DNA from: a virus
Lineage: Duplodnaviria > Heunggongvirae > Uroviricota > Caudoviricetes
Virus record (IMG/VR): IMGVR_UViG_3300031413_000570
Length of the DNA stretch: 56,089 bases
Strand: one strand, 5' to 3'
The position numbers and the translations under genes were made by a program. Below are positions 1-56,089 of this stretch, piece by piece (position 1 is the stretch's first letter; the number at the start of each line of letters is the position of its first letter). The notes beneath the pieces are model-generated. The model was given only the letters and a program-made list of their open reading frames with translations. It had not been told where the DNA came from and did no database searches.

Positions 1-71
1 ACGCATGAATAGAAACTTTCGAGGGGGATAAAGGAAATTACTTACTCTTTATCGGTCAATTCATACTCATG

Positions 72-111
72 AATGAATAAGGGCCCTCCAAAATAAGGGT
101 CCTTATTCATT
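72..111. terminator. Intrinsic terminator-like hairpin after the helicase
   Basis: AATGAATAAGGGCCCT / AGGGTCCTTATTCATT inverted repeat with one G-U pair. Confidence 0.7.
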
Positions 112-115
112 ATAG

Positions 116-2053
116 TTAGCCTGCCAGGACAGACTCCATGATTTCCATAATGGAATCTTCCTCTTCATCCCCCGACAAAATAGTCATATTTTCCATCTTG
201 TTCAGCATGATATCCATAATTGTCTTCTCCACAGTACCCTCTGCGTACAAGAAGTAAGCGTTAGCTAACTGGCCATCACGGTGGGTACGACCAATAATTT
301 GAGTCATTGACAATGCTGAGTAACGCATGTCGTGAATCAAAGTGGCTCGTGGGAATGGCGAAGCTAACGAACCGTCAGGGAGTTGCTCTTTCGCATGGAA
401 AGAAACTGCTTCTTCAACTGTGAACAAGATGACTTTGTTGTCACCTTTCTGGAACAGAATTCTTTCATGCTCTTTATTGATGAATTTACGTCCAGAGTAT
501 TCTGATACATCAACGCCTAACTTATTCAGTGAACTTTTGATTGCTTCCAGGCTTTCGATGAATCGAACCGAAACAGCAACCTGGTAGCCGTTTTCTAACA
601 AGTCAACAATGTTGTCCACTGTTTGTGCAGTTCGTAACAGAGATGCTTTCTGCGAGAATCTGAGTTGCTCAGCAAGAACTGATGTAGGGTTTTTACCTTT
701 CATCTTCAAGTTCATGGCTTTGCGGAACTCTGTCCACAATTTCTGGTACTCCTTCTCTGCTTCCATACCAAGAGTAACAGGTAAAGCAATGCGGTTCACT
801 GATGGCCAGCCGGCAATGTCTTCTGGTTTACGACGGATGGAAGGAGCTTTAGGATGGAACAAAGTTGCAGCAAGTCTTTCAACATCCTGCTTCTGTTGAG
901 CTCTGGATACTGCATCTTCAGGACTTGCGGGTTTCACCCAAGTCCAAGTGCCGCTCTTTGATTTCTTCACATGGAAACCATTCGCATGCAGCCAAGCAGG
1001 GTAGGTTTCCATAGTCAGATTCTGCCCAGCGAACTGACCAATAAGAGGGGCTAAATAACCTAACTCCAAAGGTGTTTGCCCGATAGTGGCTGACATCCAA
1101 ATCACGAAAGGTGCACGGGATGCGTCAGCACTGTATTGAGCAACCCGTTCAAATGCCTGCGTTCGCTGGGAAGTCTGATTTTTGATTTTGTGCGACTCAT
1201 CACAGATGATGAAGTCCCACAGGATGTAAGGTTTCCCTGATTCGGCAATGTGCTTATTCTTCGTTTTTGTCTTCTTCACTGTCTCAGCAGATTTGGGAAC
1301 GGTAAGCAGTTTCTTGTACTGCTCGTAGTTGATGACCAGGCATCGAAGGTTGTCAACACCTGAGTGGCGGATGGTGTTCTTCCAGTGAGGAACAGCACCA
1401 TTTGGGCAGATGATGAGCATTTTAGCTTTCTTCTGAGCTGTGAAGCCTTTAGCTCTTGCAGCCTCTGACGCCCCTATAAGACCTGTAAGACTCTTACCTA
1501 CCCCAGTGGCGTCAGCAACGATGAAACCTCGTCCACCGGTCGCTCCTGCCTTCTTGATAAGGTCTGCACCTTCTTGCTGGTGGGGACGCAACTGGAACAT
1601 TGCTCCTTGAGCTTTTTCTACAGGACGAATCTTACCGTTGATCTGGTCTTCAACCCAGCGAGAGAATGAGTAGTCTTCTGTTCTATACCATTTCAGTCTT
1701 TCAGGCAGAAGATTGCCTGCATAAACGTAAGCTCTGAGCCTTTCGACGTATTCAGCTCCGAGAGCTCGGGCAATGTCTCGTTCCATGTAAGGAACATCTA
1801 ACAGATGAACTTGTTTGTCTTTGTAGATAGCCCGCATTGCTTTTACGGTTTCTCCGAAAGAGTTCGGGTCTTTGACTCGTGAAGCTGTAGGTGTTGTGTT
1901 AGCTTTCTCTGCTTCTCTCATTTTGGCAGTGAAGCTGCCTTTGCTTCCAGGAACAGCTTTAGGGGGTGTGGGTTTGACCACAATTTTTCTTTTAGCTGCA
2001 GGTTTTTTGGCAGCTGTTGACTTTGCTGTTGGTTTTCTTCGTGGTGTAGCCAT
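116..2053 (-). CDS. SNF2/SF2-family helicase
   Basis: LRPHQ Q-motif, ADATGVGKS Walker A, DESH motif II, SAT motif III, QIIGRTHR motif VI. Confidence 0.85.
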   Translation of the reverse strand: MATPRRKPTAKSTAAKKPAAKRKIVVKPTPPKAVPGSKGSFTAKMREAEKANTTPTASRVKDPNSFGETVKAMRAIYKDKQVHLLDVPYMERDIARALGAEYVERLRAYVYAGNLLPERLKWYRTEDYSFSRWVEDQINGKIRPVEKAQGAMFQLRPHQQEGADLIKKAGATGGRGFIVADATGVGKSLTGLIGASEAARAKGFTAQKKAKMLIICPNGAVPHWKNTIRHSGVDNLRCLVINYEQYKKLLTVPKSAETVKKTKTKNKHIAESGKPYILWDFIICDESHKIKNQTSQRTQAFERVAQYSADASRAPFVIWMSATIGQTPLELGYLAPLIGQFAGQNLTMETYPAWLHANGFHVKKSKSGTWTWVKPASPEDAVSRAQQKQDVERLAATLFHPKAPSIRRKPEDIAGWPSVNRIALPVTLGMEAEKEYQKLWTEFRKAMNLKMKGKNPTSVLAEQLRFSQKASLLRTAQTVDNIVDLLENGYQVAVSVRFIESLEAIKSSLNKLGVDVSEYSGRKFINKEHERILFQKGDNKVILFTVEEAVSFHAKEQLPDGSLASPFPRATLIHDMRYSALSMTQIIGRTHRDGQLANAYFLYAEGTVEKTIMDIMLNKMENMTILSGDEEEDSIMEIMESVLAG

Positions 2054-2063
2054 AATGGTTACC

Positions 2064-2069
2064 TATCGG
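2064..2069 (-). promoter_or_regulatory. CCGATA promoter-like hexamer 10 nt before the helicase ATG
   Basis: One of 17 copies found upstream of starts on the coding strand (see findings). Confidence 0.55.
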
Positions 2070-2073
2070 ATTA

Positions 2074-2123
2074 AACGGAAACCCCCGCAACATGTGAGAA
2101 ATCATGTTGCGGGGGTTTCCGTT
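2074..2123 (-). terminator. Terminator hairpin downstream of rIIB
   Basis: Perfect 21-bp stem 2074-2094/2103-2123 with an 8-nt loop. Confidence 0.8.
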
Positions 2124-2126
2124 ACG

Positions 2127-2168
2127 CTCGACTCCCTTCGAGAGAAAGGAGAGAACCAGGGAGTCGAG
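2127..2168 (-). other. 3'-UTR hairpin with a C/U-rich loop complementary to the rII RBSs
   Basis: 11-bp stem 2127-2137/2158-2168; 2146-2158 is the exact reverse complement of 3907-3919. Confidence 0.55.
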
Positions 2169-2173
2169 AGGTC

Positions 2174-3904
2174 TTACAGAACCTCTACGATTGTAAGGTT
2201 GCTGATGCGGTCGGTGCGGTAAGGACGCTCTTTCTGGTCGCTGGTACGAATACCAACCAGAATTTCCTTACCAGCGTGACGGTGGGAAGCACGGATGTAG
2301 TCAGCTTCGAGGTTCACAGTACGAGCCTCACCACGAGCGGTCGTGTAGTCGAAATCGACTTCCACAACCATGTCCTGGTTGAGCAAGGTACGAAGCTCTT
2401 CGAGTACGTTGCTGTTGTCATCGACTTCAGTCTCGTCCTCAGTTTCAGCCTCAACCTCGTCCTCATCACCAGCACTGACGATGGTGATGTCAGTCATGCG
2501 GTCGATGCGGTAAGTGCGAGTCTCGCCGTCATCCTCACGGATACCAACAAGGAGGTCACCGTTATTACGGATTTCCTCAGCCTGGAAGTTGGTGAGTGTG
2601 CGAGGCTCGCCAGCAACAGTGGTGTAGTTGAAGTTCAACACAACAGTATTGCCAATGGCAATCTCAGCACGCAGAGCCTCTTCAACAGTAGAAGCCTGAA
2701 CAGCAACCTGAGTAGGAGCCTGGGGTTCAAGGAAGTGAGAAACAAGACGACCGTAGAAATCGTCCTCAGCCGCAGCAGCCTCATCCTGCTCGTCAGCTTC
2801 GTCCTGCTCGTCAGCCTCATCCCACTCATCTTCGCCACCGTAGACATCATCAAGAATGTCCTGGTCGATGACAAGGTTTGTCAGGTTAGCGTAAAGGTAG
2901 GAAGAAACCTCATCATTCTCATCAGCACCAATGAGAATCAGGTCAGTTCCGTTCATGCGAACTTCAGTCACAGCAAAGTCATCAACTGTAACATCGTCAC
3001 CGTTACCACGAGTGTAGGTGAATGAAACAAGAACCTCATCGACTGTGGTCAGAAGGCTTTCCAGAGTGGTGATGTTGTTGCGGTCTACCGTGTCCGCACC
3101 AGCGGAGTAGTGAGTGGTGGTAATCTGGTGTTCAGCCAGACCGACAACCTTGTAGCGGCTAACGCGAAGCTTCTGGAACGAAGCATGCTCAGGAACAGCT
3201 ACAACATCACGAGGGTTAATTTTCACTGTAAGGAGACGGCCGTTTGCATAGTTACTGGCGTAAGCATAGGAACCAGCGTGGAGTCCTGTGCTGCAACCAA
3301 CAGAATTGTCAGCATCCACCTTGGAGCGAGGAATCTCAACAACAGCACCCAGAGTGTTAGGCAGGTTGCTGTTCTCAAAGACCTGGTTGTTCACGATGCC
3401 ATAACCTGCCCAGCGTGAAGTACCGTCAGCGTTCACACCCTTGTAAGCGTAGAAGTCACCGTCAACGTCGATGGTGAGACCATGGCGGGTAATGAACTCG
3501 TACAGAGCGTCAACCGACTGTCCAGAAGGGTTGGTGTAGAGCTTCTCAAGGAAGGCAACAAGGCCGCGGTAGGAGTCAGGCGAGCCACCCTCATCAAGGA
3601 TGCGGAAGATGTGGTCCACGACGGAGTTACGAATCACGTCACCGTCGAAAAGAATCTCAGAACCGTTGAAAGTAATGCGGTCAGAGTAACGCTGAAGGCT
3701 GCGAGAGATGCTGGCACCAGGAGCAACAAGAGCTCGGAGGTTGGTCTCATCAATCTCATCAGCAGGAGTGGATGTGAGGGTGTTGATAATTGCTGCGTAA
3801 TTCGCATTGCTCGAATCAACAGTCTCAACTGAACCGTCACCGAAGATGAGTGTAGCGCCTGAACCCTGCGTTTCGGAATTGAAAATTGTATACATAACTG
3901 TCAT
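2174..3904 (-). CDS. rIIB: rIIB-like protein with three C-terminal WYL-like domains
   Basis: rIIB motifs DGDFYAYKGV, CSTGLHAGS, VKINPRDVVAVP, KLRVSRYKV; AAGGAG RBS; next to rIIA; repeats of the form FxY..G..R...R.YR.DR. Confidence 0.85.
   Translation of the reverse strand: MTVMYTIFNSETQGSGATLIFGDGSVETVDSSNANYAAIINTLTSTPADEIDETNLRALVAPGASISRSLQRYSDRITFNGSEILFDGDVIRNSVVDHIFRILDEGGSPDSYRGLVAFLEKLYTNPSGQSVDALYEFITRHGLTIDVDGDFYAYKGVNADGTSRWAGYGIVNNQVFENSNLPNTLGAVVEIPRSKVDADNSVGCSTGLHAGSYAYASNYANGRLLTVKINPRDVVAVPEHASFQKLRVSRYKVVGLAEHQITTTHYSAGADTVDRNNITTLESLLTTVDEVLVSFTYTRGNGDDVTVDDFAVTEVRMNGTDLILIGADENDEVSSYLYANLTNLVIDQDILDDVYGGEDEWDEADEQDEADEQDEAAAAEDDFYGRLVSHFLEPQAPTQVAVQASTVEEALRAEIAIGNTVVLNFNYTTVAGEPRTLTNFQAEEIRNNGDLLVGIREDDGETRTYRIDRMTDITIVSAGDEDEVEAETEDETEVDDNSNVLEELRTLLNQDMVVEVDFDYTTARGEARTVNLEADYIRASHRHAGKEILVGIRTSDQKERPYRTDRISNLTIVEVL
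2784..2819. repeat. 18-bp tandem duplication encoding the acidic linker (DEADEQ)x2
   Basis: TCCTGCTCGTCAGC(T/C)TC(G/A) occurs twice. Confidence 0.7.
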
Positions 3905-3951
3905 GGTGGTTCTCTCCTTGTGGAATGTTTAGCTCGTTTGTTCTTGTTTCA

Positions 3952-3981
3952 AGTTTACCAGCTTTATGCCAGTGAAGTCAA
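3952..3981 (-). promoter_or_regulatory. SigA-like promoter of rIIB
   Basis: TTGACT-N18-TAAACT with TG extension. Confidence 0.7.
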
Positions 3982-3996
3982 GTTTCTGAGCAAACT

Positions 3997-4341
3997 TTAG
4001 CGGTTTTTTGGGAAAAAGATTGGACTCAAATCAGTGTTCAACATGTTTACAATCTCTTCAGAAAGATGCTGGTCAAACGCCTTATTTTCATCCAAAGTCA
4101 CACCGCAAGAACAAGTGTTTGCATCTTTGACTGTGTGGGCTTTTACTACTTTCAGCACATGCTCAGTGTCATGACCTGCTTCGAGCCGGCGAACATACTC
4201 TTCAATGTGACGTACCGCTGTTGCAAGGGTGCCGTCTGTCGCCCACATAATAGGACTGGCTTTCCATACAAGCTTTTCATGGGCGGAACGAATTTCGGCG
4301 TAAAGCTCTTCTGTTGTTTTCTCAGGCATAATTTTCTCCAA
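3997..4341 (-). CDS. Hypothetical protein
   Basis: Non-overlapping ORF between rIIA and rIIB; start may be the ATG at 4329. Confidence 0.55.
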   Translation of the reverse strand: MEKIMPEKTTEELYAEIRSAHEKLVWKASPIMWATDGTLATAVRHIEEYVRRLEAGHDTEHVLKVVKAHTVKDANTCSCGVTLDENKAFDQHLSEEIVNMLNTDLSPIFFPKNR

Positions 4342-4353
4342 AAATAAAAGGGT

Positions 4354-4387
4354 ATGAGGCGGGACACATTTCTATGTCCCGCCTCAT
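4354..4387 (-). terminator. Terminator after rIIA
   Basis: 13-bp perfect stem ATGAGGCGGGACA/TGTCCCGCCTCAT. Confidence 0.7.
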
Positions 4388-4393
4388 CAATGT

Positions 4394-6607
4394 TTAGTTT
4401 GTTGCAGGGAACTTGAAGTTCAGGTACTCAACAATCAGTTCCACAGAAGCGTCACTGTTGCCACCAGCAAGAAGCTCAGGGTTCAGGCTTTCAAATTCAG
4501 TGTTGTACTCAGGGAAAACTGAAGCGTACATGTCACTGGTCACAATGCTGATGAATGTGGAAACCTTACGGTTCATCGAATAATCGAGGCCATCCACCTT
4601 AGCAGCCGCAGCCGTCCAGGCACGCATCTCTGTGTTCTGAATGTCATCAAGAACAGCTTCCATGTTCTGCGCCCAGGAAATATCATTACGGCTGTTCTCG
4701 AAGATGTTGATTTCAAGAGCAGTCAGAGGTGTAGCTGCAATGAAGTTTGCAACAGCAACAGGCAGAGCATCATCAAGGCTGACAGCTTCAGGCACAGCAG
4801 ACAGGAACGACTCAATTCGCACGTTGGTAGGAACCCGAATGAACGCAATGTCAGTCGAAGTAATGCCAGCATCAACATTGTAGTTGTTCTTAATGAACGA
4901 GATGGTGTTGTTGACCAGACGCAGTTCAGAGCTTGTAGCGCCAGCACCACGACCTGTGAGTTTGGCAATCTTGTGGGACAGTGAAGCAGTGTCAGCATCG
5001 TTCGTCTGAATGTAGACAACATGCTTCTTACCAGCAGCAACAGCAGCAGAGTAGCTGGCAGTCGAAGGACGACCGTTGCCCCATGAGTTGTTCACGCTGA
5101 GGAAGCTGACAGGAAGTGAACCGTAGTTCACTTCGCCACGAGTAGTTGTCCCGCTACGCAGGGCTCGCTTCTCAGTGTTGATTTCCTTACGGAGTTCAAC
5201 ACCCTTAGTCTCGAACTCCTCAGTAGTGTAGATGCCAACAGCAATCGCAGGAAGCCACTTGCCAAGGTCACCCTGCTTAGCAGTGGTGAACACAAGGTTG
5301 AAGCCATCTGAAATGCCGGGGTGCTTGACCTCGAACGCCTTGCGGAAACGGTTCAGGGACTGAGCCTCAGCACGGTCCTCCACGCCATACACAACCAGCG
5401 AACGACCGCTGAGTACACGGGAGTAAGGCTGAACAGTGTTCTTGGAACCTGAAGCACTGTAGAAGCTCTTGAAGTCCTCGAAAACAGGAACAACCTTCTG
5501 GGGAACAACCTCACCCTTGTACTTCCACTCCTGGTTGAAACCAGCAAGACGAAGCGACTCAGCAATGTCAAGAGCAGTGGTGCGGTTAGGAGCATCCTCG
5601 AAACGAGTCTGAATGTTCTTCACGACCTCCTTGTGGAGACGCTTCGTACCCTCAACAATGGCCTTCTTCGTCTTGTCGGAGAAGATGAGAGTGTCACGAG
5701 CAGGAGTCATGTCAACAGAACCGATGGGAAGGTTCACCACAGTGTAGTCGTCAAGGCTGCCGTAGGTGCTGCCGTAGTTCTGGTCGTCAAGCTCAGACTT
5801 GCTGAACGTGTAAGAAATGGGACCGACAAGAACAATCTTCTCGTTGTAGTTCTTGTGAAGCTTGACGCGACGGTTGTTCTTCTCCCAGTCAACAAGGTCA
5901 TTCAGCATCCAGCCAGCCTCGCCAAGAGCGGTGAAGCTCTCAGTGTTGTAGACGCTGTTGGTGTTCAGCTGACCGTTGACGCTGACACTTCCTGCAGGGA
6001 AGCCAAGAAGAAGGTTGGAGTTGTTGAAGATTCGGGAAAGACGCTCAGGGTCAGGAAGGGTGATGGAAACAACAGTCCCGTTGCCGTCCGTGGTGTTCTG
6101 AGGAGCAAGGAACTGACCCTTGCCGACGTTGTTCTCACCCTTGCGGAACAGAACGGTGTGCTTCACGCCATCCTTGACGGAGGTGACAACAAAGTTCGTG
6201 GCGACGCTGAAAGCAGACTTGGCTCCAAGACCGAAGCCACCAATCTGAGAGTTGGTCTTACGCTTCGTGGAAGCACCGTACTTGGGGAACACGTTCTTCA
6301 GGACATGCTTGTCCATACCAGTTCCGTGGTCACGAATGGTGAAAGTCGGGTTCAGACGGGTGGGGAGGGTGACCTCGACAGGGTTGGGGAAGACAAGACC
6401 GAAGCTGGTCTTTGCACCAAGAGCAGCAACCATGGCGTCCAGAGCGTTCGCAATGTACTCACGGGCGATTGCCTTGTACTCGTCAACGTACATGTTGGTG
6501 AGCATGTTCATGATGTGGGGAGTGGACTTTGCATCGAGAGTCATGTCGACCTCATCGTCAAACGTAGCGTTCGTGATGACTTCTGCGACCTGGGTGTCAA
6601 TCTTCAT
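4394..6607 (-). CDS. rIIA: rIIA-like protein (GHKL/HATPase_c N-terminus)
   Basis: REYIANALDA, IRDHGTGM, YGASTKR..N.QIGGFGLGAKS; AGGAG RBS; next to rIIB. Confidence 0.85.
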   Translation of the reverse strand: MKIDTQVAEVITNATFDDEVDMTLDAKSTPHIMNMLTNMYVDEYKAIAREYIANALDAMVAALGAKTSFGLVFPNPVEVTLPTRLNPTFTIRDHGTGMDKHVLKNVFPKYGASTKRKTNSQIGGFGLGAKSAFSVATNFVVTSVKDGVKHTVLFRKGENNVGKGQFLAPQNTTDGNGTVVSITLPDPERLSRIFNNSNLLLGFPAGSVSVNGQLNTNSVYNTESFTALGEAGWMLNDLVDWEKNNRRVKLHKNYNEKIVLVGPISYTFSKSELDDQNYGSTYGSLDDYTVVNLPIGSVDMTPARDTLIFSDKTKKAIVEGTKRLHKEVVKNIQTRFEDAPNRTTALDIAESLRLAGFNQEWKYKGEVVPQKVVPVFEDFKSFYSASGSKNTVQPYSRVLSGRSLVVYGVEDRAEAQSLNRFRKAFEVKHPGISDGFNLVFTTAKQGDLGKWLPAIAVGIYTTEEFETKGVELRKEINTEKRALRSGTTTRGEVNYGSLPVSFLSVNNSWGNGRPSTASYSAAVAAGKKHVVYIQTNDADTASLSHKIAKLTGRGAGATSSELRLVNNTISFIKNNYNVDAGITSTDIAFIRVPTNVRIESFLSAVPEAVSLDDALPVAVANFIAATPLTALEINIFENSRNDISWAQNMEAVLDDIQNTEMRAWTAAAAKVDGLDYSMNRKVSTFISIVTSDMYASVFPEYNTEFESLNPELLAGGNSDASVELIVEYLNFKFPATN

Positions 6608-6667
6608 TCTGGTTTCTCTCCTGAATCGGAAGGGATAAGTAGGGGGTGTTTCTCTCTAACAAGTTCT

Positions 6668-6696
6668 ACTTTAGCACAAGGGTTGAGCGAATGCAA
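6668..6696 (-). promoter_or_regulatory. SigA-like promoter of rIIA
   Basis: TTGCAT-N17-TAAAGT with TG extension. Confidence 0.65.
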
Positions 6697-6848
6697 CCCC
6701 TCATCCAGCATTTTTACCTGAGTAATTATTTATCCACTATTTTACTCTTGAATGATATAACAATGAGGTATAAATACCTTACTTTGGTTTCCTGTGCTAA
6801 AGCTTGTTGCATGCTATCATAAACTAAACTCCTACGAAAGGTCTTCCC

Positions 6849-7208
6849 ATGCTTACTCTTGCTGATTTCTTTACCCAGCAGAAAGCGGAAAACCCAGACG
6901 GTATCGAAGTTCTCATCGTAGACTTGAACGGTTCTTTAGAACACCTTGCCGAAGAATTCCAGAAAAATGACATCATTCACGAATATGCCACAGAACCCCG
7001 AGAAATCAAAAACCTTCTCACCTCTCTTCATGAAGATGCAGTTACTGAAATCAACAAAGCCCGCAAGCTTCGACGTAAAGTGTTCCTTTATGTAAGCTCA
7101 GCAGCAATTAGCAAAGCCATGGACGAGCAAGTAAACAAAATGCTTGCAGAGTTGAACGAAATCGGACCTAAAGCCAACATCAACATCGCTAACTACCTAA
7201 ACCAGTAG
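6849..7208 (+). CDS. Hypothetical protein
   Basis: GAAAGG RBS; followed by a terminator. Confidence 0.7.
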   Translation: MLTLADFFTQQKAENPDGIEVLIVDLNGSLEHLAEEFQKNDIIHEYATEPREIKNLLTSLHEDAVTEINKARKLRRKVFLYVSSAAISKAMDEQVNKMLAELNEIGPKANINIANYLNQ

Positions 7209-7211
7209 AAA

Positions 7212-7256
7212 AAATAAGGAAAGCCCCTCAGAGCGTCTGAGGGGCTTTCCTTATTT
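7212..7256. terminator. Bidirectional terminator
   Basis: 21-bp perfect inverted repeat between convergent genes. Confidence 0.85.
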
Positions 7257-7261
7257 CTATG

Positions 7262-8626
7262 TCAAATTAGTTCGTAAACTGCTTCAACATGCTGAGCTTT
7301 GATTCTCTTCCCAGAGAAGAAACCTGCTTTACGCAAAGCTGCAGCCAGGGCAGGGTCACCAACAACAACCCCATGAACAGTAGCCGGCTCGACCTCAGGG
7401 GTTTCAGCTTCCACTGCAACACGAGGACCAATCCATCCTGTCTCCAGAACATTATCCACACCAAAAGCTTTCGCCTTGGCAAGAATCTCCTCACGGGCCA
7501 AAGACTCTTTCCCTGAAATCACATCCCAAGGACGAGGAAGGGTAGCAAACAGACGAGTGTCAATGTGAAGCTCCTGCCCTGAGTTGCGAGCCCACCACAC
7601 CACATCAGCAGCCATCAGACGAGGAGCTTTACCAGGAAGGTACACATCCAGAACTGAATCCAGGCCAGAGGCCACAGTTGCTGCAAGCCAAGCTGAACGC
7701 ATTGTGTTCAATGCACCAGCAAAGGCGTTCCAGCTGGAGCTATCCACGCCCTTAACCATGACCATTTCGTCACGCATACGCTCAGGAAGCGTCACGAACA
7801 ACGCATCCAAACGGTCAGCCGCGACAACCATGTGACGGTGGAAAACTCCACTCAACTGTCCAACAGTTTCCTTGTCAAGACGGTTGAACACATCAACTGT
7901 AGGTGAAACAAGAGCAATCTGCTCCCAAGCAGACGTGTCATCAAGCAAAGCCTTAAGACCTTCAACAATTACGTCTTTAGCCTTCGACTGACCACCAAGC
8001 ATGAACAGCGAACGGCGGTTTGCACGAGCAGCAAGGTAAGCCACAAAAGCCAACGACACATCATCCATCTTGGATGCATCAACAGCGTACGCCAGACGGC
8101 TCTTAGCCTGCATCTGGGCATGACGAATAGTGAGAGAATCCTGCACACGTGCAATCTTGTCCTCAAAGTTCTTCAGGAAACGCAAACGCTTCATGAAAGC
8201 CTTCTTGCTGTCCACAAAAGAAGCATCCCAGTCCAGTTCCAACCGCTGACGCAACGCATCAGAAGCAGACCATGAAGCAGGAACAGCCAGGTCATGCAGA
8301 GCTTTACGCAGGACATCCTGCAGCTGCTGAACGTACCCTTGAGCGTACACATCAGATGTAACAGTTGACACGTCAGCCTGAGGGAACAGAACCTGCAAAG
8401 CAGCAAGCTGAGTGTCAGCTGCGTCAACTTTGTCAAAGTCATCGTTCATCTGGTAGCTGTAGCGAACATAACGAGCATGCTGGCTACCCAGACGCTGAAG
8501 CTCAGCATGAAGGGCAGGGACATGGTTAGCAACACCCAAACCAAGGATAGCTGCAGCGACAGCTCCAGTCGATGAACGACGGACAAGGCTGTCCTGCAGC
8601 ATTTTGCGTGCGGAAATGTGATCCAT
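7262..8626 (-). CDS. Uncharacterised 454-aa protein behind a tRNA-like leader
   Basis: Start reassigned to the ATG at 8626 (GAGGAG RBS), because the TTG start at 8728 lies inside the structured leader. Motifs PGKAPRLMAADV and HGVVVGDPALAAALRKAGFFSGK look conserved. Confidence 0.8.
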   Translation of the reverse strand: MDHISARKMLQDSLVRRSSTGAVAAAILGLGVANHVPALHAELQRLGSQHARYVRYSYQMNDDFDKVDAADTQLAALQVLFPQADVSTVTSDVYAQGYVQQLQDVLRKALHDLAVPASWSASDALRQRLELDWDASFVDSKKAFMKRLRFLKNFEDKIARVQDSLTIRHAQMQAKSRLAYAVDASKMDDVSLAFVAYLAARANRRSLFMLGGQSKAKDVIVEGLKALLDDTSAWEQIALVSPTVDVFNRLDKETVGQLSGVFHRHMVVAADRLDALFVTLPERMRDEMVMVKGVDSSSWNAFAGALNTMRSAWLAATVASGLDSVLDVYLPGKAPRLMAADVVWWARNSGQELHIDTRLFATLPRPWDVISGKESLAREEILAKAKAFGVDNVLETGWIGPRVAVEAETPEVEPATVHGVVVGDPALAAALRKAGFFSGKRIKAQHVEAVYELI

Positions 8627-8678
8627 TTTTCTCTCCTCGAAAAGCCGTTCTCTCTGCGGCTTGTAAATAAAAGTCTTG

Positions 8679-8756
8679 TGCAACAGGGTGGATATGAACC
8701 ACCAACTACCCGGAAAGACAAGAGCCAAGCGTTCTATAACCTTGAACTACTGCTGC
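8679..8756 (-). ncRNA. tRNA-like cloverleaf with an 11-nt anticodon loop
   Basis: GCAGCAG TA GTTC AAGGTTATA GAAC G CTTGG CTCTTGTCTTT CCGGG TAGTT GGTGG TTCATAT CCACC CTGTTGC A; the trailer is CAA, not CCA. Confidence 0.65.
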
Positions 8757-8763
8757 AATAAAT

Positions 8764-8792
8764 ACTCTACCACAGGACATTTAGTAATGCAA
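8764..8792 (-). promoter_or_regulatory. SigA-like promoter starting transcription at the tRNA-like element
   Basis: TTGCAT-N17-TAGAGT; predicted TSS near 8757, next to G1 at 8756. Confidence 0.7.
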
Positions 8793-8826
8793 GAAAATGT
8801 GAAAAGTTTTTGGAGAAGACTTAAAT

Positions 8827-8865
8827 GAAGGAACCCGTACCTCACTTTCAGGTACGGGTTCCTTC
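8827..8865. terminator. Terminator after the solo WYL gene
   Basis: 16-bp stem GAAGGAACCCGTACCT/AGGTACGGGTTCCTTC. Confidence 0.8.
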
Positions 8866-8872
8866 GAAGAAG

Positions 8873-9073
8873 CTAAAGAACTTCCACTTCAGTGATTCGC
8901 TCTGCACGATAGGAGCGAGCAGTGTCCTCATCCAGGTAGCCAGTCACAATCTCGTGACCTTCCTGAGAGTTGGAAACTTCATCCACTGTAATCGAATCGA
9001 CAACAGTCTCGTCACCGTTCAGCTTCTTGTACTTGAACTTAATTTTCTGGTTCTTCTGAATATCTGTAGCCAT
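8873..9073 (-). CDS. Stand-alone WYL-like domain protein
   Basis: IKFKY..LNG...RSYRAERI pattern, as in the rIIB repeats; AAGGAG RBS. Confidence 0.7.
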   Translation of the reverse strand: MATDIQKNQKIKFKYKKLNGDETVVDSITVDEVSNSQEGHEIVTGYLDEDTARSYRAERITEVEVL

Positions 9074-9141
9074 ATCATTCTCCTTGTCAGTGAACTTTGT
9101 TTAGCTTTTCACAGGTAGGGTAACAGACACCACTGACATTG

Positions 9142-9669
9142 TTAGTAGATGTCAACTTCCTGAGTGGTTTTCTGTGAAATCATCACGCTGATGTTGTCAT
9201 ACTCACTATCAGCGACAAGAGTGAACGTCACAGGCATAAGTCGCTCAGTGCCGTAATCGTAATCATAAACCTTCGTACTCACTGTTACTTTGCGGTTACG
9301 AATCAGGTTTTCAGCAGCGGCAACAGTGACCGGAAAGTCGTTATGCTTCAGGAACTCCTGCAGGCTCACCGCCCATGTCTGGATACGCTCTTTCTCAACC
9401 TGCCGGTAGGACTTCACGGCGAAGCTGATAACAATGGCGGACAGAGAAGTCAGCAAAAGCGTACTTGCCAGAGTTCCAGAAAGAAGAGCTCCACCATCCA
9501 AACCCTTCACAGCAAAAGCCAGAGCAACCATCCCCAGGACATAACCTACAGCTGTGAAGAACAGGGTGGCAATCCAGGAGAACTTCAGGGAGCCTTTCAC
9601 GTCAGTGAAACTGAAGTCAGCAAACCCGAGATACTTGTTAGTCTTAGCCATTGTCATGCTTTCTTTCAT
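9142..9669 (-). CDS. Membrane protein (2 predicted TM segments)
   Basis: Two hydrophobic stretches; upstream SigA-like promoter. Confidence 0.75.
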   Translation of the reverse strand: MKESMTMAKTNKYLGFADFSFTDVKGSLKFSWIATLFFTAVGYVLGMVALAFAVKGLDGGALLSGTLASTLLLTSLSAIVISFAVKSYRQVEKERIQTWAVSLQEFLKHNDFPVTVAAAENLIRNRKVTVSTKVYDYDYGTERLMPVTFTLVADSEYDNISVMISQKTTQEVDIY

Positions 9670-9691
9670 AAAGTGGTTGATTTACTCTACA

Positions 9692-9720
9692 AGTTTAGCA
9701 ATAAGCTGTTCAGAATGCAA
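9692..9720 (-). promoter_or_regulatory. SigA-like promoter
   Basis: TTGCAT-N17-TAAACT. Confidence 0.65.
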
Positions 9721-9733
9721 GTAGGCATGAAAA

Positions 9734-9774
9734 AGCGGAGACGATGCACCCCATGACAAGGCATCGTCTCCGCT
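9734..9774 (-). terminator. Terminator after trxA
   Basis: 14-bp stem AGCGGAGACGATGC/GCATCGTCTCCGCT. Confidence 0.7.
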
Positions 9775-9789
9775 GGTTATTTCGCTGCT

Positions 9790-10116
9790 TTATGCTTCCT
9801 GGTAGTGTTTCTTGATTGCGTTCTGAGAAGCAACTCCAATGATTGGAGTAGCGTTCGCCTGACCGTCTTTGAAGAAGCTCAAAGTAGGAATGGACTGGAC
9901 ACGGAAAGCTGCAGCCAACTCAGGGTTAGCATCAACGTCAACTTTCAGAAGAGTAACATTGTCATCTTCATTGTCGATTTTGTCCAAAATTGGTGAAACT
10001 GCACGACATGGACCACACCAGGTGGCCCAGAAGTCAACGATAACCTGCTTACCTTTGTTCTCTTCACTTTTCAACTGCTCAGCGAAATTTTCAGGGCTTG
10101 TAATGTTGACACTCAT
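9790..10116 (-). CDS. trxA: Thioredoxin
   Basis: VDFWATWCGPC active site; cis-Pro motif SIPT. Confidence 0.95.
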   Translation of the reverse strand: MSVNITSPENFAEQLKSEENKGKQVIVDFWATWCGPCRAVSPILDKIDNEDDNVTLLKVDVDANPELAAAFRVQSIPTLSFFKDGQANATPIIGVASQNAIKKHYQEA

Positions 10117-10226
10117 AATATATATCTCCGTTCTAGACTGTCATTACCATAACAAAGCCCGACAGGTTGTTATTCCCGTCCCCTTTCTGCTACACTTATC
10201 CTGACCGCTGTCTTCCTAAGGTACCC

Positions 10227-11003
10227 ATGATCCGAAAACTCACCTCTGCAATAGCTGTTGTAGCTATGACCCTTCTTACAGTCTCCAGCACAAACCTGAA
10301 TCTTGAACCGGGCAAACAAGTCAGTACGGCTCCTACAGTCTCAGAATCTGAACAGGTCTACCAGGAAAGCCTGGCTTTATTGAAGCAAGCTGCAGACAAA
10401 GCATCCAAGAAAGTCACTCCAGTGAGAAAAGGAGTTGCTGCTACGTTTGAAGTGTCCAACGAATACGACAACCTCATCAGCCTTATCTCACAGTACAGGC
10501 AAGGGCAGCCTTTGAACAGTTACAATCACAGCAGCTCTTCTTTATTCTCTGAACTTCGTACCCAAAATCTCAGCATGACTACTTCGGACATGCGAATCAT
10601 CACATCAGAAGCTGTTACCTCCTTGGAAGAACGAGTAGATGCATGGACTACGTTGGTCGATGATATTAACCAACAAGCTGCTCCAGTAGGAGAAACTACC
10701 GAACAGCGTATTACTCGGTTGCAGCTTGCCATCAACCAGCCGTTCCCTTTTAAAGTGGAATCCTGCGTCAACCATGACGGCATGGAGTTAGCTTGGGGAT
10801 GCTACGAACCTGGTGACAATTTCTATACTTTAACTCCTGAACTATTGGAGTTTGATGACTGCTATGTGAAAACTACACTTGCCCATGAGTACCGCCATTA
10901 TCAGCAGTGGACTGAAGGGTTGATGGATGGTCCAGACTTGAAACAAAACAACTGGTTAGAAGATGACGCCCGAGCTCACGAATGGCTTGGTGGTGGTTGC
11001 TAA
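10227..11003 (+). CDS. Secreted putative zinc metallopeptidase
   Basis: Start reassigned to MIRKLTSAIAVVAM (signal-like); TLAHEYRHYQQ (HExxH) with a downstream LEDDA. Confidence 0.7.
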   Translation: MIRKLTSAIAVVAMTLLTVSSTNLNLEPGKQVSTAPTVSESEQVYQESLALLKQAADKASKKVTPVRKGVAATFEVSNEYDNLISLISQYRQGQPLNSYNHSSSSLFSELRTQNLSMTTSDMRIITSEAVTSLEERVDAWTTLVDDINQQAAPVGETTEQRITRLQLAINQPFPFKVESCVNHDGMELAWGCYEPGDNFYTLTPELLEFDDCYVKTTLAHEYRHYQQWTEGLMDGPDLKQNNWLEDDARAHEWLGGGC

Positions 11004-11050
11004 CTTGCTTGCTAACTACTTGCTAACTTGCTTGCCAACTTGCTAACTAC
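10997..11050. repeat. Imperfect tandem array of TTGC(T/C)AAC(TAC) units
   Basis: ttgctaac ttgc ttgctaactac ttgctaac ttgc ttgccaac ttgctaactac. Confidence 0.8.
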
Positions 11051-11089
11051 TTGTGGTTGCTACTCATCAGTGGTAGAGTAGCAACCACA
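11051..11089 (+). promoter_or_regulatory. SigA-like promoter overlaid by a 14-bp-arm inverted repeat
   Basis: TTGTGG-N17-TAGAGT; arms at 11052-11065 and 11076-11089. Confidence 0.6.
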
Positions 11090-11110
11090 CATTCTTAAGG
11101 AGAAAACATT

Positions 11111-11296
11111 ATGGCTTCAACAATTGAGCGTCCAGTTACCGCCCCTTACACTTCGCAGGTCCATCAGGCAACCTGGGCGGCCTGGGATGCGTACGTCGAG
11201 AAGTGCGTCAAGGAAGGCATTCACCCTTCCCACCTTGAAAGCTACATCGTCCGTAAGTCCTTCATGGATGGTTTCATTGAAGGACTGAAAGCCTAA
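11111..11296 (+). CDS. Small hypothetical protein
   Basis: AAGGAG RBS, own promoter and terminator. Confidence 0.75.
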   Translation: MASTIERPVTAPYTSQVHQATWAAWDAYVEKCVKEGIHPSHLESYIVRKSFMDGFIEGLKA

Positions 11297-11311
11297 CTTC
11301 ATCACAGCAAC

Positions 11312-11350
11312 AGATAAGCCCCGAATCGAAACATGATTCGGGGCTTATCT
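11312..11350. terminator. Bidirectional terminator
   Basis: 16-bp perfect stem between convergent genes. Confidence 0.8.
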
Positions 11351-11367
11351 TATTTGTGTTGTTCAGT

Positions 11368-11691
11368 TCAAATGGCAGTAAGCTGAATACCTGTGGCAAC
11401 ACGATGAGCATGTACAGTGAAGTCACGCGAGTCAAAACTGACACCAGCATTAATCTGCTGAGCAACCAGTAAAGTCGGTTCAAGACCCTGACCTCGCAGA
11501 CCAGGAATCTCATTCCAGCTGTTACTCAGAAGCTTCACCTGAAGGATAAGATTTGACACAACGCCCAGCTTTGCAAGCATAACAATGTTCGTGGTAGTCC
11601 GCTGAACCTCAATGAGAGTGTCATAAGCTTTAGTGAACTCCTCCTGAATCTGGGCGTTACTCAACTCATGGTAAGTCGGGAAGTCAGTCAC
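11368..11691 (-). CDS. Hypothetical protein
   Basis: GTG start with GAAAGG RBS. Confidence 0.65.
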   Translation of the reverse strand: MTDFPTYHELSNAQIQEEFTKAYDTLIEVQRTTTNIVMLAKLGVVSNLILQVKLLSNSWNEIPGLRGQGLEPTLLVAQQINAGVSFDSRDFTVHAHRVATGIQLTAI

Positions 11692-11768
11692 AATCAGAAA
11701 AACCTTTCAAGAAGCATCCCCTATACGAAGGGGCTGGATTCTCTGAGTGTACCAAATAAACGCCGTTA

Positions 11769-12095
11769 TTACAAGTTGGTCTTCTTCTGGACTCGTTTGC
11801 GTTTCCACGCTTGATAACGACGTTTCACCTGTAACCACACATAAATGAACTTACCCCGAATTTGCTTGTTCAGCTTCTTGAACAGCGGAAACTCTAACCC
11901 TAAAAGAGCTAAACCAGCGAAGACAATAAGCCATCCAGGACCTGGTAAAGGCACCATGACAAGACCTACCGCAACAACCAGAAAACCAACAACAGCGATG
12001 AGCAGCTTGTAAGTTATCTGCAGGATAGGGTGCTGGTCGTACAACCAGGAGCGGAAACGCTCATGCTTTGATAACGGAGGAACATCCACAGACAT
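11769..12095 (-). CDS. PGPGW-domain (TIGR02611-like) membrane protein
   Basis: VPLPGPGWLIVFAGLALLGLEF signature. Confidence 0.8.
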   Translation of the reverse strand: MSVDVPPLSKHERFRSWLYDQHPILQITYKLLIAVVGFLVVAVGLVMVPLPGPGWLIVFAGLALLGLEFPLFKKLNKQIRGKFIYVWLQVKRRYQAWKRKRVQKKTNL

Positions 12096-12168
12096 ATAAA
12101 CTAACGACGATTGAACAACATTGACAATATGATGTATCGGTTGGAAAACTGAGCTCTTTCTGAACCTA

Positions 12169-12807
12169 CTAAGCTAATCCGCTGTTCAGATACAGGACAT
12201 CAACCATGATGACAGCCGTGACAGGGTAGACACCCCAAATGGTCCAAGACCAGATATGGTTCAAACGAATAAGTTTCCAAGCATGGCTCTTCTTCTGCAA
12301 CGCATACTCTTCAGCTCTCAAAAAGTCTGGTTTGTATAGCAATGGTGAGTTAGCGATAGCTAAAGCAACTCCACCAATCATCGCAGCTGAACCTGTAGCT
12401 AACGCTGCAACTTCCCACACGCCCAGAAAGAATCCGTTATCTGGGGCTGGGTTCGTAATCACAATCAAAGCAAACACAATGCTTGCAACCAGGTTCACGC
12501 TCAAGATAGCGTTCAAAACCAAACTGTTTGCCTGAGGAGCTGATTCGAAGTTAGCTATCTTCTCCATCTCATTATCCAACGTAACCCTGCCGGCTAAAAC
12601 AATTTTCTTAGCAGCTTGCCTTGCCCGCAAAGCAGAAAGGCTTGCAGTGAACGCATACAAAATGGCAAAAGGAACAAGGAGAATGAACAGTAACCCAAAC
12701 ACTCCAATGACTGACACCACTGAAGCGACAGCAATGAGAATACCAATCACGAAAGTGCGAACAATCAAACCACCTACAGTGGTACTAATATCTCTTGATG
12801 CTCCCAC
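12169..12807 (-). CDS. Multi-pass membrane protein
   Basis: About 5 hydrophobic segments; upstream CCGATA. Confidence 0.7.
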   Translation of the reverse strand: MGASRDISTTVGGLIVRTFVIGILIAVASVVSVIGVFGLLFILLVPFAILYAFTASLSALRARQAAKKIVLAGRVTLDNEMEKIANFESAPQANSLVLNAILSVNLVASIVFALIVITNPAPDNGFFLGVWEVAALATGSAAMIGGVALAIANSPLLYKPDFLRAEEYALQKKSHAWKLIRLNHIWSWTIWGVYPVTAVIMVDVLYLNSGLA

Positions 12808-12887
12808 GCCTAATGTCCTCTGATCTTCACCTGCTAAGGTATCGGTTCTTACCTAACCCATCTCTATCAAGGGGTGCAAGATGAGCC

Positions 12888-12916
12888 TTGCAACAAGCCC
12901 ATCATCATGGTAAACT
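12888..12916 (+). promoter_or_regulatory. SigA-like promoter
   Basis: TTGCAA-N17-TAAACT with TG extension. Confidence 0.7.
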
Positions 12917-12946
12917 GGTGAACATTCTACTTACAAAGGAAAACTG

Positions 12947-13309
12947 ATGCCTAACCTCATGCTGGATCACGATACACTCCCCAAGCTTCCTGAAGCTTAC
13001 CTGTGGGAGATGGAGTACACCATGAAAGGTGAACCTATCCTCACTTTGAAAGCCAACCTGGCAGACCCCATGTTCAGCAAATACAACCTGAAGCTGGAAA
13101 TGGATGCTATCGAAGACACCAGCTACGAAATTATTGCTGAGTCACCCACCACAGCTAAGAAGGTCAACAAAACAGCTGAGTACCTTGCAGCTAACCTGGA
13201 GAAGAAAACCCACAGTGCTGTGAAGAACCTTCTTGCTGAGCGAATCATTCGCAAAAAGAATTTCCTGGAGAAGCGAATCGCTAAGATTCAGGCACGCTTC
13301 ACTAAGTAA
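12947..13309 (+). CDS. Hypothetical protein
   Basis: AAAGGA RBS, promoter and terminator. Confidence 0.7.
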   Translation: MPNLMLDHDTLPKLPEAYLWEMEYTMKGEPILTLKANLADPMFSKYNLKLEMDAIEDTSYEIIAESPTTAKKVNKTAEYLAANLEKKTHSAVKNLLAERIIRKKNFLEKRIAKIQARFTK

Positions 13310-13348
13310 AAGAGAGCAAGTAACCCAGCCAGGTTACTTGCTCTCTTT
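13309..13348. terminator. Bidirectional terminator
   Basis: 17-bp perfect stem. Confidence 0.8.
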
Positions 13349-13371
13349 CAGTTAAACACTATTAGCTCACT

Positions 13372-14475
13372 TCAGTGCTGATTCAACTGCTTATACAGCT
13401 CAGGTTCAAGAACTGTTCCGTATTCTCTAATCCATTCAACAGCCTGTTCATCTTGGCTCATGAAAATTTGAAACTCTTTCTGCTCACCTTTCACCGAGAT
13501 GATGCCTCTACCACGAATTTTTGGCAAAGTAACAGCTTTCGAGTTACGCAACACCATTGTAGAAGGAGTTGCATCCATCCGACCAGCAACTACTCTGGTC
13601 TCCAAGTAAGCTTTATGCGAATCAGTGATGATTGTCGCATCTGGACGTTGAGATGCCACAACAATGAAAATGTTCGCATCTCTACCCTGCCTCAGAAGGT
13701 CAATGAAAGCCTGACGAATCTGCTCAATTTGGCTTACCAAAACATCATCAGCATCTTTAGGGACAGGCATAGCAAGCAGTACATTCGCTTCATCAATAGC
13801 CAAAAGGATGTTCTTGCCTTTCGGCCGAGAAAGCTTCGAATAGCTCTGCACTTTCTCGGCCGACATCTGTGCCAAACGAGTGTTCAACACTGTTCTCACT
13901 TCAAGAAGAACCTCAAGTGCATCTTCAAACGTTGATGCGATACGTTGAACTGTGTTCTTATATTTTTTGAAAGGAGCAAACTCCACAACCTTCAAATCGA
14001 TACCATAAAAATCCCAACGCCTGTTATGAGCCATGCAATGGTAGAAGATATTCCTCAGAAGGACACTTTTACCTTGACCTGACCCTCCAGCGATGAGCAT
14101 ATGGGAATTTTTCTCTGGGTTCCAGAACACAGTCTCATCATTAGCTGCAACACCTAATGGAAAATAGCCAGCTGATTCAAAGTTCTCAGCCCAGTCAAAC
14201 ACAGCTGACTCAGGAATCAAAGCTGGTTGTTCTCTCTCACGAATCAAACCTTTCTCAGTCAACAAGTCACGCAGAACTTGCTCTGATTCAGAACGGTTAC
14301 CGAGGGTTAGATGGAAAGGCATCCCGCCTAAATCTTCATCCACTGAAGTGATATGAATGGTGTTGTCTTTAGCCCGGTAAGAAACACGGACTCCATCCAA
14401 TTCCAGATACTTCTTATTTTTTGACACTGCAGACATAGCTGTCTCCTCATTTTCGACTGGTTCCTGCCAGAACAC
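13372..14475 (-). CDS. FtsK/SpoIIIE-family ATPase
   Basis: HMLIAGGSGQGKS, IDLK.VEF, LLAIDEA, ASQRPDA motifs. Confidence 0.85.
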   Translation of the reverse strand: MFWQEPVENEETAMSAVSKNKKYLELDGVRVSYRAKDNTIHITSVDEDLGGMPFHLTLGNRSESEQVLRDLLTEKGLIREREQPALIPESAVFDWAENFESAGYFPLGVAANDETVFWNPEKNSHMLIAGGSGQGKSVLLRNIFYHCMAHNRRWDFYGIDLKVVEFAPFKKYKNTVQRIASTFEDALEVLLEVRTVLNTRLAQMSAEKVQSYSKLSRPKGKNILLAIDEANVLLAMPVPKDADDVLVSQIEQIRQAFIDLLRQGRDANIFIVVASQRPDATIITDSHKAYLETRVVAGRMDATPSTMVLRNSKAVTLPKIRGRGIISVKGEQKEFQIFMSQDEQAVEWIREYGTVLEPELYKQLNQH

Positions 14476-14621
14476 GAACAGAAAATCTGTTCAACTACAG
14501 ACTATCGGGAGTTATCAAACTGGAACCAGAAAGTGTCAATTTTCTGTTACAAAAAAATGGCCATGCTGCCGTTTGTAACGACTAAGCATGACCACCTTTT
14601 CAAGTAAAGAGCTTCAAACTG

Positions 14622-15632
14622 TTAGTTGACTTTTTCAAGAACAACATCATCAATGAAGAACTGAGGAGGCCTGTTATCGAAAACGTTCTGAGCGGAGAAT
14701 GTTGCACTCATGCTTTTAGCGGTTGGAGTGTATTCAACACTCACTTGAACCCATTTTTTGGTATCACTAACCAAGTTAGAAGTTTGACCAGCAATACTAA
14801 TCTTGATGTTCTTAGCTGGGTAATAGCCTGAGTCAGTATAAACCCATGCAGTCATACGATACTTCTGACCAACAACATAGCTTGAATAGTAGTTGCTAAT
14901 TGAAACGTTCTTGATTACAGTGTCAGTGTCACCATACAAACTGTATGATCCACCATGCTTGTAGGAATTAGATTGACGACCAGACCAATCGTAGAATGAC
15001 TGGTTGTTAGCTTTTTCGAAGTCCCAAGTAGACACAGGAGTGTACACAGGCTCAGGGGTAGGAACAGGAGCAGTTGAACCAGGATTCGTACCAGTCCCTG
15101 GGGCAGTTCCAGCATCAGTAGGAGCTGTTCCCACCGGAGTGGAACCGTTATCTACAGAAGGGTCAACAATCACGACAGGTTTGGTGTCGACAACCGCCTC
15201 AACACAAGGAACAATACCAGCAGTCAGAACCTGTGCTTGCTTGTTACTGTTCAACGCGTAGAACCATTTGCCAGAACCTGACTTCGCATAAGCATGGTAG
15301 TCTTTACCATCAACAGTAGCAACAGTACAATAAGTAGGATTGGAAGTCAGCAGGCTATTTGAATCAAGCTCAACAGAGCCAGCGAAACTGTTCTTCTTCC
15401 CACCCACAAGGTCCTGACTCGGGTCAGAAGACAGACCAAAGAATGCGTTCTGAGCAGTATGGATAGAATCAAGCTGTTGTTTCGCCGCCTTATCCTGAGA
15501 CCAAGGAATAACAGCAAAAACGGTAGCTGCAATGACGCCACCGATCAAACCAATGATGATGACACCAACCATGATGGAAGCCAGATCGATGGCAGCATGA
15601 GAAGATTTCAGGGCAGAAGTAAGCCTAAGCAT
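14622..15632 (-). CDS. Type IV pilin-like protein with a CBM4/9-like C-terminal domain (paralog 1)
   Basis: SSHAAIDLASIMVGV hydrophobic helix, YC...C pair, P/T/G linker, DFE...IDDVVLEK beta-sandwich. Confidence 0.75.
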   Translation of the reverse strand: MLRLTSALKSSHAAIDLASIMVGVIIIGLIGGVIAATVFAVIPWSQDKAAKQQLDSIHTAQNAFFGLSSDPSQDLVGGKKNSFAGSVELDSNSLLTSNPTYCTVATVDGKDYHAYAKSGSGKWFYALNSNKQAQVLTAGIVPCVEAVVDTKPVVIVDPSVDNGSTPVGTAPTDAGTAPGTGTNPGSTAPVPTPEPVYTPVSTWDFEKANNQSFYDWSGRQSNSYKHGGSYSLYGDTDTVIKNVSISNYYSSYVVGQKYRMTAWVYTDSGYYPAKNIKISIAGQTSNLVSDTKKWVQVSVEYTPTAKSMSATFSAQNVFDNRPPQFFIDDVVLEKVN

Positions 15633-15758
15633 AAAGGTAAAACTCTTTCAAACAGGGGACGATACCTAATCCTTATCGGTTACATACATAAGAATGAACC
15701 CAAAGCTGAACATCACTCAATTCTTGAGTCTATACATGTCGAATCAGAGTCCAAACTA

Positions 15759-15787
15759 TTGAATACTGAAGCCATGTTTGGTATACT
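15759..15787 (+). promoter_or_regulatory. SigA-like promoter, leaderless start
   Basis: TTGAAT-N17-TATACT, then 6 nt to the ATG at 15794. Confidence 0.7.
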
Positions 15788-15793
15788 AAGAAG

Positions 15794-16246
15794 ATGATTA
15801 GTGAAGAGCATCTCGCCAGCCTGACAGCCGACCTCACCAGATACCCGATCACCAAAGGTCCCTGGTACACCTCACCAAACGGTCGAGGTGGAGGACGAAT
15901 TCACACTGCCTCAGGACCAACCATCCTCGAAGGACCCAAACACCATGACGTAATCAGGGCAGCAGCAGCTGTTGTGTTCCTTGAAGAGCTACTTGAAGAA
16001 GTCACAGCACTCCGTAAACTACCCGGCAACCATCACCAGGAAGCAGGACTTTACCGGACACTCACCCGTATCGATGAACTGCGAGCTCTTGCACCTGGCT
16101 CCCTCATCGAAGACGAGCAGAAAACCCAGTGGCGTTCACGGCTGGACAAAAAAGTCATCCGCTGGGTCAACCAGACAGACCCCACGCAGCAGCGGGTTAC
16201 TGCCGAACTGCCAGGGCACCGCTACATACTACTCCAGGCAGCGTAA
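15794..16246 (+). CDS. Hypothetical protein
   Basis: Leaderless promoter geometry; followed by a terminator. Confidence 0.7.
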   Translation: MISEEHLASLTADLTRYPITKGPWYTSPNGRGGGRIHTASGPTILEGPKHHDVIRAAAAVVFLEELLEEVTALRKLPGNHHQEAGLYRTLTRIDELRALAPGSLIEDEQKTQWRSRLDKKVIRWVNQTDPTQQRVTAELPGHRYILLQAA

Positions 16247-16280
16247 AGAAAAGTCACTCTTCAGCAGAGTGGCTTTTCTT
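16246..16280. terminator. Bidirectional terminator
   Basis: AAGAAAAGTCACTCT / AGAGTGGCTTTTCTT. Confidence 0.7.
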
Positions 16281-18624
16281 ATTTGACCGTCAATCTGTAA
16301 CGAGTCTTACCTGCATCCCAGATACGTGGCAAGTTGTTCAACAGTGCCAATTCACGTTCCGTCAAACCTTCCTGCCACACCAAAGAGTCATCATTCTTGA
16401 ACCGCTTCAGACGGTAACCGAACTTGTGTTTACGCTCCCCGCCAACCACATACATGTAATCAGGAGACAGCACTCTGTCAGCATCAAAACCATGAGACTC
16501 ATACAACCCACCATCACTGATAGTGTGGTCAGCAAACGTAATGAACGAACTCGGCAAATACGTCTTCGTAGCATGCTTCAGCAGCTTCGTAAACCCACCT
16601 GTAACGCTCCCAGCCGTCGCGTAACGGACAATGTTCAAGGTTTCGCCCGCTTCCTTCTTCAACACCATCAAAGCCTTCACAACGCCCTCAGCGTCCTTCA
16701 AACCCAGATAGTAAGAACCAGAAGCAAAGCCCTGCACATGATTCAAACCCAGAAACAGCTTCGCATCCTCAGTTGATAAAACAGCAACAGAAGTCTTCCG
16801 AGCAAACACTTTACTCGTCACAACATTCAGCTCAGGATACAACTCAGCCAAACGAGAAGTAACACCTAACTTATGAGCCAAAGCACGCAAAATCACCGGC
16901 TTACGGTCACGCCAGTCATCCTCCCAAATCTGCAACAACTGCACACCAGCAGCCTTAGCAGCATCATACTTATCCTTATGATAGTTACGACCCTTACCAG
17001 CAGACTCACTATGCCAATACAAGCCATTGAACTCAATACCGAACTGCTTCTCAGGAATGAACAAGTCAATCTCCTGACGGTTCCCCAAGACTTTACGGTT
17101 AGACTGCTCAACAGCAAAGCCTAGCTTAGTCAAGAACTCAAACAGCTCTAACTCAGGCTTAGAGACAAAGTTGTGGTTCAGAACTGCACACTCGGGACAG
17201 CCTCGGCCTATACGACCATAAACAAAAGTTTCCCATTCATGGCCATAATCGCAAATCCACCACGCTCGATGCTCAGAGCCTTTGCTTACCAATTTAGGAG
17301 TCAAATCTCCATTTTTTGTTGGATGCCACTGAGCAGCAATGGCTGGATGAGTTGTTTCTAAATCGTTGAATCCAGCTAAGCGCTTTTTCCCAAAGCAAAT
17401 AGGGCAGCCTTGTCCTTCTACTCTTTTGTAAACAGCGGCTTCCCATTCGTGACCGTATTCATCTACCCACCAAAATTTGTTGTGAGAACCATATACAACA
17501 TCAGCAGGGGTAACCTGGTTGTTTTTGGCTGGATGCCATTCAACTGATAATTCTGGGTACAATACAGCTAAACTGTTGCCCTCATCTGTCTTCTTATTTG
17601 CACAAAATGGACATCCTGCACCTCGGGCTCTATTTTTGACAGAAGCTTCCCAATCATGACCGCATCGACCAGACCACCAAACTTTTGTATTTGTGCCTGC
17701 TGACAGAGAACTGATTGTTAACCCAATATTTTTAGTTGAATGCAGTTCAGAAGCAAGTGAAGGAGTTGTAGTTGCTAAGTCATTGAATCCTGCTAGCACT
17801 CTATGACCAGAACAAAATGGACAACCATCATTTCTGGTAACTCGTTTTCCAACAGAAGCTTCCCATTCATGATTGCAAGGACCAAGCCACCAAACTATCT
17901 TAGAAGAGCCAGCACTAAGATGATTAGGTAAGAGCTCTCCGTTTTTTGTTGGATGCCATTGTCTTGCAATTAGTTCAGGAATTTGTTTTTTTGGAGCTTT
18001 TGTCGAATTCTTTAAAGCTGGACTGTTACAACTGGGGCAGCCTCGTCCAGCAAAACGACTTCTGAGCTCGGAATACCATTCGTGTCCGCACTCACCCAAC
18101 CACCACACTTTTTCGTGACTGTACGGTGAGATAGTAGCCAAATTCAAATGAGCATTTTTATCTGGATGCCATTCAGCGACTAAAGAAGGATTCTTAGTCG
18201 CCAAATCATTGAAACCAGGAAGGATACGCTTACCCGAACAAATAGGACAACCAAACTGCCGGCGAAGCTTCACCTGAACATCCCACTCATGGTCATGCTC
18301 ATCAACCCACCAAACAACAACTTTGCTTCCCTCAGTAACATCCTGAGGAGTCAAATCACCATTCTTAGTAGGGTGCCACTGGGCAGTAATTTCAGGTTGG
18401 GTAGTAGCTAAATCATTGAAACCAGCCAACACTGCACGGTTAGAACAAAACGGACAACCGTTACCCTTCAACCGAGTCTTAGGAGCAGCCTCCCAAGCAT
18501 GACCACAATCACCCAGCCACCAGGCTTTCTTCGCGGAACCCGAACTTGCCTCAGAAGCCAGCCAACCCTCATTCAACACAGGATGCCACTGGGCAACAAG
18601 AGAAGGAGGGAGAGGGTTTTTCAT
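16279..18624 (-). CDS. Zn-ribbon (DUF4379-like) repeat endonuclease, Vsr/DUF559-like nuclease plus Hef-like C-terminus
   Basis: Seven W..H.W....R...GCP.C repeats; SKPE..L, EIDLFIP, IEFNGLYWH, LLQIWEDDW; C-terminal ITFAD..ISDGGLY and IWDAGK. Confidence 0.8.
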   Translation of the reverse strand: MKNPLPPSLVAQWHPVLNEGWLASEASSGSAKKAWWLGDCGHAWEAAPKTRLKGNGCPFCSNRAVLAGFNDLATTQPEITAQWHPTKNGDLTPQDVTEGSKVVVWWVDEHDHEWDVQVKLRRQFGCPICSGKRILPGFNDLATKNPSLVAEWHPDKNAHLNLATISPYSHEKVWWLGECGHEWYSELRSRFAGRGCPSCNSPALKNSTKAPKKQIPELIARQWHPTKNGELLPNHLSAGSSKIVWWLGPCNHEWEASVGKRVTRNDGCPFCSGHRVLAGFNDLATTTPSLASELHSTKNIGLTISSLSAGTNTKVWWSGRCGHDWEASVKNRARGAGCPFCANKKTDEGNSLAVLYPELSVEWHPAKNNQVTPADVVYGSHNKFWWVDEYGHEWEAAVYKRVEGQGCPICFGKKRLAGFNDLETTHPAIAAQWHPTKNGDLTPKLVSKGSEHRAWWICDYGHEWETFVYGRIGRGCPECAVLNHNFVSKPELELFEFLTKLGFAVEQSNRKVLGNRQEIDLFIPEKQFGIEFNGLYWHSESAGKGRNYHKDKYDAAKAAGVQLLQIWEDDWRDRKPVILRALAHKLGVTSRLAELYPELNVVTSKVFARKTSVAVLSTEDAKLFLGLNHVQGFASGSYYLGLKDAEGVVKALMVLKKEAGETLNIVRYATAGSVTGGFTKLLKHATKTYLPSSFITFADHTISDGGLYESHGFDADRVLSPDYMYVVGGERKHKFGYRLKRFKNDDSLVWQEGLTERELALLNNLPRIWDAGKTRYRLTVK

Positions 18625-18731
18625 AACACTACTATTCTAACACTTAAACCAAACATCCCCTCCCTCTCAATGGTTTTTCAAAGAGAAGAAGGGGATGTTC
18701 AGTTCAGAGAGTAACTCGAACTACGCAGAAC

Positions 18732-20993
18732 TTACAATGCGCAGGAAACGCAAGTCTCGTCAAGAGTACCTTCAAGTCCTACGTTGTTCACACGAACATA
18801 GTACAAGGACTTGATTTCAGCATGAGGGTAACGAGCCAACAATTCGCCACGCTCATCAAGTGCCTTAGCAGAAGGCTTGCCCTTAGAGAATGCATAAAGG
18901 ATGTTCTTTGTTACGTCCTTGGTTGTCACAGTGGACTTGTAACCCAAAGTCAAAGAGATAGCCTGGTCAACATAGTACTGAACAATAGAGTTCACATCAA
19001 TAACATGCTTAGCGTCAACTTCAAACATGTTGTGACCTGAGTAGTATTCCTCGTTGCCTTCAGCATAAGCGTTCGGCACATATACTGAACCAATCTTTCC
19101 TTCTGTTCTCTTCTCAATGAGTGTGAATGTTGCTGGAAGGGTGGATGGTGTGGAGTTATTTACGTAAGAAATGCTACCCGTCGGTGGGATTGCTTGAAGG
19201 TTCTGGTTGTAAATGCCATGTTTACCTACCAACCCTGCAAGTGTTTTCCAGTCTTCTGTTGTTGGAATGTAGATGCCGTTTTCTTCAACAATTGTTTTCA
19301 CTTTCTGGGTTTGTGGTCCGAAAGCGAATTCTGGGTTGATGTATTTGTTGAAGAATTCTCCTGAAGCGTATTTTGATTCCCAGAAACCGTCGAAGGTTTC
19401 ACCTTTTTCTGTTGCAATGAGGTTTGATGCTCGGATTGCGTGGTAGAGGACTACGTAGAAGTAGGTGCTTGTGAGGTCGAGGGATTCTTCGTCTCCGAAG
19501 TACATGTGGTTTTTGGCGAATGAACCGTGGAGATTCATGGCACCAAGACCGACTGCATGGCTTCTTCTGTTTCCTTCAGCTACTGTTGGCACTGCATCGA
19601 TGTAGGACATGTCTGAGACCTGTGTGAGGGTTCGGATTGCTGTTTCTACTGTGGTGCCGAGGTTTGGTGATTCGAGTGCTTTTTGGATGTTGAGTGAGCC
19701 GAGGTTGCAGCTGATGTCTTTTCCAATTTGTGCGAAGGTTTGGTCGTCGTTGAGGATTGATTCTTCTTGTGGCTGGACTATTTCTACGCAGAGGTTGGAC
19801 ATGTTGATTTTTCCGGGCACGTTGTTTGCTCGGTTGACTGCATCTTCGAAGATGATGTATGGGTAGCCGGATTCCATCTGGATTTCTGCGAGGGTGGAGA
19901 GGAAGTCTCGTGGGTCGATGGATTTTTTGCGGATGTTTGGGTTTTCTACGGCTTCACGGTAGATGTCGCTGATTGTGAGCCATGCCATTTCTTTTCCGTA
20001 GACGCTGTTGAGGTCGTGTGGGGAGAAGAGGTACATTTTTTCGCCTTTGCGGGCGAGTTCGAAGGTGATGTCTGGGATGACGACGCCGAGTGAGAGGGTT
20101 TTGATTCGGGTTTTTTCGTCGGCGTTTTCGCGTTTGGTGTCGAGGAAGTCTTCGATGTCGATGTGGTGTGCGTTGAGGTACACTGCACCGGCTCCTTGTC
20201 GTGCGCCGAGCTGGTTGGCGTAGGAGAAGGTGTCTTCGAGGATTTTCATGACTGGGATGACACCTGAAGCTTGGTTTTCAATCTTTTTGATTGGGTCGCC
20301 TTTGCCTCGGATGTTGGTGAGGTTGAGTGCTACTCCTCCGCCTCGTTTGGACAGCTGGGCGGCACTGTTGACTGCTCGCATGATGCTGTTGAGGTTGTCT
20401 TCTACGTTGAGGAGGAAGCAGGAGACGAGTTCGCCTCGTTGTTTCTTTCCTGCGTTGAGGAAGGTTGGGGTTGCTGGCTGGAAGCGTCCTGAGATGATTT
20501 CGCGGGCGAGGTTGCGGGCGAATTCTTCGTTACCGTCTGCGATGAAGAGGGCTGTTGCTACTACACGGTCTTCGAAGCGTTCGAGGTAGCGTTTGCCGTC
20601 GAATGTTTTGAGGGCGTAGCTGGTGTAGAATTTGTAGGCTCCTACGAAGGTGGCGAAACGGAATTTGGCTGCGTAGGTTTCTTTGTAGAGCTCTTTGACG
20701 AAGTTCCAGTCGTATTTCCTGATGAATTCTTCTTCGTAGTATTCTTCATCGATGAGGAAGCGGATTTTTTCTTCCAGGTCGAGGGTGCTGTACATGTTTG
20801 GGTTGACATGGTTGAGGAAGAACTGGCGTGCGGATTCGCGGTCTTTGTCGTATTGGACGAAGGTTGTGCCGTCTGCGTTGGTGCCCCATTGTTCTAACTG
20901 GGCGTTGAGGGAGATGTAGTCTTTCCCGGCGTCTTTTGATTTGAGGGTGGAGTTGACGTTCTCTACCCCGTCTTCTTGGGTGAATGCGCTCAT
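18732..20993 (-). CDS. nrdE: Class Ib ribonucleotide reductase alpha subunit
   Basis: [38 protein letters not shown]-terminal CVSC; no ATP cone. Confidence 0.95.
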
Positions 20994-21448
20994 GCTGCGT
21001 TTGCCTTTCGGTTTTTCTCTGATATTTGGTTGATGGTGTTCTGGTCGAGTTGGGCGAGCCTTAGCACCATGTTTGTGTCTTTGTGGAACCCGGAGAGTTC
21101 GAATTTGTACAGGATTGGGATTTGCAGTTTGTGGCTGATTGCGTCTGCTGCGGCTGCGTATTCGTCTCCGAAGTTTATGTTCCCGGCTCCGATGACTCCT
21201 ACGCAGTGTTTCCTGTTGTTGGGGTTGCTGAGGAACTTTTTGACTTGTGGCGGCACGTGACCGTTTCTGTCTGTTCCGTAGGATGGTGCGATGAGGATGT
21301 AATCTTCGGTTGTTTCGGGTTGTGCTCCTTTGAGGGGGAGTCTTTGGGTTGTTACTGGTGTTTGGTTTTGTTCAGCTTCTTTTGTTAACCGGTTGATGAA
21401 CCGGTGTGTGTTCTCTGACACGTTTGAGAAGTAGATGATGTGTAGCAT
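20990..21448 (-). CDS. nrdI: NrdI flavodoxin
   Basis: Start reassigned to [17 protein letters not shown]; [24 protein letters not shown]; 4-nt overlap with nrdE. Confidence 0.9.
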
Positions 21449-21527
21449 TGTGTTCCAGTGTAGACGCTTCTGCCTGCCGACCCCATTTTTGTGAGGTTGG
21501 CAGGCAGTTGGTTTGTGGGGTGTTTGG

Positions 21528-21767
21528 TTATACGTATTCTGCGATTTTTTCTGGACGGAATCCGCTCCAGTGGTCAACAATGTTGTTGTCTGCGTCACGT
21601 ACAAGCACGACTGGGGCTTGGAGGTAGCCGAAGCCTTTAGCTGTTTCTAATGCGGCAGCGTCCTGTGTGAGGTCTGTCTTGGTGTAGTCAGCCTTTTTAC
21701 CTTTGAGGTTGCGTTCTGTGGCTACGCACTGTACGCATGATGGCTTTGACAGGAGTTCGATGGTCAT
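21528..21767 (-). CDS. nrdH: NrdH glutaredoxin-like protein
   Basis: SKPSCVQC, QAPVV, HWSGFRPEKI. Confidence 0.92.
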   Translation of the reverse strand: MTIELLSKPSCVQCVATERNLKGKKADYTKTDLTQDAAALETAKGFGYLQAPVVLVRDADNNIVDHWSGFRPEKIAEYV

Positions 21768-21778
21768 TGGTTTTCTTT

Positions 21779-21846
21779 CTCTATATCTTGGGGTAAATTA
21801 TGGACGCACACACTGCATGTTGCGTTTGTTTCAGATTATGTAGTGT
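21779..21846 (-). promoter_or_regulatory. Three NrdR-box-like sites upstream of nrdH
   Basis: CCCCAAGATATAGAG (21779-21793), ACGCAACATGCAGTG (21811-21825), ACACTACATAATCTG (21832-21846); the first two are 32 bp apart. Confidence 0.6.
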
Positions 21847-22086
21847 AATGACTATCGAACCATTTTGGCTTTTTTGGTGAGTTTAGTTTGGGATCGAAAT
21901 GAGAGTTTTAACCTTTCTGGGCTGGTTGACGGTTTGCTTGTTGGCCTGTTTTGGCGTAGCTCGAAGTTTTAAGTATTTTGGAAAGTTTTTTGTCGTCTAG
22001 GAAAGACGATTTTTGTTAGTAGATTTGTTCATTTTGTAGTGTTTTAAAGCCCTAAAAGGGTCAGTTGTTCGAATTTGTGTTCGAAG

Positions 22087-22132
22087 TTGATAAATTTATC
22101 AACCGTTTCTGGCATCTTGATAAATTTATCAA
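22087..22132. repeat. Two identical 16-bp palindromes TTGATAAATTTATCAA
   Basis: Located at 22087-22102 and 22117-22132, 30 bp apart. Confidence 0.85.
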
Positions 22133-22174
22133 AGCCGATCCAGTGAAAAAGATTGGTGCTTGTTTTGGGTTAAC

Positions 22175-22216
22175 GAAAGAGCAGCTGTACCCAGTTGTAG
22201 GCACAGCTGCTCTTTC
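22175..22216 (-). terminator. Terminator hairpin
   Basis: 14-bp stem GAAAGAGCAGCTGT/ACAGCTGCTCTTTC. Confidence 0.7.
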
Positions 22217-22232
22217 TTATGTTCAGGGAATG

Positions 22233-22895
22233 TTACACGAGGGACTTGAGGAACTTGTCCATCTTGCCGTTCTTCGTCGTGATGCGGAACAGCTCAGCAC
22301 GGGCAACCTCAATCGGGTTCTCAACACCCTTCTTGATGGCGGAAGTAGCCTTCGAGAAGTCCTTGTCCCACGTCTTGTAGTGCCAGAGACCGTTGTCCTT
22401 GGCAAGACGGAAGATGCGGTCAGCATCCTCTTCACCGAAAAGCTCAACGATGCGGGCAAGCACCTGAAGCTCTGTGTCACCCTTGGGACGGTGCTTCTCA
22501 AGGTCAGCCTGAGCAGCGGCCACAATCACAGCAGCGGCTTTCTCAGCAGCGGCGAGGTTAGCTGCAGCAGTCTGCTCAGCTTCGATGCCAGGAAGGATGG
22601 TTGCCTTCCAGGTGTCGAAGTCAACAGCAGTAGCAATGTCATCAAGACCGTCAAGGTACTCTTCGTACTCGCTGAGACCAGTGAGGGACTCACCGTACCA
22701 TTCCCAGTTGTCCACGCCACCAATTTCGAGAGCGTTGAGGAAGTTAGCATCATCCTCGTAAGGGTCGGACGACTCCTCGTAGTTCTCAAGGGAATCGCCA
22801 TACCAGTCCCAGTTGTCTACACCACCAGCGAGGAGGAGGCTGACCTTAGCCTTGGTGAGGAGCTGCTCAGCGGTGGGGGTTGAAGTGGTTGCCAT
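22233..22895 (-). CDS. Phage-type hypothetical protein with a duplicated GGVDNWxWYG motif
   Basis: GGVDNWDWYGDSL and GGVDNWEWYGESL; GGAG RBS; own promoter. Confidence 0.8.
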   Translation of the reverse strand: MATTSTPTAEQLLTKAKVSLLLAGGVDNWDWYGDSLENYEESSDPYEDDANFLNALEIGGVDNWEWYGESLTGLSEYEEYLDGLDDIATAVDFDTWKATILPGIEAEQTAAANLAAAEKAAAVIVAAAQADLEKHRPKGDTELQVLARIVELFGEEDADRIFRLAKDNGLWHYKTWDKDFSKATSAIKKGVENPIEVARAELFRITTKNGKMDKFLKSLV

Positions 22896-22943
22896 TATGT
22901 TTTTCTCTCCAGAAGATTAAAGGGTATTGCTTCGTATGTGTTC

Positions 22944-22972
22944 AGTCTACCATTGTTGGGTGCAGAATGCAA
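22944..22972 (-). promoter_or_regulatory. SigA-like promoter
   Basis: TTGCAT-N17-TAGACT with TG extension. Confidence 0.7.
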
Positions 22973-23043
22973 GCTGTTACCGCCCTTGCTTTCTGTCATT
23001 TTTACTGGTAGGGTGAGGTTATTCGTTTCCACGGTTTACATTA

Positions 23044-23841
23044 TTGAGAGAGTGTTTCATGCTTACTGGCAATCTTTTCTTCCTGGCTCACATGGACCAG
23101 GAGGGTATTGTTCCCATCAACACGTTCGTGTATGAGGATGACCGGTTGAAGAAAATCCATTTCTACGTGGATGACATTCTGCAGAAGTTCTTCAAGGAGA
23201 AGCTGGAGAATGTGCTGTGGTTGGAGGATGACAGCAACTTCGACCCTGATGAGAAGGAGCATTACGGTTACGTGTATGACGAGCGTAATGCTGATGACAA
23301 GATTGAGCTTCCTTCGGATGAGTATGAGGCTGCTAAGGTTCTCGTGAAGGCTCTGTTCGACCATTCGGCTGGTGAGATGTTCCTGGATAAGGATGGTTTC
23401 ACTCGTACTGAGTTCACTGTTGCGGACATTCCTGAGGTTCCTGCACCTATTGACACTGATGAGCCAGTGGATGAGCGATTCACGGTTGGCGAGAAGGTTG
23501 TGGACCGTGTTGGTCGGGTGTTCAAGTACAAGGGTGTGCTGTTTGACCCTCTGATTCCTCAGCAGTCTGAGATGAGCGTCACTCGTGACAAGAGCGTGTA
23601 CATTGGGGTGGATAACGATGATTACGTGCGTCAGACGGCTCTTGATGAGCTGTGGGAGGTGACTGAGTTTGAGGTGTACCCTCTTCCGTTGTTCGCCAGC
23701 CGTTACCTGTCTAAGGACAAGAAGTGGTTTGCTCGGGCTTCGAACATCAACCAGCATGAAGGTTATGGTCGCACTCAGGAAGAGGCGAAGAATGAGCTGA
23801 TGGTCAAGTTCCTGTTCGGGCAGAAGAACAAGAAGAAGTAA
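23044..23841 (+). CDS. Acidic hypothetical protein
   Basis: Long non-overlapping ORF ending at a terminator; start uncertain. Confidence 0.7.
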   Translation: MRECFMLTGNLFFLAHMDQEGIVPINTFVYEDDRLKKIHFYVDDILQKFFKEKLENVLWLEDDSNFDPDEKEHYGYVYDERNADDKIELPSDEYEAAKVLVKALFDHSAGEMFLDKDGFTRTEFTVADIPEVPAPIDTDEPVDERFTVGEKVVDRVGRVFKYKGVLFDPLIPQQSEMSVTRDKSVYIGVDNDDYVRQTALDELWEVTEFEVYPLPLFASRYLSKDKKWFARASNINQHEGYGRTQEEAKNELMVKFLFGQKNKKK

Positions 23842-23862
23842 TTCAGTAGGTATACATAAAAG

Positions 23863-23903
23863 AGAGCGGCGCCTGCAGGTTTTTACACTGCAGGTGCCGC
23901 TCT
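23863..23903. terminator. Bidirectional terminator
   Basis: 16-bp stem with one G-U pair between convergent genes. Confidence 0.8.
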
Positions 23904-23912
23904 TTGTTGTTG

Positions 23913-24746
23913 TTACAGGTTGTTGCGGTTGATGTATGGGGGAAGTGTTTCGAACAGGTCCATCAACTCAGCTGGGATTCGGTCAGACTCCCAGCTTTGC
24001 AGCATTTCATTAGGTCGTTGACGGCATGCGAAGATTACTCTTGCCCAGTGTTCAGGGTCACGGTCTTCATTGTCATCATCTGTTTCAGGAAGGCGGAACA
24101 GAACCTCAGAGATAGTTTCTTTCAGCTCTGGTAGGTTTTCTGGAGTGAGGATGATGTCATCACTGCAGCCGAAACGGAATGTTGAATTGGCCGGCAGTTG
24201 GATAGCAAGTTTTGGTTCAACCAAAACCCACCAGCCTGCTTTGTGGTCAAATTTGCTGTCAACAATGTGGTAGGTGATGAAACCGAACCAATCTTCGAAA
24301 GCTGACGCCACTTTGATTGCTTTTAGAACGAACTGACCTGTTTCCTGGATGAGGTCACTCAGGATAGGAAGGTCTTCTGCTGTGGGTGCTATCCAGTTTT
24401 TGTAGGAGATGAAACCGTTTGGTAGGTGTTTGTCTGTTTTGTGTAAGCGTGCGACTGTGGCGTCCATCAGAACTTCAGCACCTGAAGGGGACCATTCAGG
24501 GTCAGCGCCTGTGGCTTTGTAGATACGGTCGTATTCTTCAGCTGTGGTCCACAGAACAGCAAGCTCTTCCAGAGTGTTGAGCTGGAAGGTTACTTCTTCT
24601 TCGATTTGTCCTTTGTACTGGGATGTGAGGACGACAACGTATTTGTTGGTTGGTTCATCAAAACGGATTTCTGTCCATGCTGAGAGGTCATGTTTTTCGG
24701 CAACCAGGATCGAGGTGAGTGCGATGCGTTCGTCTAAGTTATTCAC
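23913..24746 (-). CDS. Hypothetical protein
   Basis: Leaderless geometry TTTCAT-N17-TACACT-N6-GTG. Confidence 0.7.
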   Translation of the reverse strand: MNNLDERIALTSILVAEKHDLSAWTEIRFDEPTNKYVVVLTSQYKGQIEEEVTFQLNTLEELAVLWTTAEEYDRIYKATGADPEWSPSGAEVLMDATVARLHKTDKHLPNGFISYKNWIAPTAEDLPILSDLIQETGQFVLKAIKVASAFEDWFGFITYHIVDSKFDHKAGWWVLVEPKLAIQLPANSTFRFGCSDDIILTPENLPELKETISEVLFRLPETDDDNEDRDPEHWARVIFACRQRPNEMLQSWESDRIPAELMDLFETLPPYINRNNL

Positions 24747-24949
24747 TGTTCCAGTGTATCAAAGTTTCAGGCAGTATGAAAGCTTTCTCACTAAACCTGA
24801 CAAAGAACAAGTGAATGTGCTGATGTTTGCCTGGTTTGTCCCCTGTTTGAGGGTATTTTGCTTCGGGAGGATGGAAGTAAAAAGCCGATAATAAGGCTGT
24901 TAGGGACTGTATAGTCCCTTATTTTTATCTCCCCTACGAAAGCACCTTT

Positions 24950-25930
24950 ATGAGTAAATTCCGTTCCACTATGCAGTCTTCTAAAGCTGCTATTGACCTT
25001 GCCTCCATTATGGTGGGTATCATCGTCATCGGTTTGATCGGTGGAGTGATTGCTGCTACTGTCTTCGCCGTCATTCCTTGGGCTCAGGATAACGCTGCCA
25101 AACAACAACTTGAGTCTGTTCATTCCGCACAGAATGCTTTCTTCGGTTTGAGTGCTGACCCAAGCCAGGACCTTGTTGGTGGTAAGAAAAACAGCTTCGC
25201 TAACTCTGCAGAATTAGCTTCAAATAACTTGCTGGCAAGCAACGCAAACTATTGCACTGTTCCAACTGCTGATGGTAAAGATTACCGTGCGTATTCCAAA
25301 TCTGGTTCAGGTAAGACTTACTACTCTTTGAACAGTAACAAACAAGCTAAGGTCTTCACTGGTTCTTACCCTTGCGTAGCTGACGCTAACGGCGTTGTGG
25401 GTGTGAACCCTGCAATTGATAACGGTACAACCCCTGTTGGTACTGCACCAACCACTGGAACTGGTGGTACTGGTGGAACAGGACCAACTACTCCAGCTCC
25501 AACCACTCCTCCTTCATTCGCTTTCTATGATTTTGAAGGAACAGTTGCACCTGGAGCCTTTGCTGGTTCATCAACGGTGTCTTTGAGTAAAATCAAGCCG
25601 TATGAGGGTTTGCAGTCAGTGCGTATTAGTGCAAACAGCCAAAACGCATCAAACTTCGGCTTCATACAGAACACTCCAATGGTAAAAGGTTCTACCTATG
25701 TTGCCAGTGTATGGGTCTACGTGGATGACACTAACGTACAAAAAGTTAGTTTGTTGAACGGTACCGCAACTATTGCCAGTGTCAGCACTGTTGGTAAATC
25801 TGGTCAGTGGTTACAGATTAGTGGAACATTCGATTCTACTGTAAGCACGATAAGTGTTGTTGGAGAACGTTCTGGTAGCAACACTGGTCTTCTCTTCTAC
25901 GCTGATAATTTGACCATCAACACGAAATAA
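24950..25930 (+). CDS. Type IV pilin-like protein with a CBM-like domain (paralog 2)
   Basis: SSKAAIDLASIMVG, YC...C pair, T/G/P linker, YDFEG...YADNLTI. Confidence 0.75.
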   Translation: MSKFRSTMQSSKAAIDLASIMVGIIVIGLIGGVIAATVFAVIPWAQDNAAKQQLESVHSAQNAFFGLSADPSQDLVGGKKNSFANSAELASNNLLASNANYCTVPTADGKDYRAYSKSGSGKTYYSLNSNKQAKVFTGSYPCVADANGVVGVNPAIDNGTTPVGTAPTTGTGGTGGTGPTTPAPTTPPSFAFYDFEGTVAPGAFAGSSTVSLSKIKPYEGLQSVRISANSQNASNFGFIQNTPMVKGSTYVASVWVYVDDTNVQKVSLLNGTATIASVSTVGKSGQWLQISGTFDSTVSTISVVGERSGSNTGLLFYADNLTINTK

Positions 25931-25953
25931 TTTCACAGCAACGCTGCTAATGA

Positions 25954-25990
25954 GTGAAGCCCTGAACTAAGTTATAGTTCAGGGCTTCAC
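25954..25990. terminator. Bidirectional terminator
   Basis: 16-bp perfect stem. Confidence 0.8.
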
Positions 25991-26012
25991 TTGTCTGTAC
26001 GCATGGTTTTGG

Positions 26013-26288
26013 TTACAGTCCTGCTTCGTTCTTTAGTGCTTCCGTGATGAGGACAGTGGCATCCCAGTAGTTGTCTACAGAGTAGCCTGCAGCTTCAAGG
26101 ACTTCACACACATCACTCTGCCAGTCGCTGTTACCGAAAGGTCGTTTGCTACTGAACTCTTCACCTTCTTCCCATACGCGAATGGTGAGAAGGTAAAAAT
26201 ACTGGCGAAGGTTGATGGTGGGTTTATTCTCCCATGTTCCACGGTCAGGGTTCAGGATAGGAAGGTCAAGAATATTGAGGAGGGGCAT
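26013..26288 (-). CDS. Hypothetical protein
   Basis: Non-overlapping 91-aa ORF. Confidence 0.65.
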   Translation of the reverse strand: MPLLNILDLPILNPDRGTWENKPTINLRQYFYLLTIRVWEEGEEFSSKRPFGNSDWQSDVCEVLEAAGYSVDNYWDATVLITEALKNEAGL

Positions 26289-26345
26289 GTTCGGGGGCTT
26301 TCTGTGTCGGTTTCTTCCATTGTAGCAGAGCCGATAAGTTCATGC

Positions 26346-27107
26346 ATGAGAGCTGACATTACTGAAGCGTTACGTGGCCGTGGAATTACCTTTTTAGGAG
26401 CCAACCGTGAGAAACGCCGGCTGGTGAATTACCTGCATGACGGAGAGATTGTTCATGACTTAGCTCCTTGCAGTTTCGGTGAAACTGGTGGGCGAGCTCT
26501 GCTGGTTGCCACTGACGAACGTGTGCTTGTCATCAAAGACGGCTGGATTTTCAAAAACTCCCAAGGAATGGGCTACGGAGACATTCGCAGCGTGGAGATT
26601 ACAACAGGGTTGTTGTTCTCCAAGATTGAATTCCATGGTGAGGGTATGGACTTTGAAGTCACCAAATCTGGTCGTTTCTCCTCTGAACATATTGTGAAGC
26701 TCATCCGTGGCCGTATCGGTTCCAGGTATGCTGCCTGGGAGCGTCAACGTGAACTGGCTTTAGGCAACAATGTTGCCCAGTCAACACCAGTTGCAGAACC
26801 CGTTGTGCCTGAAGTTCCTACTATCACGTTCCCACCTGTAGCAGAGATGCCTGCACAGTCTCATAACACCTTCCCACGGACCTCAGGATTCCCTAAGCCA
26901 GCCCAGGAGTTCACTTCTGAGCCAGTTACTCTTGACGCTTTCCTACGACCTCCAGTAGCCCCACAGGAGTCGGCACCTGTCACAGGTCCAGTTACTACAG
27001 GACGTAGCCTCATTGAAGAGTTGGAGCGTTTGAGCGAGTTGCACAAATCTGGCGCCATTAGTAACGGTGAATACCATCAAGCGAAACAGCGTCTACTGAA
27101 CACTTGA
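26346..27107 (+). CDS. Bacterial PH-domain protein with a C-terminal SHOCT
   Basis: ALLVATDERVLV...YGDIRSVEITTGLLFSKI; LIEELERLSELHKSGAISNGEYHQAKQRLL; ATG 9 nt after CCGATA. Confidence 0.75.
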   Translation: MRADITEALRGRGITFLGANREKRRLVNYLHDGEIVHDLAPCSFGETGGRALLVATDERVLVIKDGWIFKNSQGMGYGDIRSVEITTGLLFSKIEFHGEGMDFEVTKSGRFSSEHIVKLIRGRIGSRYAAWERQRELALGNNVAQSTPVAEPVVPEVPTITFPPVAEMPAQSHNTFPRTSGFPKPAQEFTSEPVTLDAFLRPPVAPQESAPVTGPVTTGRSLIEELERLSELHKSGAISNGEYHQAKQRLLNT

Positions 27108-27160
27108 GCCACTTTACGTTAAGGCTGAAGGTATGATAAGAAAAGTAGAGAAAGAGCGTC

Positions 27161-27871
27161 ATGGGTTGGTTTGGTAAGAAGAAAAAAGAAGAAGAGAACA
27201 CAAGTCCTAAGTTTTCAGCTGAGGAAGAAAAAGTCATTGACACCATCATGACAGCTCAAGCACCTATCGATGTCAGGCAAGCTGTTACTATGATTGACTC
27301 TTTAGTTCAAACACAGATAAGCAACCTTGTTCTTCAACTTCAGGTTCATAGGCTTATTTCTGAGAGTGACATCTGGGAAGGTGTGGAATCTTCTTTGCGT
27401 AACCCTGAACATAAGCACATGTTTGCTCTGATTGCGGATTTGCCTTCACAGATGAAAGCTGAGCAAACTCAGAGTGGTTTGACTTTTAATAATGACACAG
27501 TAGGAAATTTGTTACAGCTTGCTGATAACACTGTGGCTGATGAAAATGAACCTTACTTGGTTGTGGTATTCATTGAAAGTGAAAACCTTACAGCACATGG
27601 AGGTAACCTTCAAGTTCTGGAAAAAGGTTTTGAAGTAGGACCTGATACTATTCAAGGTCTAGAAACCATCATTGCTGACTTTATCAGCACATATCGTTTA
27701 ATGAATAATCAATCTCCAGCAGAAGCTGTTCTCATTCTCCATTACCCAGAACTACCAGTAGGCGTGGTGCTCGCAGCAAATTTATATTCCGTCTTCAATA
27801 ATGCCGGTATTCGTTCTCAAGCAGGAATTGTTCGGGCTGGTAGTCAAATCACTGTTGTCCACCATGAATGA
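27161..27871 (+). CDS. Hypothetical protein
   Basis: GAAAGAG RBS; N-terminal MGWFGKKKK. Confidence 0.7.
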   Translation: MGWFGKKKKEEENTSPKFSAEEEKVIDTIMTAQAPIDVRQAVTMIDSLVQTQISNLVLQLQVHRLISESDIWEGVESSLRNPEHKHMFALIADLPSQMKAEQTQSGLTFNNDTVGNLLQLADNTVADENEPYLVVVFIESENLTAHGGNLQVLEKGFEVGPDTIQGLETIIADFISTYRLMNNQSPAEAVLILHYPELPVGVVLAANLYSVFNNAGIRSQAGIVRAGSQITVVHHE

Positions 27872-27902
27872 CATTTTAGTTTGAATTCAAAATACCTGTT
27901 GT

Positions 27903-28505
27903 TCAAATATTGTTATCATTTAAGATGGCTGCACAGCCAATATTGTCAAAGCCTTTTTCATATTCCCCAAACCCTGCCTCTGTGAGGGGGCTTACTTTAT
28001 GAAGAGAATCAGACGCTTCCCTAAGCAGCTCTTTTGTTGATTCTCGAATCTGTTCTCTTCCTGCTACTTCAATGAGAAACAAAAACTCCTGACGAGAAAG
28101 ATTTTGTTGAAGAGCTGCTTGTATAAATTCGTCTGGGTCGGTCTTAAAGCTGATATCAGAAGGTAGATTTGGTGATGATTTTATGTGGGTAACAGTATTA
28201 TAGACTTCGTATCTAAAACTATCAAACCAAGAGGAGCTGAATTTGTTCATGTCGAGTAGTAAAAATCCATCAAGAGTAAGTGATTTGGGATTTGACTCCA
28301 GGGCGTCTATGATGCAGACCCAGCTATCATAGGCGTCAGTTACGGTCTGAGATTGCTCTAATATGTAAACAACTTCGTCATCTGTCAGAGGAAGTGAATT
28401 TTCTAAAAGTTGTTCAAAAGCTAAATGCTCATCATAGAAAGTCATGATATATTCATCATCTAACACCTTGTACTTTTCTATGTCTCTCATGAAGTCTCTA
28501 ATCAT
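27903..28505 (-). CDS. Hypothetical acidic protein
   Basis: ATG 8 nt after CCGATA; AT-rich. Confidence 0.7.
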   Translation of the reverse strand: MIRDFMRDIEKYKVLDDEYIMTFYDEHLAFEQLLENSLPLTDDEVVYILEQSQTVTDAYDSWVCIIDALESNPKSLTLDGFLLLDMNKFSSSWFDSFRYEVYNTVTHIKSSPNLPSDISFKTDPDEFIQAALQQNLSRQEFLFLIEVAGREQIRESTKELLREASDSLHKVSPLTEAGFGEYEKGFDNIGCAAILNDNNI

Positions 28506-28541
28506 AAAAAAGTTATCGGGTTCTAAGAGAAATATTACGAT

Positions 28542-29408
28542 TTATGATAATTTTAGGTACATTTCGCCATCCGTGGAGATTGCTAAAATATAATCAAAGT
28601 TGGTTGGTACTATCCAGTACATATCCTGCTTAAAGTTACGTTCTGCTACATACCTAAGCATTTCTTTCCGAGAGCCATTAATAATGGTCACAGTGAATTC
28701 ATAATAGTCATGAGTGATGATGAAGTAATCTCTTCTCTTCCTACTAAGAATTTTTGCAGGTTCGAGTTTCTTATTGTACTCACCAGTTTGTATGATTCTA
28801 CCGTTTGTAGAATCATACAAACGACGACCATAGCTTGCAGCCTGAGCTTCTTCCATGTAAAACAGCGACAATAACCCTTCTGTTTCCAGTAAAGGAACGA
28901 GTGAAGACAACTGCTCTAAAACAGGGTCTGCCAAAATGAACTCTGGACTTGCCTGGGGCAGTAATTGATTTTGGATATGCTCAAAAAACTCAAGTGTAGA
29001 GAACTCTAAATAACGAGGAACCCATGGCTCAACATCGATTGGACCTCTTTCGTATTCTATGTAGTAAGCAACCAAATTAGGAAATTTTTCAAGAAGCGGC
29101 AAATTGACCAGTCTTAAATTAGCACCTATCCTTTGATGAGTTTTTGGATACATGTAAAAAGTTGCATAATATTGGTAAACGGATATTAGCTCATCAAAGT
29201 TTTCAGCCTTATTCTGCACGTAGGCTGGCATCAATTGAAAAGACAAAGCTAATCTGTAGTTTCTGCTGGGGTAATCCTCTTGAAGGGTTATCTCTGCAAG
29301 CTGTTGCAAAGAAGTCAACATGTCTTGATTTTGACAAGGTAACCCATCTCTGTCATCTGGATGGTGAAACGTTTGACCGTTATTTGCTAAAAACTCGATT
29401 ATGTCCAT
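28542..29408 (-). CDS. Hypothetical protein (possible immunity-like cargo)
   Basis: Co-oriented and downstream of the Rhs/DUF4265 genes. Confidence 0.7.
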   Translation of the reverse strand: MDIIEFLANNGQTFHHPDDRDGLPCQNQDMLTSLQQLAEITLQEDYPSRNYRLALSFQLMPAYVQNKAENFDELISVYQYYATFYMYPKTHQRIGANLRLVNLPLLEKFPNLVAYYIEYERGPIDVEPWVPRYLEFSTLEFFEHIQNQLLPQASPEFILADPVLEQLSSLVPLLETEGLLSLFYMEEAQAASYGRRLYDSTNGRIIQTGEYNKKLEPAKILSRKRRDYFIITHDYYEFTVTIINGSRKEMLRYVAERNFKQDMYWIVPTNFDYILAISTDGEMYLKLS

Positions 29409-29448
29409 TGTTATTTCCCCGGTTGTTACTGTTGTCGAAATGATAGTT

Positions 29449-29892
29449 CTACTTCAGTGAATCAAATTCCAGATAACCTTGGTTTTCTAAGTCCTGCAAA
29501 TAAGCACTCAAAGCTGCTGCATTCTCTTGACCTTGAACACTAACGGCATGGAAAGAAGGTAGAAATTCTTCTACTACAACCCCAATTTGGCTAAAGTCTT
29601 CAAGTATACGCACAAATGGAGCATGTTGATGAAGTTTGATGCGATATGTGTAAAAATCTGAAGATATTACTAACTTATCAAACAGATAACCGTTCTCTTC
29701 ATCAGGACTAATTTTTATTACGTCTTGATAATTCACAGAATGTGAAAAGAAGGGAATGCTCTGTACTTGGTACAATTCATTTTCGAGTGGCTCTACCCAC
29801 AATACCTCTTTTTCATTTTTTTCTTCAAGGAAAAAAGTCACCAAAATAGTGTTGCCTATGTATGGTGATGTGAAGTGATTATATGTAGTCAT
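29449..29892 (-). CDS. DUF4265-like putative immunity protein
   Basis: EVLWVEPLENELYQVQSIPFFSHSVNYQDVI...S...TYRI; ATGA overlap with the upstream gene. Confidence 0.7.
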   Translation of the reverse strand: MTTYNHFTSPYIGNTILVTFFLEEKNEKEVLWVEPLENELYQVQSIPFFSHSVNYQDVIKISPDEENGYLFDKLVISSDFYTYRIKLHQHAPFVRILEDFSQIGVVVEEFLPSFHAVSVQGQENAAALSAYLQDLENQGYLEFDSLK

Positions 29893-30320
29893 AACGAAAC
29901 CTTTTGGATGGAAGATTGATTCATTTCTAGCCAGTGATTGAAATTGGCTATTTCTTCTACAGGGACAGCCAAAGCATAGTCAGAGTTGGTTATTCTTTCT
30001 GTGCAGATTTGTGCAACTTTGAAATAACTCATTATAGTTACATATTCTGCATCTAATGATAATCTGACAAGAACGTTTGCATACTTTTCTTCTCGAAACA
30101 CTGTGTCAATAACATGTTCACCATTTATAGTCTCAAGTTTTAGTACGTCAAATAACGAAAATTTATTTGTCATGTATGGAACACAAATAACTTGGTATAA
30201 ATTGTTGCCCATTTCATGAACCAAAATGTTTTCAGTAGATTCGGAATCCACCTCAACTAAAATTGAGTCGTCAGCAAGAAGTCGAGCATAAGGCTGGGGA
30301 TGAGTAAATATTTTTTTCAT
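29889..30320 (-). CDS. Divergent DUF4265-like putative immunity protein
   Basis: ENILVHEMGNNLYQVICVPYMTNKFSLFDVL; starts 14 nt after the Rhs stop. Confidence 0.6.
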   Translation of the reverse strand: MKKIFTHPQPYARLLADDSILVEVDSESTENILVHEMGNNLYQVICVPYMTNKFSLFDVLKLETINGEHVIDTVFREEKYANVLVRLSLDAEYVTIMSYFKVAQICTERITNSDYALAVPVEEIANFNHWLEMNQSSIQKVSL

Positions 30321-30334
30321 TTAATTTCTCTGTT

Positions 30335-33300
30335 CTATGGTAAGTTGAAATTCTGTTTTACCCAAGATGGAGGCCAATTTTCATTAGGCCATGTCGAGTT
30401 AAATCCTTGAGGAGCGGTCTTAGGATAAAGACCGTCATTTTTAGAAGTATTGCAATGTTGACAAGCAATTTGCCCATTTTCAAGTGTAGCATCTCCTCCT
30501 TTAGACTTTACTTGGGAATGGTCCACATGAGTTTTGTATTTAGCTCTTGATACTTCCATCCTACAGAATACACAGACATTATCAGGGTTTTCAGCTTTTA
30601 CCTCATCCTTTGTTTTCGGAGTAAAATTTTTTCCTGATGTTGGACCGTTTGATTTCCCTGCTTTGATAGGTGGCCAACCATAAGAAGGCGGCGTCGGAGT
30701 TCCTGGAAATTTACCAGAAGAAGACTTATAAGTGTTGAGTATTTTTGAATCAAGCTTGACAAATTTGCCACTAACTTTTGTTGGTACTCCACCAGGGAGT
30801 GCCATACTGACACCCAAGGTACCAAGTTTTCCTACAGTGAACTTTGGGTTACATACATCAACAACGCCTGGAATTTTTTCGTTGAAATAATCTGTTGATA
30901 AGCCGAACGTAAGCTCATCCATAACTCCGAATCCAGTGCTACCAGTAAAATCAAAGTAACCAGTGGGTATGGTGGTGAATAGACCAAGTGGGTCAGTGAA
31001 AGCTAAAGGATTTCCTGAGGCATAAGAATAAGCTTCGTTGGTAGCCTGCTCCAAAGGGTCTCTGGAAAGGAACCCACCTGTGCTTGGTTCATACCAACGA
31101 GCTCGAAGGTTATACAGTCCTGTATCAGAGTCTAACCATTCGCCAGCAAAGCCGTATCTAGTTTTTGAATGGGTTGGGTCTGTAGTTCCTTTGGATTGCA
31201 ACTGACCATACGCAGTGTAGACGTATGTTGCTATCTGTACTCCAGTTTTGCTGGTTGCTGAAACAACTGAGCCTAAAGCATCCGCATGAAGATATGTGAC
31301 TGTTCCTGTTGATATTTCTCGTTGAGCTATTGGTGCGTTGTATGGACCATAGAAGTATTCGTAATCTCCGTCAGAGAGTAGTAAAGGAACGCTACTTTGG
31401 TAATCCCAAACGAAGTCATCTTTATCTGAATTGACAGTTTTGGTTTTAACCAAACCATTAGTATCATAAGAGTAATCTACTTGTTTGGAGCCTTTGGTAA
31501 TGCTTGTTAGCTGGTTCTGTTCGTTATACGAGTACTCAGTATCAGTACCAGCAATACGGTTTCCACGAGCGTCATAAGAATTTGTTGAGTCTTTTGTGGT
31601 TACAAGTTGGTTTGCTTGGTTGAAGCTTTGAAGGTTTCCTAAGTTGTTAGTTAGGTTACCAGTATTAGTGTAAGAGTATTTTCCTGCAGTGGTCTGGTCA
31701 GAATCCACTGAGGAAATACGACTCAACGCGTCATAAGCATAGGTTTCAGCTAAAGCATCTGGAACGTTTTTAATAGTTGTTTCTGTACTACTTAGGTAAC
31801 CAGTTTTCTCGCTATATCCATAAGCTTTTTCGTACAGGCTGGTGGTCCCAGCTTTGACAATCGTTTTATTGACAGCATCTATATTTGTGTATTCATAGGA
31901 CTGTTTTGTAGTGTTAGGGTTTGTCGCAGTTGTGATATTGTTAGTGTTATCATAAACATAACTGAAAGAGCCCGTGTCAGCGTTCGCTGCTGTAAGTAAG
32001 TTTCCTACATTGTCGTAGGTGTAGTTGATGCTCTTACTTGAAGGGTATGTGATTGAAGCAACTTCATTCCGAGGGGTATAAGTGTACTGAACACCTGCAC
32101 CTGTAGGAGGACCTCTGCTTGTCACGTTACCAACGTTGTCGTAAACATACTGAGTAACGCTTGTCCCTTGCTTTTCTTGAACAAGATTGTCGTTTGCATC
32201 ATAAGCATACTCATTGACAGCATCTGCAAAAGTCTCTTTTACCAACTGATTGTATTGGTAGTCATAAGTTGCAACTGAGGTATCTGGACGAACTTCTGTC
32301 TTTAGGTTACCTGCGGCATCGTAGGTGTAACCAGTAACTGAGTTATCAGTGTTGGTGAAACTGGTTGGTTGTCCTATTTTGTTGTAAGACCATTTTTTGA
32401 GACCGTTATCAGAATCTAAGAATGACAACTTTTGGTTCATGTTATTATAAACGCTTGTTTCTACAGCAAGGTTGGGTAATATTGTTGAGACTAAGTTGCT
32501 ATTAGCATCATAAGAGTAGGAAGTGGTTTTCCTTTGGGCATCAACTGTTTTAGCTGGTCTTTGCATGGAATCATACGTTGTTGAGACTTTTATTCCGTTA
32601 CTGTTTATAGTTTCAACAACATTGCCATTTGCATCGTAGTTATAGTGAGTTTCATTGCCTTTAGCATTTGTGAGAGTAACCAAATTACCAACTGAATCGT
32701 AAGAGTAGTTAGTCTTCTTGCTTCGAGCATCAGTCATTTCAAGAAGCTGCCCCATGCTGCTGTAAACATAGTTAGTATTCTTCAAGGTTGCATCGGTTGT
32801 TCTTGTGATGTTACCCATTGAATCGTAAACTTTTTTAGTCACACGGGCAGCAGCATCTGTTGCTGTAAGTTCACGATTCATCGCATCGTAAGTATAAGTG
32901 TTAGTTTTACCTAAACGGTTAGTTGTCTTAGTGACATTACCGTTTGCATCATACTCAATTGCTTCACTATATCCGTTAGGATGCTTAATACTGCTCACTA
33001 AGCCGGCAGAGTTGTAAGAATAGATTGTTTTGAGACCTAATTCATCAGTGGCAGTTTCCAGATAGCCATCAGCATTGAATGTCTGTTGGGTACTGTGGTT
33101 TAGAGGGTCTGTAACTTGAGAAGCAAGACCTTGAGGAGTGTAGTTGAAAGATGTCACTCCTCCATCAGAAGCTGTCACTGCAGAGGTTGTACCATCTGAG
33201 TTCACTGCATAAACGGTACGGTTACCATTGAAGTCTATTAAGGCTACGAGATTTCCATTCGAATTGTACTCATAGGTGCGAGTTGACCCTGCTGGGTTTG

Positions 33301-35758
33301 TTTCAGAGAGTACACGGTTCAAAGAATTATACGTGTAGGTGCTTATATTTCCAGAACGGTCTTTTACTTGTAAAGGATTACCACTGGCATCATAAGTTGT
33401 TTGGACGCTACTTCCATCAGGGTATGTCGTAGAGGTCCTGTTTTGAGCTTCATCATATTCGTAGTATTCGTCATAACTCTCAGCAGCTACATCATATTCG
33501 ATATGATAAACCTGATTTAAGTTGTTGAAGTAATGATAGTCTTCTCTACCATTGGGGTTTGTTACTAAAGTCTTATCGATATCATAAGATATTGTGGTGA
33601 TTTTACTTGCAGTGTCAGTTTGTTGAGTAACTCTCTTCTGGTCATCGTAAACATTTTTAGTGGTTCCACCTTTTGCGTCTTTGAAAGAGGTAATAAGATG
33701 AGCAGAGTAAGCATAGGTCACGCTTGTTGCATCAGGGTAAGTCACTTTGGACAAATCTGAACCAGTAGTGTAAGCATACTGTGTTGTTTTTCCTCCAGTT
33801 GTAGTCACTGATGCAATGAGGTTATTTGTTCCCCATGAGATGGTGAGTTGTTGACCTTTGCCGTTCGAGATTGTAACAAGTTTACCTGAGGAATAAGTCA
33901 GAGTAAGTGTGTTACTGTTTAGGTCTGAAATGGTTTCAAGTTGACCAGCCGCATTGAAAACAAATGTTGTCTCCTTGTCTCTGGTGAAGATGAATTTGCC
34001 ATTTGCTTGTTGTAGCGTAGCTCGTGTTTTTACATCTGTTGTCCAAATTCCAGCAGAGCTTTTAGTGAAACTTGCAGTTGAACCATTTTCTTGAGATAAA
34101 ACAACACTTGACGTTGCATTCAAAGCTGTTGAATTTGCAGATTTGATATTCAAATCGTAGTTACTATTCCAGCCATAGCCAAAGGTACCTTTGACTGCAC
34201 TTTTACTCGTTCCGTATTCACGAGTAAAAGTAAGAGGAGTGAGGCTTTGAACATCCGCATCGGTTTCGGACAACCAAAATTCACCAGTAACAGTATTGAT
34301 AGGGTCAACTACACAAGTTTGGGCACATACCTGTGAGGTTGACCCTCCTCCAGTGTGAATCCCTGGAGATGCCAAACTTTTACTTGATGCAGAAGATGGA
34401 GCACTTCCTCCTGAATTAATTTTATAGCTAACGGAAGCTTGGATGTCGTACATATACCCAGCAGGCTCTGAAGTCACTCCGGCACCAGATTCACTCCAGC
34501 GCCCTACTACATAAGTAATTCCATCTGCCACGTCAAATTTTTCATTAGGGTATCCATAAGTGCTACCTGCCCCTTGGGCGTTACATTCTGAAGCATATTC
34601 ACATACTTCTAAAATTTTTGAAGTCTTATTGTCAACAATTGCACTTGAGAAGTAATGTAAAGTCTGGTTGAGCTTACCCTGGTAATACACTTGGTCATCT
34701 ACTAGCGATTCAGTGGTTACATTAAGGACAAAAGGTAATCTTTTGACAGTTGTCGTGTTACTAACGGCTCGAATATCAGTCAATTCCTCAGCAGAAGATT
34801 CTGCATCAAGGTCTGCATTAGCAGCTAAGTATGCCTGATACTGGTGCGAACTATCATATTTGATGTCAGTCTGGCAACTATGTTCATTCAAACCTCCAAG
34901 ACAATAATCTGAAGTTACGCTTACAAAAGTTTGGGCAGTAACATCGTAGATGTAAATACGATGGCTATCAGGAACTACTTGGTTCGCAGTTGCTAAAAGA
35001 CTAAATGTGGCTCCTTCTTCGACCATGGGATTGTCAGATTTTAGCTTCAGCACCCAAGGAGTGCGACTCACCGTAACCGTGTTCGTCTGAGCAACAATTC
35101 CTGCCACCCCAGAAATATTAGTTCGTTCACCCCCATCTGCAATATATCCAGTGAAAGTGGAAGTGTCCTCCGACTGCATTTCAAGATACAGGGTGGTGCA
35201 GTTTGCAATATAGTCACATTCTGCAACAATTTCACCTGTGGAGTCTTCAACAATGACTAAGTTTTTACCAGATGGCAGTGTACCTTCTGACTCAGCATAA
35301 ATTTCGTACTTTTCCCAGCTATCTACAGTCTCAGAATCTGAGTAGAGAAATACATCTGGTACTTGATTAGCTACTTCAACTTGAGATGAAGAAACATTTG
35401 CTGTACGGGCATAGAAAGATTGGTTGTCTGTGTAATCAGAAGCAGGGTATTCGTATATACACGAGGTGCCTGTATCGCACTGCTGCACAGTCTCATTGGT
35501 AGTGGCATTAATAATCGACAAATTATCTTGTGTTTCACTTATGTCAACATCAGCCGTAGCAGTTATTTTTACTACATCACTAGATTCTTTTGTCTGGTCA
35601 GTCGTGATTTGAACAGACTGGACTTGATGAGTATCATCCAATTGAGTGGTAGGTATTTCTGGATTCACATGAGGGTCCGGTTCAGCTGCCATAGCTGGTT
35701 GAACTGTTAATCCAGTAAGAACGAGAACAGATGTTACAAATATGCCGATTAGACGCAC
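30335..35758 (-). CDS. Secreted Rhs/YD-repeat polymorphic toxin with a C-terminal HNH nuclease
   Basis: Signal peptide (..QPAMA|AE); DUF6531-like DPINTVTGEF; YD repeats; core end RYGFAGEWLD..GLYNLRARWY..DPLGL; CVFC...HVDH...GG....NGQIACQHCN. Confidence 0.9.
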   Translation of the reverse strand: MRLIGIFVTSVLVLTGLTVQPAMAAEPDPHVNPEIPTTQLDDTHQVQSVQITTDQTKESSDVVKITATADVDISETQDNLSIINATTNETVQQCDTGTSCIYEYPASDYTDNQSFYARTANVSSSQVEVANQVPDVFLYSDSETVDSWEKYEIYAESEGTLPSGKNLVIVEDSTGEIVAECDYIANCTTLYLEMQSEDTSTFTGYIADGGERTNISGVAGIVAQTNTVTVSRTPWVLKLKSDNPMVEEGATFSLLATANQVVPDSHRIYIYDVTAQTFVSVTSDYCLGGLNEHSCQTDIKYDSSHQYQAYLAANADLDAESSAEELTDIRAVSNTTTVKRLPFVLNVTTESLVDDQVYYQGKLNQTLHYFSSAIVDNKTSKILEVCEYASECNAQGAGSTYGYPNEKFDVADGITYVVGRWSESGAGVTSEPAGYMYDIQASVSYKINSGGSAPSSASSKSLASPGIHTGGGSTSQVCAQTCVVDPINTVTGEFWLSETDADVQSLTPLTFTREYGTSKSAVKGTFGYGWNSNYDLNIKSANSTALNATSSVVLSQENGSTASFTKSSAGIWTTDVKTRATLQQANGKFIFTRDKETTFVFNAAGQLETISDLNSNTLTLTYSSGKLVTISNGKGQQLTISWGTNNLIASVTTTGGKTTQYAYTTGSDLSKVTYPDATSVTYAYSAHLITSFKDAKGGTTKNVYDDQKRVTQQTDTASKITTISYDIDKTLVTNPNGREDYHYFNNLNQVYHIEYDVAAESYDEYYEYDEAQNRTSTTYPDGSSVQTTYDASGNPLQVKDRSGNISTYTYNSLNRVLSETNPAGSTRTYEYNSNGNLVALIDFNGNRTVYAVNSDGTTSAVTASDGGVTSFNYTPQGLASQVTDPLNHSTQQTFNADGYLETATDELGLKTIYSYNSAGLVSSIKHPNGYSEAIEYDANGNVTKTTNRLGKTNTYTYDAMNRELTATDAAARVTKKVYDSMGNITRTTDATLKNTNYVYSSMGQLLEMTDARSKKTNYSYDSVGNLVTLTNAKGNETHYNYDANGNVVETINSNGIKVSTTYDSMQRPAKTVDAQRKTTSYSYDANSNLVSTILPNLAVETSVYNNMNQKLSFLDSDNGLKKWSYNKIGQPTSFTNTDNSVTGYTYDAAGNLKTEVRPDTSVATYDYQYNQLVKETFADAVNEYAYDANDNLVQEKQGTSVTQYVYDNVGNVTSRGPPTGAGVQYTYTPRNEVASITYPSSKSINYTYDNVGNLLTAANADTGSFSYVYDNTNNITTATNPNTTKQSYEYTNIDAVNKTIVKAGTTSLYEKAYGYSEKTGYLSSTETTIKNVPDALAETYAYDALSRISSVDSDQTTAGKYSYTNTGNLTNNLGNLQSFNQANQLVTTKDSTNSYDARGNRIAGTDTEYSYNEQNQLTSITKGSKQVDYSYDTNGLVKTKTVNSDKDDFVWDYQSSVPLLLSDGDYEYFYGPYNAPIAQREISTGTVTYLHADALGSVVSATSKTGVQIATYVYTAYGQLQSKGTTDPTHSKTRYGFAGEWLDSDTGLYNLRARWYEPSTGGFLSRDPLEQATNEAYSYASGNPLAFTDPLGLFTTIPTGYFDFTGSTGFGVMDELTFGLSTDYFNEKIPGVVDVCNPKFTVGKLGTLGVSMALPGGVPTKVSGKFVKLDSKILNTYKSSSGKFPGTPTPPSYGWPPIKAGKSNGPTSGKNFTPKTKDEVKAENPDNVCVFCRMEVSRAKYKTHVDHSQVKSKGGDATLENGQIACQHCNTSKNDGLYPKTAPQGFNSTWPNENWPPSWVKQNFNLP

Positions 35759-35847
35759 AGGCTTTTCCCCACGAAAGTTTATGTAACTAAACTATCGGTC
35801 AACCTGAGAAAAACCTGTGAATTATTATCGAATACTTTTTAACTGTT

Positions 35848-35991
35848 TTATACGTTCAAGAATTCGATCTTGTCGCTGAAGAAAGGCAGAATGTTGAACA
35901 GGAACAATGTCCAGGCAGTCACAAGGAGGACTGAACCCAGGACAAAAGCGTCTTTGATTTTTGTTTTGGTTGAAGTGTTTGAATTTGACAT
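35848..35991 (-). CDS. 47-aa single-TM peptide (not in the ORF track)
   Basis: MSNSNTSTKTKIKDAFVLGSVLLVTAWTLFLFNILPFFSDKIEFLNV; TGtTATAGT extended -10 lies 6 nt before the ATG. Confidence 0.55.
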   Translation of the reverse strand: MSNSNTSTKTKIKDAFVLGSVLLVTAWTLFLFNILPFFSDKIEFLNV

Positions 35992-36068
35992 GCAACAACT
36001 ATAACACGTTAGACTTTAAACCTGGAAATATTGCTTCAACAAACTAACAATCTTCAACCTGCTTCTAT

Positions 36069-36574
36069 CTACGCGAACTTAGCAAACATAGCCAATGAAA
36101 GAACAAAAGAAGCAATTAGGCATACTGGAACCATAACCAGATAATCTATGTTGAGGAAGGAGTGCTTGGCCTCGACTTTTACATCAGCCTTGCCTCTACT
36201 GTTCACCCATATTGATTCAATTTCTTTAGAAGGTCGGCATCTCAAGCCTAAATAAGCACTGAGTAAAAAGAATAAGTTTATAACAGTAAAAACAGTTACC
36301 AAATAGTGGTAGGTCGGTTCTCCTTTTGGAATTATTAGGTACCCAACAGGTAATAAAACAACAGCTATGAGAAAACCAAGGATAAAAAGATTGCGGTAAA
36401 TTGTTTCCAACAAACTATGCCTTTGCAGGGAGTGGCTCGTTCGGATAGACTATCCGTGACCTCTTTTCTCTTTTATTCAGGACTATCATAATCACGAATA
36501 TACAAATTGGCAAAAGATAAAAACCAATAGCCAACTATATGACTGATTTCATTGCCAAACAATAGATTTTTCAT
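36069..36574 (-). pseudogene. Disrupted paralog of the 37353-37880 membrane protein
   Basis: ATG at 36574 gives MKNLLFGNEISHIVGYWFLSFANLY...; in-frame TAA at 36473-36475; 1-nt deletion near 36428-36430. Confidence 0.8.
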
Positions 36575-36740
36575 AATGAGGACCTACATTCTAACTTGGA
36601 AGTTGTGTAAAAATTTGTATAGTAAGCTGGTATTATAGGTTAGAAATAGCTTGTCCTCTGAGCCCACGCGATCAATATTGAGCTGGACTATTTGTTAGGT
36701 AGAATTAAGCTTGAGATTTTTCAGTATCTAAAAATAGCAT

Positions 36741-37289
36741 TCAATGGATGAACAGCAAACTTTCATATAAAATGATACTTGCTACGTTTAAAGATAGAAA
36801 AGTACTTATGATGAAAGCAGCCATATAATCGATGTTGAAGTAATCATCTGAAAAAGAAACTTTGATGTTCTGTCGAGAAGCTTTATCAGATTTTGCCCAT
36901 TTCTCACTTTTCCAATACACGGGTAAACCTCTAAAAACAAAATAAGTGGCTGCAAAAAGGATGAAAGTGGCAATGCCAAAACCTATTGCTACATACATAG
37001 ATAAGTAATTTTTAGGTATAGCAAGTGCAGTTATAGTTACAAGGAAACCTAATAAAGCACTTGTAGCCATTAGAAGGTAGTATAGTCTTTCAAAAACTGA
37101 GTTACGCCAAAATGGGTTAGCATTCTTACTCAAACTGCGTTCTACTTCTTCTATTTTTTCTTCAACAGTATCAGAAGAAGCGAAAAGGTTAGACTCAATA
37201 GTGAGTGTCAAATAAGCAATTTTCTTATTGATGCTGTTGCTGAGCAAAAAAGACTTCACAGATGTAACCCATTTCTTGTTATGTGGCAA
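36741..37289 (-). CDS. Membrane protein, tandem paralog family
   Basis: Shares N.IN..IAY, EV..SLS..ANP and IDY motifs with both neighbours. Confidence 0.7.
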   Translation of the reverse strand: MPHNKKWVTSVKSFLLSNSINKKIAYLTLTIESNLFASSDTVEEKIEEVERSLSKNANPFWRNSVFERLYYLLMATSALLGFLVTITALAIPKNYLSMYVAIGFGIATFILFAATYFVFRGLPVYWKSEKWAKSDKASRQNIKVSFSDDYFNIDYMAAFIISTFLSLNVASIILYESLLFIH

Positions 37290-37352
37290 TATGTAGTTCT
37301 TACGAACAAGATTGCACCGTTAGCCATATAATCCTCTTTAATTCCTACATCA

Positions 37353-37880
37353 CTAACCGAAAAGGTCTACGGAAAGCCATAACGACGTTGCAATGCTAGT
37401 AGGCACCATTATGAAATAATCGATGTCTAAGTAATCATGTTTTGGCATCACCACTATTCCTGTTTTGTCTTTTGTATTCACCCATTGAGATTCAATCAGT
37501 CTTACTGACCAAGACCTCAAAGCAAAGTATCCACTTAGAATGAAAAGAGGTGTGACTAAAGTAAATAGAACGATAAGATACACATTGAGAAATAATCCTT
37601 GAGGAAAAAGCAATCCAAGCATAACTCCCAAAGCTCCAATACAAAAACCAAGTGCTATAAGATTCAGGTAAATAATTTCCAACAAGCCATGTCTTTGTAG
37701 GGGATTAGCTTGTTCGGATAAGCTTTCACTGACTTCTCTTCTTTTTTCTTGAGGGTTATCATAGTTATGAAGATACAGATTAGCAAAAGATAAAAGCCAA
37801 TACGCAACTACATGATTGATACGATTGCCAAATGCAATCTTTTTGACTTTCAAATTCGTACTCATCTCCATGGTTGCCAA
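37353..37880 (-). CDS. Membrane protein, tandem paralog family
   Basis: Three hydrophobic segments; upstream CCGATA. Confidence 0.75.
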   Translation of the reverse strand: MATMEMSTNLKVKKIAFGNRINHVVAYWLLSFANLYLHNYDNPQEKRREVSESLSEQANPLQRHGLLEIIYLNLIALGFCIGALGVMLGLLFPQGLFLNVYLIVLFTLVTPLFILSGYFALRSWSVRLIESQWVNTKDKTGIVVMPKHDYLDIDYFIMVPTSIATSLWLSVDLFG

Positions 37881-37998
37881 CTCATCCTGCTAAAAGTATC
37901 GGAGCATTTTAGCCATTACTCAATCGTACACTGTCAGCTATTTGCGGTTACTGCAAACTGATGGTATGATATGAACAACTATTAGAAAAGGAAACACA

Positions 37999-38238
37999 GT
38001 GAAAGCTTTAGCCATGACAGGTGCAGTGTTAGGTCATCTGGTATCAGTTGCTCTGACAATTCTGGGTGTCGTTCTCATCATCATGCACTTTGTTCAGAAT
38101 GAAGCCGGCTATGAAATGTTGGCTTGGGGGATTGGTTCCACTCTTGTTGGAATCATCCTCGGAATCATCATGGTCATGGTAACTGGTTGGAGCGTCCTTC
38201 AACTGTTTGACGACATTGACTTCCCTGACTTCTTCTAA
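37999..38238 (+). CDS. Small 2-TM membrane protein
   Basis: AAAGGA RBS, TATGAT -10, terminator. Confidence 0.75.
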   Translation: MKALAMTGAVLGHLVSVALTILGVVLIIMHFVQNEAGYEMLAWGIGSTLVGIILGIIMVMVTGWSVLQLFDDIDFPDFF

Positions 38239-38242
38239 CACG

Positions 38243-38276
38243 CGAAGAATCCTCCACCTCGGTGGAGGATTCTTCG
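38243..38276 (+). terminator. Terminator
   Basis: 16-bp perfect stem. Confidence 0.8.
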
Positions 38277-38306
38277 TTTAACGGTTAGTTATGAATCAAG
38301 ACAACT

Positions 38307-38576
38307 TTGGAAAGAAGAGCAATGGTTACCTCATTTTTGGACAGCTTGGCAGTTCTGGTCACGATGATTGTGATTGCCGTGTTAGGCTACCTCGGCATTA
38401 TTGGTCTGATGGATTTCTTTCGAGATGGAGCTGGTTTCCTTCAAGTAATTCTCAGCGGTGGCGCTTTACTTGTAGCTTTAGCTTTGACTGTGTTCTTGGT
38501 AACAAAATTTGCGGGTGAAGCTGGTTCCTGGATTTGGAACATCCTCATCTATCCGTTCAGCAGATGGAGAATCTAA
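38307..38576 (+). CDS. Small membrane protein
   Basis: Hydrophobic; start may be the internal ATG (MVTSF). Confidence 0.65.
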   Translation: MERRAMVTSFLDSLAVLVTMIVIAVLGYLGIIGLMDFFRDGAGFLQVILSGGALLVALALTVFLVTKFAGEAGSWIWNILIYPFSRWRI

Positions 38577-38580
38577 ACCA

Positions 38581-38627
38581 GAAAATGAAGAACCCCTGAC
38601 TGCAATAATCAGGGGTTCTTCATTTTC
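38581..38627. terminator. Bidirectional terminator
   Basis: 19-bp perfect stem. Confidence 0.85.
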
Positions 38628-38966
38628 TTAGCGAGCGAACTGATTCTTCAGACGAGTGAACTCTTCGAAGTCTTCTTCCTTCTTTGTCTTCGGCCCGAAA
38701 ACAAAATCACGAGGAACTTGGTACTGTGTGACTCCGCCGTACTGGTCGTCACGGATGTTGACGTTAATGATTTTAGCATCCGGGTTGAACAGTTCGTAGT
38801 TTGCAATCTCAGTCACGCAACCATTCTGGTCAGTGAAATCAACTGTCTTGTTCTTCTCCATAAGAAGGTAGAACGCTGCACGCTGGATGACGAAAGCTTT
38901 CAGCTCTTTGATTTCTTCAAGCTGCTGAGCGAGGCGAGTGACATCATCAGTTGTGAATGTAGCCAT
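38628..38966 (-). CDS. Hypothetical protein
   Basis: Own promoter TTTACA-N17-TACAAT at 39027-39055. Confidence 0.75.
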   Translation of the reverse strand: MATFTTDDVTRLAQQLEEIKELKAFVIQRAAFYLLMEKNKTVDFTDQNGCVTEIANYELFNPDAKIINVNIRDDQYGGVTQYQVPRDFVFGPKTKKEEDFEEFTRLKNQFAR

Positions 38967-39251
38967 GATATAGATACTTCTTTCTTGTTGTTTTAGAGCG
39001 GGCGTTCAAGTAACCCCGTTGGTTTCATTGTAGCATCTTTTTCTGTTTTTGTAAACCTTGCTCTACCGTTTATCTTCCACGCCAACCCAAGCTTGGTTGC
39101 CTACAGCAGAATCAGGTCAGAATGGCTGCAGAAGCAACTCTGACGGCTTTAGAGGGTCTACTGAAGCAAGTCAGCGAACTATTGAACTCATCCTCTCTGA
39201 GAGGCTTCTATCGCTTTGCTCATGCGAAACTCATTCTGCGAAAAGACAGCA

Positions 39252-39287
39252 AAAAGGCGGGTCCACTTCAAAACGGACCCGCCTTTT
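39252..39287. terminator. Terminator
   Basis: 13-bp stem AAAAGGCGGGTCC/GGACCCGCCTTTT. Confidence 0.75.
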
Positions 39288-39303
39288 CAGTGTTGCTTCG
39301 TGA

Positions 39304-39570
39304 TTAGAAGCGGTATGCTGCTACCGCATCCTTCACGCCCACGTTCAGGAAGTGAACTGCATCTGCACCGATGACAGCGAACGAGAAGAACTCAGTGCGA
39401 CTGGCGTTGTGGACATGACCTGACACCTCAACCTTCAGGACGCCCTTCTCCAGCTCAGCGTAGTCAAGCTCAACCGTCACATCAGCGACATGAGCGTACT
39501 TCGGAGCAGTGTCCCGACCGGTGAGCTCCTTGTAAGCCTTGTTCAGGATGGTGCGGTTCGTGGTGTTCAT
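39304..39570 (-). CDS. Hypothetical protein
   Basis: GGAG RBS 5 nt before the ATG at 39570; strongly biased codons. Confidence 0.75.
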   Translation of the reverse strand: MNTTNRTILNKAYKELTGRDTAPKYAHVADVTVELDYAELEKGVLKVEVSGHVHNASRTEFFSFAVIGADAVHFLNVGVKDAVAAYRF

Positions 39571-39646
39571 TGAGTTCTCCATAAAGTAGGAAGCTGATTG
39601 AATACATTGAGCCTATCAGACTAAACGACTGAACACAAGAGTGTAT

Positions 39647-39691
39647 AACTGACTGAATCCCCAACCTTTTCAGTCAGGGATTCAGTCAGTT
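39647..39691 (-). terminator. Terminator after ligA
   Basis: 15-bp perfect stem. Confidence 0.7.
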
Positions 39692-39695
39692 GCGA

Positions 39696-41735
39696 TTACT
39701 TACCAAGCAGAGCCAGGAACTCGTCAGGAGTCACGATGCGGATTCCGAGGTCCAGAGCTTTCTTAGCCTTGGAAGTGTCACGCTCGTCGGCAGGAGCGAC
39801 CAGAAGCGTGGTCTTAGAGCTAACGCTGGAACCAGCAGTTCCGCCGTTGTCCTCAATCAGCTCTTTCGCTTCAGTGCGAGAGTAACCAGGAACGCCACCA
39901 GTGATGACAACGCTCTGACCTGTGAGCATTGCAGTCGCAGCAGGAGCAGCAACTGTTGCAGCAGCCTCAGGAGTAGCTTTCAGAGCTTCAAAACCAACCT
40001 GGCGGTACTTCTCCAGAAGGTTCTGCTTGGCGTCCATTCCTTCACGGATGGCAACAGCCTTGTCCTTCACACCGTCAACCTGCTGCATCTGCTCAACAGT
40101 AGCGTTTACAGCCTTGTCGAAGTTCTTGAAGTGCAGAGCGAAACGACGGCCGAAAGTACGACCCATGAAACGCACACCCAGCGAGGAAAGGATACGGTTC
40201 AGAGGCTGAGCCTTCGAACCCTGGATGTTTGCGTACAGGGTAGCAGCAGTGGTTGCACCAAGAAGAACAGGGCTGCCGTCCTTCTTGTAACGACCCATCT
40301 TCAAAGAAGCAAGCTTGTCAGCCGACAGACCGTAGATGTCAGTCACGTCCTCGATGAAACGCTCCTCCACAAGACGCTCAACAAGCGAAGTGGAAAGACC
40401 TTCGATGTCAAGGTGGTCGCGGGAAACAGCATGGATGATGCCGTTAGCCTGAGCACACTCAGGGTTCAGGCACCGCCACACAACAGAGGAGGTGGTGTCA
40501 AGGTCGGAATCACAGTTCGGGCAGGTGGTGGGTGCAACGTAAGGTGTGAGGTTCTTGCCTTCACGCTCAACGAAGTTCACGCCCACAATCTCAGGGATAA
40601 TCTCGTTCGCCTTACGAACCAGCACAGTGTCACCAATGCGAAGGTCAAGGTCAGCAATGAAGCGGGAGTTGTTCAGGGTAGCCTTAGCAACTTCAGTCTC
40701 AGCCAGCTCAACAGGCTTCAGGTTGGCAACATAAGAGATAGCTCCTGTGCGACCCACGTTGCGGGTGATACCAAGAAGAGTGGTCTCCTTGATTTCTGCC
40801 TCGTACTTGTAAGCAATAGCCCAGTAAGGGTGACGCTCAGAGTTACCAAGCTTTGCACGCAGAGCAAGCGAGTCAACCTTCACAACCACGCCGTCAGTCG
40901 GGTAGTCAAGAGTGTCTTTGAGCTCACCGAACTTGATGACCTTCTCGCCAAGGGTGACATCACCGAAGTCAGGGATGAGTGAAGCTGCAGTGATGAAACC
41001 AAGCTTCTCAGCGTGCTCCAGCTGGGTGGTGTAGGACACAACTTCAGTCTCAGCACCGCTGAGGGGAATGAAGTCGTACACAGCGAAAGTCAGCACAAGA
41101 CCTTCAAGGCGGGTCTCATCCTTCGACTGGATGGCACCAGAGACAGCGTTACGAGGGTTCTTGTAAGCTGTGCGACCCTGAGCCTGGCGGAAAGTCTGAG
41201 CGGTCTCGAAGTTCGTGCGGGTGATAATCAGCTCACCACGAACCTCAATCTCACCCTTGTAGTCGATGGTCTGAGGGAGGCCCTTGATGGTGGCCTGCTT
41301 GGCACGGGCGGTCACGTTCTGACCTGTACGGGAGTCACCTCGGGTGGCAACCTGGACAAGCTTGCCGTCCTTGTAGGTTCCAACGATGGCCAGACCGTCA
41401 AGCTTAGGCTCAATCAGCAGAGTTGCAGCGTGAACGTTCATCTTCCCGATGAACTTGTCCAGCTCTTCAGCGTTCTGAGCCTTCGAAAGGGAAAGCATAC
41501 GGACACGGTGCTCAACATCACCCTTGCCGTTTGCAGCACCAGCAGCAACCTCTTCAACGAGGGCAACATGCTCGGTCCAGTTGTTGTCATCACCAAGACG
41601 CTCAAGCTGAGCAACAAGGAGGTCATACTGCTCGTCAGTCAGGGTAGAATCCTGACCATCAACGTAGTAAGCGGTGGAAGCCTTCTGTGCTTCCTTCACG
41701 CCGTTCAAGTAAGTGGCACGCAGGTCGTTTGTCAT
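39696..41735 (-). CDS. ligA: NAD-dependent DNA ligase
   Basis: MLSL, EPKLDG, TRGD, EVRGE, DGVVVK, AIAYK, C4 Zn finger, HhH repeats, BRCT. Confidence 0.95.
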   Translation of the reverse strand: MTNDLRATYLNGVKEAQKASTAYYVDGQDSTLTDEQYDLLVAQLERLGDDNNWTEHVALVEEVAAGAANGKGDVEHRVRMLSLSKAQNAEELDKFIGKMNVHAATLLIEPKLDGLAIVGTYKDGKLVQVATRGDSRTGQNVTARAKQATIKGLPQTIDYKGEIEVRGELIITRTNFETAQTFRQAQGRTAYKNPRNAVSGAIQSKDETRLEGLVLTFAVYDFIPLSGAETEVVSYTTQLEHAEKLGFITAASLIPDFGDVTLGEKVIKFGELKDTLDYPTDGVVVKVDSLALRAKLGNSERHPYWAIAYKYEAEIKETTLLGITRNVGRTGAISYVANLKPVELAETEVAKATLNNSRFIADLDLRIGDTVLVRKANEIIPEIVGVNFVEREGKNLTPYVAPTTCPNCDSDLDTTSSVVWRCLNPECAQANGIIHAVSRDHLDIEGLSTSLVERLVEERFIEDVTDIYGLSADKLASLKMGRYKKDGSPVLLGATTAATLYANIQGSKAQPLNRILSSLGVRFMGRTFGRRFALHFKNFDKAVNATVEQMQQVDGVKDKAVAIREGMDAKQNLLEKYRQVGFEALKATPEAAATVAAPAATAMLTGQSVVITGGVPGYSRTEAKELIEDNGGTAGSSVSSKTTLLVAPADERDTSKAKKALDLGIRIVTPDEFLALLGK

Positions 41736-41741
41736 GCTTCT

Positions 41742-41770
41742 ATCATACCACGAAACCCTGACAAAATCAA
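41742..41770 (-). promoter_or_regulatory. SigA-like leaderless promoter of ligA
   Basis: TTGATT-N17-TATGAT, then 6 nt to the ATG. Confidence 0.7.
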
Positions 41771-41773
41771 GCT

Positions 41774-42202
41774 TTAGGCAGGAAGACAGTACTTACTTGT
41801 ACCAACACCAGCTTGAGGAGTACGTTGGTTTTCGTTAGCATAGAAAATATCATTTGTTGCAGGAATCCTCACTGCAGCAAGATAAGACTGTGGGTATGGT
41901 CCGGTTCCTGGAATCATGCATAATGTTCCTGCTGAAACCTGCTGAACATAGTTTTTAGGAATGAAGTCACCGTTAGCAAGCTCTGTAACAGATGCTGGGT
42001 AGCGGTCGTTTTCTGTGTAGAAAGACTCCATGCCTGTTGACAGGACACGCAAAGAGGATTTACCTGAGTCGATTGCTGTCAGTCGTACCATTCCAACAAT
42101 GGACACGATGGCGACACCCGCAACGATAGCGGACACAATGACACCAACCATGACTGATTGAAGGTCCATGAGACCTTTAGAAGATTTGAAAACCTTAAAC
42201 AC
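41774..42202 (-). CDS. Short type IV pilin-like protein without a C-terminal domain (paralog 3)
   Basis: SSKG|LMDLQSVMVGV, ESFYTENDRYP (ComGC/GspG-like), Cys pair. Confidence 0.75.
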   Translation of the reverse strand: MFKVFKSSKGLMDLQSVMVGVIVSAIVAGVAIVSIVGMVRLTAIDSGKSSLRVLSTGMESFYTENDRYPASVTELANGDFIPKNYVQQVSAGTLCMIPGTGPYPQSYLAAVRIPATNDIFYANENQRTPQAGVGTSKYCLPA

Positions 42203-42270
42203 AACGCTCCTGGATAAACAAGGATGAATAGAGAACTACATCATCTTTATCGGTTGTCCAGGAGCGTTTG

Positions 42271-43332
42271 TTACGGGGTGACAATCATGTTGGGAAGAAC
42301 CAGGTAATATGCTGCCACTAACGCAGTACACACTGCCCATACAGTGAACAGAAGGTAACTGAAGATAAGAACAGCTGTCAGCCTGCCTCCACCACCCAGG
42401 TTGCGGGCTTTGATGGTGGATTTGTGTCTGTGTGTGATGATGAGCAAAGGAATTGCTGAAAGACCAGCAATAGGGAAGAGGATAGGCAGCAGCACATAGT
42501 TGAGTACTGACCAAACAACTAACCATTTAGAAAGTGTCGTTGCAGGCGGGTCAACAGGAGCCACATAGTAGCTTGCAGCGTTGCGGAACTCCACATAGTT
42601 GTTCACATCCTGCTTGTCAAACTCAGGGTCCTGCACCATGTTTGCGTAGTAACGCAACATTTCAGGGTTCAGTTGAGGAACTTCAAGCTCGCTGAAAACT
42701 GAACTGAAGACTGAGCCTAAACCGTTCAGATTACTGAACAAATAACCTGTCTCAATTGACTGGATGGTTTCAGATTCACGGTTGGCAAGTACTAACGTGG
42801 CGTGGACATTGACATCAGAGCTGATGAAGTGCATCTGCCAGTCAATCATCTGCCGGCGGAGATGAATTTCTCCACCAACGAACTCGTAACCGTCACGGAG
42901 GACAATATCCCCAGAATCAGTCATCTCAGCTAAGTTATAGGATGCAGCACGTTTCCAGTTTTTACTGTCAACCAGCAAAGCTGTGTTACCTTGGACCACA
43001 ATATGGTCTATGTCCCCAACCTCACCAGGAAGTTTCATGGAATGAAATACGTAAGTGTTAGGATATAAAGAAGCCAGTCTTTCCAGTTCAGCAGCAACTT
43101 TCTGCTCACCTTGGATGCCAGCGTTGATGGCGTTTGCATCATCAAGATTTGCATGGTAAAGTGATGCACCAGGAACACCGAATACTCGTTGGTTTGGGTC
43201 AATCTCAGTGTTGTAGTACAAAGATTCAGCACCTTCACGGAGAATCTGCGCAGGCTGAGGCTGGACGTTGGAGCTTTTAGCTGCTATCATTGAAGCAACA
43301 ACCCCACCAAACATTCCACCTATGAAGCTCAT
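42271..43332 (-). CDS. NERD-domain protein with C-terminal TM helices
   Basis: GIQGEQKV...DIDHIVV...LLVDSKNW; hydrophobic C-terminus; TTGACA-N18-TACACT promoter at 43371-43400. Confidence 0.8.
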   Translation of the reverse strand: MSFIGGMFGGVVASMIAAKSSNVQPQPAQILREGAESLYYNTEIDPNQRVFGVPGASLYHANLDDANAINAGIQGEQKVAAELERLASLYPNTYVFHSMKLPGEVGDIDHIVVQGNTALLVDSKNWKRAASYNLAEMTDSGDIVLRDGYEFVGGEIHLRRQMIDWQMHFISSDVNVHATLVLANRESETIQSIETGYLFSNLNGLGSVFSSVFSELEVPQLNPEMLRYYANMVQDPEFDKQDVNNYVEFRNAASYYVAPVDPPATTLSKWLVVWSVLNYVLLPILFPIAGLSAIPLLIITHRHKSTIKARNLGGGGRLTAVLIFSYLLFTVWAVCTALVAAYYLVLPNMIVTP

Positions 43333-43406
43333 TACGAGTCATCTCCTTATGTTATAAATACTCGTTCTTGAGTGTAACATACAGTGTGTGATGCTGTCAA
43401 GTATTT

Positions 43407-43455
43407 AATATGAAATAGGCAACCAACATTATCTGCTGGTTGCCTATTTCATATT
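43407..43455. terminator. Terminator
   Basis: 19-bp perfect stem. Confidence 0.8.
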
Positions 43456-43465
43456 AAGCGGAAGC

Positions 43466-44521
43466 TTAGCTGATTTTCTCTACAAGAACATCATCAATAA
43501 GAACGTCACTTGATGAGTTTGTGTCATAACGACCGAATACGTTCACATCATTGCTGGATGCTCGTGTTGAAGCTGTGAATTCGATTGTCTGCTGAGTCCA
43601 TGTGTTCAAAGTTGTCACTGCTGATTTACTGCTATAAACAGAGTTCGCACCTATGTAGACTGAAGTACCAGAAACCATTTTTACCCACATAGTGACACGA
43701 TACTTTTGCCCAGGTTCAATTTTTGTTACTGCAGATGTAGCATAAGTGGTCTTAGTAGTTCCACTTGAGCTACCTATCATTCTCAAAGCTTTAGTACCAT
43801 GACCTTCAGAAGCTGGTATGGTAGCCACTGAAATTGAACCAAAGGTTTGACCACTTACCCAACCCTGTGTTGTCCCGTCTTCGAAATTGAATGTCGAAAC
43901 AGGTACGGTAGAAGCAGGTTCTTCAGGTATTGTCGGGTTCGTACCTCCGCTTCCAGAGTCACCTGTTCCAGTTCCTGGTGTTGTTTCTGGAGCTGGAGTG
44001 TTTGGGGCAGTACCCACTGGAGTTGTCCCGTTATCTTTCGTAGGATCGACTCCTACTACACCGTTTGCATCAGCTACACAAGGAAAAGCAGCGGTATGCT
44101 CGACAGCTGTTTTATTACTGTTCAATGCATAGAAGGTCTTCCCTGAAGCAGACTTGGAATAAGCATGATAATCTTTCCCGTCGACAGTCGGAACAACGCA
44201 GTAGGTTGAGTTTGAATCCAATAAGCTGTTTGCTGATAATTCTGCTGAGTCCGCAAATGTGTTACGAAGTTCACGGTTACTACCAACTTTGTTCTTCAAT
44301 GTTGTTGATGCATCTGAACTCAAACCAAAGAAAGCGTTCTGTGCTGTATGGACAGAATCAAGCTGTTGTTTCGCTGCTTTGTCTTGAGACCAAGGAATGA
44401 CGGCGAAAACAGTTGCTGCGATAACACCACCGATAAGGCCGATGACAATGACACCAACCATGATCGAGGCCAGGTCAATAGCGGCTCTGGAGGAACGTAA
44501 AACTTTGTGAATATGAAGCAT
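43466..44521 (-). CDS. Type IV pilin-like protein with a CBM4/9-like domain (paralog 4)
   Basis: SSRAAIDLASIMVG; FNFEDGTTQGW...GQKYRVTMWVK...IDDVLVEK. Confidence 0.78.
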   Translation of the reverse strand: MLHIHKVLRSSRAAIDLASIMVGVIVIGLIGGVIAATVFAVIPWSQDKAAKQQLDSVHTAQNAFFGLSSDASTTLKNKVGSNRELRNTFADSAELSANSLLDSNSTYCVVPTVDGKDYHAYSKSASGKTFYALNSNKTAVEHTAAFPCVADANGVVGVDPTKDNGTTPVGTAPNTPAPETTPGTGTGDSGSGGTNPTIPEEPASTVPVSTFNFEDGTTQGWVSGQTFGSISVATIPASEGHGTKALRMIGSSSGTTKTTYATSAVTKIEPGQKYRVTMWVKMVSGTSVYIGANSVYSSKSAVTTLNTWTQQTIEFTASTRASSNDVNVFGRYDTNSSSDVLIDDVLVEKIS

Positions 44522-44626
44522 AGTGTTATGACTTTCGTTGGGGGATGAAGACTCAATTTCAAATCTTCATCCCCCATTATCGGCCGTAACTGTATGTAAA
44601 TACATACAATTGTTATGACTAATATA

Positions 44627-46192
44627 TTACACGAATTTTGCAGGGATGTTAGCCTGTGCCAGGGCTGAACCTTGGTAGAATTCTGTGTAACTGGTGACGT
44701 TAGCAACATCCCATCCAGAGATGTTCTGGTTGAATGCACGAGCGTTGTAGAACATGTTCTCCATGTTGGTGGAGTTAGTAACAACCCAGCTGGAGATGTT
44801 CTGATTGAAGACTCTTGCCTCCTGGAACATGTTGCTGAAATTTTTCACCTTAGTAACGTTCCAGTTACCAATGTTCTGGTTGAATTTGTAAGCATTCAAG
44901 AACATGTTACTCATGTCTGTTACGTTCGCTGTCTCAAAACCGTCAAGACGCTGGTTGAAGTTAGCAGCAGCAGCGAACATGTTATGCATGTCTTTGACAT
45001 TAGTGGTGTCCCAATCATGAACGTTACCGTTGAAAGCTGTAGCGTCCTGGAACATCTGAGTCATATCCTCAACATTTCCAGTCTTCCAGTCATTCATATC
45101 CTGGTTGTACGCTGTAGCTGCACGGAACATTCCGTCCATCCGAGTGAAAGAAGAAGTATCCCAAGTGTTCAAATTTTGGTTGAAAGTCTTAGCCATGTAG
45201 AACATGTTCCCAGCATCTTTCACACTGGTGAGTTTCCATTGACTGATATCAGCGTTGAAGCCCACAGCTTTCTGGAACATGCTTCTTGTGGTGGTGACGT
45301 TACTCATGTCCCAGTTGTTCAAGTTCTGATTGAACACGTTGGTGTTACCGAACATGTAAGAAACATCTTTCACTGATGCTGGCAAAGTAGATGGAACAGA
45401 GGTGAGGTTAGTGGCTCCCCAGAATCCATATGCTGCAGAGGTGGTACCTGATTCGGTACCCCATGAGTCCATGCTGCGAATACAGGAACGCAAGTCAGTT
45501 GACATGACATTAGCAGTCAGAGAATTAAATGTACCCACAAACTTAACTGTGTAGTTCTCACCCGAAACAACAGACCGTGGTGAACCTTCAGAGTTAGAGT
45601 ATGTCTCTTCTTTCCCATCACTCCAAGTAGCAACACCTGTAGCGTTTTTGATAGGCAACTGAGCGGTAGTCACACCTGCAGGGCAGTTGATGGTGAACGA
45701 TGAAGTCTTAGCAACATCTGATGCTGGGGTTTCAGGTGTTGGTGTAGGAGTTGAAACAGTGTCAAGACATCCGAAAGAGCTGGTCAGAGAAGGCTTCGTG
45801 TTCGAATGAGACACAGTGAATACTCGACCTGTAGCTGATTTGGAGTAACCTACATACCCTGAAGCGTTGCCCGTGGGCTCAGTACAGTAGGTTGCTCCTG
45901 TCTGCAGCAGCGAGTTCTCAGACAAAGCTGCTGAACTTGCATAAGTGTTGACTTTTGATGCACCTTTCAGCTGGTATGAAGCATCTGAGCTCAAACCTTT
46001 GTATGCGTTTTGGGCGTTGACGATTGACTCAAGCTGTTGTTTAGCAGCTGAATCTTGCGCCCAGGGAATGACAGCAAAAACTGTTGCTGCAATGACGCCA
46101 CCAATCAAACCAATGACAATGACACCGACCATGATCGAGGCTAAATCAATGGCGGCTTTGGAAGACGCTACTATTTTGTGAATTGTGTCCAT
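44627..46192 (-). CDS. Type IV pilin-like protein with 9 DUF285/BspA-like repeats (paralog 5)
   Basis: Start reassigned to MDTIHKIVASSKAAIDL (removes the overlap with the ART gene); 25-aa FNQ.l..W...V..M..MF repeats. Confidence 0.8.
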   Translation of the reverse strand: MDTIHKIVASSKAAIDLASIMVGVIVIGLIGGVIAATVFAVIPWAQDSAAKQQLESIVNAQNAYKGLSSDASYQLKGASKVNTYASSAALSENSLLQTGATYCTEPTGNASGYVGYSKSATGRVFTVSHSNTKPSLTSSFGCLDTVSTPTPTPETPASDVAKTSSFTINCPAGVTTAQLPIKNATGVATWSDGKEETYSNSEGSPRSVVSGENYTVKFVGTFNSLTANVMSTDLRSCIRSMDSWGTESGTTSAAYGFWGATNLTSVPSTLPASVKDVSYMFGNTNVFNQNLNNWDMSNVTTTRSMFQKAVGFNADISQWKLTSVKDAGNMFYMAKTFNQNLNTWDTSSFTRMDGMFRAATAYNQDMNDWKTGNVEDMTQMFQDATAFNGNVHDWDTTNVKDMHNMFAAAANFNQRLDGFETANVTDMSNMFLNAYKFNQNIGNWNVTKVKNFSNMFQEARVFNQNISSWVVTNSTNMENMFYNARAFNQNISGWDVANVTSYTEFYQGSALAQANIPAKFV

Positions 46193-46283
46193 TTTAACTT
46201 TTTCGTTGGGGTTATACTCATGAGTATCGGACAGTTTAGTATTATGCCCAGTATCACCCTCGGATGGTGATAGGAATGAAATT

Positions 46284-47198
46284 ATGAGCAAAGGTATCAA
46301 ACAATCAGACGGCACAATGTGCTATGCAAAGAACCCTGCAACTTGTCGTAAACACAAACAGCAGCAGCCAGCTAAAACTCCAGGTGAAATTTTCGAAGCA
46401 GCCATGCAACGCCGGCTCAAAGGCACCAGTATGGAAGCCCAGATCATGTACACCAGACACATGTACAAGACTTTGCAAGAAAACTACACGGCTGAACCTT
46501 TGACTGAAACAATTGCCGGTTATCGTGATTACAGTGCTGCCTCTGTGGAAGCCTTACAGAAATACAACGAAGAGTACCTAAAAGTGTCACAGAACTGGTC
46601 TGATGAACAGAAAACAGCTGTTCGAGACTACACTGGTCTTACTTACAAGTCAGTGAATGAGTTTCTTCGAGATGAGAAGAAATGGGAAGCTGAAGTCAAA
46701 CCTCAGTACAAAGCTGCCCAGACTAAGATGATTAGCGAAACCATCCACCATCTGGACGCACTTTTTGAGGAAGCGAAACCCACAGGACCTCGAACCGTTT
46801 ACCGCACTGTCGGCCAAAGTACGACAAAAACTTTTACTTCCTCTGAAGACTTAGCTAAAGCCCAAGGTTGGGTTGAAGGCGAAACTGTTGAATTCTCTTC
46901 CTACCTTTCAACAACAACTGATGCACATTTAGTTCCTCAGAGAATTCACCAGGATGAAGACGAACACACTGATGTGGTGTTTGTCATTCAAACCAAACAA
47001 GGCGTTCCTGTGGATGTCACTGTTCTGGATAAAACGAAACATTCTTTCACTCAAGATTCTGAACGTGAAATCCTTTTGCCTCGCGGGATGAAATTCCAGG
47101 TAGAGAGAGTGACTCGCTCTGTTGGATTCGAACCTAACCCTGATGGTCGCAATGACAGGACTATCCAACCTTTGACTATCTTTTTGACAGAAAAATAG
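46284..47198 (+). CDS. VIP2/Alt-like ADP-ribosyltransferase (R-S-E clade)
   Basis: DYTGLTYKSVNEFLR, TVYRTV, YLSTT, SEREILLPRG. Confidence 0.85.
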   Translation: MSKGIKQSDGTMCYAKNPATCRKHKQQQPAKTPGEIFEAAMQRRLKGTSMEAQIMYTRHMYKTLQENYTAEPLTETIAGYRDYSAASVEALQKYNEEYLKVSQNWSDEQKTAVRDYTGLTYKSVNEFLRDEKKWEAEVKPQYKAAQTKMISETIHHLDALFEEAKPTGPRTVYRTVGQSTTKTFTSSEDLAKAQGWVEGETVEFSSYLSTTTDAHLVPQRIHQDEDEHTDVVFVIQTKQGVPVDVTVLDKTKHSFTQDSEREILLPRGMKFQVERVTRSVGFEPNPDGRNDRTIQPLTIFLTEK

Positions 47199-47230
47199 AG
47201 TCAACCCTCGTCTATTAAGGTTGACCCTAC
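47196..47230. terminator. Bidirectional terminator
   Basis: 13-bp stem with one mismatch between convergent genes. Confidence 0.6.
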
Positions 47231-47249
47231 TTCTCAGTTACTCAGTTGC

Positions 47250-48164
47250 TTAGTTCACTTTTTCAATTGTTACATCATCGATGTAGATTGAAACACCATT
47301 AGTGTTTCCTGAGGCTCTTGTTGCAAGGAACCCAATACTCCCTGAAGCCGCAGTGAATTCCGCAGTCACTTTTGTCCATTGGCCTGTCTGTGGAGTAGTG
47401 TAGGTAGGAACAGCATTAGCTTCATTGGAAACAATACCAAATTTTGCTACATTTGCATTGCCCGTATGCATCCATGCAGTAACACGATAAGTGCTACCTG
47501 GTGCCATTTCTGGGAAGTTTATCTTTGCTCCCCAGCTGACATTGTTAACATTGTTGAAATCTGCTTTAACTGAAGTGGTACCGCCACGAGGCATTGCGGT
47601 TGAATATGAGACAACACTGTTTGAATATATAGCCAAAGCTGGTCGGGTTGTCTCAAAGTCATAAGAGCTGACAGAAGAATATACTGGTCCAGTTGGAGGA
47701 TTTGTTGTGGGAGGGGTAGTTGTTGGAGGAACAGAGAAGCAATCAGTACCTGTAGTATCAACAACAGGTGTTTTATTCGCATTAGTAGCTTTGAAAATTT
47801 TACCTGAAGCAGACTTCACATATGCAGTGTAATTATTAGCATCAACAGAAGCAACACAATACACTGCACTGTTTTCAACTAAAAGACCAGCTGATGCAAG
47901 TTCTACAGAAGTGGCGAAGCTGTTTTTCTTCCCATTAGTCAAATCAGTCGAAGGGTCAGAAGATAGACCAAAGAACGCATTTTCAGCAGTATGAACAGAT
48001 TCTAACTGCTGTTTAGCAGCTTTATCCTGAGACCAGGGAATGACGGCGAAAACAGTAGCAGCAATAACGCCACCAATCAAACCAATGATGATGACACCCA
48101 CCATAATGGAGGCTAAGTCGATAGCAGCTTTAGAGGACTGCAAGGCCTTACTGAGGGCAAGCAT
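47250..48164 (-). CDS. Type IV pilin-like protein with a CBM-like domain (paralog 6)
   Basis: SSKAAIDLASIMVG; YDFE...GSTYRVTAWMH...IDDVTIEKVN. Confidence 0.78.
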   Translation of the reverse strand: MLALSKALQSSKAAIDLASIMVGVIIIGLIGGVIAATVFAVIPWSQDKAAKQQLESVHTAENAFFGLSSDPSTDLTNGKKNSFATSVELASAGLLVENSAVYCVASVDANNYTAYVKSASGKIFKATNANKTPVVDTTGTDCFSVPPTTTPPTTNPPTGPVYSSVSSYDFETTRPALAIYSNSVVSYSTAMPRGGTTSVKADFNNVNNVSWGAKINFPEMAPGSTYRVTAWMHTGNANVAKFGIVSNEANAVPTYTTPQTGQWTKVTAEFTAASGSIGFLATRASGNTNGVSIYIDDVTIEKVN

Positions 48165-48280
48165 GGAGTATTCTTTCGTTAGGGGATTTGACCTTTAGGT
48201 CTTGTATTATAGTTATCAGTAAAATTATTTTGAGAAGCAAAAGACTCCTACAGGTCTCTACTACGGTTATCTGCACAAGC

Positions 48281-48319
48281 AAGAAGCCTCCACATTGTCG
48301 GGGGCTGTGGAGGCTTCTT
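48281..48319 (-). terminator. Terminator
   Basis: 14-bp stem AAGAAGCCTCCACA/TGTGGAGGCTTCTT. Confidence 0.65.
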
Positions 48320-48404
48320 AGGTTGGGGGAAATTTAGTTAGTGTTATAACTACACACTATTATCGTCCCAGTTTGCTGTTTTGTCCGCATTAAGGAGGAC
48401 ATTT

Positions 48405-50054
48405 TTATCTGAATCGTGGTAATTCAGCTGGAATCATAGGGTTTCCGTTAGAGAAACCGACACGGGAACTCACTTTCTGTACATTCCAGTTGCTCAAATT
48501 CTGCTTGAACACTGTCGCATGTTCGAACATTGACTGCATGTTCACAACGTTGAAAGTAGTCCAACCGGTGATGTCCTGGTTGAATACATTATTGTTGCTG
48601 AACATGAAGCTCAAGTTAGTTGCATTCCTCATGTCCCAGTTCAAAGGCTGGTTGAAAGCCTTAGCCTGGTTGAACATTCCAGAGAAGTTAGTACCGTTCG
48701 TAACAACCCATTTACCAATAGGCTGGTTGAAAGAAGTCGTACCGAAGAACATTGCATTGTAGTTCTTCACAGCTGTAACATTCCATCCGCTGATGTCATG
48801 ATTGAACCCAGTGTTCTGGAACATTGAACCCATGTCTTCGACTTTTGCAGTGTTCCAACCAGTAATATCCTGAGTGAAGCTGGTGTCAGCAAACATGAAA
48901 CTCATGTCTTTAGCTGCAGAAGTATCCCAATTCCCAATAGGCTGATTGAAAGCTTTGTTCAAGTAGAACATGTTAGAGAAGTTGTCTACTTTTGTTGTCT
49001 TCCAAGAACTCAAAGGCTGGTTATAATTCGTTCTGTTGAACGTACCATTCATGTTAGTAACAGCTGAAGTATCCCAAGAACTCAAATCCTGGTTAAATGA
49101 TGTTGCACCGTAGAACAAATCGTTCATGGAAGTCACACCAGGAAGGAAAGCAGTAGGAACAGAAGTCAAGTTAGTTGCATTGCGGAACGCACCAGCAACT
49201 TTCTGAATTCCAGCACCTGTACCCCATTCATCAACTGAACGCAAACAAGAAGCTGAAGCTGCAGTTACATGGTTAGAATAAAGCTCACGCACTGTTCCTT
49301 CAAACACAACAGTATAAGTAATACCAGGAGCAACTGTACGTGTAGCAGAAAGGTTGTTGTTGAAATAACGAGCACCAGTAGTGTCAGTTACATAACCATC
49401 AGGATGGTAAACTTCAGTTTTCCCATCACTCCATGTTGTTGTTCCCACAGGGAAGAACAATGGCAGCTGCATTGTAGTCACGCCGGCAGGGCAGTTCAAA
49501 GTCATAGCAACACGACCAGAAGTTGCTGGAGGAGTCACAACAGGTTCTGTAGTTCCAGGGTTAGTCGTACCAGGGTCGACTGTGCCTGGGTCTGTAGTTC
49601 CAGGGTTAGTGCTATCACCAAAAACACAAGGAGAAGTAGTAGTTACCACAGGAGTTTTAGCTTTGTTAGAAGCAGTCCAAATGCGACCAGTAGCTGACTT
49701 AGAGTAAGCGTTATAATCCTGACCATCAGGAGTCATCACAGCACAATAAGTGGGTCCTTCAATAAGAAGGTTATTCCGTGCTAACAAATCAGAGTTGGTG
49801 AATGTATTCCTTTGAACCGTATTGCCTAACAGCGTGTAGCTTGGATCAGCACTCAAACCATAGTAAGCATTCTCAGCTGTATGAATGGACTCCAACTGAT
49901 GCTTAGCAGCTTTATCCTGAGACCAAGGGATAACAGCAAAAACAGTAGCGGCAATAACGCCACCAATAAGGCCAATGATAATGACACCAACCATGATGGA
50001 AGCCAGGTCAATGGCGGCTCTGGAAGACCTCAGAGCATTAGATATTTTCAACAT
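48405..50054 (-). CDS. Type IV pilin-like protein with 9 DUF285/BspA-like repeats (paralog 7)
   Basis: SSRAAIDLASIMVG; (TTDPG/TVDPG/TTNPG) linker; FNQ.I..W repeats. Confidence 0.8.
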   Translation of the reverse strand: MLKISNALRSSRAAIDLASIMVGVIIIGLIGGVIAATVFAVIPWSQDKAAKHQLESIHTAENAYYGLSADPSYTLLGNTVQRNTFTNSDLLARNNLLIEGPTYCAVMTPDGQDYNAYSKSATGRIWTASNKAKTPVVTTTSPCVFGDSTNPGTTDPGTVDPGTTNPGTTEPVVTPPATSGRVAMTLNCPAGVTTMQLPLFFPVGTTTWSDGKTEVYHPDGYVTDTTGARYFNNNLSATRTVAPGITYTVVFEGTVRELYSNHVTAASASCLRSVDEWGTGAGIQKVAGAFRNATNLTSVPTAFLPGVTSMNDLFYGATSFNQDLSSWDTSAVTNMNGTFNRTNYNQPLSSWKTTKVDNFSNMFYLNKAFNQPIGNWDTSAAKDMSFMFADTSFTQDITGWNTAKVEDMGSMFQNTGFNHDISGWNVTAVKNYNAMFFGTTSFNQPIGKWVVTNGTNFSGMFNQAKAFNQPLNWDMRNATNLSFMFSNNNVFNQDITGWTTFNVVNMQSMFEHATVFKQNLSNWNVQKVSSRVGFSNGNPMIPAELPRFR

Positions 50055-50153
50055 ATGTTGCTTTCAGTTAGGAAACGGCAGTGAATTTGACGGGAATTCA
50101 CTAAACATTATCGGTTAACTAATAACTAACAGTATGAAATAACAACACCTATG

Positions 50154-51158
50154 CTACAAGATAACAACCTGTTTACATAACTCTTTAGTAACAGCCTCCA
50201 CCATGGGAACACAAATACTGTTACCAATACGAGCCCAACGTTCACCCACAGGACCCACCAGCTGATAATCATCAGGGTAACCGAACAGCTTCAAACCCTC
50301 AACCAAAGTCAGCTTACGAACCCCATAAGAACCATCCTGACGCTGCGTATGAATGAAATACCGACCAGATTTCTCACCAGCAGACAAAGTAGGATGAGTA
50401 CCCAAATCTGAATAGATGCGGTTAGGCTGCTTATGAGTACGAGAATGATGGATGTTGCCTTCAATCACACCAGCAACCCTGAAGTTCTTGTTCCTGTACC
50501 CCACAAAACGCAAACCAGAACGTTTCTGTGTCCCCACCAAAGACTCATCCAGCAATGTGTACTCAGACTCATCCAACCAATCAAACTGGTCATCCGGTGC
50601 AACCTCAAGGATGTCCTTGATAGCCTTCCGAGGCTGCACAGGAACCTGAGCGAAATCAAACGACGGACCATCCAAAACACCAACAATCAAAATACGTTCC
50701 CGGTTCTGAGGGACCCCAAAATCAGCAGCATTCAACACCTGAGAAGAAACAGCATAACCCAAATCCTCCAAAGCAGCCACAATAGTCTTCAGAGTGTTAC
50801 CACCATCATGAGTGGCAAGGTTACGAACATTCTCCAGAAACACAACCTTAGGCTTCTTCTCCAACAAAATACGACAAATGTCGAAGAACAAAGTACCCCG
50901 AGTGTCTTCAAAGCCCAACATCCGGCCAGCACGAGAGAACGGCTGACAAGGGAACCCGCCACACAGCATGTCAAACTCCTGCAGCTCAGCAGGAACAATC
51001 TCAGTCACATCCCCAAAAGAAGACTCCCCGAAATTCACTTCATACACTTCAGCAGCATGCTTGTTGTTATCAGAAGAATGAACACAAGAAAAACCATTGC
51101 GTTCCAGACCAAGCCTGAAACCACCCAGCCCAGCAAAAAGATCAATAAAAGAAGCCAT
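50154..51158 (-). CDS. DNA (cytosine-5)-methyltransferase
   Basis: FIDLFAGLGG, GGFPCQPFS, ENV, QNRERI, GNS; ATG at 51158 is 9 nt after CCGATA. Confidence 0.95.
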   Translation of the reverse strand: MASFIDLFAGLGGFRLGLERNGFSCVHSSDNNKHAAEVYEVNFGESSFGDVTEIVPAELQEFDMLCGGFPCQPFSRAGRMLGFEDTRGTLFFDICRILLEKKPKVVFLENVRNLATHDGGNTLKTIVAALEDLGYAVSSQVLNAADFGVPQNRERILIVGVLDGPSFDFAQVPVQPRKAIKDILEVAPDDQFDWLDESEYTLLDESLVGTQKRSGLRFVGYRNKNFRVAGVIEGNIHHSRTHKQPNRIYSDLGTHPTLSAGEKSGRYFIHTQRQDGSYGVRKLTLVEGLKLFGYPDDYQLVGPVGERWARIGNSICVPMVEAVTKELCKQVVIL

Positions 51159-51209
51159 ACCCAACCCTATCGGATTTTCAGTATGGCTTCCCTTATATGA
51201 AACAAAGAA

Positions 51210-51950
51210 TCAATGACGCAACACTGCTGGACGGTTAGCAAAACTCATGCGACCCGTAGGAACACGCTCCACATACTCCTGAACCTCAGGCTTGATAGGA
51301 GTCACCGGGGCAATAGCAGAAGCAGAGCTGTAATCCTTATGAGGCTTCAAGCACATAGTAGCAAACTGTTTCACAGCAGCCCAAGCTGGTTCCTTCAAAT
51401 CCTCAGCCTCGCTCATCTCCTTACGAATCAAAGACATGATGTTATCCAACGAAGCAACTTTGTAACGCCCGTTCTCGCTCCAGGTTTTCACTTCGTCCCT
51501 TGAAATGGCAAGGATTGCTTGAACTTTGCGGTTAGGGAACTGGTTTTGGTAATGAACAACCTTTTGGAACACGTTGGAATCGTCAACACGACGACCTTTA
51601 CCTTTGCCGTAGGAAGCTGTCAGTACACCTTCACGGTTCACTTTGTATGAAGTGTAACCGGAGAACGCTTTTGTTTCAACAAGGATGATTCGGTCTTTGT
51701 ACACAAGCACATGGTCAATTTCACCGCGAGTGTTGTCAATGAAACCGACAGAGTGGCAAATGTAGGCGCCTGGTGTTTCGATGGCGATGAGGTTCAGGAT
51801 GCTACCGATAATTTCTTCACCGTAAGCACCTTTGGCGTTGTTCAAGTTGGACGAATGTTTCGTCTGGCTCGCCGCAGGCAACCCATAAATTTTGTTGTCC
51901 GCCAGGCGGAGCTCAGCAACTTCATGGCTTGTGTAGTAGCGGTTCAGCAA
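51210..51950 (-). CDS. NERD-domain protein
   Basis: KGAYGEE...GEIDHVLV...ILVETK. Confidence 0.75.
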   Translation of the reverse strand: MLNRYYTSHEVAELRLADNKIYGLPAASQTKHSSNLNNAKGAYGEEIIGSILNLIAIETPGAYICHSVGFIDNTRGEIDHVLVYKDRIILVETKAFSGYTSYKVNREGVLTASYGKGKGRRVDDSNVFQKVVHYQNQFPNRKVQAILAISRDEVKTWSENGRYKVASLDNIMSLIRKEMSEAEDLKEPAWAAVKQFATMCLKPHKDYSSASAIAPVTPIKPEVQEYVERVPTGRMSFANRPAVLRH

Positions 51951-52058
51951 CTTTTTACACTGCTTCCTTGTAGATGTTCATAGTGTATTCCTATCGGTAG
52001 TAACTATAGTGCGTCCATAACAACAGTATCATCAAACGTTGAATGCTCTCAGACTGCG

Positions 52059-52313
52059 TTATTCCGTTATCGGTGGTGACAGTTCAGGGAACACAACAAG
52101 CTTGTCGAAATAAGCCATCAGAGCTTGTGCTTCGAAAGAGTTCTTCTTCATTATCACAGTGTAAAGATGACCGTCAGTGACTTTGAAGTCCGTGAGGACT
52201 CTCAGCTGGTCACGGATGATTTCCAAAGACACGATGCGGTCGAAGCGAAGGTAGAAAGATTGACCGTTGTTGCCGTTTATTTTGATGAATGGGGTATCTG
52301 GTTGGGTTGTCAT
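52059..52313 (-). CDS. Hypothetical protein
   Basis: ATGA overlap with the upstream endonuclease stop. Confidence 0.65.
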   Translation of the reverse strand: MTTQPDTPFIKINGNNGQSFYLRFDRIVSLEIIRDQLRVLTDFKVTDGHLYTVIMKKNSFEAQALMAYFDKLVVFPELSPPITE

Positions 52314-54226
52314 TTGAGTTCTTTTCTGTATCGTGTTTTGCCGGCGTCCCAGATGCGGGGGATGTTGTTCAGTAGAGCAAGCTCTCGTTCACTCAGATTT
52401 TCATCCCATAGAAGAGTCGGGTCGTCACGGAACTTTTTGAGTCGGTAACCGAATTTGTGTTTGCGTTCCCCTTTCACTACGTACATGTAGTCAGGTGGAA
52501 GTTCTTTATCTGCGACGAAACCGTTGTTCTCATACAGCCCGCCATCACTGATGGTGTGGTCAGCAAACGTAATGAAAGCAGAAGGCTGATAGACACGCTC
52601 GACATGCTTGAGGAGCTTTGTAAACCCGCCTGTAACGCTCCCAGCTGTCGCATAACGGATGATGTTCAGAGTGTTGTCACGTTCTTTACGCAACACCATC
52701 AATGCTCTTAGAACGCCGTTGGAGTCTTTCAGACCCAAGTAATAAGACCCTGCTGCAAAGCCTTGAACATGGTTTGAACTAAGGAATGTTCTTGCTTCTG
52801 CTGTAGTAACTTCAACCACGCGAGTCTTACGAGCATAAATTTGGGCTGAGACAGTTTCCAGTTCAGGATAAAGTCTGGCTAACTCTGAAGTTTTTCCTAA
52901 CTTATGAGCTAGAGCCCGAAGAATGACTGGCTTACGGTCACGCCAGTCATCTTCCCAGATTTGAACCAGGGTTATGCCCGCAGTCTTAGCTGCTTCATAC
53001 TTGTCTAAATGGGCGTCTCTCGATTTCCAATGTTCATTGTGGTAATAAATACCATTGAACTCAATAGCAAAATTCTTATCCGCAATGAACAAGTCAAGCT
53101 CTTTGCCTTTGAGTGCTGAACGATTGGATTGTTCGACAGACAGACCCAGAGCAGTCAGAAAATCGTAAAGTTCGTTTTCAGCTTTAGACACAAATGTAGA
53201 AGACCAGCATTTAGGACAGCCGTTACCAGCTACACGATTGTTAATGGCTGAAATCCATTCATGCGAACAGTCTGCTTGCCACCAAATTTTCTTCTCGCTA
53301 CCTCTACTATGAAAATCAGGTAAAAGTCCGTCATTTTTGTCAGGATGCCATTCGGCGGCTAACAAAGGATGGGTCACGTTCAAATCATTGAAACCAGGTA
53401 GGACCTTACGACCATCGCAGTAAGGACAATGGGGATTAGCTTTTTGCTTTACAACAGGTCTTTGCCAGCTGTGACCTTTGTCATCTTTCCACCAAATAGT
53501 CATCGTTGAACCTGACATTATGGTAGTAGGATCAAACTCGTTCTTTTCTATGTCCCAAAATGCCATTAGTTCAGGGTTGGATGCAACATCTGTCAGCCCT
53601 GCAATTGCTTGCTTTCCCGCACAATAAGGGCAATTACGAGGATTTGCAGATGTTCTACCATCTACCGTGGCTTTCCATTCATGACCTTGAGAGCATTCCC
53701 ACCAAATCTTTTTAGTTGAATGAGAACTAATTGAAGTCAGCTCTTTTGCCTCGTTTTTGGCGGTTGATACCTCTTCTACCAAATGGGGATGAGTAGTCAA
53801 AAAGTCGTTTACCCCAGGAATGACTTTCTTCCCCGAACAAACAGGACATCCACGGCCAGCAATACGGTGAGCAACTGTGCTTTCCCATACATGACGAGAA
53901 TCTTTACTGCATAACCACCAGGCTTTTGAGGTAGAACCAAAAGTGTAATCTGACTGAAGTTTGTGTCCATTCAAAGTAGGATGAAATTCTGCTGCAATGT
54001 CAGGATACACAGTGGCTAAGTCATTAAAACCTGGAAGAATCTTACGACCTGAACAAACTTGGCAACCATTTGAGTTGAGTAGTTCTCTAAACTTTTGGGA
54101 CCATTCATGTCCTCTAAGGCACCGCCAATGAACTACTTGGGTTGCATTATCGCCAAAGGAGCTGAACAGTCTTTGATTTTTTGAGTCGTCAAATAACTGT
54201 TCAGCTCCTTCACGAGATAAAGACAT
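52310..54226 (-). CDS. Zn-ribbon repeat endonuclease (paralog of 16279-18624)
   Basis: Five CP.C repeats; SKAENEL, ELDLFI, IEFNGIYYH, QIWEDDW; same Hef-like tail. Confidence 0.8.
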   Translation of the reverse strand: MSLSREGAEQLFDDSKNQRLFSSFGDNATQVVHWRCLRGHEWSQKFRELLNSNGCQVCSGRKILPGFNDLATVYPDIAAEFHPTLNGHKLQSDYTFGSTSKAWWLCSKDSRHVWESTVAHRIAGRGCPVCSGKKVIPGVNDFLTTHPHLVEEVSTAKNEAKELTSISSHSTKKIWWECSQGHEWKATVDGRTSANPRNCPYCAGKQAIAGLTDVASNPELMAFWDIEKNEFDPTTIMSGSTMTIWWKDDKGHSWQRPVVKQKANPHCPYCDGRKVLPGFNDLNVTHPLLAAEWHPDKNDGLLPDFHSRGSEKKIWWQADCSHEWISAINNRVAGNGCPKCWSSTFVSKAENELYDFLTALGLSVEQSNRSALKGKELDLFIADKNFAIEFNGIYYHNEHWKSRDAHLDKYEAAKTAGITLVQIWEDDWRDRKPVILRALAHKLGKTSELARLYPELETVSAQIYARKTRVVEVTTAEARTFLSSNHVQGFAAGSYYLGLKDSNGVLRALMVLRKERDNTLNIIRYATAGSVTGGFTKLLKHVERVYQPSAFITFADHTISDGGLYENNGFVADKELPPDYMYVVKGERKHKFGYRLKKFRDDPTLLWDENLSERELALLNNIPRIWDAGKTRYRKELK

Positions 54227-54252
54227 TGCTCATTCCTCAATCAGAGATGAAA

Positions 54253-55608
54253 TTACTTGAGTTCTTTTTTGACACGAGCAATCAAATCAGCAACAGTCTT
54301 CATCGATTTGTCATCAAACACCTGGTTGAATCCAAGACGCTGAGCTTCCTTCACTCGACGGTCAGCATAACGAGCAGCACGAACTTCTCCAGTCAAAGAA
54401 AGCTCACCGATGAACACACTATTCTTCACAGGAGGAACATCATAATAGGAAGAAATCAAAGCTGCAGCAATCGCAAGGTCAATGGAAGAATCCTTCACAG
54501 TCACACCTGCAGTCGTAGACACATAAACATCCTTGTCACCAATCTTCAAGCCTGCATATTTCTCCAGAATGGCCTGAATCATCAGGCTGCGACCGTGGTC
54601 AATTCCTGAACTGAGCTTCCTCGGATTCGGCAATGGACTGGGGGTGACAAGGGCCTGGACCTCGACGGGAATTGCTCTCATACCTTCAACCATGACGCTG
54701 GTTGCATAACCAGTTACACGGTCACCGTGAGGGGCAGTAAAGAACCCTGAAGGGTCTTTGATTTCTTCCAGCCCATTTTCGGTGTGTTGGAAACAACCAA
54801 TCTCATCAGTATTTCCGTAGCGGTTCTTAATTCCTCTCAACAGACGAAGTGGGGAGTCGGTGGAGGCTTCCAGGTAGAGTACAACGTCTACAAGGTGCTC
54901 TACAACTCGTGGACCAGCGATGCTGTCGTTTTTGGTGAGGTGTCCAATCATGAGGACTGGAATGTTGAGCTGTTTAGCAATTTGGGTGAATGTGTTAGCA
55001 ACTTCTGTTACCTGGCTTGGGGAACCAATGCGTCCTTCACTGTTTCCTGACAGCAACGTCTGGATGGAGTCAACGATGACAAGTTCTGGACGCAAGTCGT
55101 AGATGGTTTCTACTGCGTTGTCTGCGTTTGATTCTGACAGGATGTAGATGTTTTCGTCTATGGAACCAATTCGTTGTGAGCGTGAGGCAATCTGTGTTTC
55201 GTTTTCTTCACCTGAAACGTAGAGGACTGTTTTACCTTGTGATGCTACTCCTTGGGCTACTGCGCCGAGTACTGTTGATTTTCCTGAACCTGGTGCTCCT
55301 GCGAGCAGCATTGCTCCTCCGCCAACAATTCCTCCTCCGAGTACGCGGTCAAATTCTGAAATACCTGTGGAGAGCCGGTCTTTAACATCTTGTGCTTTGA
55401 TGTCTCTGACTCGTTTTGGTGTGGCGCCTGTTGTTGCTTTGCTGAGTCTGTCTGCTGCTGCCGGCTTGAGTGTGCTTGCTGCTGATTTTGTTGCTACTGG
55501 AACGGTTGATTCTTCTACTGTTCCCCATTCGCCGCATGCTTTGCAGGAACCCTGCCATTTTGGGTAGGTTGTTTTGCAGTTGGTGCATGCGTATAGTGTT
55601 TTAGCCAT
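54253..55608 (-). CDS. radA: DNA repair protein RadA/Sms
   Basis: C4 Zn finger (CTNC...CKAC), GAPGSGKS, VSGEE, VDSIQ, KNRYG, Lon-like C-terminal domain. Confidence 0.93.
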   Translation of the reverse strand: MAKTLYACTNCKTTYPKWQGSCKACGEWGTVEESTVPVATKSAASTLKPAAADRLSKATTGATPKRVRDIKAQDVKDRLSTGISEFDRVLGGGIVGGGAMLLAGAPGSGKSTVLGAVAQGVASQGKTVLYVSGEENETQIASRSQRIGSIDENIYILSESNADNAVETIYDLRPELVIVDSIQTLLSGNSEGRIGSPSQVTEVANTFTQIAKQLNIPVLMIGHLTKNDSIAGPRVVEHLVDVVLYLEASTDSPLRLLRGIKNRYGNTDEIGCFQHTENGLEEIKDPSGFFTAPHGDRVTGYATSVMVEGMRAIPVEVQALVTPSPLPNPRKLSSGIDHGRSLMIQAILEKYAGLKIGDKDVYVSTTAGVTVKDSSIDLAIAAALISSYYDVPPVKNSVFIGELSLTGEVRAARYADRRVKEAQRLGFNQVFDDKSMKTVADLIARVKKELK

Positions 55609-55711
55609 GTGTCTCTCTAGTTTCGTGGTGTTTTTGTTCTATTGGTTTAACGTTTGGGGTGGCAGTTTTTGTTCCTGTTTTTGCCAGAAAATCAAGCCTT
55701 TGACTGGTTGT

Positions 55712-56089
55712 TTAGCCGGCTGTGTCTTCTGTGATGAGAGGACCTTCTGGGGATGCGTATAGGTTGATGGTTACCACTTCACCTGTTGGTTTTGTGTACT
55801 CTGTTGATCCGAATCGTTCAGTTCCTGATGCAATAGGTCCTTCATAGCATTTTGTGGAGAATAGGATGGTGTCGCATCTGAGGTCTGTAAGCTGTTCTCT
55901 TGTGAATTCAATTCCGTATTCGGCTTGAAGTTCGTCACCAAGGGCTGTGACTTCTGCCTGTTCGACTGCACTGGCTGTTGTGTTGTCTTCTTCTGAGGGG
56001 GTTGAGCTGAAGTCAATGTTTGCTGCAGCGAACGCTGTTCCGAAGGCAAGTACTGAGATTGTGAGGAAAACTGGAGTTATTTTAGACAT
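55712..56089 (-). CDS. Putative exported protein (start at the window edge)
   Basis: N-terminal hydrophobic segment; may extend beyond the window. Confidence 0.6.
   Translation of the reverse strand: MSKITPVFLTISVLAFGTAFAAANIDFSSTPSEEDNTTASAVEQAEVTALGDELQAEYGIEFTREQLTDLRCDTILFSTKCYEGPIASGTERFGSTEYTKPTGEVVTINLYASPEGPLITEDTAG

Follow-up and report, generated by a model that had tools for sequence, protein, structure and literature searches.

An rIIB Homologue with a C-Terminal Array of Three WYL-Like Domains in an Uncultured Phage

The rII Locus

The stretch of viral DNA analysed here (the window; 56,089 nucleotides, IMG/VR record IMGVR_UViG_3300031413_000570) contains on its minus strand an open frame of 576 amino acids plus stop codon (2174..3904). 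The N-terminal part of the product, amino acids 1-265 (3110..3904, minus strand), is an rIIB core that matches PHROG 609 "RIIB lysis inhibitor" over amino acids 19-263 with an E value of 6.7e-50, and four more rIIB PHROGs match as well. This core is 36-44% identical to rIIB-like proteins of Microbacterium, Streptomyces, Arthrobacter and Rhodococcus phages, all 13 homologues carry PF26926 in their precomputed annotation, and a BFVD structure search returned rIIB proteins, with E values down to 1.4e-24 and alignments running over the core. No solved structure was matched by the core sequence, Foldseek gave no PDB match on the core, and barrels took up the whole of the wide structure search. The source of the gene is a giant uncultured phage. 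A frameshifted or chimeric frame was considered and ruled out, because the frame is preserved in a 95%-identical relative, L003, whose differences are mostly synonymous.

Few phage genes have been known for as long as rIIA and rIIB, which in the window lie on the same strand with one open frame between them. The rIIA homologue (4394..6607, minus strand; 737 amino acids), upstream partner of rIIB, was assigned by PHROG 612 "RIIA lysis inhibitor" (E 2.1e-64) and by Pfam, its N-terminus being a GHKL-type ATPase domain (HATPase_c_3, E 3.5e-10). The intervening frame, of 114 amino acids (3997..4341, minus strand), has no family match in Pfam or PHROG; a 100% identical copy is present in L003, the only locus sharing it, and in L005 it is absent and rIIA directly adjoins rIIB. 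The two rII genes are adjacent in L004, L006 and L017 too. A terminator-like hairpin can be read in the sequence 3' of rIIA (4354-4387), and a consensus scan placed a promoter-like site upstream of rIIB (3952..3981, minus strand; TTGACT, an 18-nt spacer, TG and TAAACT), such sites being no more numerous in the scan than in shuffled sequence. Two stem-loops are located past the rIIB stop codon (2075..2168, minus strand), the second of which, G+C-rich and followed by GTTT, looks like a terminator. Downstream of rIIB lies the gene of an SNF2-family helicase with a Lys/Arg-rich N-terminus (116..2053, minus strand; Pfam SNF2-rel_dom, E 8.9e-13; PHROG 62, E 4.6e-41), which is also found 3' of the gene in the related loci L005 (58% identity) and L004.

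Three Tandem Modules on Acidic Linkers

The original prediction, made from the interval 2174-3067 (residues 280-576 and the stop codon), held that an rIIB core of about 260 amino acids is followed by three modules of ~70 amino acids separated by acidic linkers. This architecture was recovered with slightly longer boundaries, the core of 265 amino acids being followed by three modules of ~75 amino acids on the minus strand: module 1, amino acids 275-350 (2855..3082), module 2, 405-480 (2465..2692), and module 3, 498-576 (2177..2413). In BLASTP comparisons modules 2 and 3 are 42% identical (E 5e-15; alignment A1) and modules 1 and 2 are 33% identical (E 5e-7), a similarity that rules out a chance repeat or a low-complexity artefact. 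The motif proposed for modules 2 and 3, FxY..G..R...R(T/P)YRxDR, can be read directly as FNYTTVAGEPR...RTYRIDR in module 2, with R-x-Y-R-x-D-R intact, and as FDYTTARGEAR...RPYRTDR in module 3, with K-x-R-x-Y-R-x-D-R intact; R463, Y465 and R466 of module 2 are invariant in alignment A2. Module 1 is indeed degenerate: it reads FTYTRGNGDD...SSYLYAN, all motif arginines having been lost, and S, L and N stand in the R61, R64 and R67 columns. It differs from its L003 counterpart by 7 synonymous changes and a single non-synonymous one and, judging from these substitutions, is under purifying selection despite the arginine loss.

Both linkers have a pLDDT below 50, and their acidity is as had been proposed. 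Linker 1 (amino acids 351-404; 2693..2854, minus strand) has 19 D/E in 54 residues and a pI of 4.05, and it is here that the indels relative to L003 and to the metagenomic protein P0002 are located. For linker 2 (amino acids 481-497; 2414..2464, minus strand), the region of amino acids 480-497 contains 12 D/E in 18 residues. The whole protein has a pI of 4.2, with 105 D/E versus 42 K/R; modules 2 and 3 are net negative, and the tail as a whole is strongly acidic.

Assignment of the Modules to the WYL Fold

The modules had been expected to adopt a WYL/Sm-like fold, and this was supported by the Pfam score, by a profile search of PDB sequences, by the AlphaFold model and by two structure searches. 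The Pfam WYL family, PF13280, has a gathering threshold of 21.8 bits; the whole protein scores 22.6 bits and amino acids 275-576 score 26.3 bits, above the threshold by a marginal amount, and single modules fall below it, at 18.7-19 bits for module 2 and 13.5 bits for module 3 (over profile positions 16-70), with no match for module 1. WYL is the best Pfam family for eight of nine modules from the window protein and its relatives; the threshold is passed by 24 of 58 module-bearing proteins (best E 3.8e-18), and 11 of 13 close homologues carry PF13280 in their precomputed annotation. The module profile was aligned by hhalign to P0056, which scores 38.6 bits on Pfam WYL, with a probability of 97.8% and an E value of 1.2e-12. 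Compared with PDB sequences, the same profile gave WYL proteins in seven of the eight top rows, at weak E values of 0.2-0.5.

In the AlphaFold2 models every module consists of a helix and a five-stranded barrel with a pLDDT of 80-95 (83-91 in module 1, 90-93 in module 2), the linkers remaining below 50; for the whole protein the mean pLDDT is 82, and the pTM of the models is 0.32-0.48. The predicted modules were used in two structure searches, of which one does not rely on Foldseek, and the best matches were the WYL domains of PafBC, BrxR, CapW and DriD, with Z scores of 8.4-9.4. The first 13 rows of the second-look search are all WYL proteins, as are the first 7 of the wide search. Module 3 matches PafBC at Z 9.3-9.4, BrxR at Z 8.7-8.8 (rmsd 2.5 A over 75 residues), CapW at Z 8.8 and DriD at Z 8.4-8.5 (22% identity). 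The Trp-Tyr-Leu motif on the fourth strand is not conserved, its columns being occupied by G/D/E, by E/D/S and then by L/I/V, of which only the hydrophobic character is kept. This motif is a weak criterion, since it is degenerate in accepted members, where it reads NYL in DriD and WHV in CapW (PMC9186387, PMC11662680). The Pfam scan of the protein found no helix-turn-helix (HTH) family, the N-terminus being the rIIB core, and the model contains no WCX domain, since what comes after each barrel is a disordered linker or the C-terminus itself.

Small barrels of this kind are also found outside the WYL family. Hfq/Sm proteins share the fold of the modules at Z 6.8-7.3, and Foldseek retrieved the triple-Tudor proteins Spindlin1 and SETDB1 at E values of 3.6e-4 to 1e-2. 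These Tudor matches, together with the purifying selection on a module 1 devoid of its arginines, would suit barrels that, Tudor- or SH3-like, bind a peptide or a partner such as rIIA, a membrane protein or a host target, and not nucleic acid. We consider this improbable, the rmsd to Spindlin being 15-23 A over the array and its single-barrel Z about 7, under those of the WYL proteins; moreover, the surface residues that are conserved are arginines, not the aromatics expected of a cage, and nothing in the sequence evidence, all of which favours WYL, speaks for Tudor. For the fold as such, a Tudor or Hfq assignment was set aside as less likely than WYL, given the higher Z scores of WYL, that sequence evidence and the lack of any LSM, Hfq or Tudor match in the Pfam scan. 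The architecture is very probably that of an rIIB protein that ends in three WYL (Sm-like barrel) domains strung on flexible acidic linkers and is produced together with an rIIA GHKL ATPase.

Distribution of the Fusion

Fusions of rIIB to one to four WYL-like modules were found in 37 metagenomic proteins, and among the 80 metagenomic relatives nearest to this rIIB about 9 have the modules. The architecture of the window protein recurs in P0002-P0014, P0017, P0020-P0032 and other metagenomic proteins and in the loci L003-L008, L010, L017 and L027, with a tail 92% identical in P0002 and 31-38% identical in the other metagenomic rIIB-WYL proteins. Most close relatives have four modules on non-acidic linkers, the window protein being without the third of those four, and other relatives have one or two. 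A module tree, built without support values, suggests that modules were duplicated within the protein in several lineages. The modules of L017 pass Pfam WYL at 27.8 bits, and hhalign of the window module profile against the L017 tail gave a probability of 0.6%, that is, no detectable kinship; because of this the L017 fusion may be independent of the window-type fusion.

Among the GenBank phage records that match rIIB, 2,600-2,850 in number, none covers the tail, and none covers those of the single-module proteins P0030 and P0036 when these are used as queries; a tblastn search of the GenBank phages with the tail was empty even at E <= 1. IMG/VR yielded no match to the tail, and to the family alignment only two distant rIIB loci, both tail-less. 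Some BFVD alignments to N4-like and Lacusarx-like rIIB proteins are long (424-550 columns), a hint of barrels in their tails, and N4 gp34 has no WYL match in Pfam. No description of an rIIB-WYL fusion was found in the literature, where Fc-gamma-RIIB papers crowd the rIIB searches and papers combining "WYL domain" and "rII" were judged mainly by title; automatic annotation already labels relatives with PF26926+PF13280. Within the collections searched, GenBank phage records and literature, the fusion is, as the first reading of the sequence had supposed, undescribed.

The relatives also bear on the meaning of the acidic tail. The array could act as a sponge for the ssDNA or nucleotide signals of host WYL regulators (CapW or BrxR on CBASS/BREX, PafBC or DriD on damage regulons), or its acidic tail could mimic nucleic acid and occupy DNA-binding defence proteins of the host. 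The modules do resemble the ligand-binding domain of the host sensors, PafBC being the best structural match; several copies per chain would raise capacity; the overall pI is low and the D/E runs are long; and the nearest cultured rIIB relatives belong to actinophages, whose hosts use PafBC (PMC11804915). However, acidity is not a family trait, because the linkers of the close relatives P0003-P0014 are rich in Ala/Val/Pro/Thr and not acidic. Such a decoy would also leave unexplained the fusion to rIIB in particular, and a stoichiometric titration of ssDNA seems inefficient, so that we regard this role as quite unlikely.

Candidate Ligand Contacts and Proposed Role of the Array

In DriD, R204, W206 and R207 contact ssDNA (PMC9186387). 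The corresponding columns, mapped by sequence alignment and not by structural superposition, were examined in 91 modules from the 37 rIIB fusion proteins, and were occupied by R in 85, by Y in 89 and by R or K in 70 of the 91, respectively. The putative contact residues of the window protein are R463/Y465/R466 in module 2 and R560/Y562/R563 in module 3, the equivalent positions of module 1 being S/Y/L. No residue conserved among the 91 modules corresponds to Tyr192 of DriD, which binds phosphate. Since CapW, DriD and PafBC bind ssDNA through their WYL domains (PMC11662680, PMC11804915), the conserved Arg-x-aromatic-Arg was counted in favour of a nucleic-acid-binding array.

We tentatively favour a role of the WYL array as a multivalent nucleic-acid-binding arm for rIIA/rIIB, a serious possibility that we would not yet call probable. 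From the architecture, the predicted fold and the residue conservation we infer that modules 2 and 3 would hold a short single-stranded nucleic acid via the conserved Arg-x-Tyr-Arg patch, in a manner equivalent to the ssDNA contacts of DriD, and the array would in this way enrich or keep rIIA and rIIB, as a counter-defence pair, at intermediates of phage replication or recombination. Module 1, its binding residues lost, would probably be a structural or protein-contact adaptor beside the core. The coupling of the modules to rIIB function is conjecture. Several features speak against a binding arm: the strong acidity of the tail and the net negative charge of modules 2 and 3 are unusual for a nucleic-acid binder, the Tyr192 counterpart is missing, and so is the linker/WCX part that helps to build the ssDNA pocket of DriD and CapW (PMC9186387, PMC11662680). 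Moreover, RNA and c-di-GMP are among the further ligands that WYL domains can take (PMC11880434).

In the characterised WYL regulators ligand binding is allosteric in every case (PMC11662680, PMC12041258), which favours the switch originally proposed for this protein, where an ssDNA, RNA or nucleotide signal would alter the conformation or assembly of rIIB/rIIA, and counter-defence would be on only in the presence of the ligand. The conserved putative contact residues would serve such a switch too, and the acidic linkers could conceivably fold back on basic patches until displaced by the ligand. Nevertheless, disorder is predicted for the linkers that run between the core and the modules, and the relay residue of CapW, the Trp of the WYL motif packed on the linker helix (PMC11662680), is not conserved across the modules, the linker helix and the WCX domain themselves being absent. 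A copy number that varies from one to four is also hard to square with a fixed allosteric path. We hold such gating to be unlikely, and prefer the tethering arm to it because of the disordered linkers and the pTM of 0.32-0.48, the variable copy number and the suggested duplications within the protein, the lack of WCX and the unconserved relay tryptophan.

Rex-type abortive-infection systems have been proposed to sense phage DNA intermediates of replication or recombination. If the nucleic-acid-binding arm is taken one step further, the array would reveal the target of rII: rIIA and rIIB would act at ssDNA arising from phage replication or recombination, masking or processing the signal that is read by Rex-like systems and by host WYL regulators. 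We find this extension rather doubtful. If true, the fusion would for the first time hint, at the level of sequence, at the molecular target of rII, and the same logic would hold for T4. RexAB exclusion is countered by rIIA and rIIB, and rIIB in addition sets off a gasdermin/CARD defence of bacteria (bioRxiv 10.1101/2023.05.28.542683). The recurrence of the rIIB-WYL fusion, together with the binding of ssDNA by WYL relatives, yields a testable hypothesis, namely a link of rII function to nucleic-acid intermediates. Here it is the phage, in this conflict, that carries WYL barrels, arranged in tandem and lacking a DNA-binding head, a mirror image of the host CBASS, BREX and DNA-damage regulons under WYL control.

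Comparison with Known Systems

The core of the window protein and its position downstream of rIIA are common to T4 rIIB and the rIIB-like proteins of actinophages (PHROG 609; PF26926). The tails of the cultured phage rIIB proteins examined, in contrast, are short or unrelated, as in TunaTartare (331 amino acids) and Mimi (310 amino acids), and the longer proteins of Pumpernickel (407 amino acids) and N4 (gp34, 696 amino acids) are without WYL.

HTH-less WYL proteins, such as the Cas13d accessory protein WYL1 (PDB 6oaw) and the WYL domain of bacterial PIF1 helicases, bind single-stranded nucleic acid and place the barrel, like the window protein, outside transcription factors. WYL1 (6oaw_B) aligns at Z 6.5 with 22% identity, and PIF1 would be a parallel case. 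Each of them, however, has a single domain in another context, and no tandem arrays have been reported.

The wHTH-WYL-WCX regulators PafBC, DriD, CapW and BrxR share with the window modules the Sm-like barrel and its N-terminal helix, the rmsd to BrxR, CapW and DriD being 2.5-3.1 A over 74-77 residues, and the C-terminal R-x-aromatic-R-x-D-R-(I/M) motif through which DriD contacts ssDNA is also present in the window modules (PMC9186387). Unlike these regulators, the window protein has neither a winged helix-turn-helix nor a WCX dimerisation domain, and the Trp and Tyr of its WYL motif are not conserved. It carries three barrels per chain on disordered linkers, its domains are net acidic, and the N-terminal partner of the array is rIIB instead of a DNA-binding head.

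Domain architecture of the rIIB-WYL protein

The gene (2174..3904, minus strand) is an open reading frame of 576 residues, whose rIIB core matches PHROG 609 'RIIB lysis inhibitor' over aa 19-263 (E 6.7e-50) and four other rIIB PHROGs. The core is followed by three modules, located at about aa 275-350, 405-480 and 498-576, which are tandem repeats as had been proposed in the original prediction: modules 2 and 3 share 42% identity (BLASTP, E 5e-15), and modules 1 and 2 share 33% (E 5e-7). The motifs F-x-Y-T-T-x-x-G-E-x-R and R-(T/P)-Y-R-x-D-R occur in modules 2 and 3 exactly as they were first reported. Module 1 is indeed degenerate, retaining the hydrophobic and glycine framework with S, L and N at the expected arginine positions, and the linkers are acidic, with D/E at 19 of 54 residues in one and 12 of 18 in the other.

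Pfam and profile scores together with predicted structures showed that the tail modules are WYL domains, in agreement with the initial structural call. The Pfam PF13280 cut-off of 21.8 bits was passed marginally by the whole protein (22.6 bits) and by the tail (26.3 bits); no single module of the protein exceeded it alone. A set of nine modules was taken from the window protein and three relatives, and for eight of them WYL was the best Pfam family. When a nine-module profile was compared with all PDB sequences, WYL proteins (DriD, PafBC) made up seven of the top eight matches, but at E values of 0.2-0.5 only, while hhalign related the profile to P0056, a 141-aa protein scoring 38.6 bits with Pfam WYL, at 97.8% probability (E 1.2e-12).

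AlphaFold2 models of the tail (from 13 sequences) and of the whole protein (from 37) both gave each module as one helix followed by five strands, with module pLDDT of 80-90 in the former and 88-95 in the latter (mean 82 overall), linker pLDDT below 50 and pTM of 0.32-0.48. Foldseek matched the modelled modules to PafBC and BrxR at probability 1.00, and the 13 highest-ranked rows of a second structural aligner were all WYL proteins, among them PafBC (Z 9.4), BrxR (Z 8.8, rmsd 2.5 Å over 75 residues), CapW (Z 8.8) and DriD (Z 8.5, 22% identity), with Hfq next at about 7. The ranking of WYL proteins over Hfq was repeated in a Foldseek-independent search of 48,161 representative chains. The triple-Tudor proteins Spindlin and SETDB1 also appeared in the Foldseek results because they too have three barrels in a row; they superposed poorly, with rmsd of 15-23 Å, and had zero sequence support.

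Conservation of the DriD-type ligand-contact residues

Residues were mapped through an HMMER alignment to DriD chain 7u02_B, which can be read in DriD numbering because its NYL motif corresponds to residues 191-193 (PMC9186387). Residues K202, R204, W206 and R207, which contact ssDNA in DriD (PMC9186387), align with the module columns E/K, R, Y and R. Conserved Ser and Arg residues serve CapW to bind ssDNA 'in an essentially identical manner' (PMC11662680); PafBC is an ssDNA sensor as well (PMC11804915). When 91 modules from 37 rIIB fusion proteins were aligned to the module profile, conservation was highest at columns F21 (91/91), Y23 (90/91), G53 and Y63 (89/91 each), R61 (85/91), G28 (82/91) and R64 (60 Arg and 10 Lys). 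The counts at R61, Y63 and R64 therefore rank the equivalents of the DriD contacts with the most strongly preserved positions in the family. The WYL motif that names the domain has not kept its Trp and Tyr across the 91 modules. R61 is absent from six of the 91, module 1 of the window protein included. This module differs from that of the 95%-identical relative L003 by seven synonymous and one non-synonymous changes, and is therefore kept by selection despite the loss of R61.

Distribution and evolution of the fusion

The rIIB-WYL protein is a new domain architecture made from two known families, rare yet recurrent, and missing from cultured phages. The literature searched contained no paper describing the fusion; a jumbo-phage survey that names both rIIB and WYL deals with each on its own (PMC7824862). 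Of 50,697 GenBank phage records, 2,611 matched the protein, every one via the core, and none covered at least 80% of it. The tail alone matched nothing in that set at E <= 1, and the tails of two single-module relatives likewise had no covering record. In cultured actinophages, the rIIB-like proteins whose sequences come nearest to the core end in tails that are short or unrelated, and N4 gp34 gave no WYL match.

In a collection of 5.8 billion proteins the tail found 13 clusters, all metagenomic, of 570-639 aa, with precomputed Pfam assignments of PF26926 with or without PF13280, one being named 'YafY' by JGI. Most contain four modules, the third of which is lacking in the window protein. The module profile retrieved only 70 proteins (E <= 0.001) from 1.84 billion representatives; as classed by local HMMs, most of the longer ones are an rIIB core with one to four modules, and the remainder are small stand-alone single-module proteins (61-100 aa) and a few others. 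Modules without a full rIIB core occur in P0018 (460 aa; about 115 residues of the core, then four modules), P0028 (774 aa; four or five modules, no core), P0019 and P0035. Among the best 80 rIIB relatives in JGI metagenomes, eight carried modules by HMM and locus L017 by Pfam, the other tails being diverse. In a short module tree that lacks support values, first modules of different proteins cluster together and duplications within a protein are seen in several lineages.

The rIIB of L017 (10001-11428), followed by an HD-domain-like gene, has two C-terminal modules (Pfam WYL, 27.8 bits) with no hhalign link to the module type of the window protein; this rIIB-WYL fusion is either very diverged or independent, and may represent a second origin. 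The aligned rIIB tails of L009-L082 are highly variable at the C-terminus, a few with weak zinc-ribbon, LIM-like or TRASH matches. This variability, with the WYL and other matches, makes the rIIB C-terminus appear a general site for accessory domains. Several rIIB relatives lie on very large metagenomic contigs (L007, 791 kb; L010, 885 kb; L019, 682 kb; L027, 475 kb; L045, 1,103 kb); to our knowledge, the largest of these are bigger than any described phage genome. Such contigs may represent megaphages, prophage-bearing host chromosomes or assembly errors.

Genomic context

The rIIA gene lies upstream on the same strand (4394..6607, minus; PHROG 612, E 2.1e-64) and encodes an N-terminal GHKL ATPase domain (Pfam). 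Between rIIA and rIIB there is a 114-aa ORF (3997-4341, minus) of no Pfam or PHROG family, with a 100% identical copy in L003 and no counterpart in any other locus retrieved; it is flanked by a terminator-like hairpin (4354-4387) on its upstream side and a promoter-like site (3952-3981) on its downstream side. The rIIB stop codon is immediately followed by two stem-loops (2075-2168, minus), the second G+C-rich and terminator-like, ahead of the start of a SNF2-family helicase whose N-terminal tail is rich in Lys/Arg (116..2053, minus). The helicase is kept downstream of rIIB-WYL in the three closest lineages (also L005, 11866-13830; L004, 2645-2893) and not at more distant rIIB loci.

The window has zero nucleotide matches to GenBank phages, and elsewhere encodes a ribonucleotide reductase, an NAD-dependent ligase, an FtsK-like ATPase, homing endonucleases and a DnaB/RadA-like ATPase. 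A pair of large HNH/homing-endonuclease genes (16279-18624 and 52310-54226, minus; PHROG 559 and 3339, E 1e-83 to 1e-90) are paralogues; one of them comes after the gene for ribonucleotide reductase, the other after that for the DnaB/RadA-like ATPase. The region 28000-38000 has a G+C content of 36-41%, against 45-50% outside, and holds a 1,807-aa ORF (30335-35758) with an HNH nuclease match at its C-terminus.

Possible function of the WYL array

Growth of T-even phages despite RexAB is made possible by rIIA and rIIB (PMC13716836), through a mode of inhibition described as unclear, and expression of rIIB alone sets off a bacterial gasdermin/CARD system (bioRxiv 10.1101/2023.05.28.542683). The rIIB-WYL architecture gives this long-unexplained system a testable molecular handle. 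Because the array is conserved and the DriD-type contact residues are kept, its ligand would be a single-stranded nucleic acid. The main caveat is charge, since the window protein has a pI of 4.2 and a net negative charge is found even on modules 2 and 3; acidity of the linkers is a trait of this lineage, not of the family. A sponge or decoy role and a protein-adaptor role are less probable alternatives.

The array might operate as an allosteric gate, as in the ligand-gated rII complex originally envisaged, or as a multivalent tether on rIIB. The tether is preferred, because the linkers between modules are predicted to be disordered (pTM 0.32-0.48), the number of modules ranges from one to four, and the modules lack what carries allostery in CapW and DriD: the tryptophan of the motif, a helix in the linker and the WCX domain (PMC11662680).

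Follow-up and report, generated by a model that had tools for sequence, protein, structure and literature searches.

The viral DNA analyzed here, a stretch of 56,089 nt referred to as the window, carries a compact series of elements on its minus strand between positions 8800 and 8620. Read in this direction, these comprise a promoter-like pair of motifs, a tRNA-like cloverleaf, a spacer with a small hairpin, a GAGGAG sequence and the ATG (8626) of a 454-residue protein of unannotated family, here termed protein X (7262–8626, minus strand).

The cloverleaf is a tRNA-derived RNA gene of 78 nt (8679–8756, minus strand). Read from 8756 to 8679, it matched the Rfam tRNA family RF00005 end to end with 44.2 bits (gathering score 29; E 3.4e-6 for the whole window) and was the sole Rfam family in the 56-kb window. 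Its 7-bp acceptor stem, formed by GCAGCAG (8756–8750) and CTGTTGC (8686–8680), contains one G–U pair and is followed by U8–A9 (8749–8748), a D arm (GTTC/GAAC) with a 9-nt loop that contains GG (G18–G19 present), an anticodon arm (8709–8729) with the stem CTTGG (8729–8725)/CCGGG (8713–8709), a 5-nt variable loop (TAGTT) and a T arm (GGTGG/CCACC) with the loop UUCAUAU, where position 58 is U; U8–A9, the D arm, the variable loop and the T arm were read from the sequence. The discriminator is A (8679), with CAA next. The anticodon-like loop, CUCUUGUCUUU (8714–8724), is expanded to 11 nt and begins with C32-U33-C34-U35-U36, a start of the tRNA-Lys(CUU) type. The features listed in an earlier note on this DNA, including the oversized loop, U58 and the CAA tail, were each found on the minus strand.

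In structural terms, the RNA belongs to the tRNA family, with a score above the RF00005 gathering threshold and covariation in all four helices across 14 orthologs (below). It departs from a decoder with a 7-nt anticodon loop, U33 and purine 37 in having 11 nt at this place (10–16 nt in orthologs) and from the canonical T loop (T54-Psi55-C56-R57-A58) in its UUCAUAU with U58. ARAGORN called no tRNA over the window, being blind to the cloverleaf because of the 11-nt loop; the earlier note had expected a pseudogene or undetermined call. The same note had pointed to pairing between UCUUGU in the loop (8723–8718) and ACAAGA in the trailer (8679–8674). This complementarity is present in the window but is not conserved in orthologs.

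A putative promoter (8764–8792, minus strand) precedes the RNA, with the −35 element TTGCAT (8792–8787), a 17-nt spacer, a TG (8772–8771) and the −10 element TAGAGT (8769–8764), and would place the transcription start 0–2 nt ahead of the first base of the tRNA-like RNA. A TTGCNN/TANNNT pair recurs at equal distance in the orthologous loci L002, L104, L105, L106, L004 and L084. A consensus promoter scan scored 8764–8792 below sigma-70 thresholds and called none at the site. Of the SigA-like promoter proposed earlier at the RNA start, the motif conserved at a fixed distance in orthologs thus stands as the basis for a candidate promoter, but the consensus scan does not back it. The 5′ boundary of the unit is a terminator hairpin of the upstream 66-aa gene (8827–8865, minus strand; −32.5 kcal/mol, z −6.6), and its 3′ boundary is a symmetric terminator hairpin just past the protein X stop codon (7210–7258, no strand assigned; −37.2 kcal/mol, z −8.5).

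Between the RNA and the Shine-Dalgarno sequence GAGGAG (8633–8638, minus strand; read from the sequence, 6 nt before the ATG at 8626) lies a small hairpin, AAGCCG-CAGAGAGAA-CGGCUU (8642–8662, minus strand). The earlier note had read both elements correctly and had suggested that the terminator-like hairpin might gate the downstream gene. Since the fold is weak (−9.9 kcal/mol, z −1.9), was not called in a terminator scan, lacks a conserved U tract (none follows it in L002, L104 or L105) and is missing in six orthologs (L004, L109, L111, L110, L108 and L084), we conclude that it is not a terminator. A purine-rich AGAGAGA loop (8648–8656 in the window) is kept, with a co-varying stem, in L002, L104, L105, L106 and L182, a conservation that corresponds to the low-GC orthologs. 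The AGAGAGA loop is complementary to CUCU of the tRNA-like loop and also resembles a ribosome-binding site; in L106, the motif is present twice, flanking an inserted small reading frame. High-GC orthologs have their start codon 10–17 nt past the RNA 3′ end and without a Shine-Dalgarno sequence, suggesting that the mRNA 5′ end arises when the RNA is excised.

Conservation of the RNA upstream of protein X

We built a covariance model, R1, from three copies of the RNA and applied it to orthologous loci taken from assemblies and metagenomes. The same RNA was detected directly upstream of protein X in 14 of 14 distinct loci of the window's clade, where protein X orthologs share 46–61% identity. In the 14-locus alignment, 98% of cells were paired and 10 of 21 pairs showed changes on both sides, a level reached by 0 of 500 shuffles and nowhere near approached by six slid registers. 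The RNA structure is therefore real and under selection, being retained with compensatory changes in the leaders of all 14 homologs.

Constraint is distributed unevenly over the molecule. The acceptor, D and T stems co-vary freely, with 6 of the 7 pairs of helix 1 changing on both sides, and the anticodon stem is nearly invariant: in this helix 3, three pairs do not vary, one varies on one side and one changes on both. The stem reads CUUGG/CCGGG in the window and CCUGG/CCGGG in orthologs, with an invariant U29–G41 wobble. The loop start, CUCUU (C32 U33 C34 U35 U36), is likewise invariant within the clade, and the remainder of the loop differs in every lineage, giving ortholog loop lengths of 10–16 nt. 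T loops are degenerate, with U58 in the window and 8-nt versions in high-GC orthologs (for example, UAUCGAGU). The discriminator varies (A, G, C or U) and no CCA is encoded in orthologs; a CCA end can be added post-transcriptionally. Taken together, the uneven constraint, the 10–16-nt loops with no conserved sequence past CUCUU, the degenerate T loops and the variable ends do not form the profile of a decoding tRNA, in agreement with the earlier suggestion that this tRNA mimic is unlikely to decode.

Protein X represents an unannotated all-alpha family

Protein X matched no Pfam (E 0.01 or below), PHROG, NCBIfam or PADLOC family. A word-based search returned 59 relatives, and an exhaustive profile search identified 463 protein X clusters among 1.8 billion representatives, almost all of them stand-alone proteins of 430–500 aa. 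An AlphaFold2 model was all-alpha, with a pLDDT of 89 over the full length and 95.6 for residues 131–454. Foldseek searches of the PDB with either the full model or residues 131–454 gave no match at E 0.001 or below, and VIA-align yielded a nonsignificant best Z of 6.9 over 70–84 residues of a helical bundle (5.0 for the core). No fold match was detected among Swiss-Prot models, none in the ESM Atlas by features (best score 0.83) or by shape and none in a profile search of PDB sequences. This absence of fold matches does not prove that the fold of protein X is new.

The best match among AlphaFold DB clusters was an entry named ‘RNA ligase domain-containing protein’ (UniProt A0A0G3GV89; E 2.8e-21, TM 0.77), aligned over its residues 163–607. 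This entry name is the only hint of a ligase fusion, as a word-based search of longer proteins found no fused forms of protein X; the RNA-ligase lead as a whole consists of this one automatic database name and one neighborhood, that of Miltoncostaea described below. Numerous polar residues of protein X are invariant, suggesting that it is either an enzyme or a specific binder. The isoelectric point is near neutral in many members, atypical of a strong RNA binder. Two relatives, P0005 and P0008 (the latter at 6001–7749 of L182), carry a C-terminal extension of 110–150 aa with a marginal match to the Xre/MbcA/ParS antitoxin toxin-binding domain (scores of 24.8 and 24.0 bits; cut-off 24.5).

Distribution and gene neighborhoods

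Scans of reference genomes, viral contigs and metagenomes uncovered 180 protein X loci, mostly from Streptomyces and other Actinomycetota. Further carriers were found in Planctomycetota, Caulobacter, Armatimonadota and one Saccharibacteria genome. Protein X is encoded on Streptomyces linear plasmids, on a Hymenobacter plasmid and on an 815-kb replicon of Miltoncostaea oceani, and orthologs also occur on contigs of 791–883 kb. A collection of isolated phages contained no DNA or protein match to protein X of the window or to that of one viral contig.

In the window, the module is accompanied on the minus strand by genes for a thioredoxin (9790–10116), an rIIA-like protein (4394–6607; PHROG E 2e-64), an rIIB-like protein (2174–3904; PHROG E 7e-50) and an SNF2/ResIII helicase (116–2053). 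Thioredoxin and rIIA-like genes flank protein X in L001–L003 as well. The 66-aa gene upstream of the module (8873–9073, minus strand) gave a subthreshold match to a WYL domain (E 0.003), and the rIIB-like protein of the window showed a marginal C-terminal WYL match.

Elsewhere, the surroundings were diverse. Locus L181 lies on a replicon of 815,643 bp (NZ_CP064357.1) from M. oceani, an actinobacterium in pure culture, and encodes a protein X ortholog with a tRNA-like RNA upstream that has a 14-nt loop; RlaP, two PTH2 genes, an HNH protein, an RNA ligase and a class II aminoacyl-tRNA synthetase are located within 8 kb of this ortholog. In L182, the gene for the protein X relative has an RHS toxin and TnpB as neighbors to one side, with a type I restriction system at its opposite flank. 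L011 contains tandem protein X paralogs (2399–3721 and 4338–5675) with an odd tRNA in between. Clustering of 2,972 flanking reading frames revealed no third gene common across clades, so that the module comprises protein X and the tRNA alone.

Family-wide linkage and evolution of the anticodon loop

A tRNA on the same strand, located between −140 and +220 nt of protein X, was present in 159 of 177 loci; most of the remaining 18 lacked flanking sequence or had a hit from our covariance model only. At least one adjacent tRNA with a noncanonical loop occurred in 132 loci. The tRNA lies downstream of protein X in 138 of the 159. In the protein X tree, the window's clade was split from all others by a long branch, and the arrangement of the RNA follows this division: in the window's clade it is upstream with loops of 10–16 nt, whereas tRNAs in other clades are mostly downstream with loops of 7–8 nt. 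Considering only the nearest tRNA, the loop measured 8 nt in 86 loci and at least 10 nt in 13; in another 15, it had 7 nt and position 37 was a pyrimidine. For about a quarter of loci, the nearest tRNA appeared canonical, such as Lys-CUU or Gln-CUG, and the link of protein X could therefore be to ordinary C34 tRNAs.

We compared adjacent tRNAs with distal ones from the same loci. The series G30-G31-C32-U33-C34 was present in 136 of 176 adjacent versus 22 of 99 distal tRNAs (p 3.5e-19), and noncanonical loops in 106 of 176 versus 11 of 99 (p 1.8e-16). In 53 closely related Streptomyces loci, the tRNA body, anticodon stem and C32-U33-C34 are held fixed. The five loop positions past C34 had entropies of 0.86–1.42 bits, compared to 0.88 for third codon positions of protein X and a mean of 0.14 for the rest of the tRNA. 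With values at or above those of third codon positions, there is essentially no constraint on the 3′ side of the loop.

Several variants of the adjacent tRNAs were observed. Streptomyces-type tRNAs in L006–L083 (for example, 3524–3598 of L026) have A8 in place of the near-universal U8 and a D loop starting with U, and this A8-bearing body was also found in several metagenomic loci. The combination looks like a swapped 8–14 tertiary pair, which points to the importance of the L shape. On the plasmid of Hymenobacter sp. NBH84 (L186, 3894–4042), protein X is followed by two tRNA-like genes with loops of 6 nt (CUCUAC) and 8 nt (CUCUGGUA); two locus tags are absent from the protein table exactly at these genes. 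Four tRNAs have an amber-reading CUA anticodon and were labeled tRNA-Pyl by ARAGORN: those of L062 (3752–3826), L149 (1896–1971) and L172 (3491–3565) are within 25–76 nt of protein X, and that of L095 (5083–5156) is located about 1.6 kb downstream. In L062, the CUA loop looks as though the usual 8-nt Streptomyces loop had lost one base.

A candidate partner RNA for protein X

That protein X and a tRNA-like RNA form a conserved module is hardly open to doubt. Its position always beside protein X and its enlarged or scrambled anticodon loop indicate that the RNA probably serves protein X rather than the ribosome. Our leading interpretation, held tentatively and at somewhat below an even chance, is that the RNA is a non-decoding, tRNA-derived cis partner of protein X, acting as its ligand or substrate. 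Starting from the tRNA shape, the covariation, the division into invariant and variable parts and the near-universal linkage, we infer RNA processing, physical contact between protein X and the RNA and a cellular role along the following lines. Promoter, RNA, spacer, protein X gene and terminator would constitute one short transcription unit giving both products. The cloverleaf would probably be excised through 5′ cleavage by RNase P and 3′ cleavage by RNase Z or a comparable enzyme, yielding a stable tRNA-shaped RNA plus the protein X mRNA. Protein X may then bind or act on the RNA at the anticodon arm, with recognition predicted to involve the G30–G31 closing pairs, the U29–G41 wobble and C32-U33-C34, extended by U35-U36 in the window's clade. 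The 3′ side of the loop would be irrelevant to protein X and free to drift in sequence and length. Such a pair could function as a module in RNA repair or in conflicts between mobile elements and their hosts.

The earlier note had raised a tRNA decoy as one possible role, and this is the strongest competitor to the partner-RNA interpretation, although we consider it unlikely. Here, the RNA would imitate C34 tRNAs (Lys-CUU, Gln-CUG, Glu-CUC, Thr-CGU) in the region that a tRNase of the host or of a rival recognizes, and it would soak up the nuclease since it cannot be cut productively, with protein X being an accessory factor or unrelated. G30-G31-C32-U33-C34 indeed mimics the 5′ side of genuine C34 tRNA loops, and the scrambled 3′ side is where many tRNases cut. 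The surroundings also evoke conflict, with the rIIA/rIIB-like genes of the window, the RHS toxin and type I restriction system in L182, immunity-family proteins near protein X on a Streptomyces plasmid and the marginal antitoxin toxin-binding match in two close protein X relatives. However, a decoy leaves unexplained why the RNA is tied so constantly to protein X, on chromosomes and mobile elements alike; no nuclease partner was identified, and the loop varies at about the neutral rate, which is not clearly adaptive. A decoy role could possibly coexist with that of a protein X partner.

A more specific version of the partner-RNA interpretation, to which we assign a distinctly small probability, is that protein X is a new RNA enzyme or RNA-guided protein whose target or working partner is its own tRNA-shaped RNA, engaged at the anticodon loop. 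As an example, it could cut at C34 to release a functional tRNA half or, jointly with an RNA ligase, could shorten enlarged loops and reseal them. If so, Streptomyces plasmids, megaplasmids and giant phage-like elements would carry a tRNA-based system of bacteria and phages for which no counterpart has been described.

It is improbable that the cloverleaf is solely a processing signal, that is, that it recruits RNase P and RNase Z to set and stabilize the 5′ end of the protein X mRNA and is functionless after excision. The candidate promoter directly at the RNA 5′ end, the short distance to start codons without a Shine-Dalgarno sequence in high-GC orthologs and the 5′ hairpin that follows the RNA in low-GC orthologs would all suit such a signal. 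Acceptor and T arms are sufficient for RNase P and RNase Z, yet the anticodon stem and CUCUU are the best conserved parts, and a tRNA downstream of protein X, as in 138 of 159 loci, does not fit a device for the mRNA 5′ end.

Even less probable is a decoding function, either as a frameshift suppressor or four-base reader or as a pre-tRNA trimmed to tRNA-Lys(CUU). The form U33-NNNN-R37 is seen in the 8-nt loops of many relatives, such as CUCUUGGA, CUCUGGGA and CUCUCUAA, and loops in the window's clade consist of CUCUU, mostly a purine, an insert and U, as if an insertion had occurred at 37/38. Against this, the rate of change at bases past C34 is close to neutral, position 37 is a pyrimidine in many loops and, in the window's clade, loop size, T loops and the lack of a conserved discriminator or CCA are at odds with translation. 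We know of no bacterial enzyme that excises inserts of 3–9 nt, which counts against a trimmed pre-tRNA. Four-base decoding of the neighboring gene was rejected, as no site at a fixed place in or around it matches the reverse complement of the loop, and no co-varying site was detected in the 53-locus Streptomyces alignment up to 1.5 kb past the tRNA and about 1.75 kb before the gene end. Nor is a frameshift needed, since a single uninterrupted frame encodes protein X in 179 of 181 loci; L011, with its tandem second copy, and L179, with one frameshift, are the exceptions.

Least probable of all is a cis-acting sensor or attenuator, the other role raised in the earlier note, in which the tRNA mimic and the downstream hairpin would switch transcription or translation of protein X: the hairpin does sit between RNA and ribosome-binding site, and the CUCU stretch of the tRNA-like loop has the potential to pair with AGAG, either in the hairpin loop or in the Shine-Dalgarno region, but the hairpin is weak and missing in six orthologs as described above, Rfam gave no riboswitch or T-box family match and, in the larger part of the protein X family, the equivalent tRNA lies 3′ of the gene. 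We also set aside a DNA recombination site with the anticodon stem as inverted repeat and the loop as variable spacer, because protein X has no recombinase family or fold and spacers of 6–16 nt are unfit for a fixed crossover.

If the partner-RNA interpretation is correct, an unrecognized two-part system, in which a protein without a detectable known fold is paired with a private tRNA-shaped RNA freed from decoding, is present in several hundred species of bacteria as well as in their plasmids and in giant phage-like elements. It would also account for ‘undetermined’ tRNA genes with 8-nt loops that annotation leaves unnamed. Culturable carriers are available among NRRL, JCM and NBC Streptomyces strains, including Streptomyces flaveolus NRRL B-1589 and Streptomyces sp. 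NBC_01166, and as M. oceani and Hymenobacter sp. NBH84; plasmids of S. globisporus are carriers as well.

Comparison with known systems

A literature survey of enlarged anticodon loops, tRNA decoys, RNA repair and bacterial tRNA mimics, with Burroughs and Aravind 2016 outside its coverage, did not reveal the module. We compared it to systems that share some of its traits. Like the laboratory frameshift suppressors sufD and SufB2, the RNA combines a canonical tRNA body with an anticodon loop that contains additional bases. In contrast to these, the module has neither a matching four-base codon nor a required frameshift in the neighboring gene, and the loops of 10–16 nt in the window's clade are too large for decoding.

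Phage tRNAs reportedly counter tRNA-cleaving defenses, for example T5 tRNA-Lys against PARIS, and are said to do so also with altered anticodon loops. The module resembles these in featuring Lys/Gln-type tRNAs on mobile elements, where loop changes matter in nuclease conflicts. To our knowledge, anti-defense phage tRNAs keep 7-nt loops and the ability to decode and lack a protein partner of their own, whereas the module RNA is linked to protein X and has a noncanonical loop.

In mitochondrial tRNA punctuation and in the MALAT1 mascRNA, the transcript contains a cloverleaf to which RNase P and RNase Z are recruited, thereby setting the ends of neighboring RNAs. These cases need acceptor and T arms only, unlike the RNA studied here with its best-conserved anticodon arm, and they also differ from most protein X relatives, in which the tRNA comes after the gene.

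A further parallel is provided by Ro60 (Rsr) and its tRNA-like Y RNA (YrlA), which are often encoded in an rsr-yrlA-rtcBA RNA-repair operon and are known from >250 bacteria and phages in association with RNA ligase; in M. smegmatis, the protein gene has YrlA on its 5′ side, and RNase P cleaves this RNA (PMC4201824). In both systems, the gene of an alpha-helical protein stands beside a dedicated tRNA-mimic RNA on the same strand in many taxa (159 of 177 loci for protein X), a shared trait that denotes functional likeness and not membership. Protein X differs from Ro60 in having no TROVE or vWA domain (Pfam) and no match to any solved structure. The window RNA differs from YrlA in matching no Rfam Y RNA model, with tRNA as the sole Rfam match at the site, and in retaining a four-arm cloverleaf that includes the anticodon arm, its apparent conserved recognition element. 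By this analogy, Ro60 with Y RNA is the closest functional counterpart of the protein X module, neither part being homologous. The partner-RNA interpretation, if true, would make the module a second, independent case beside Ro60/Y RNA in which tRNA mimicry builds a ribonucleoprotein.
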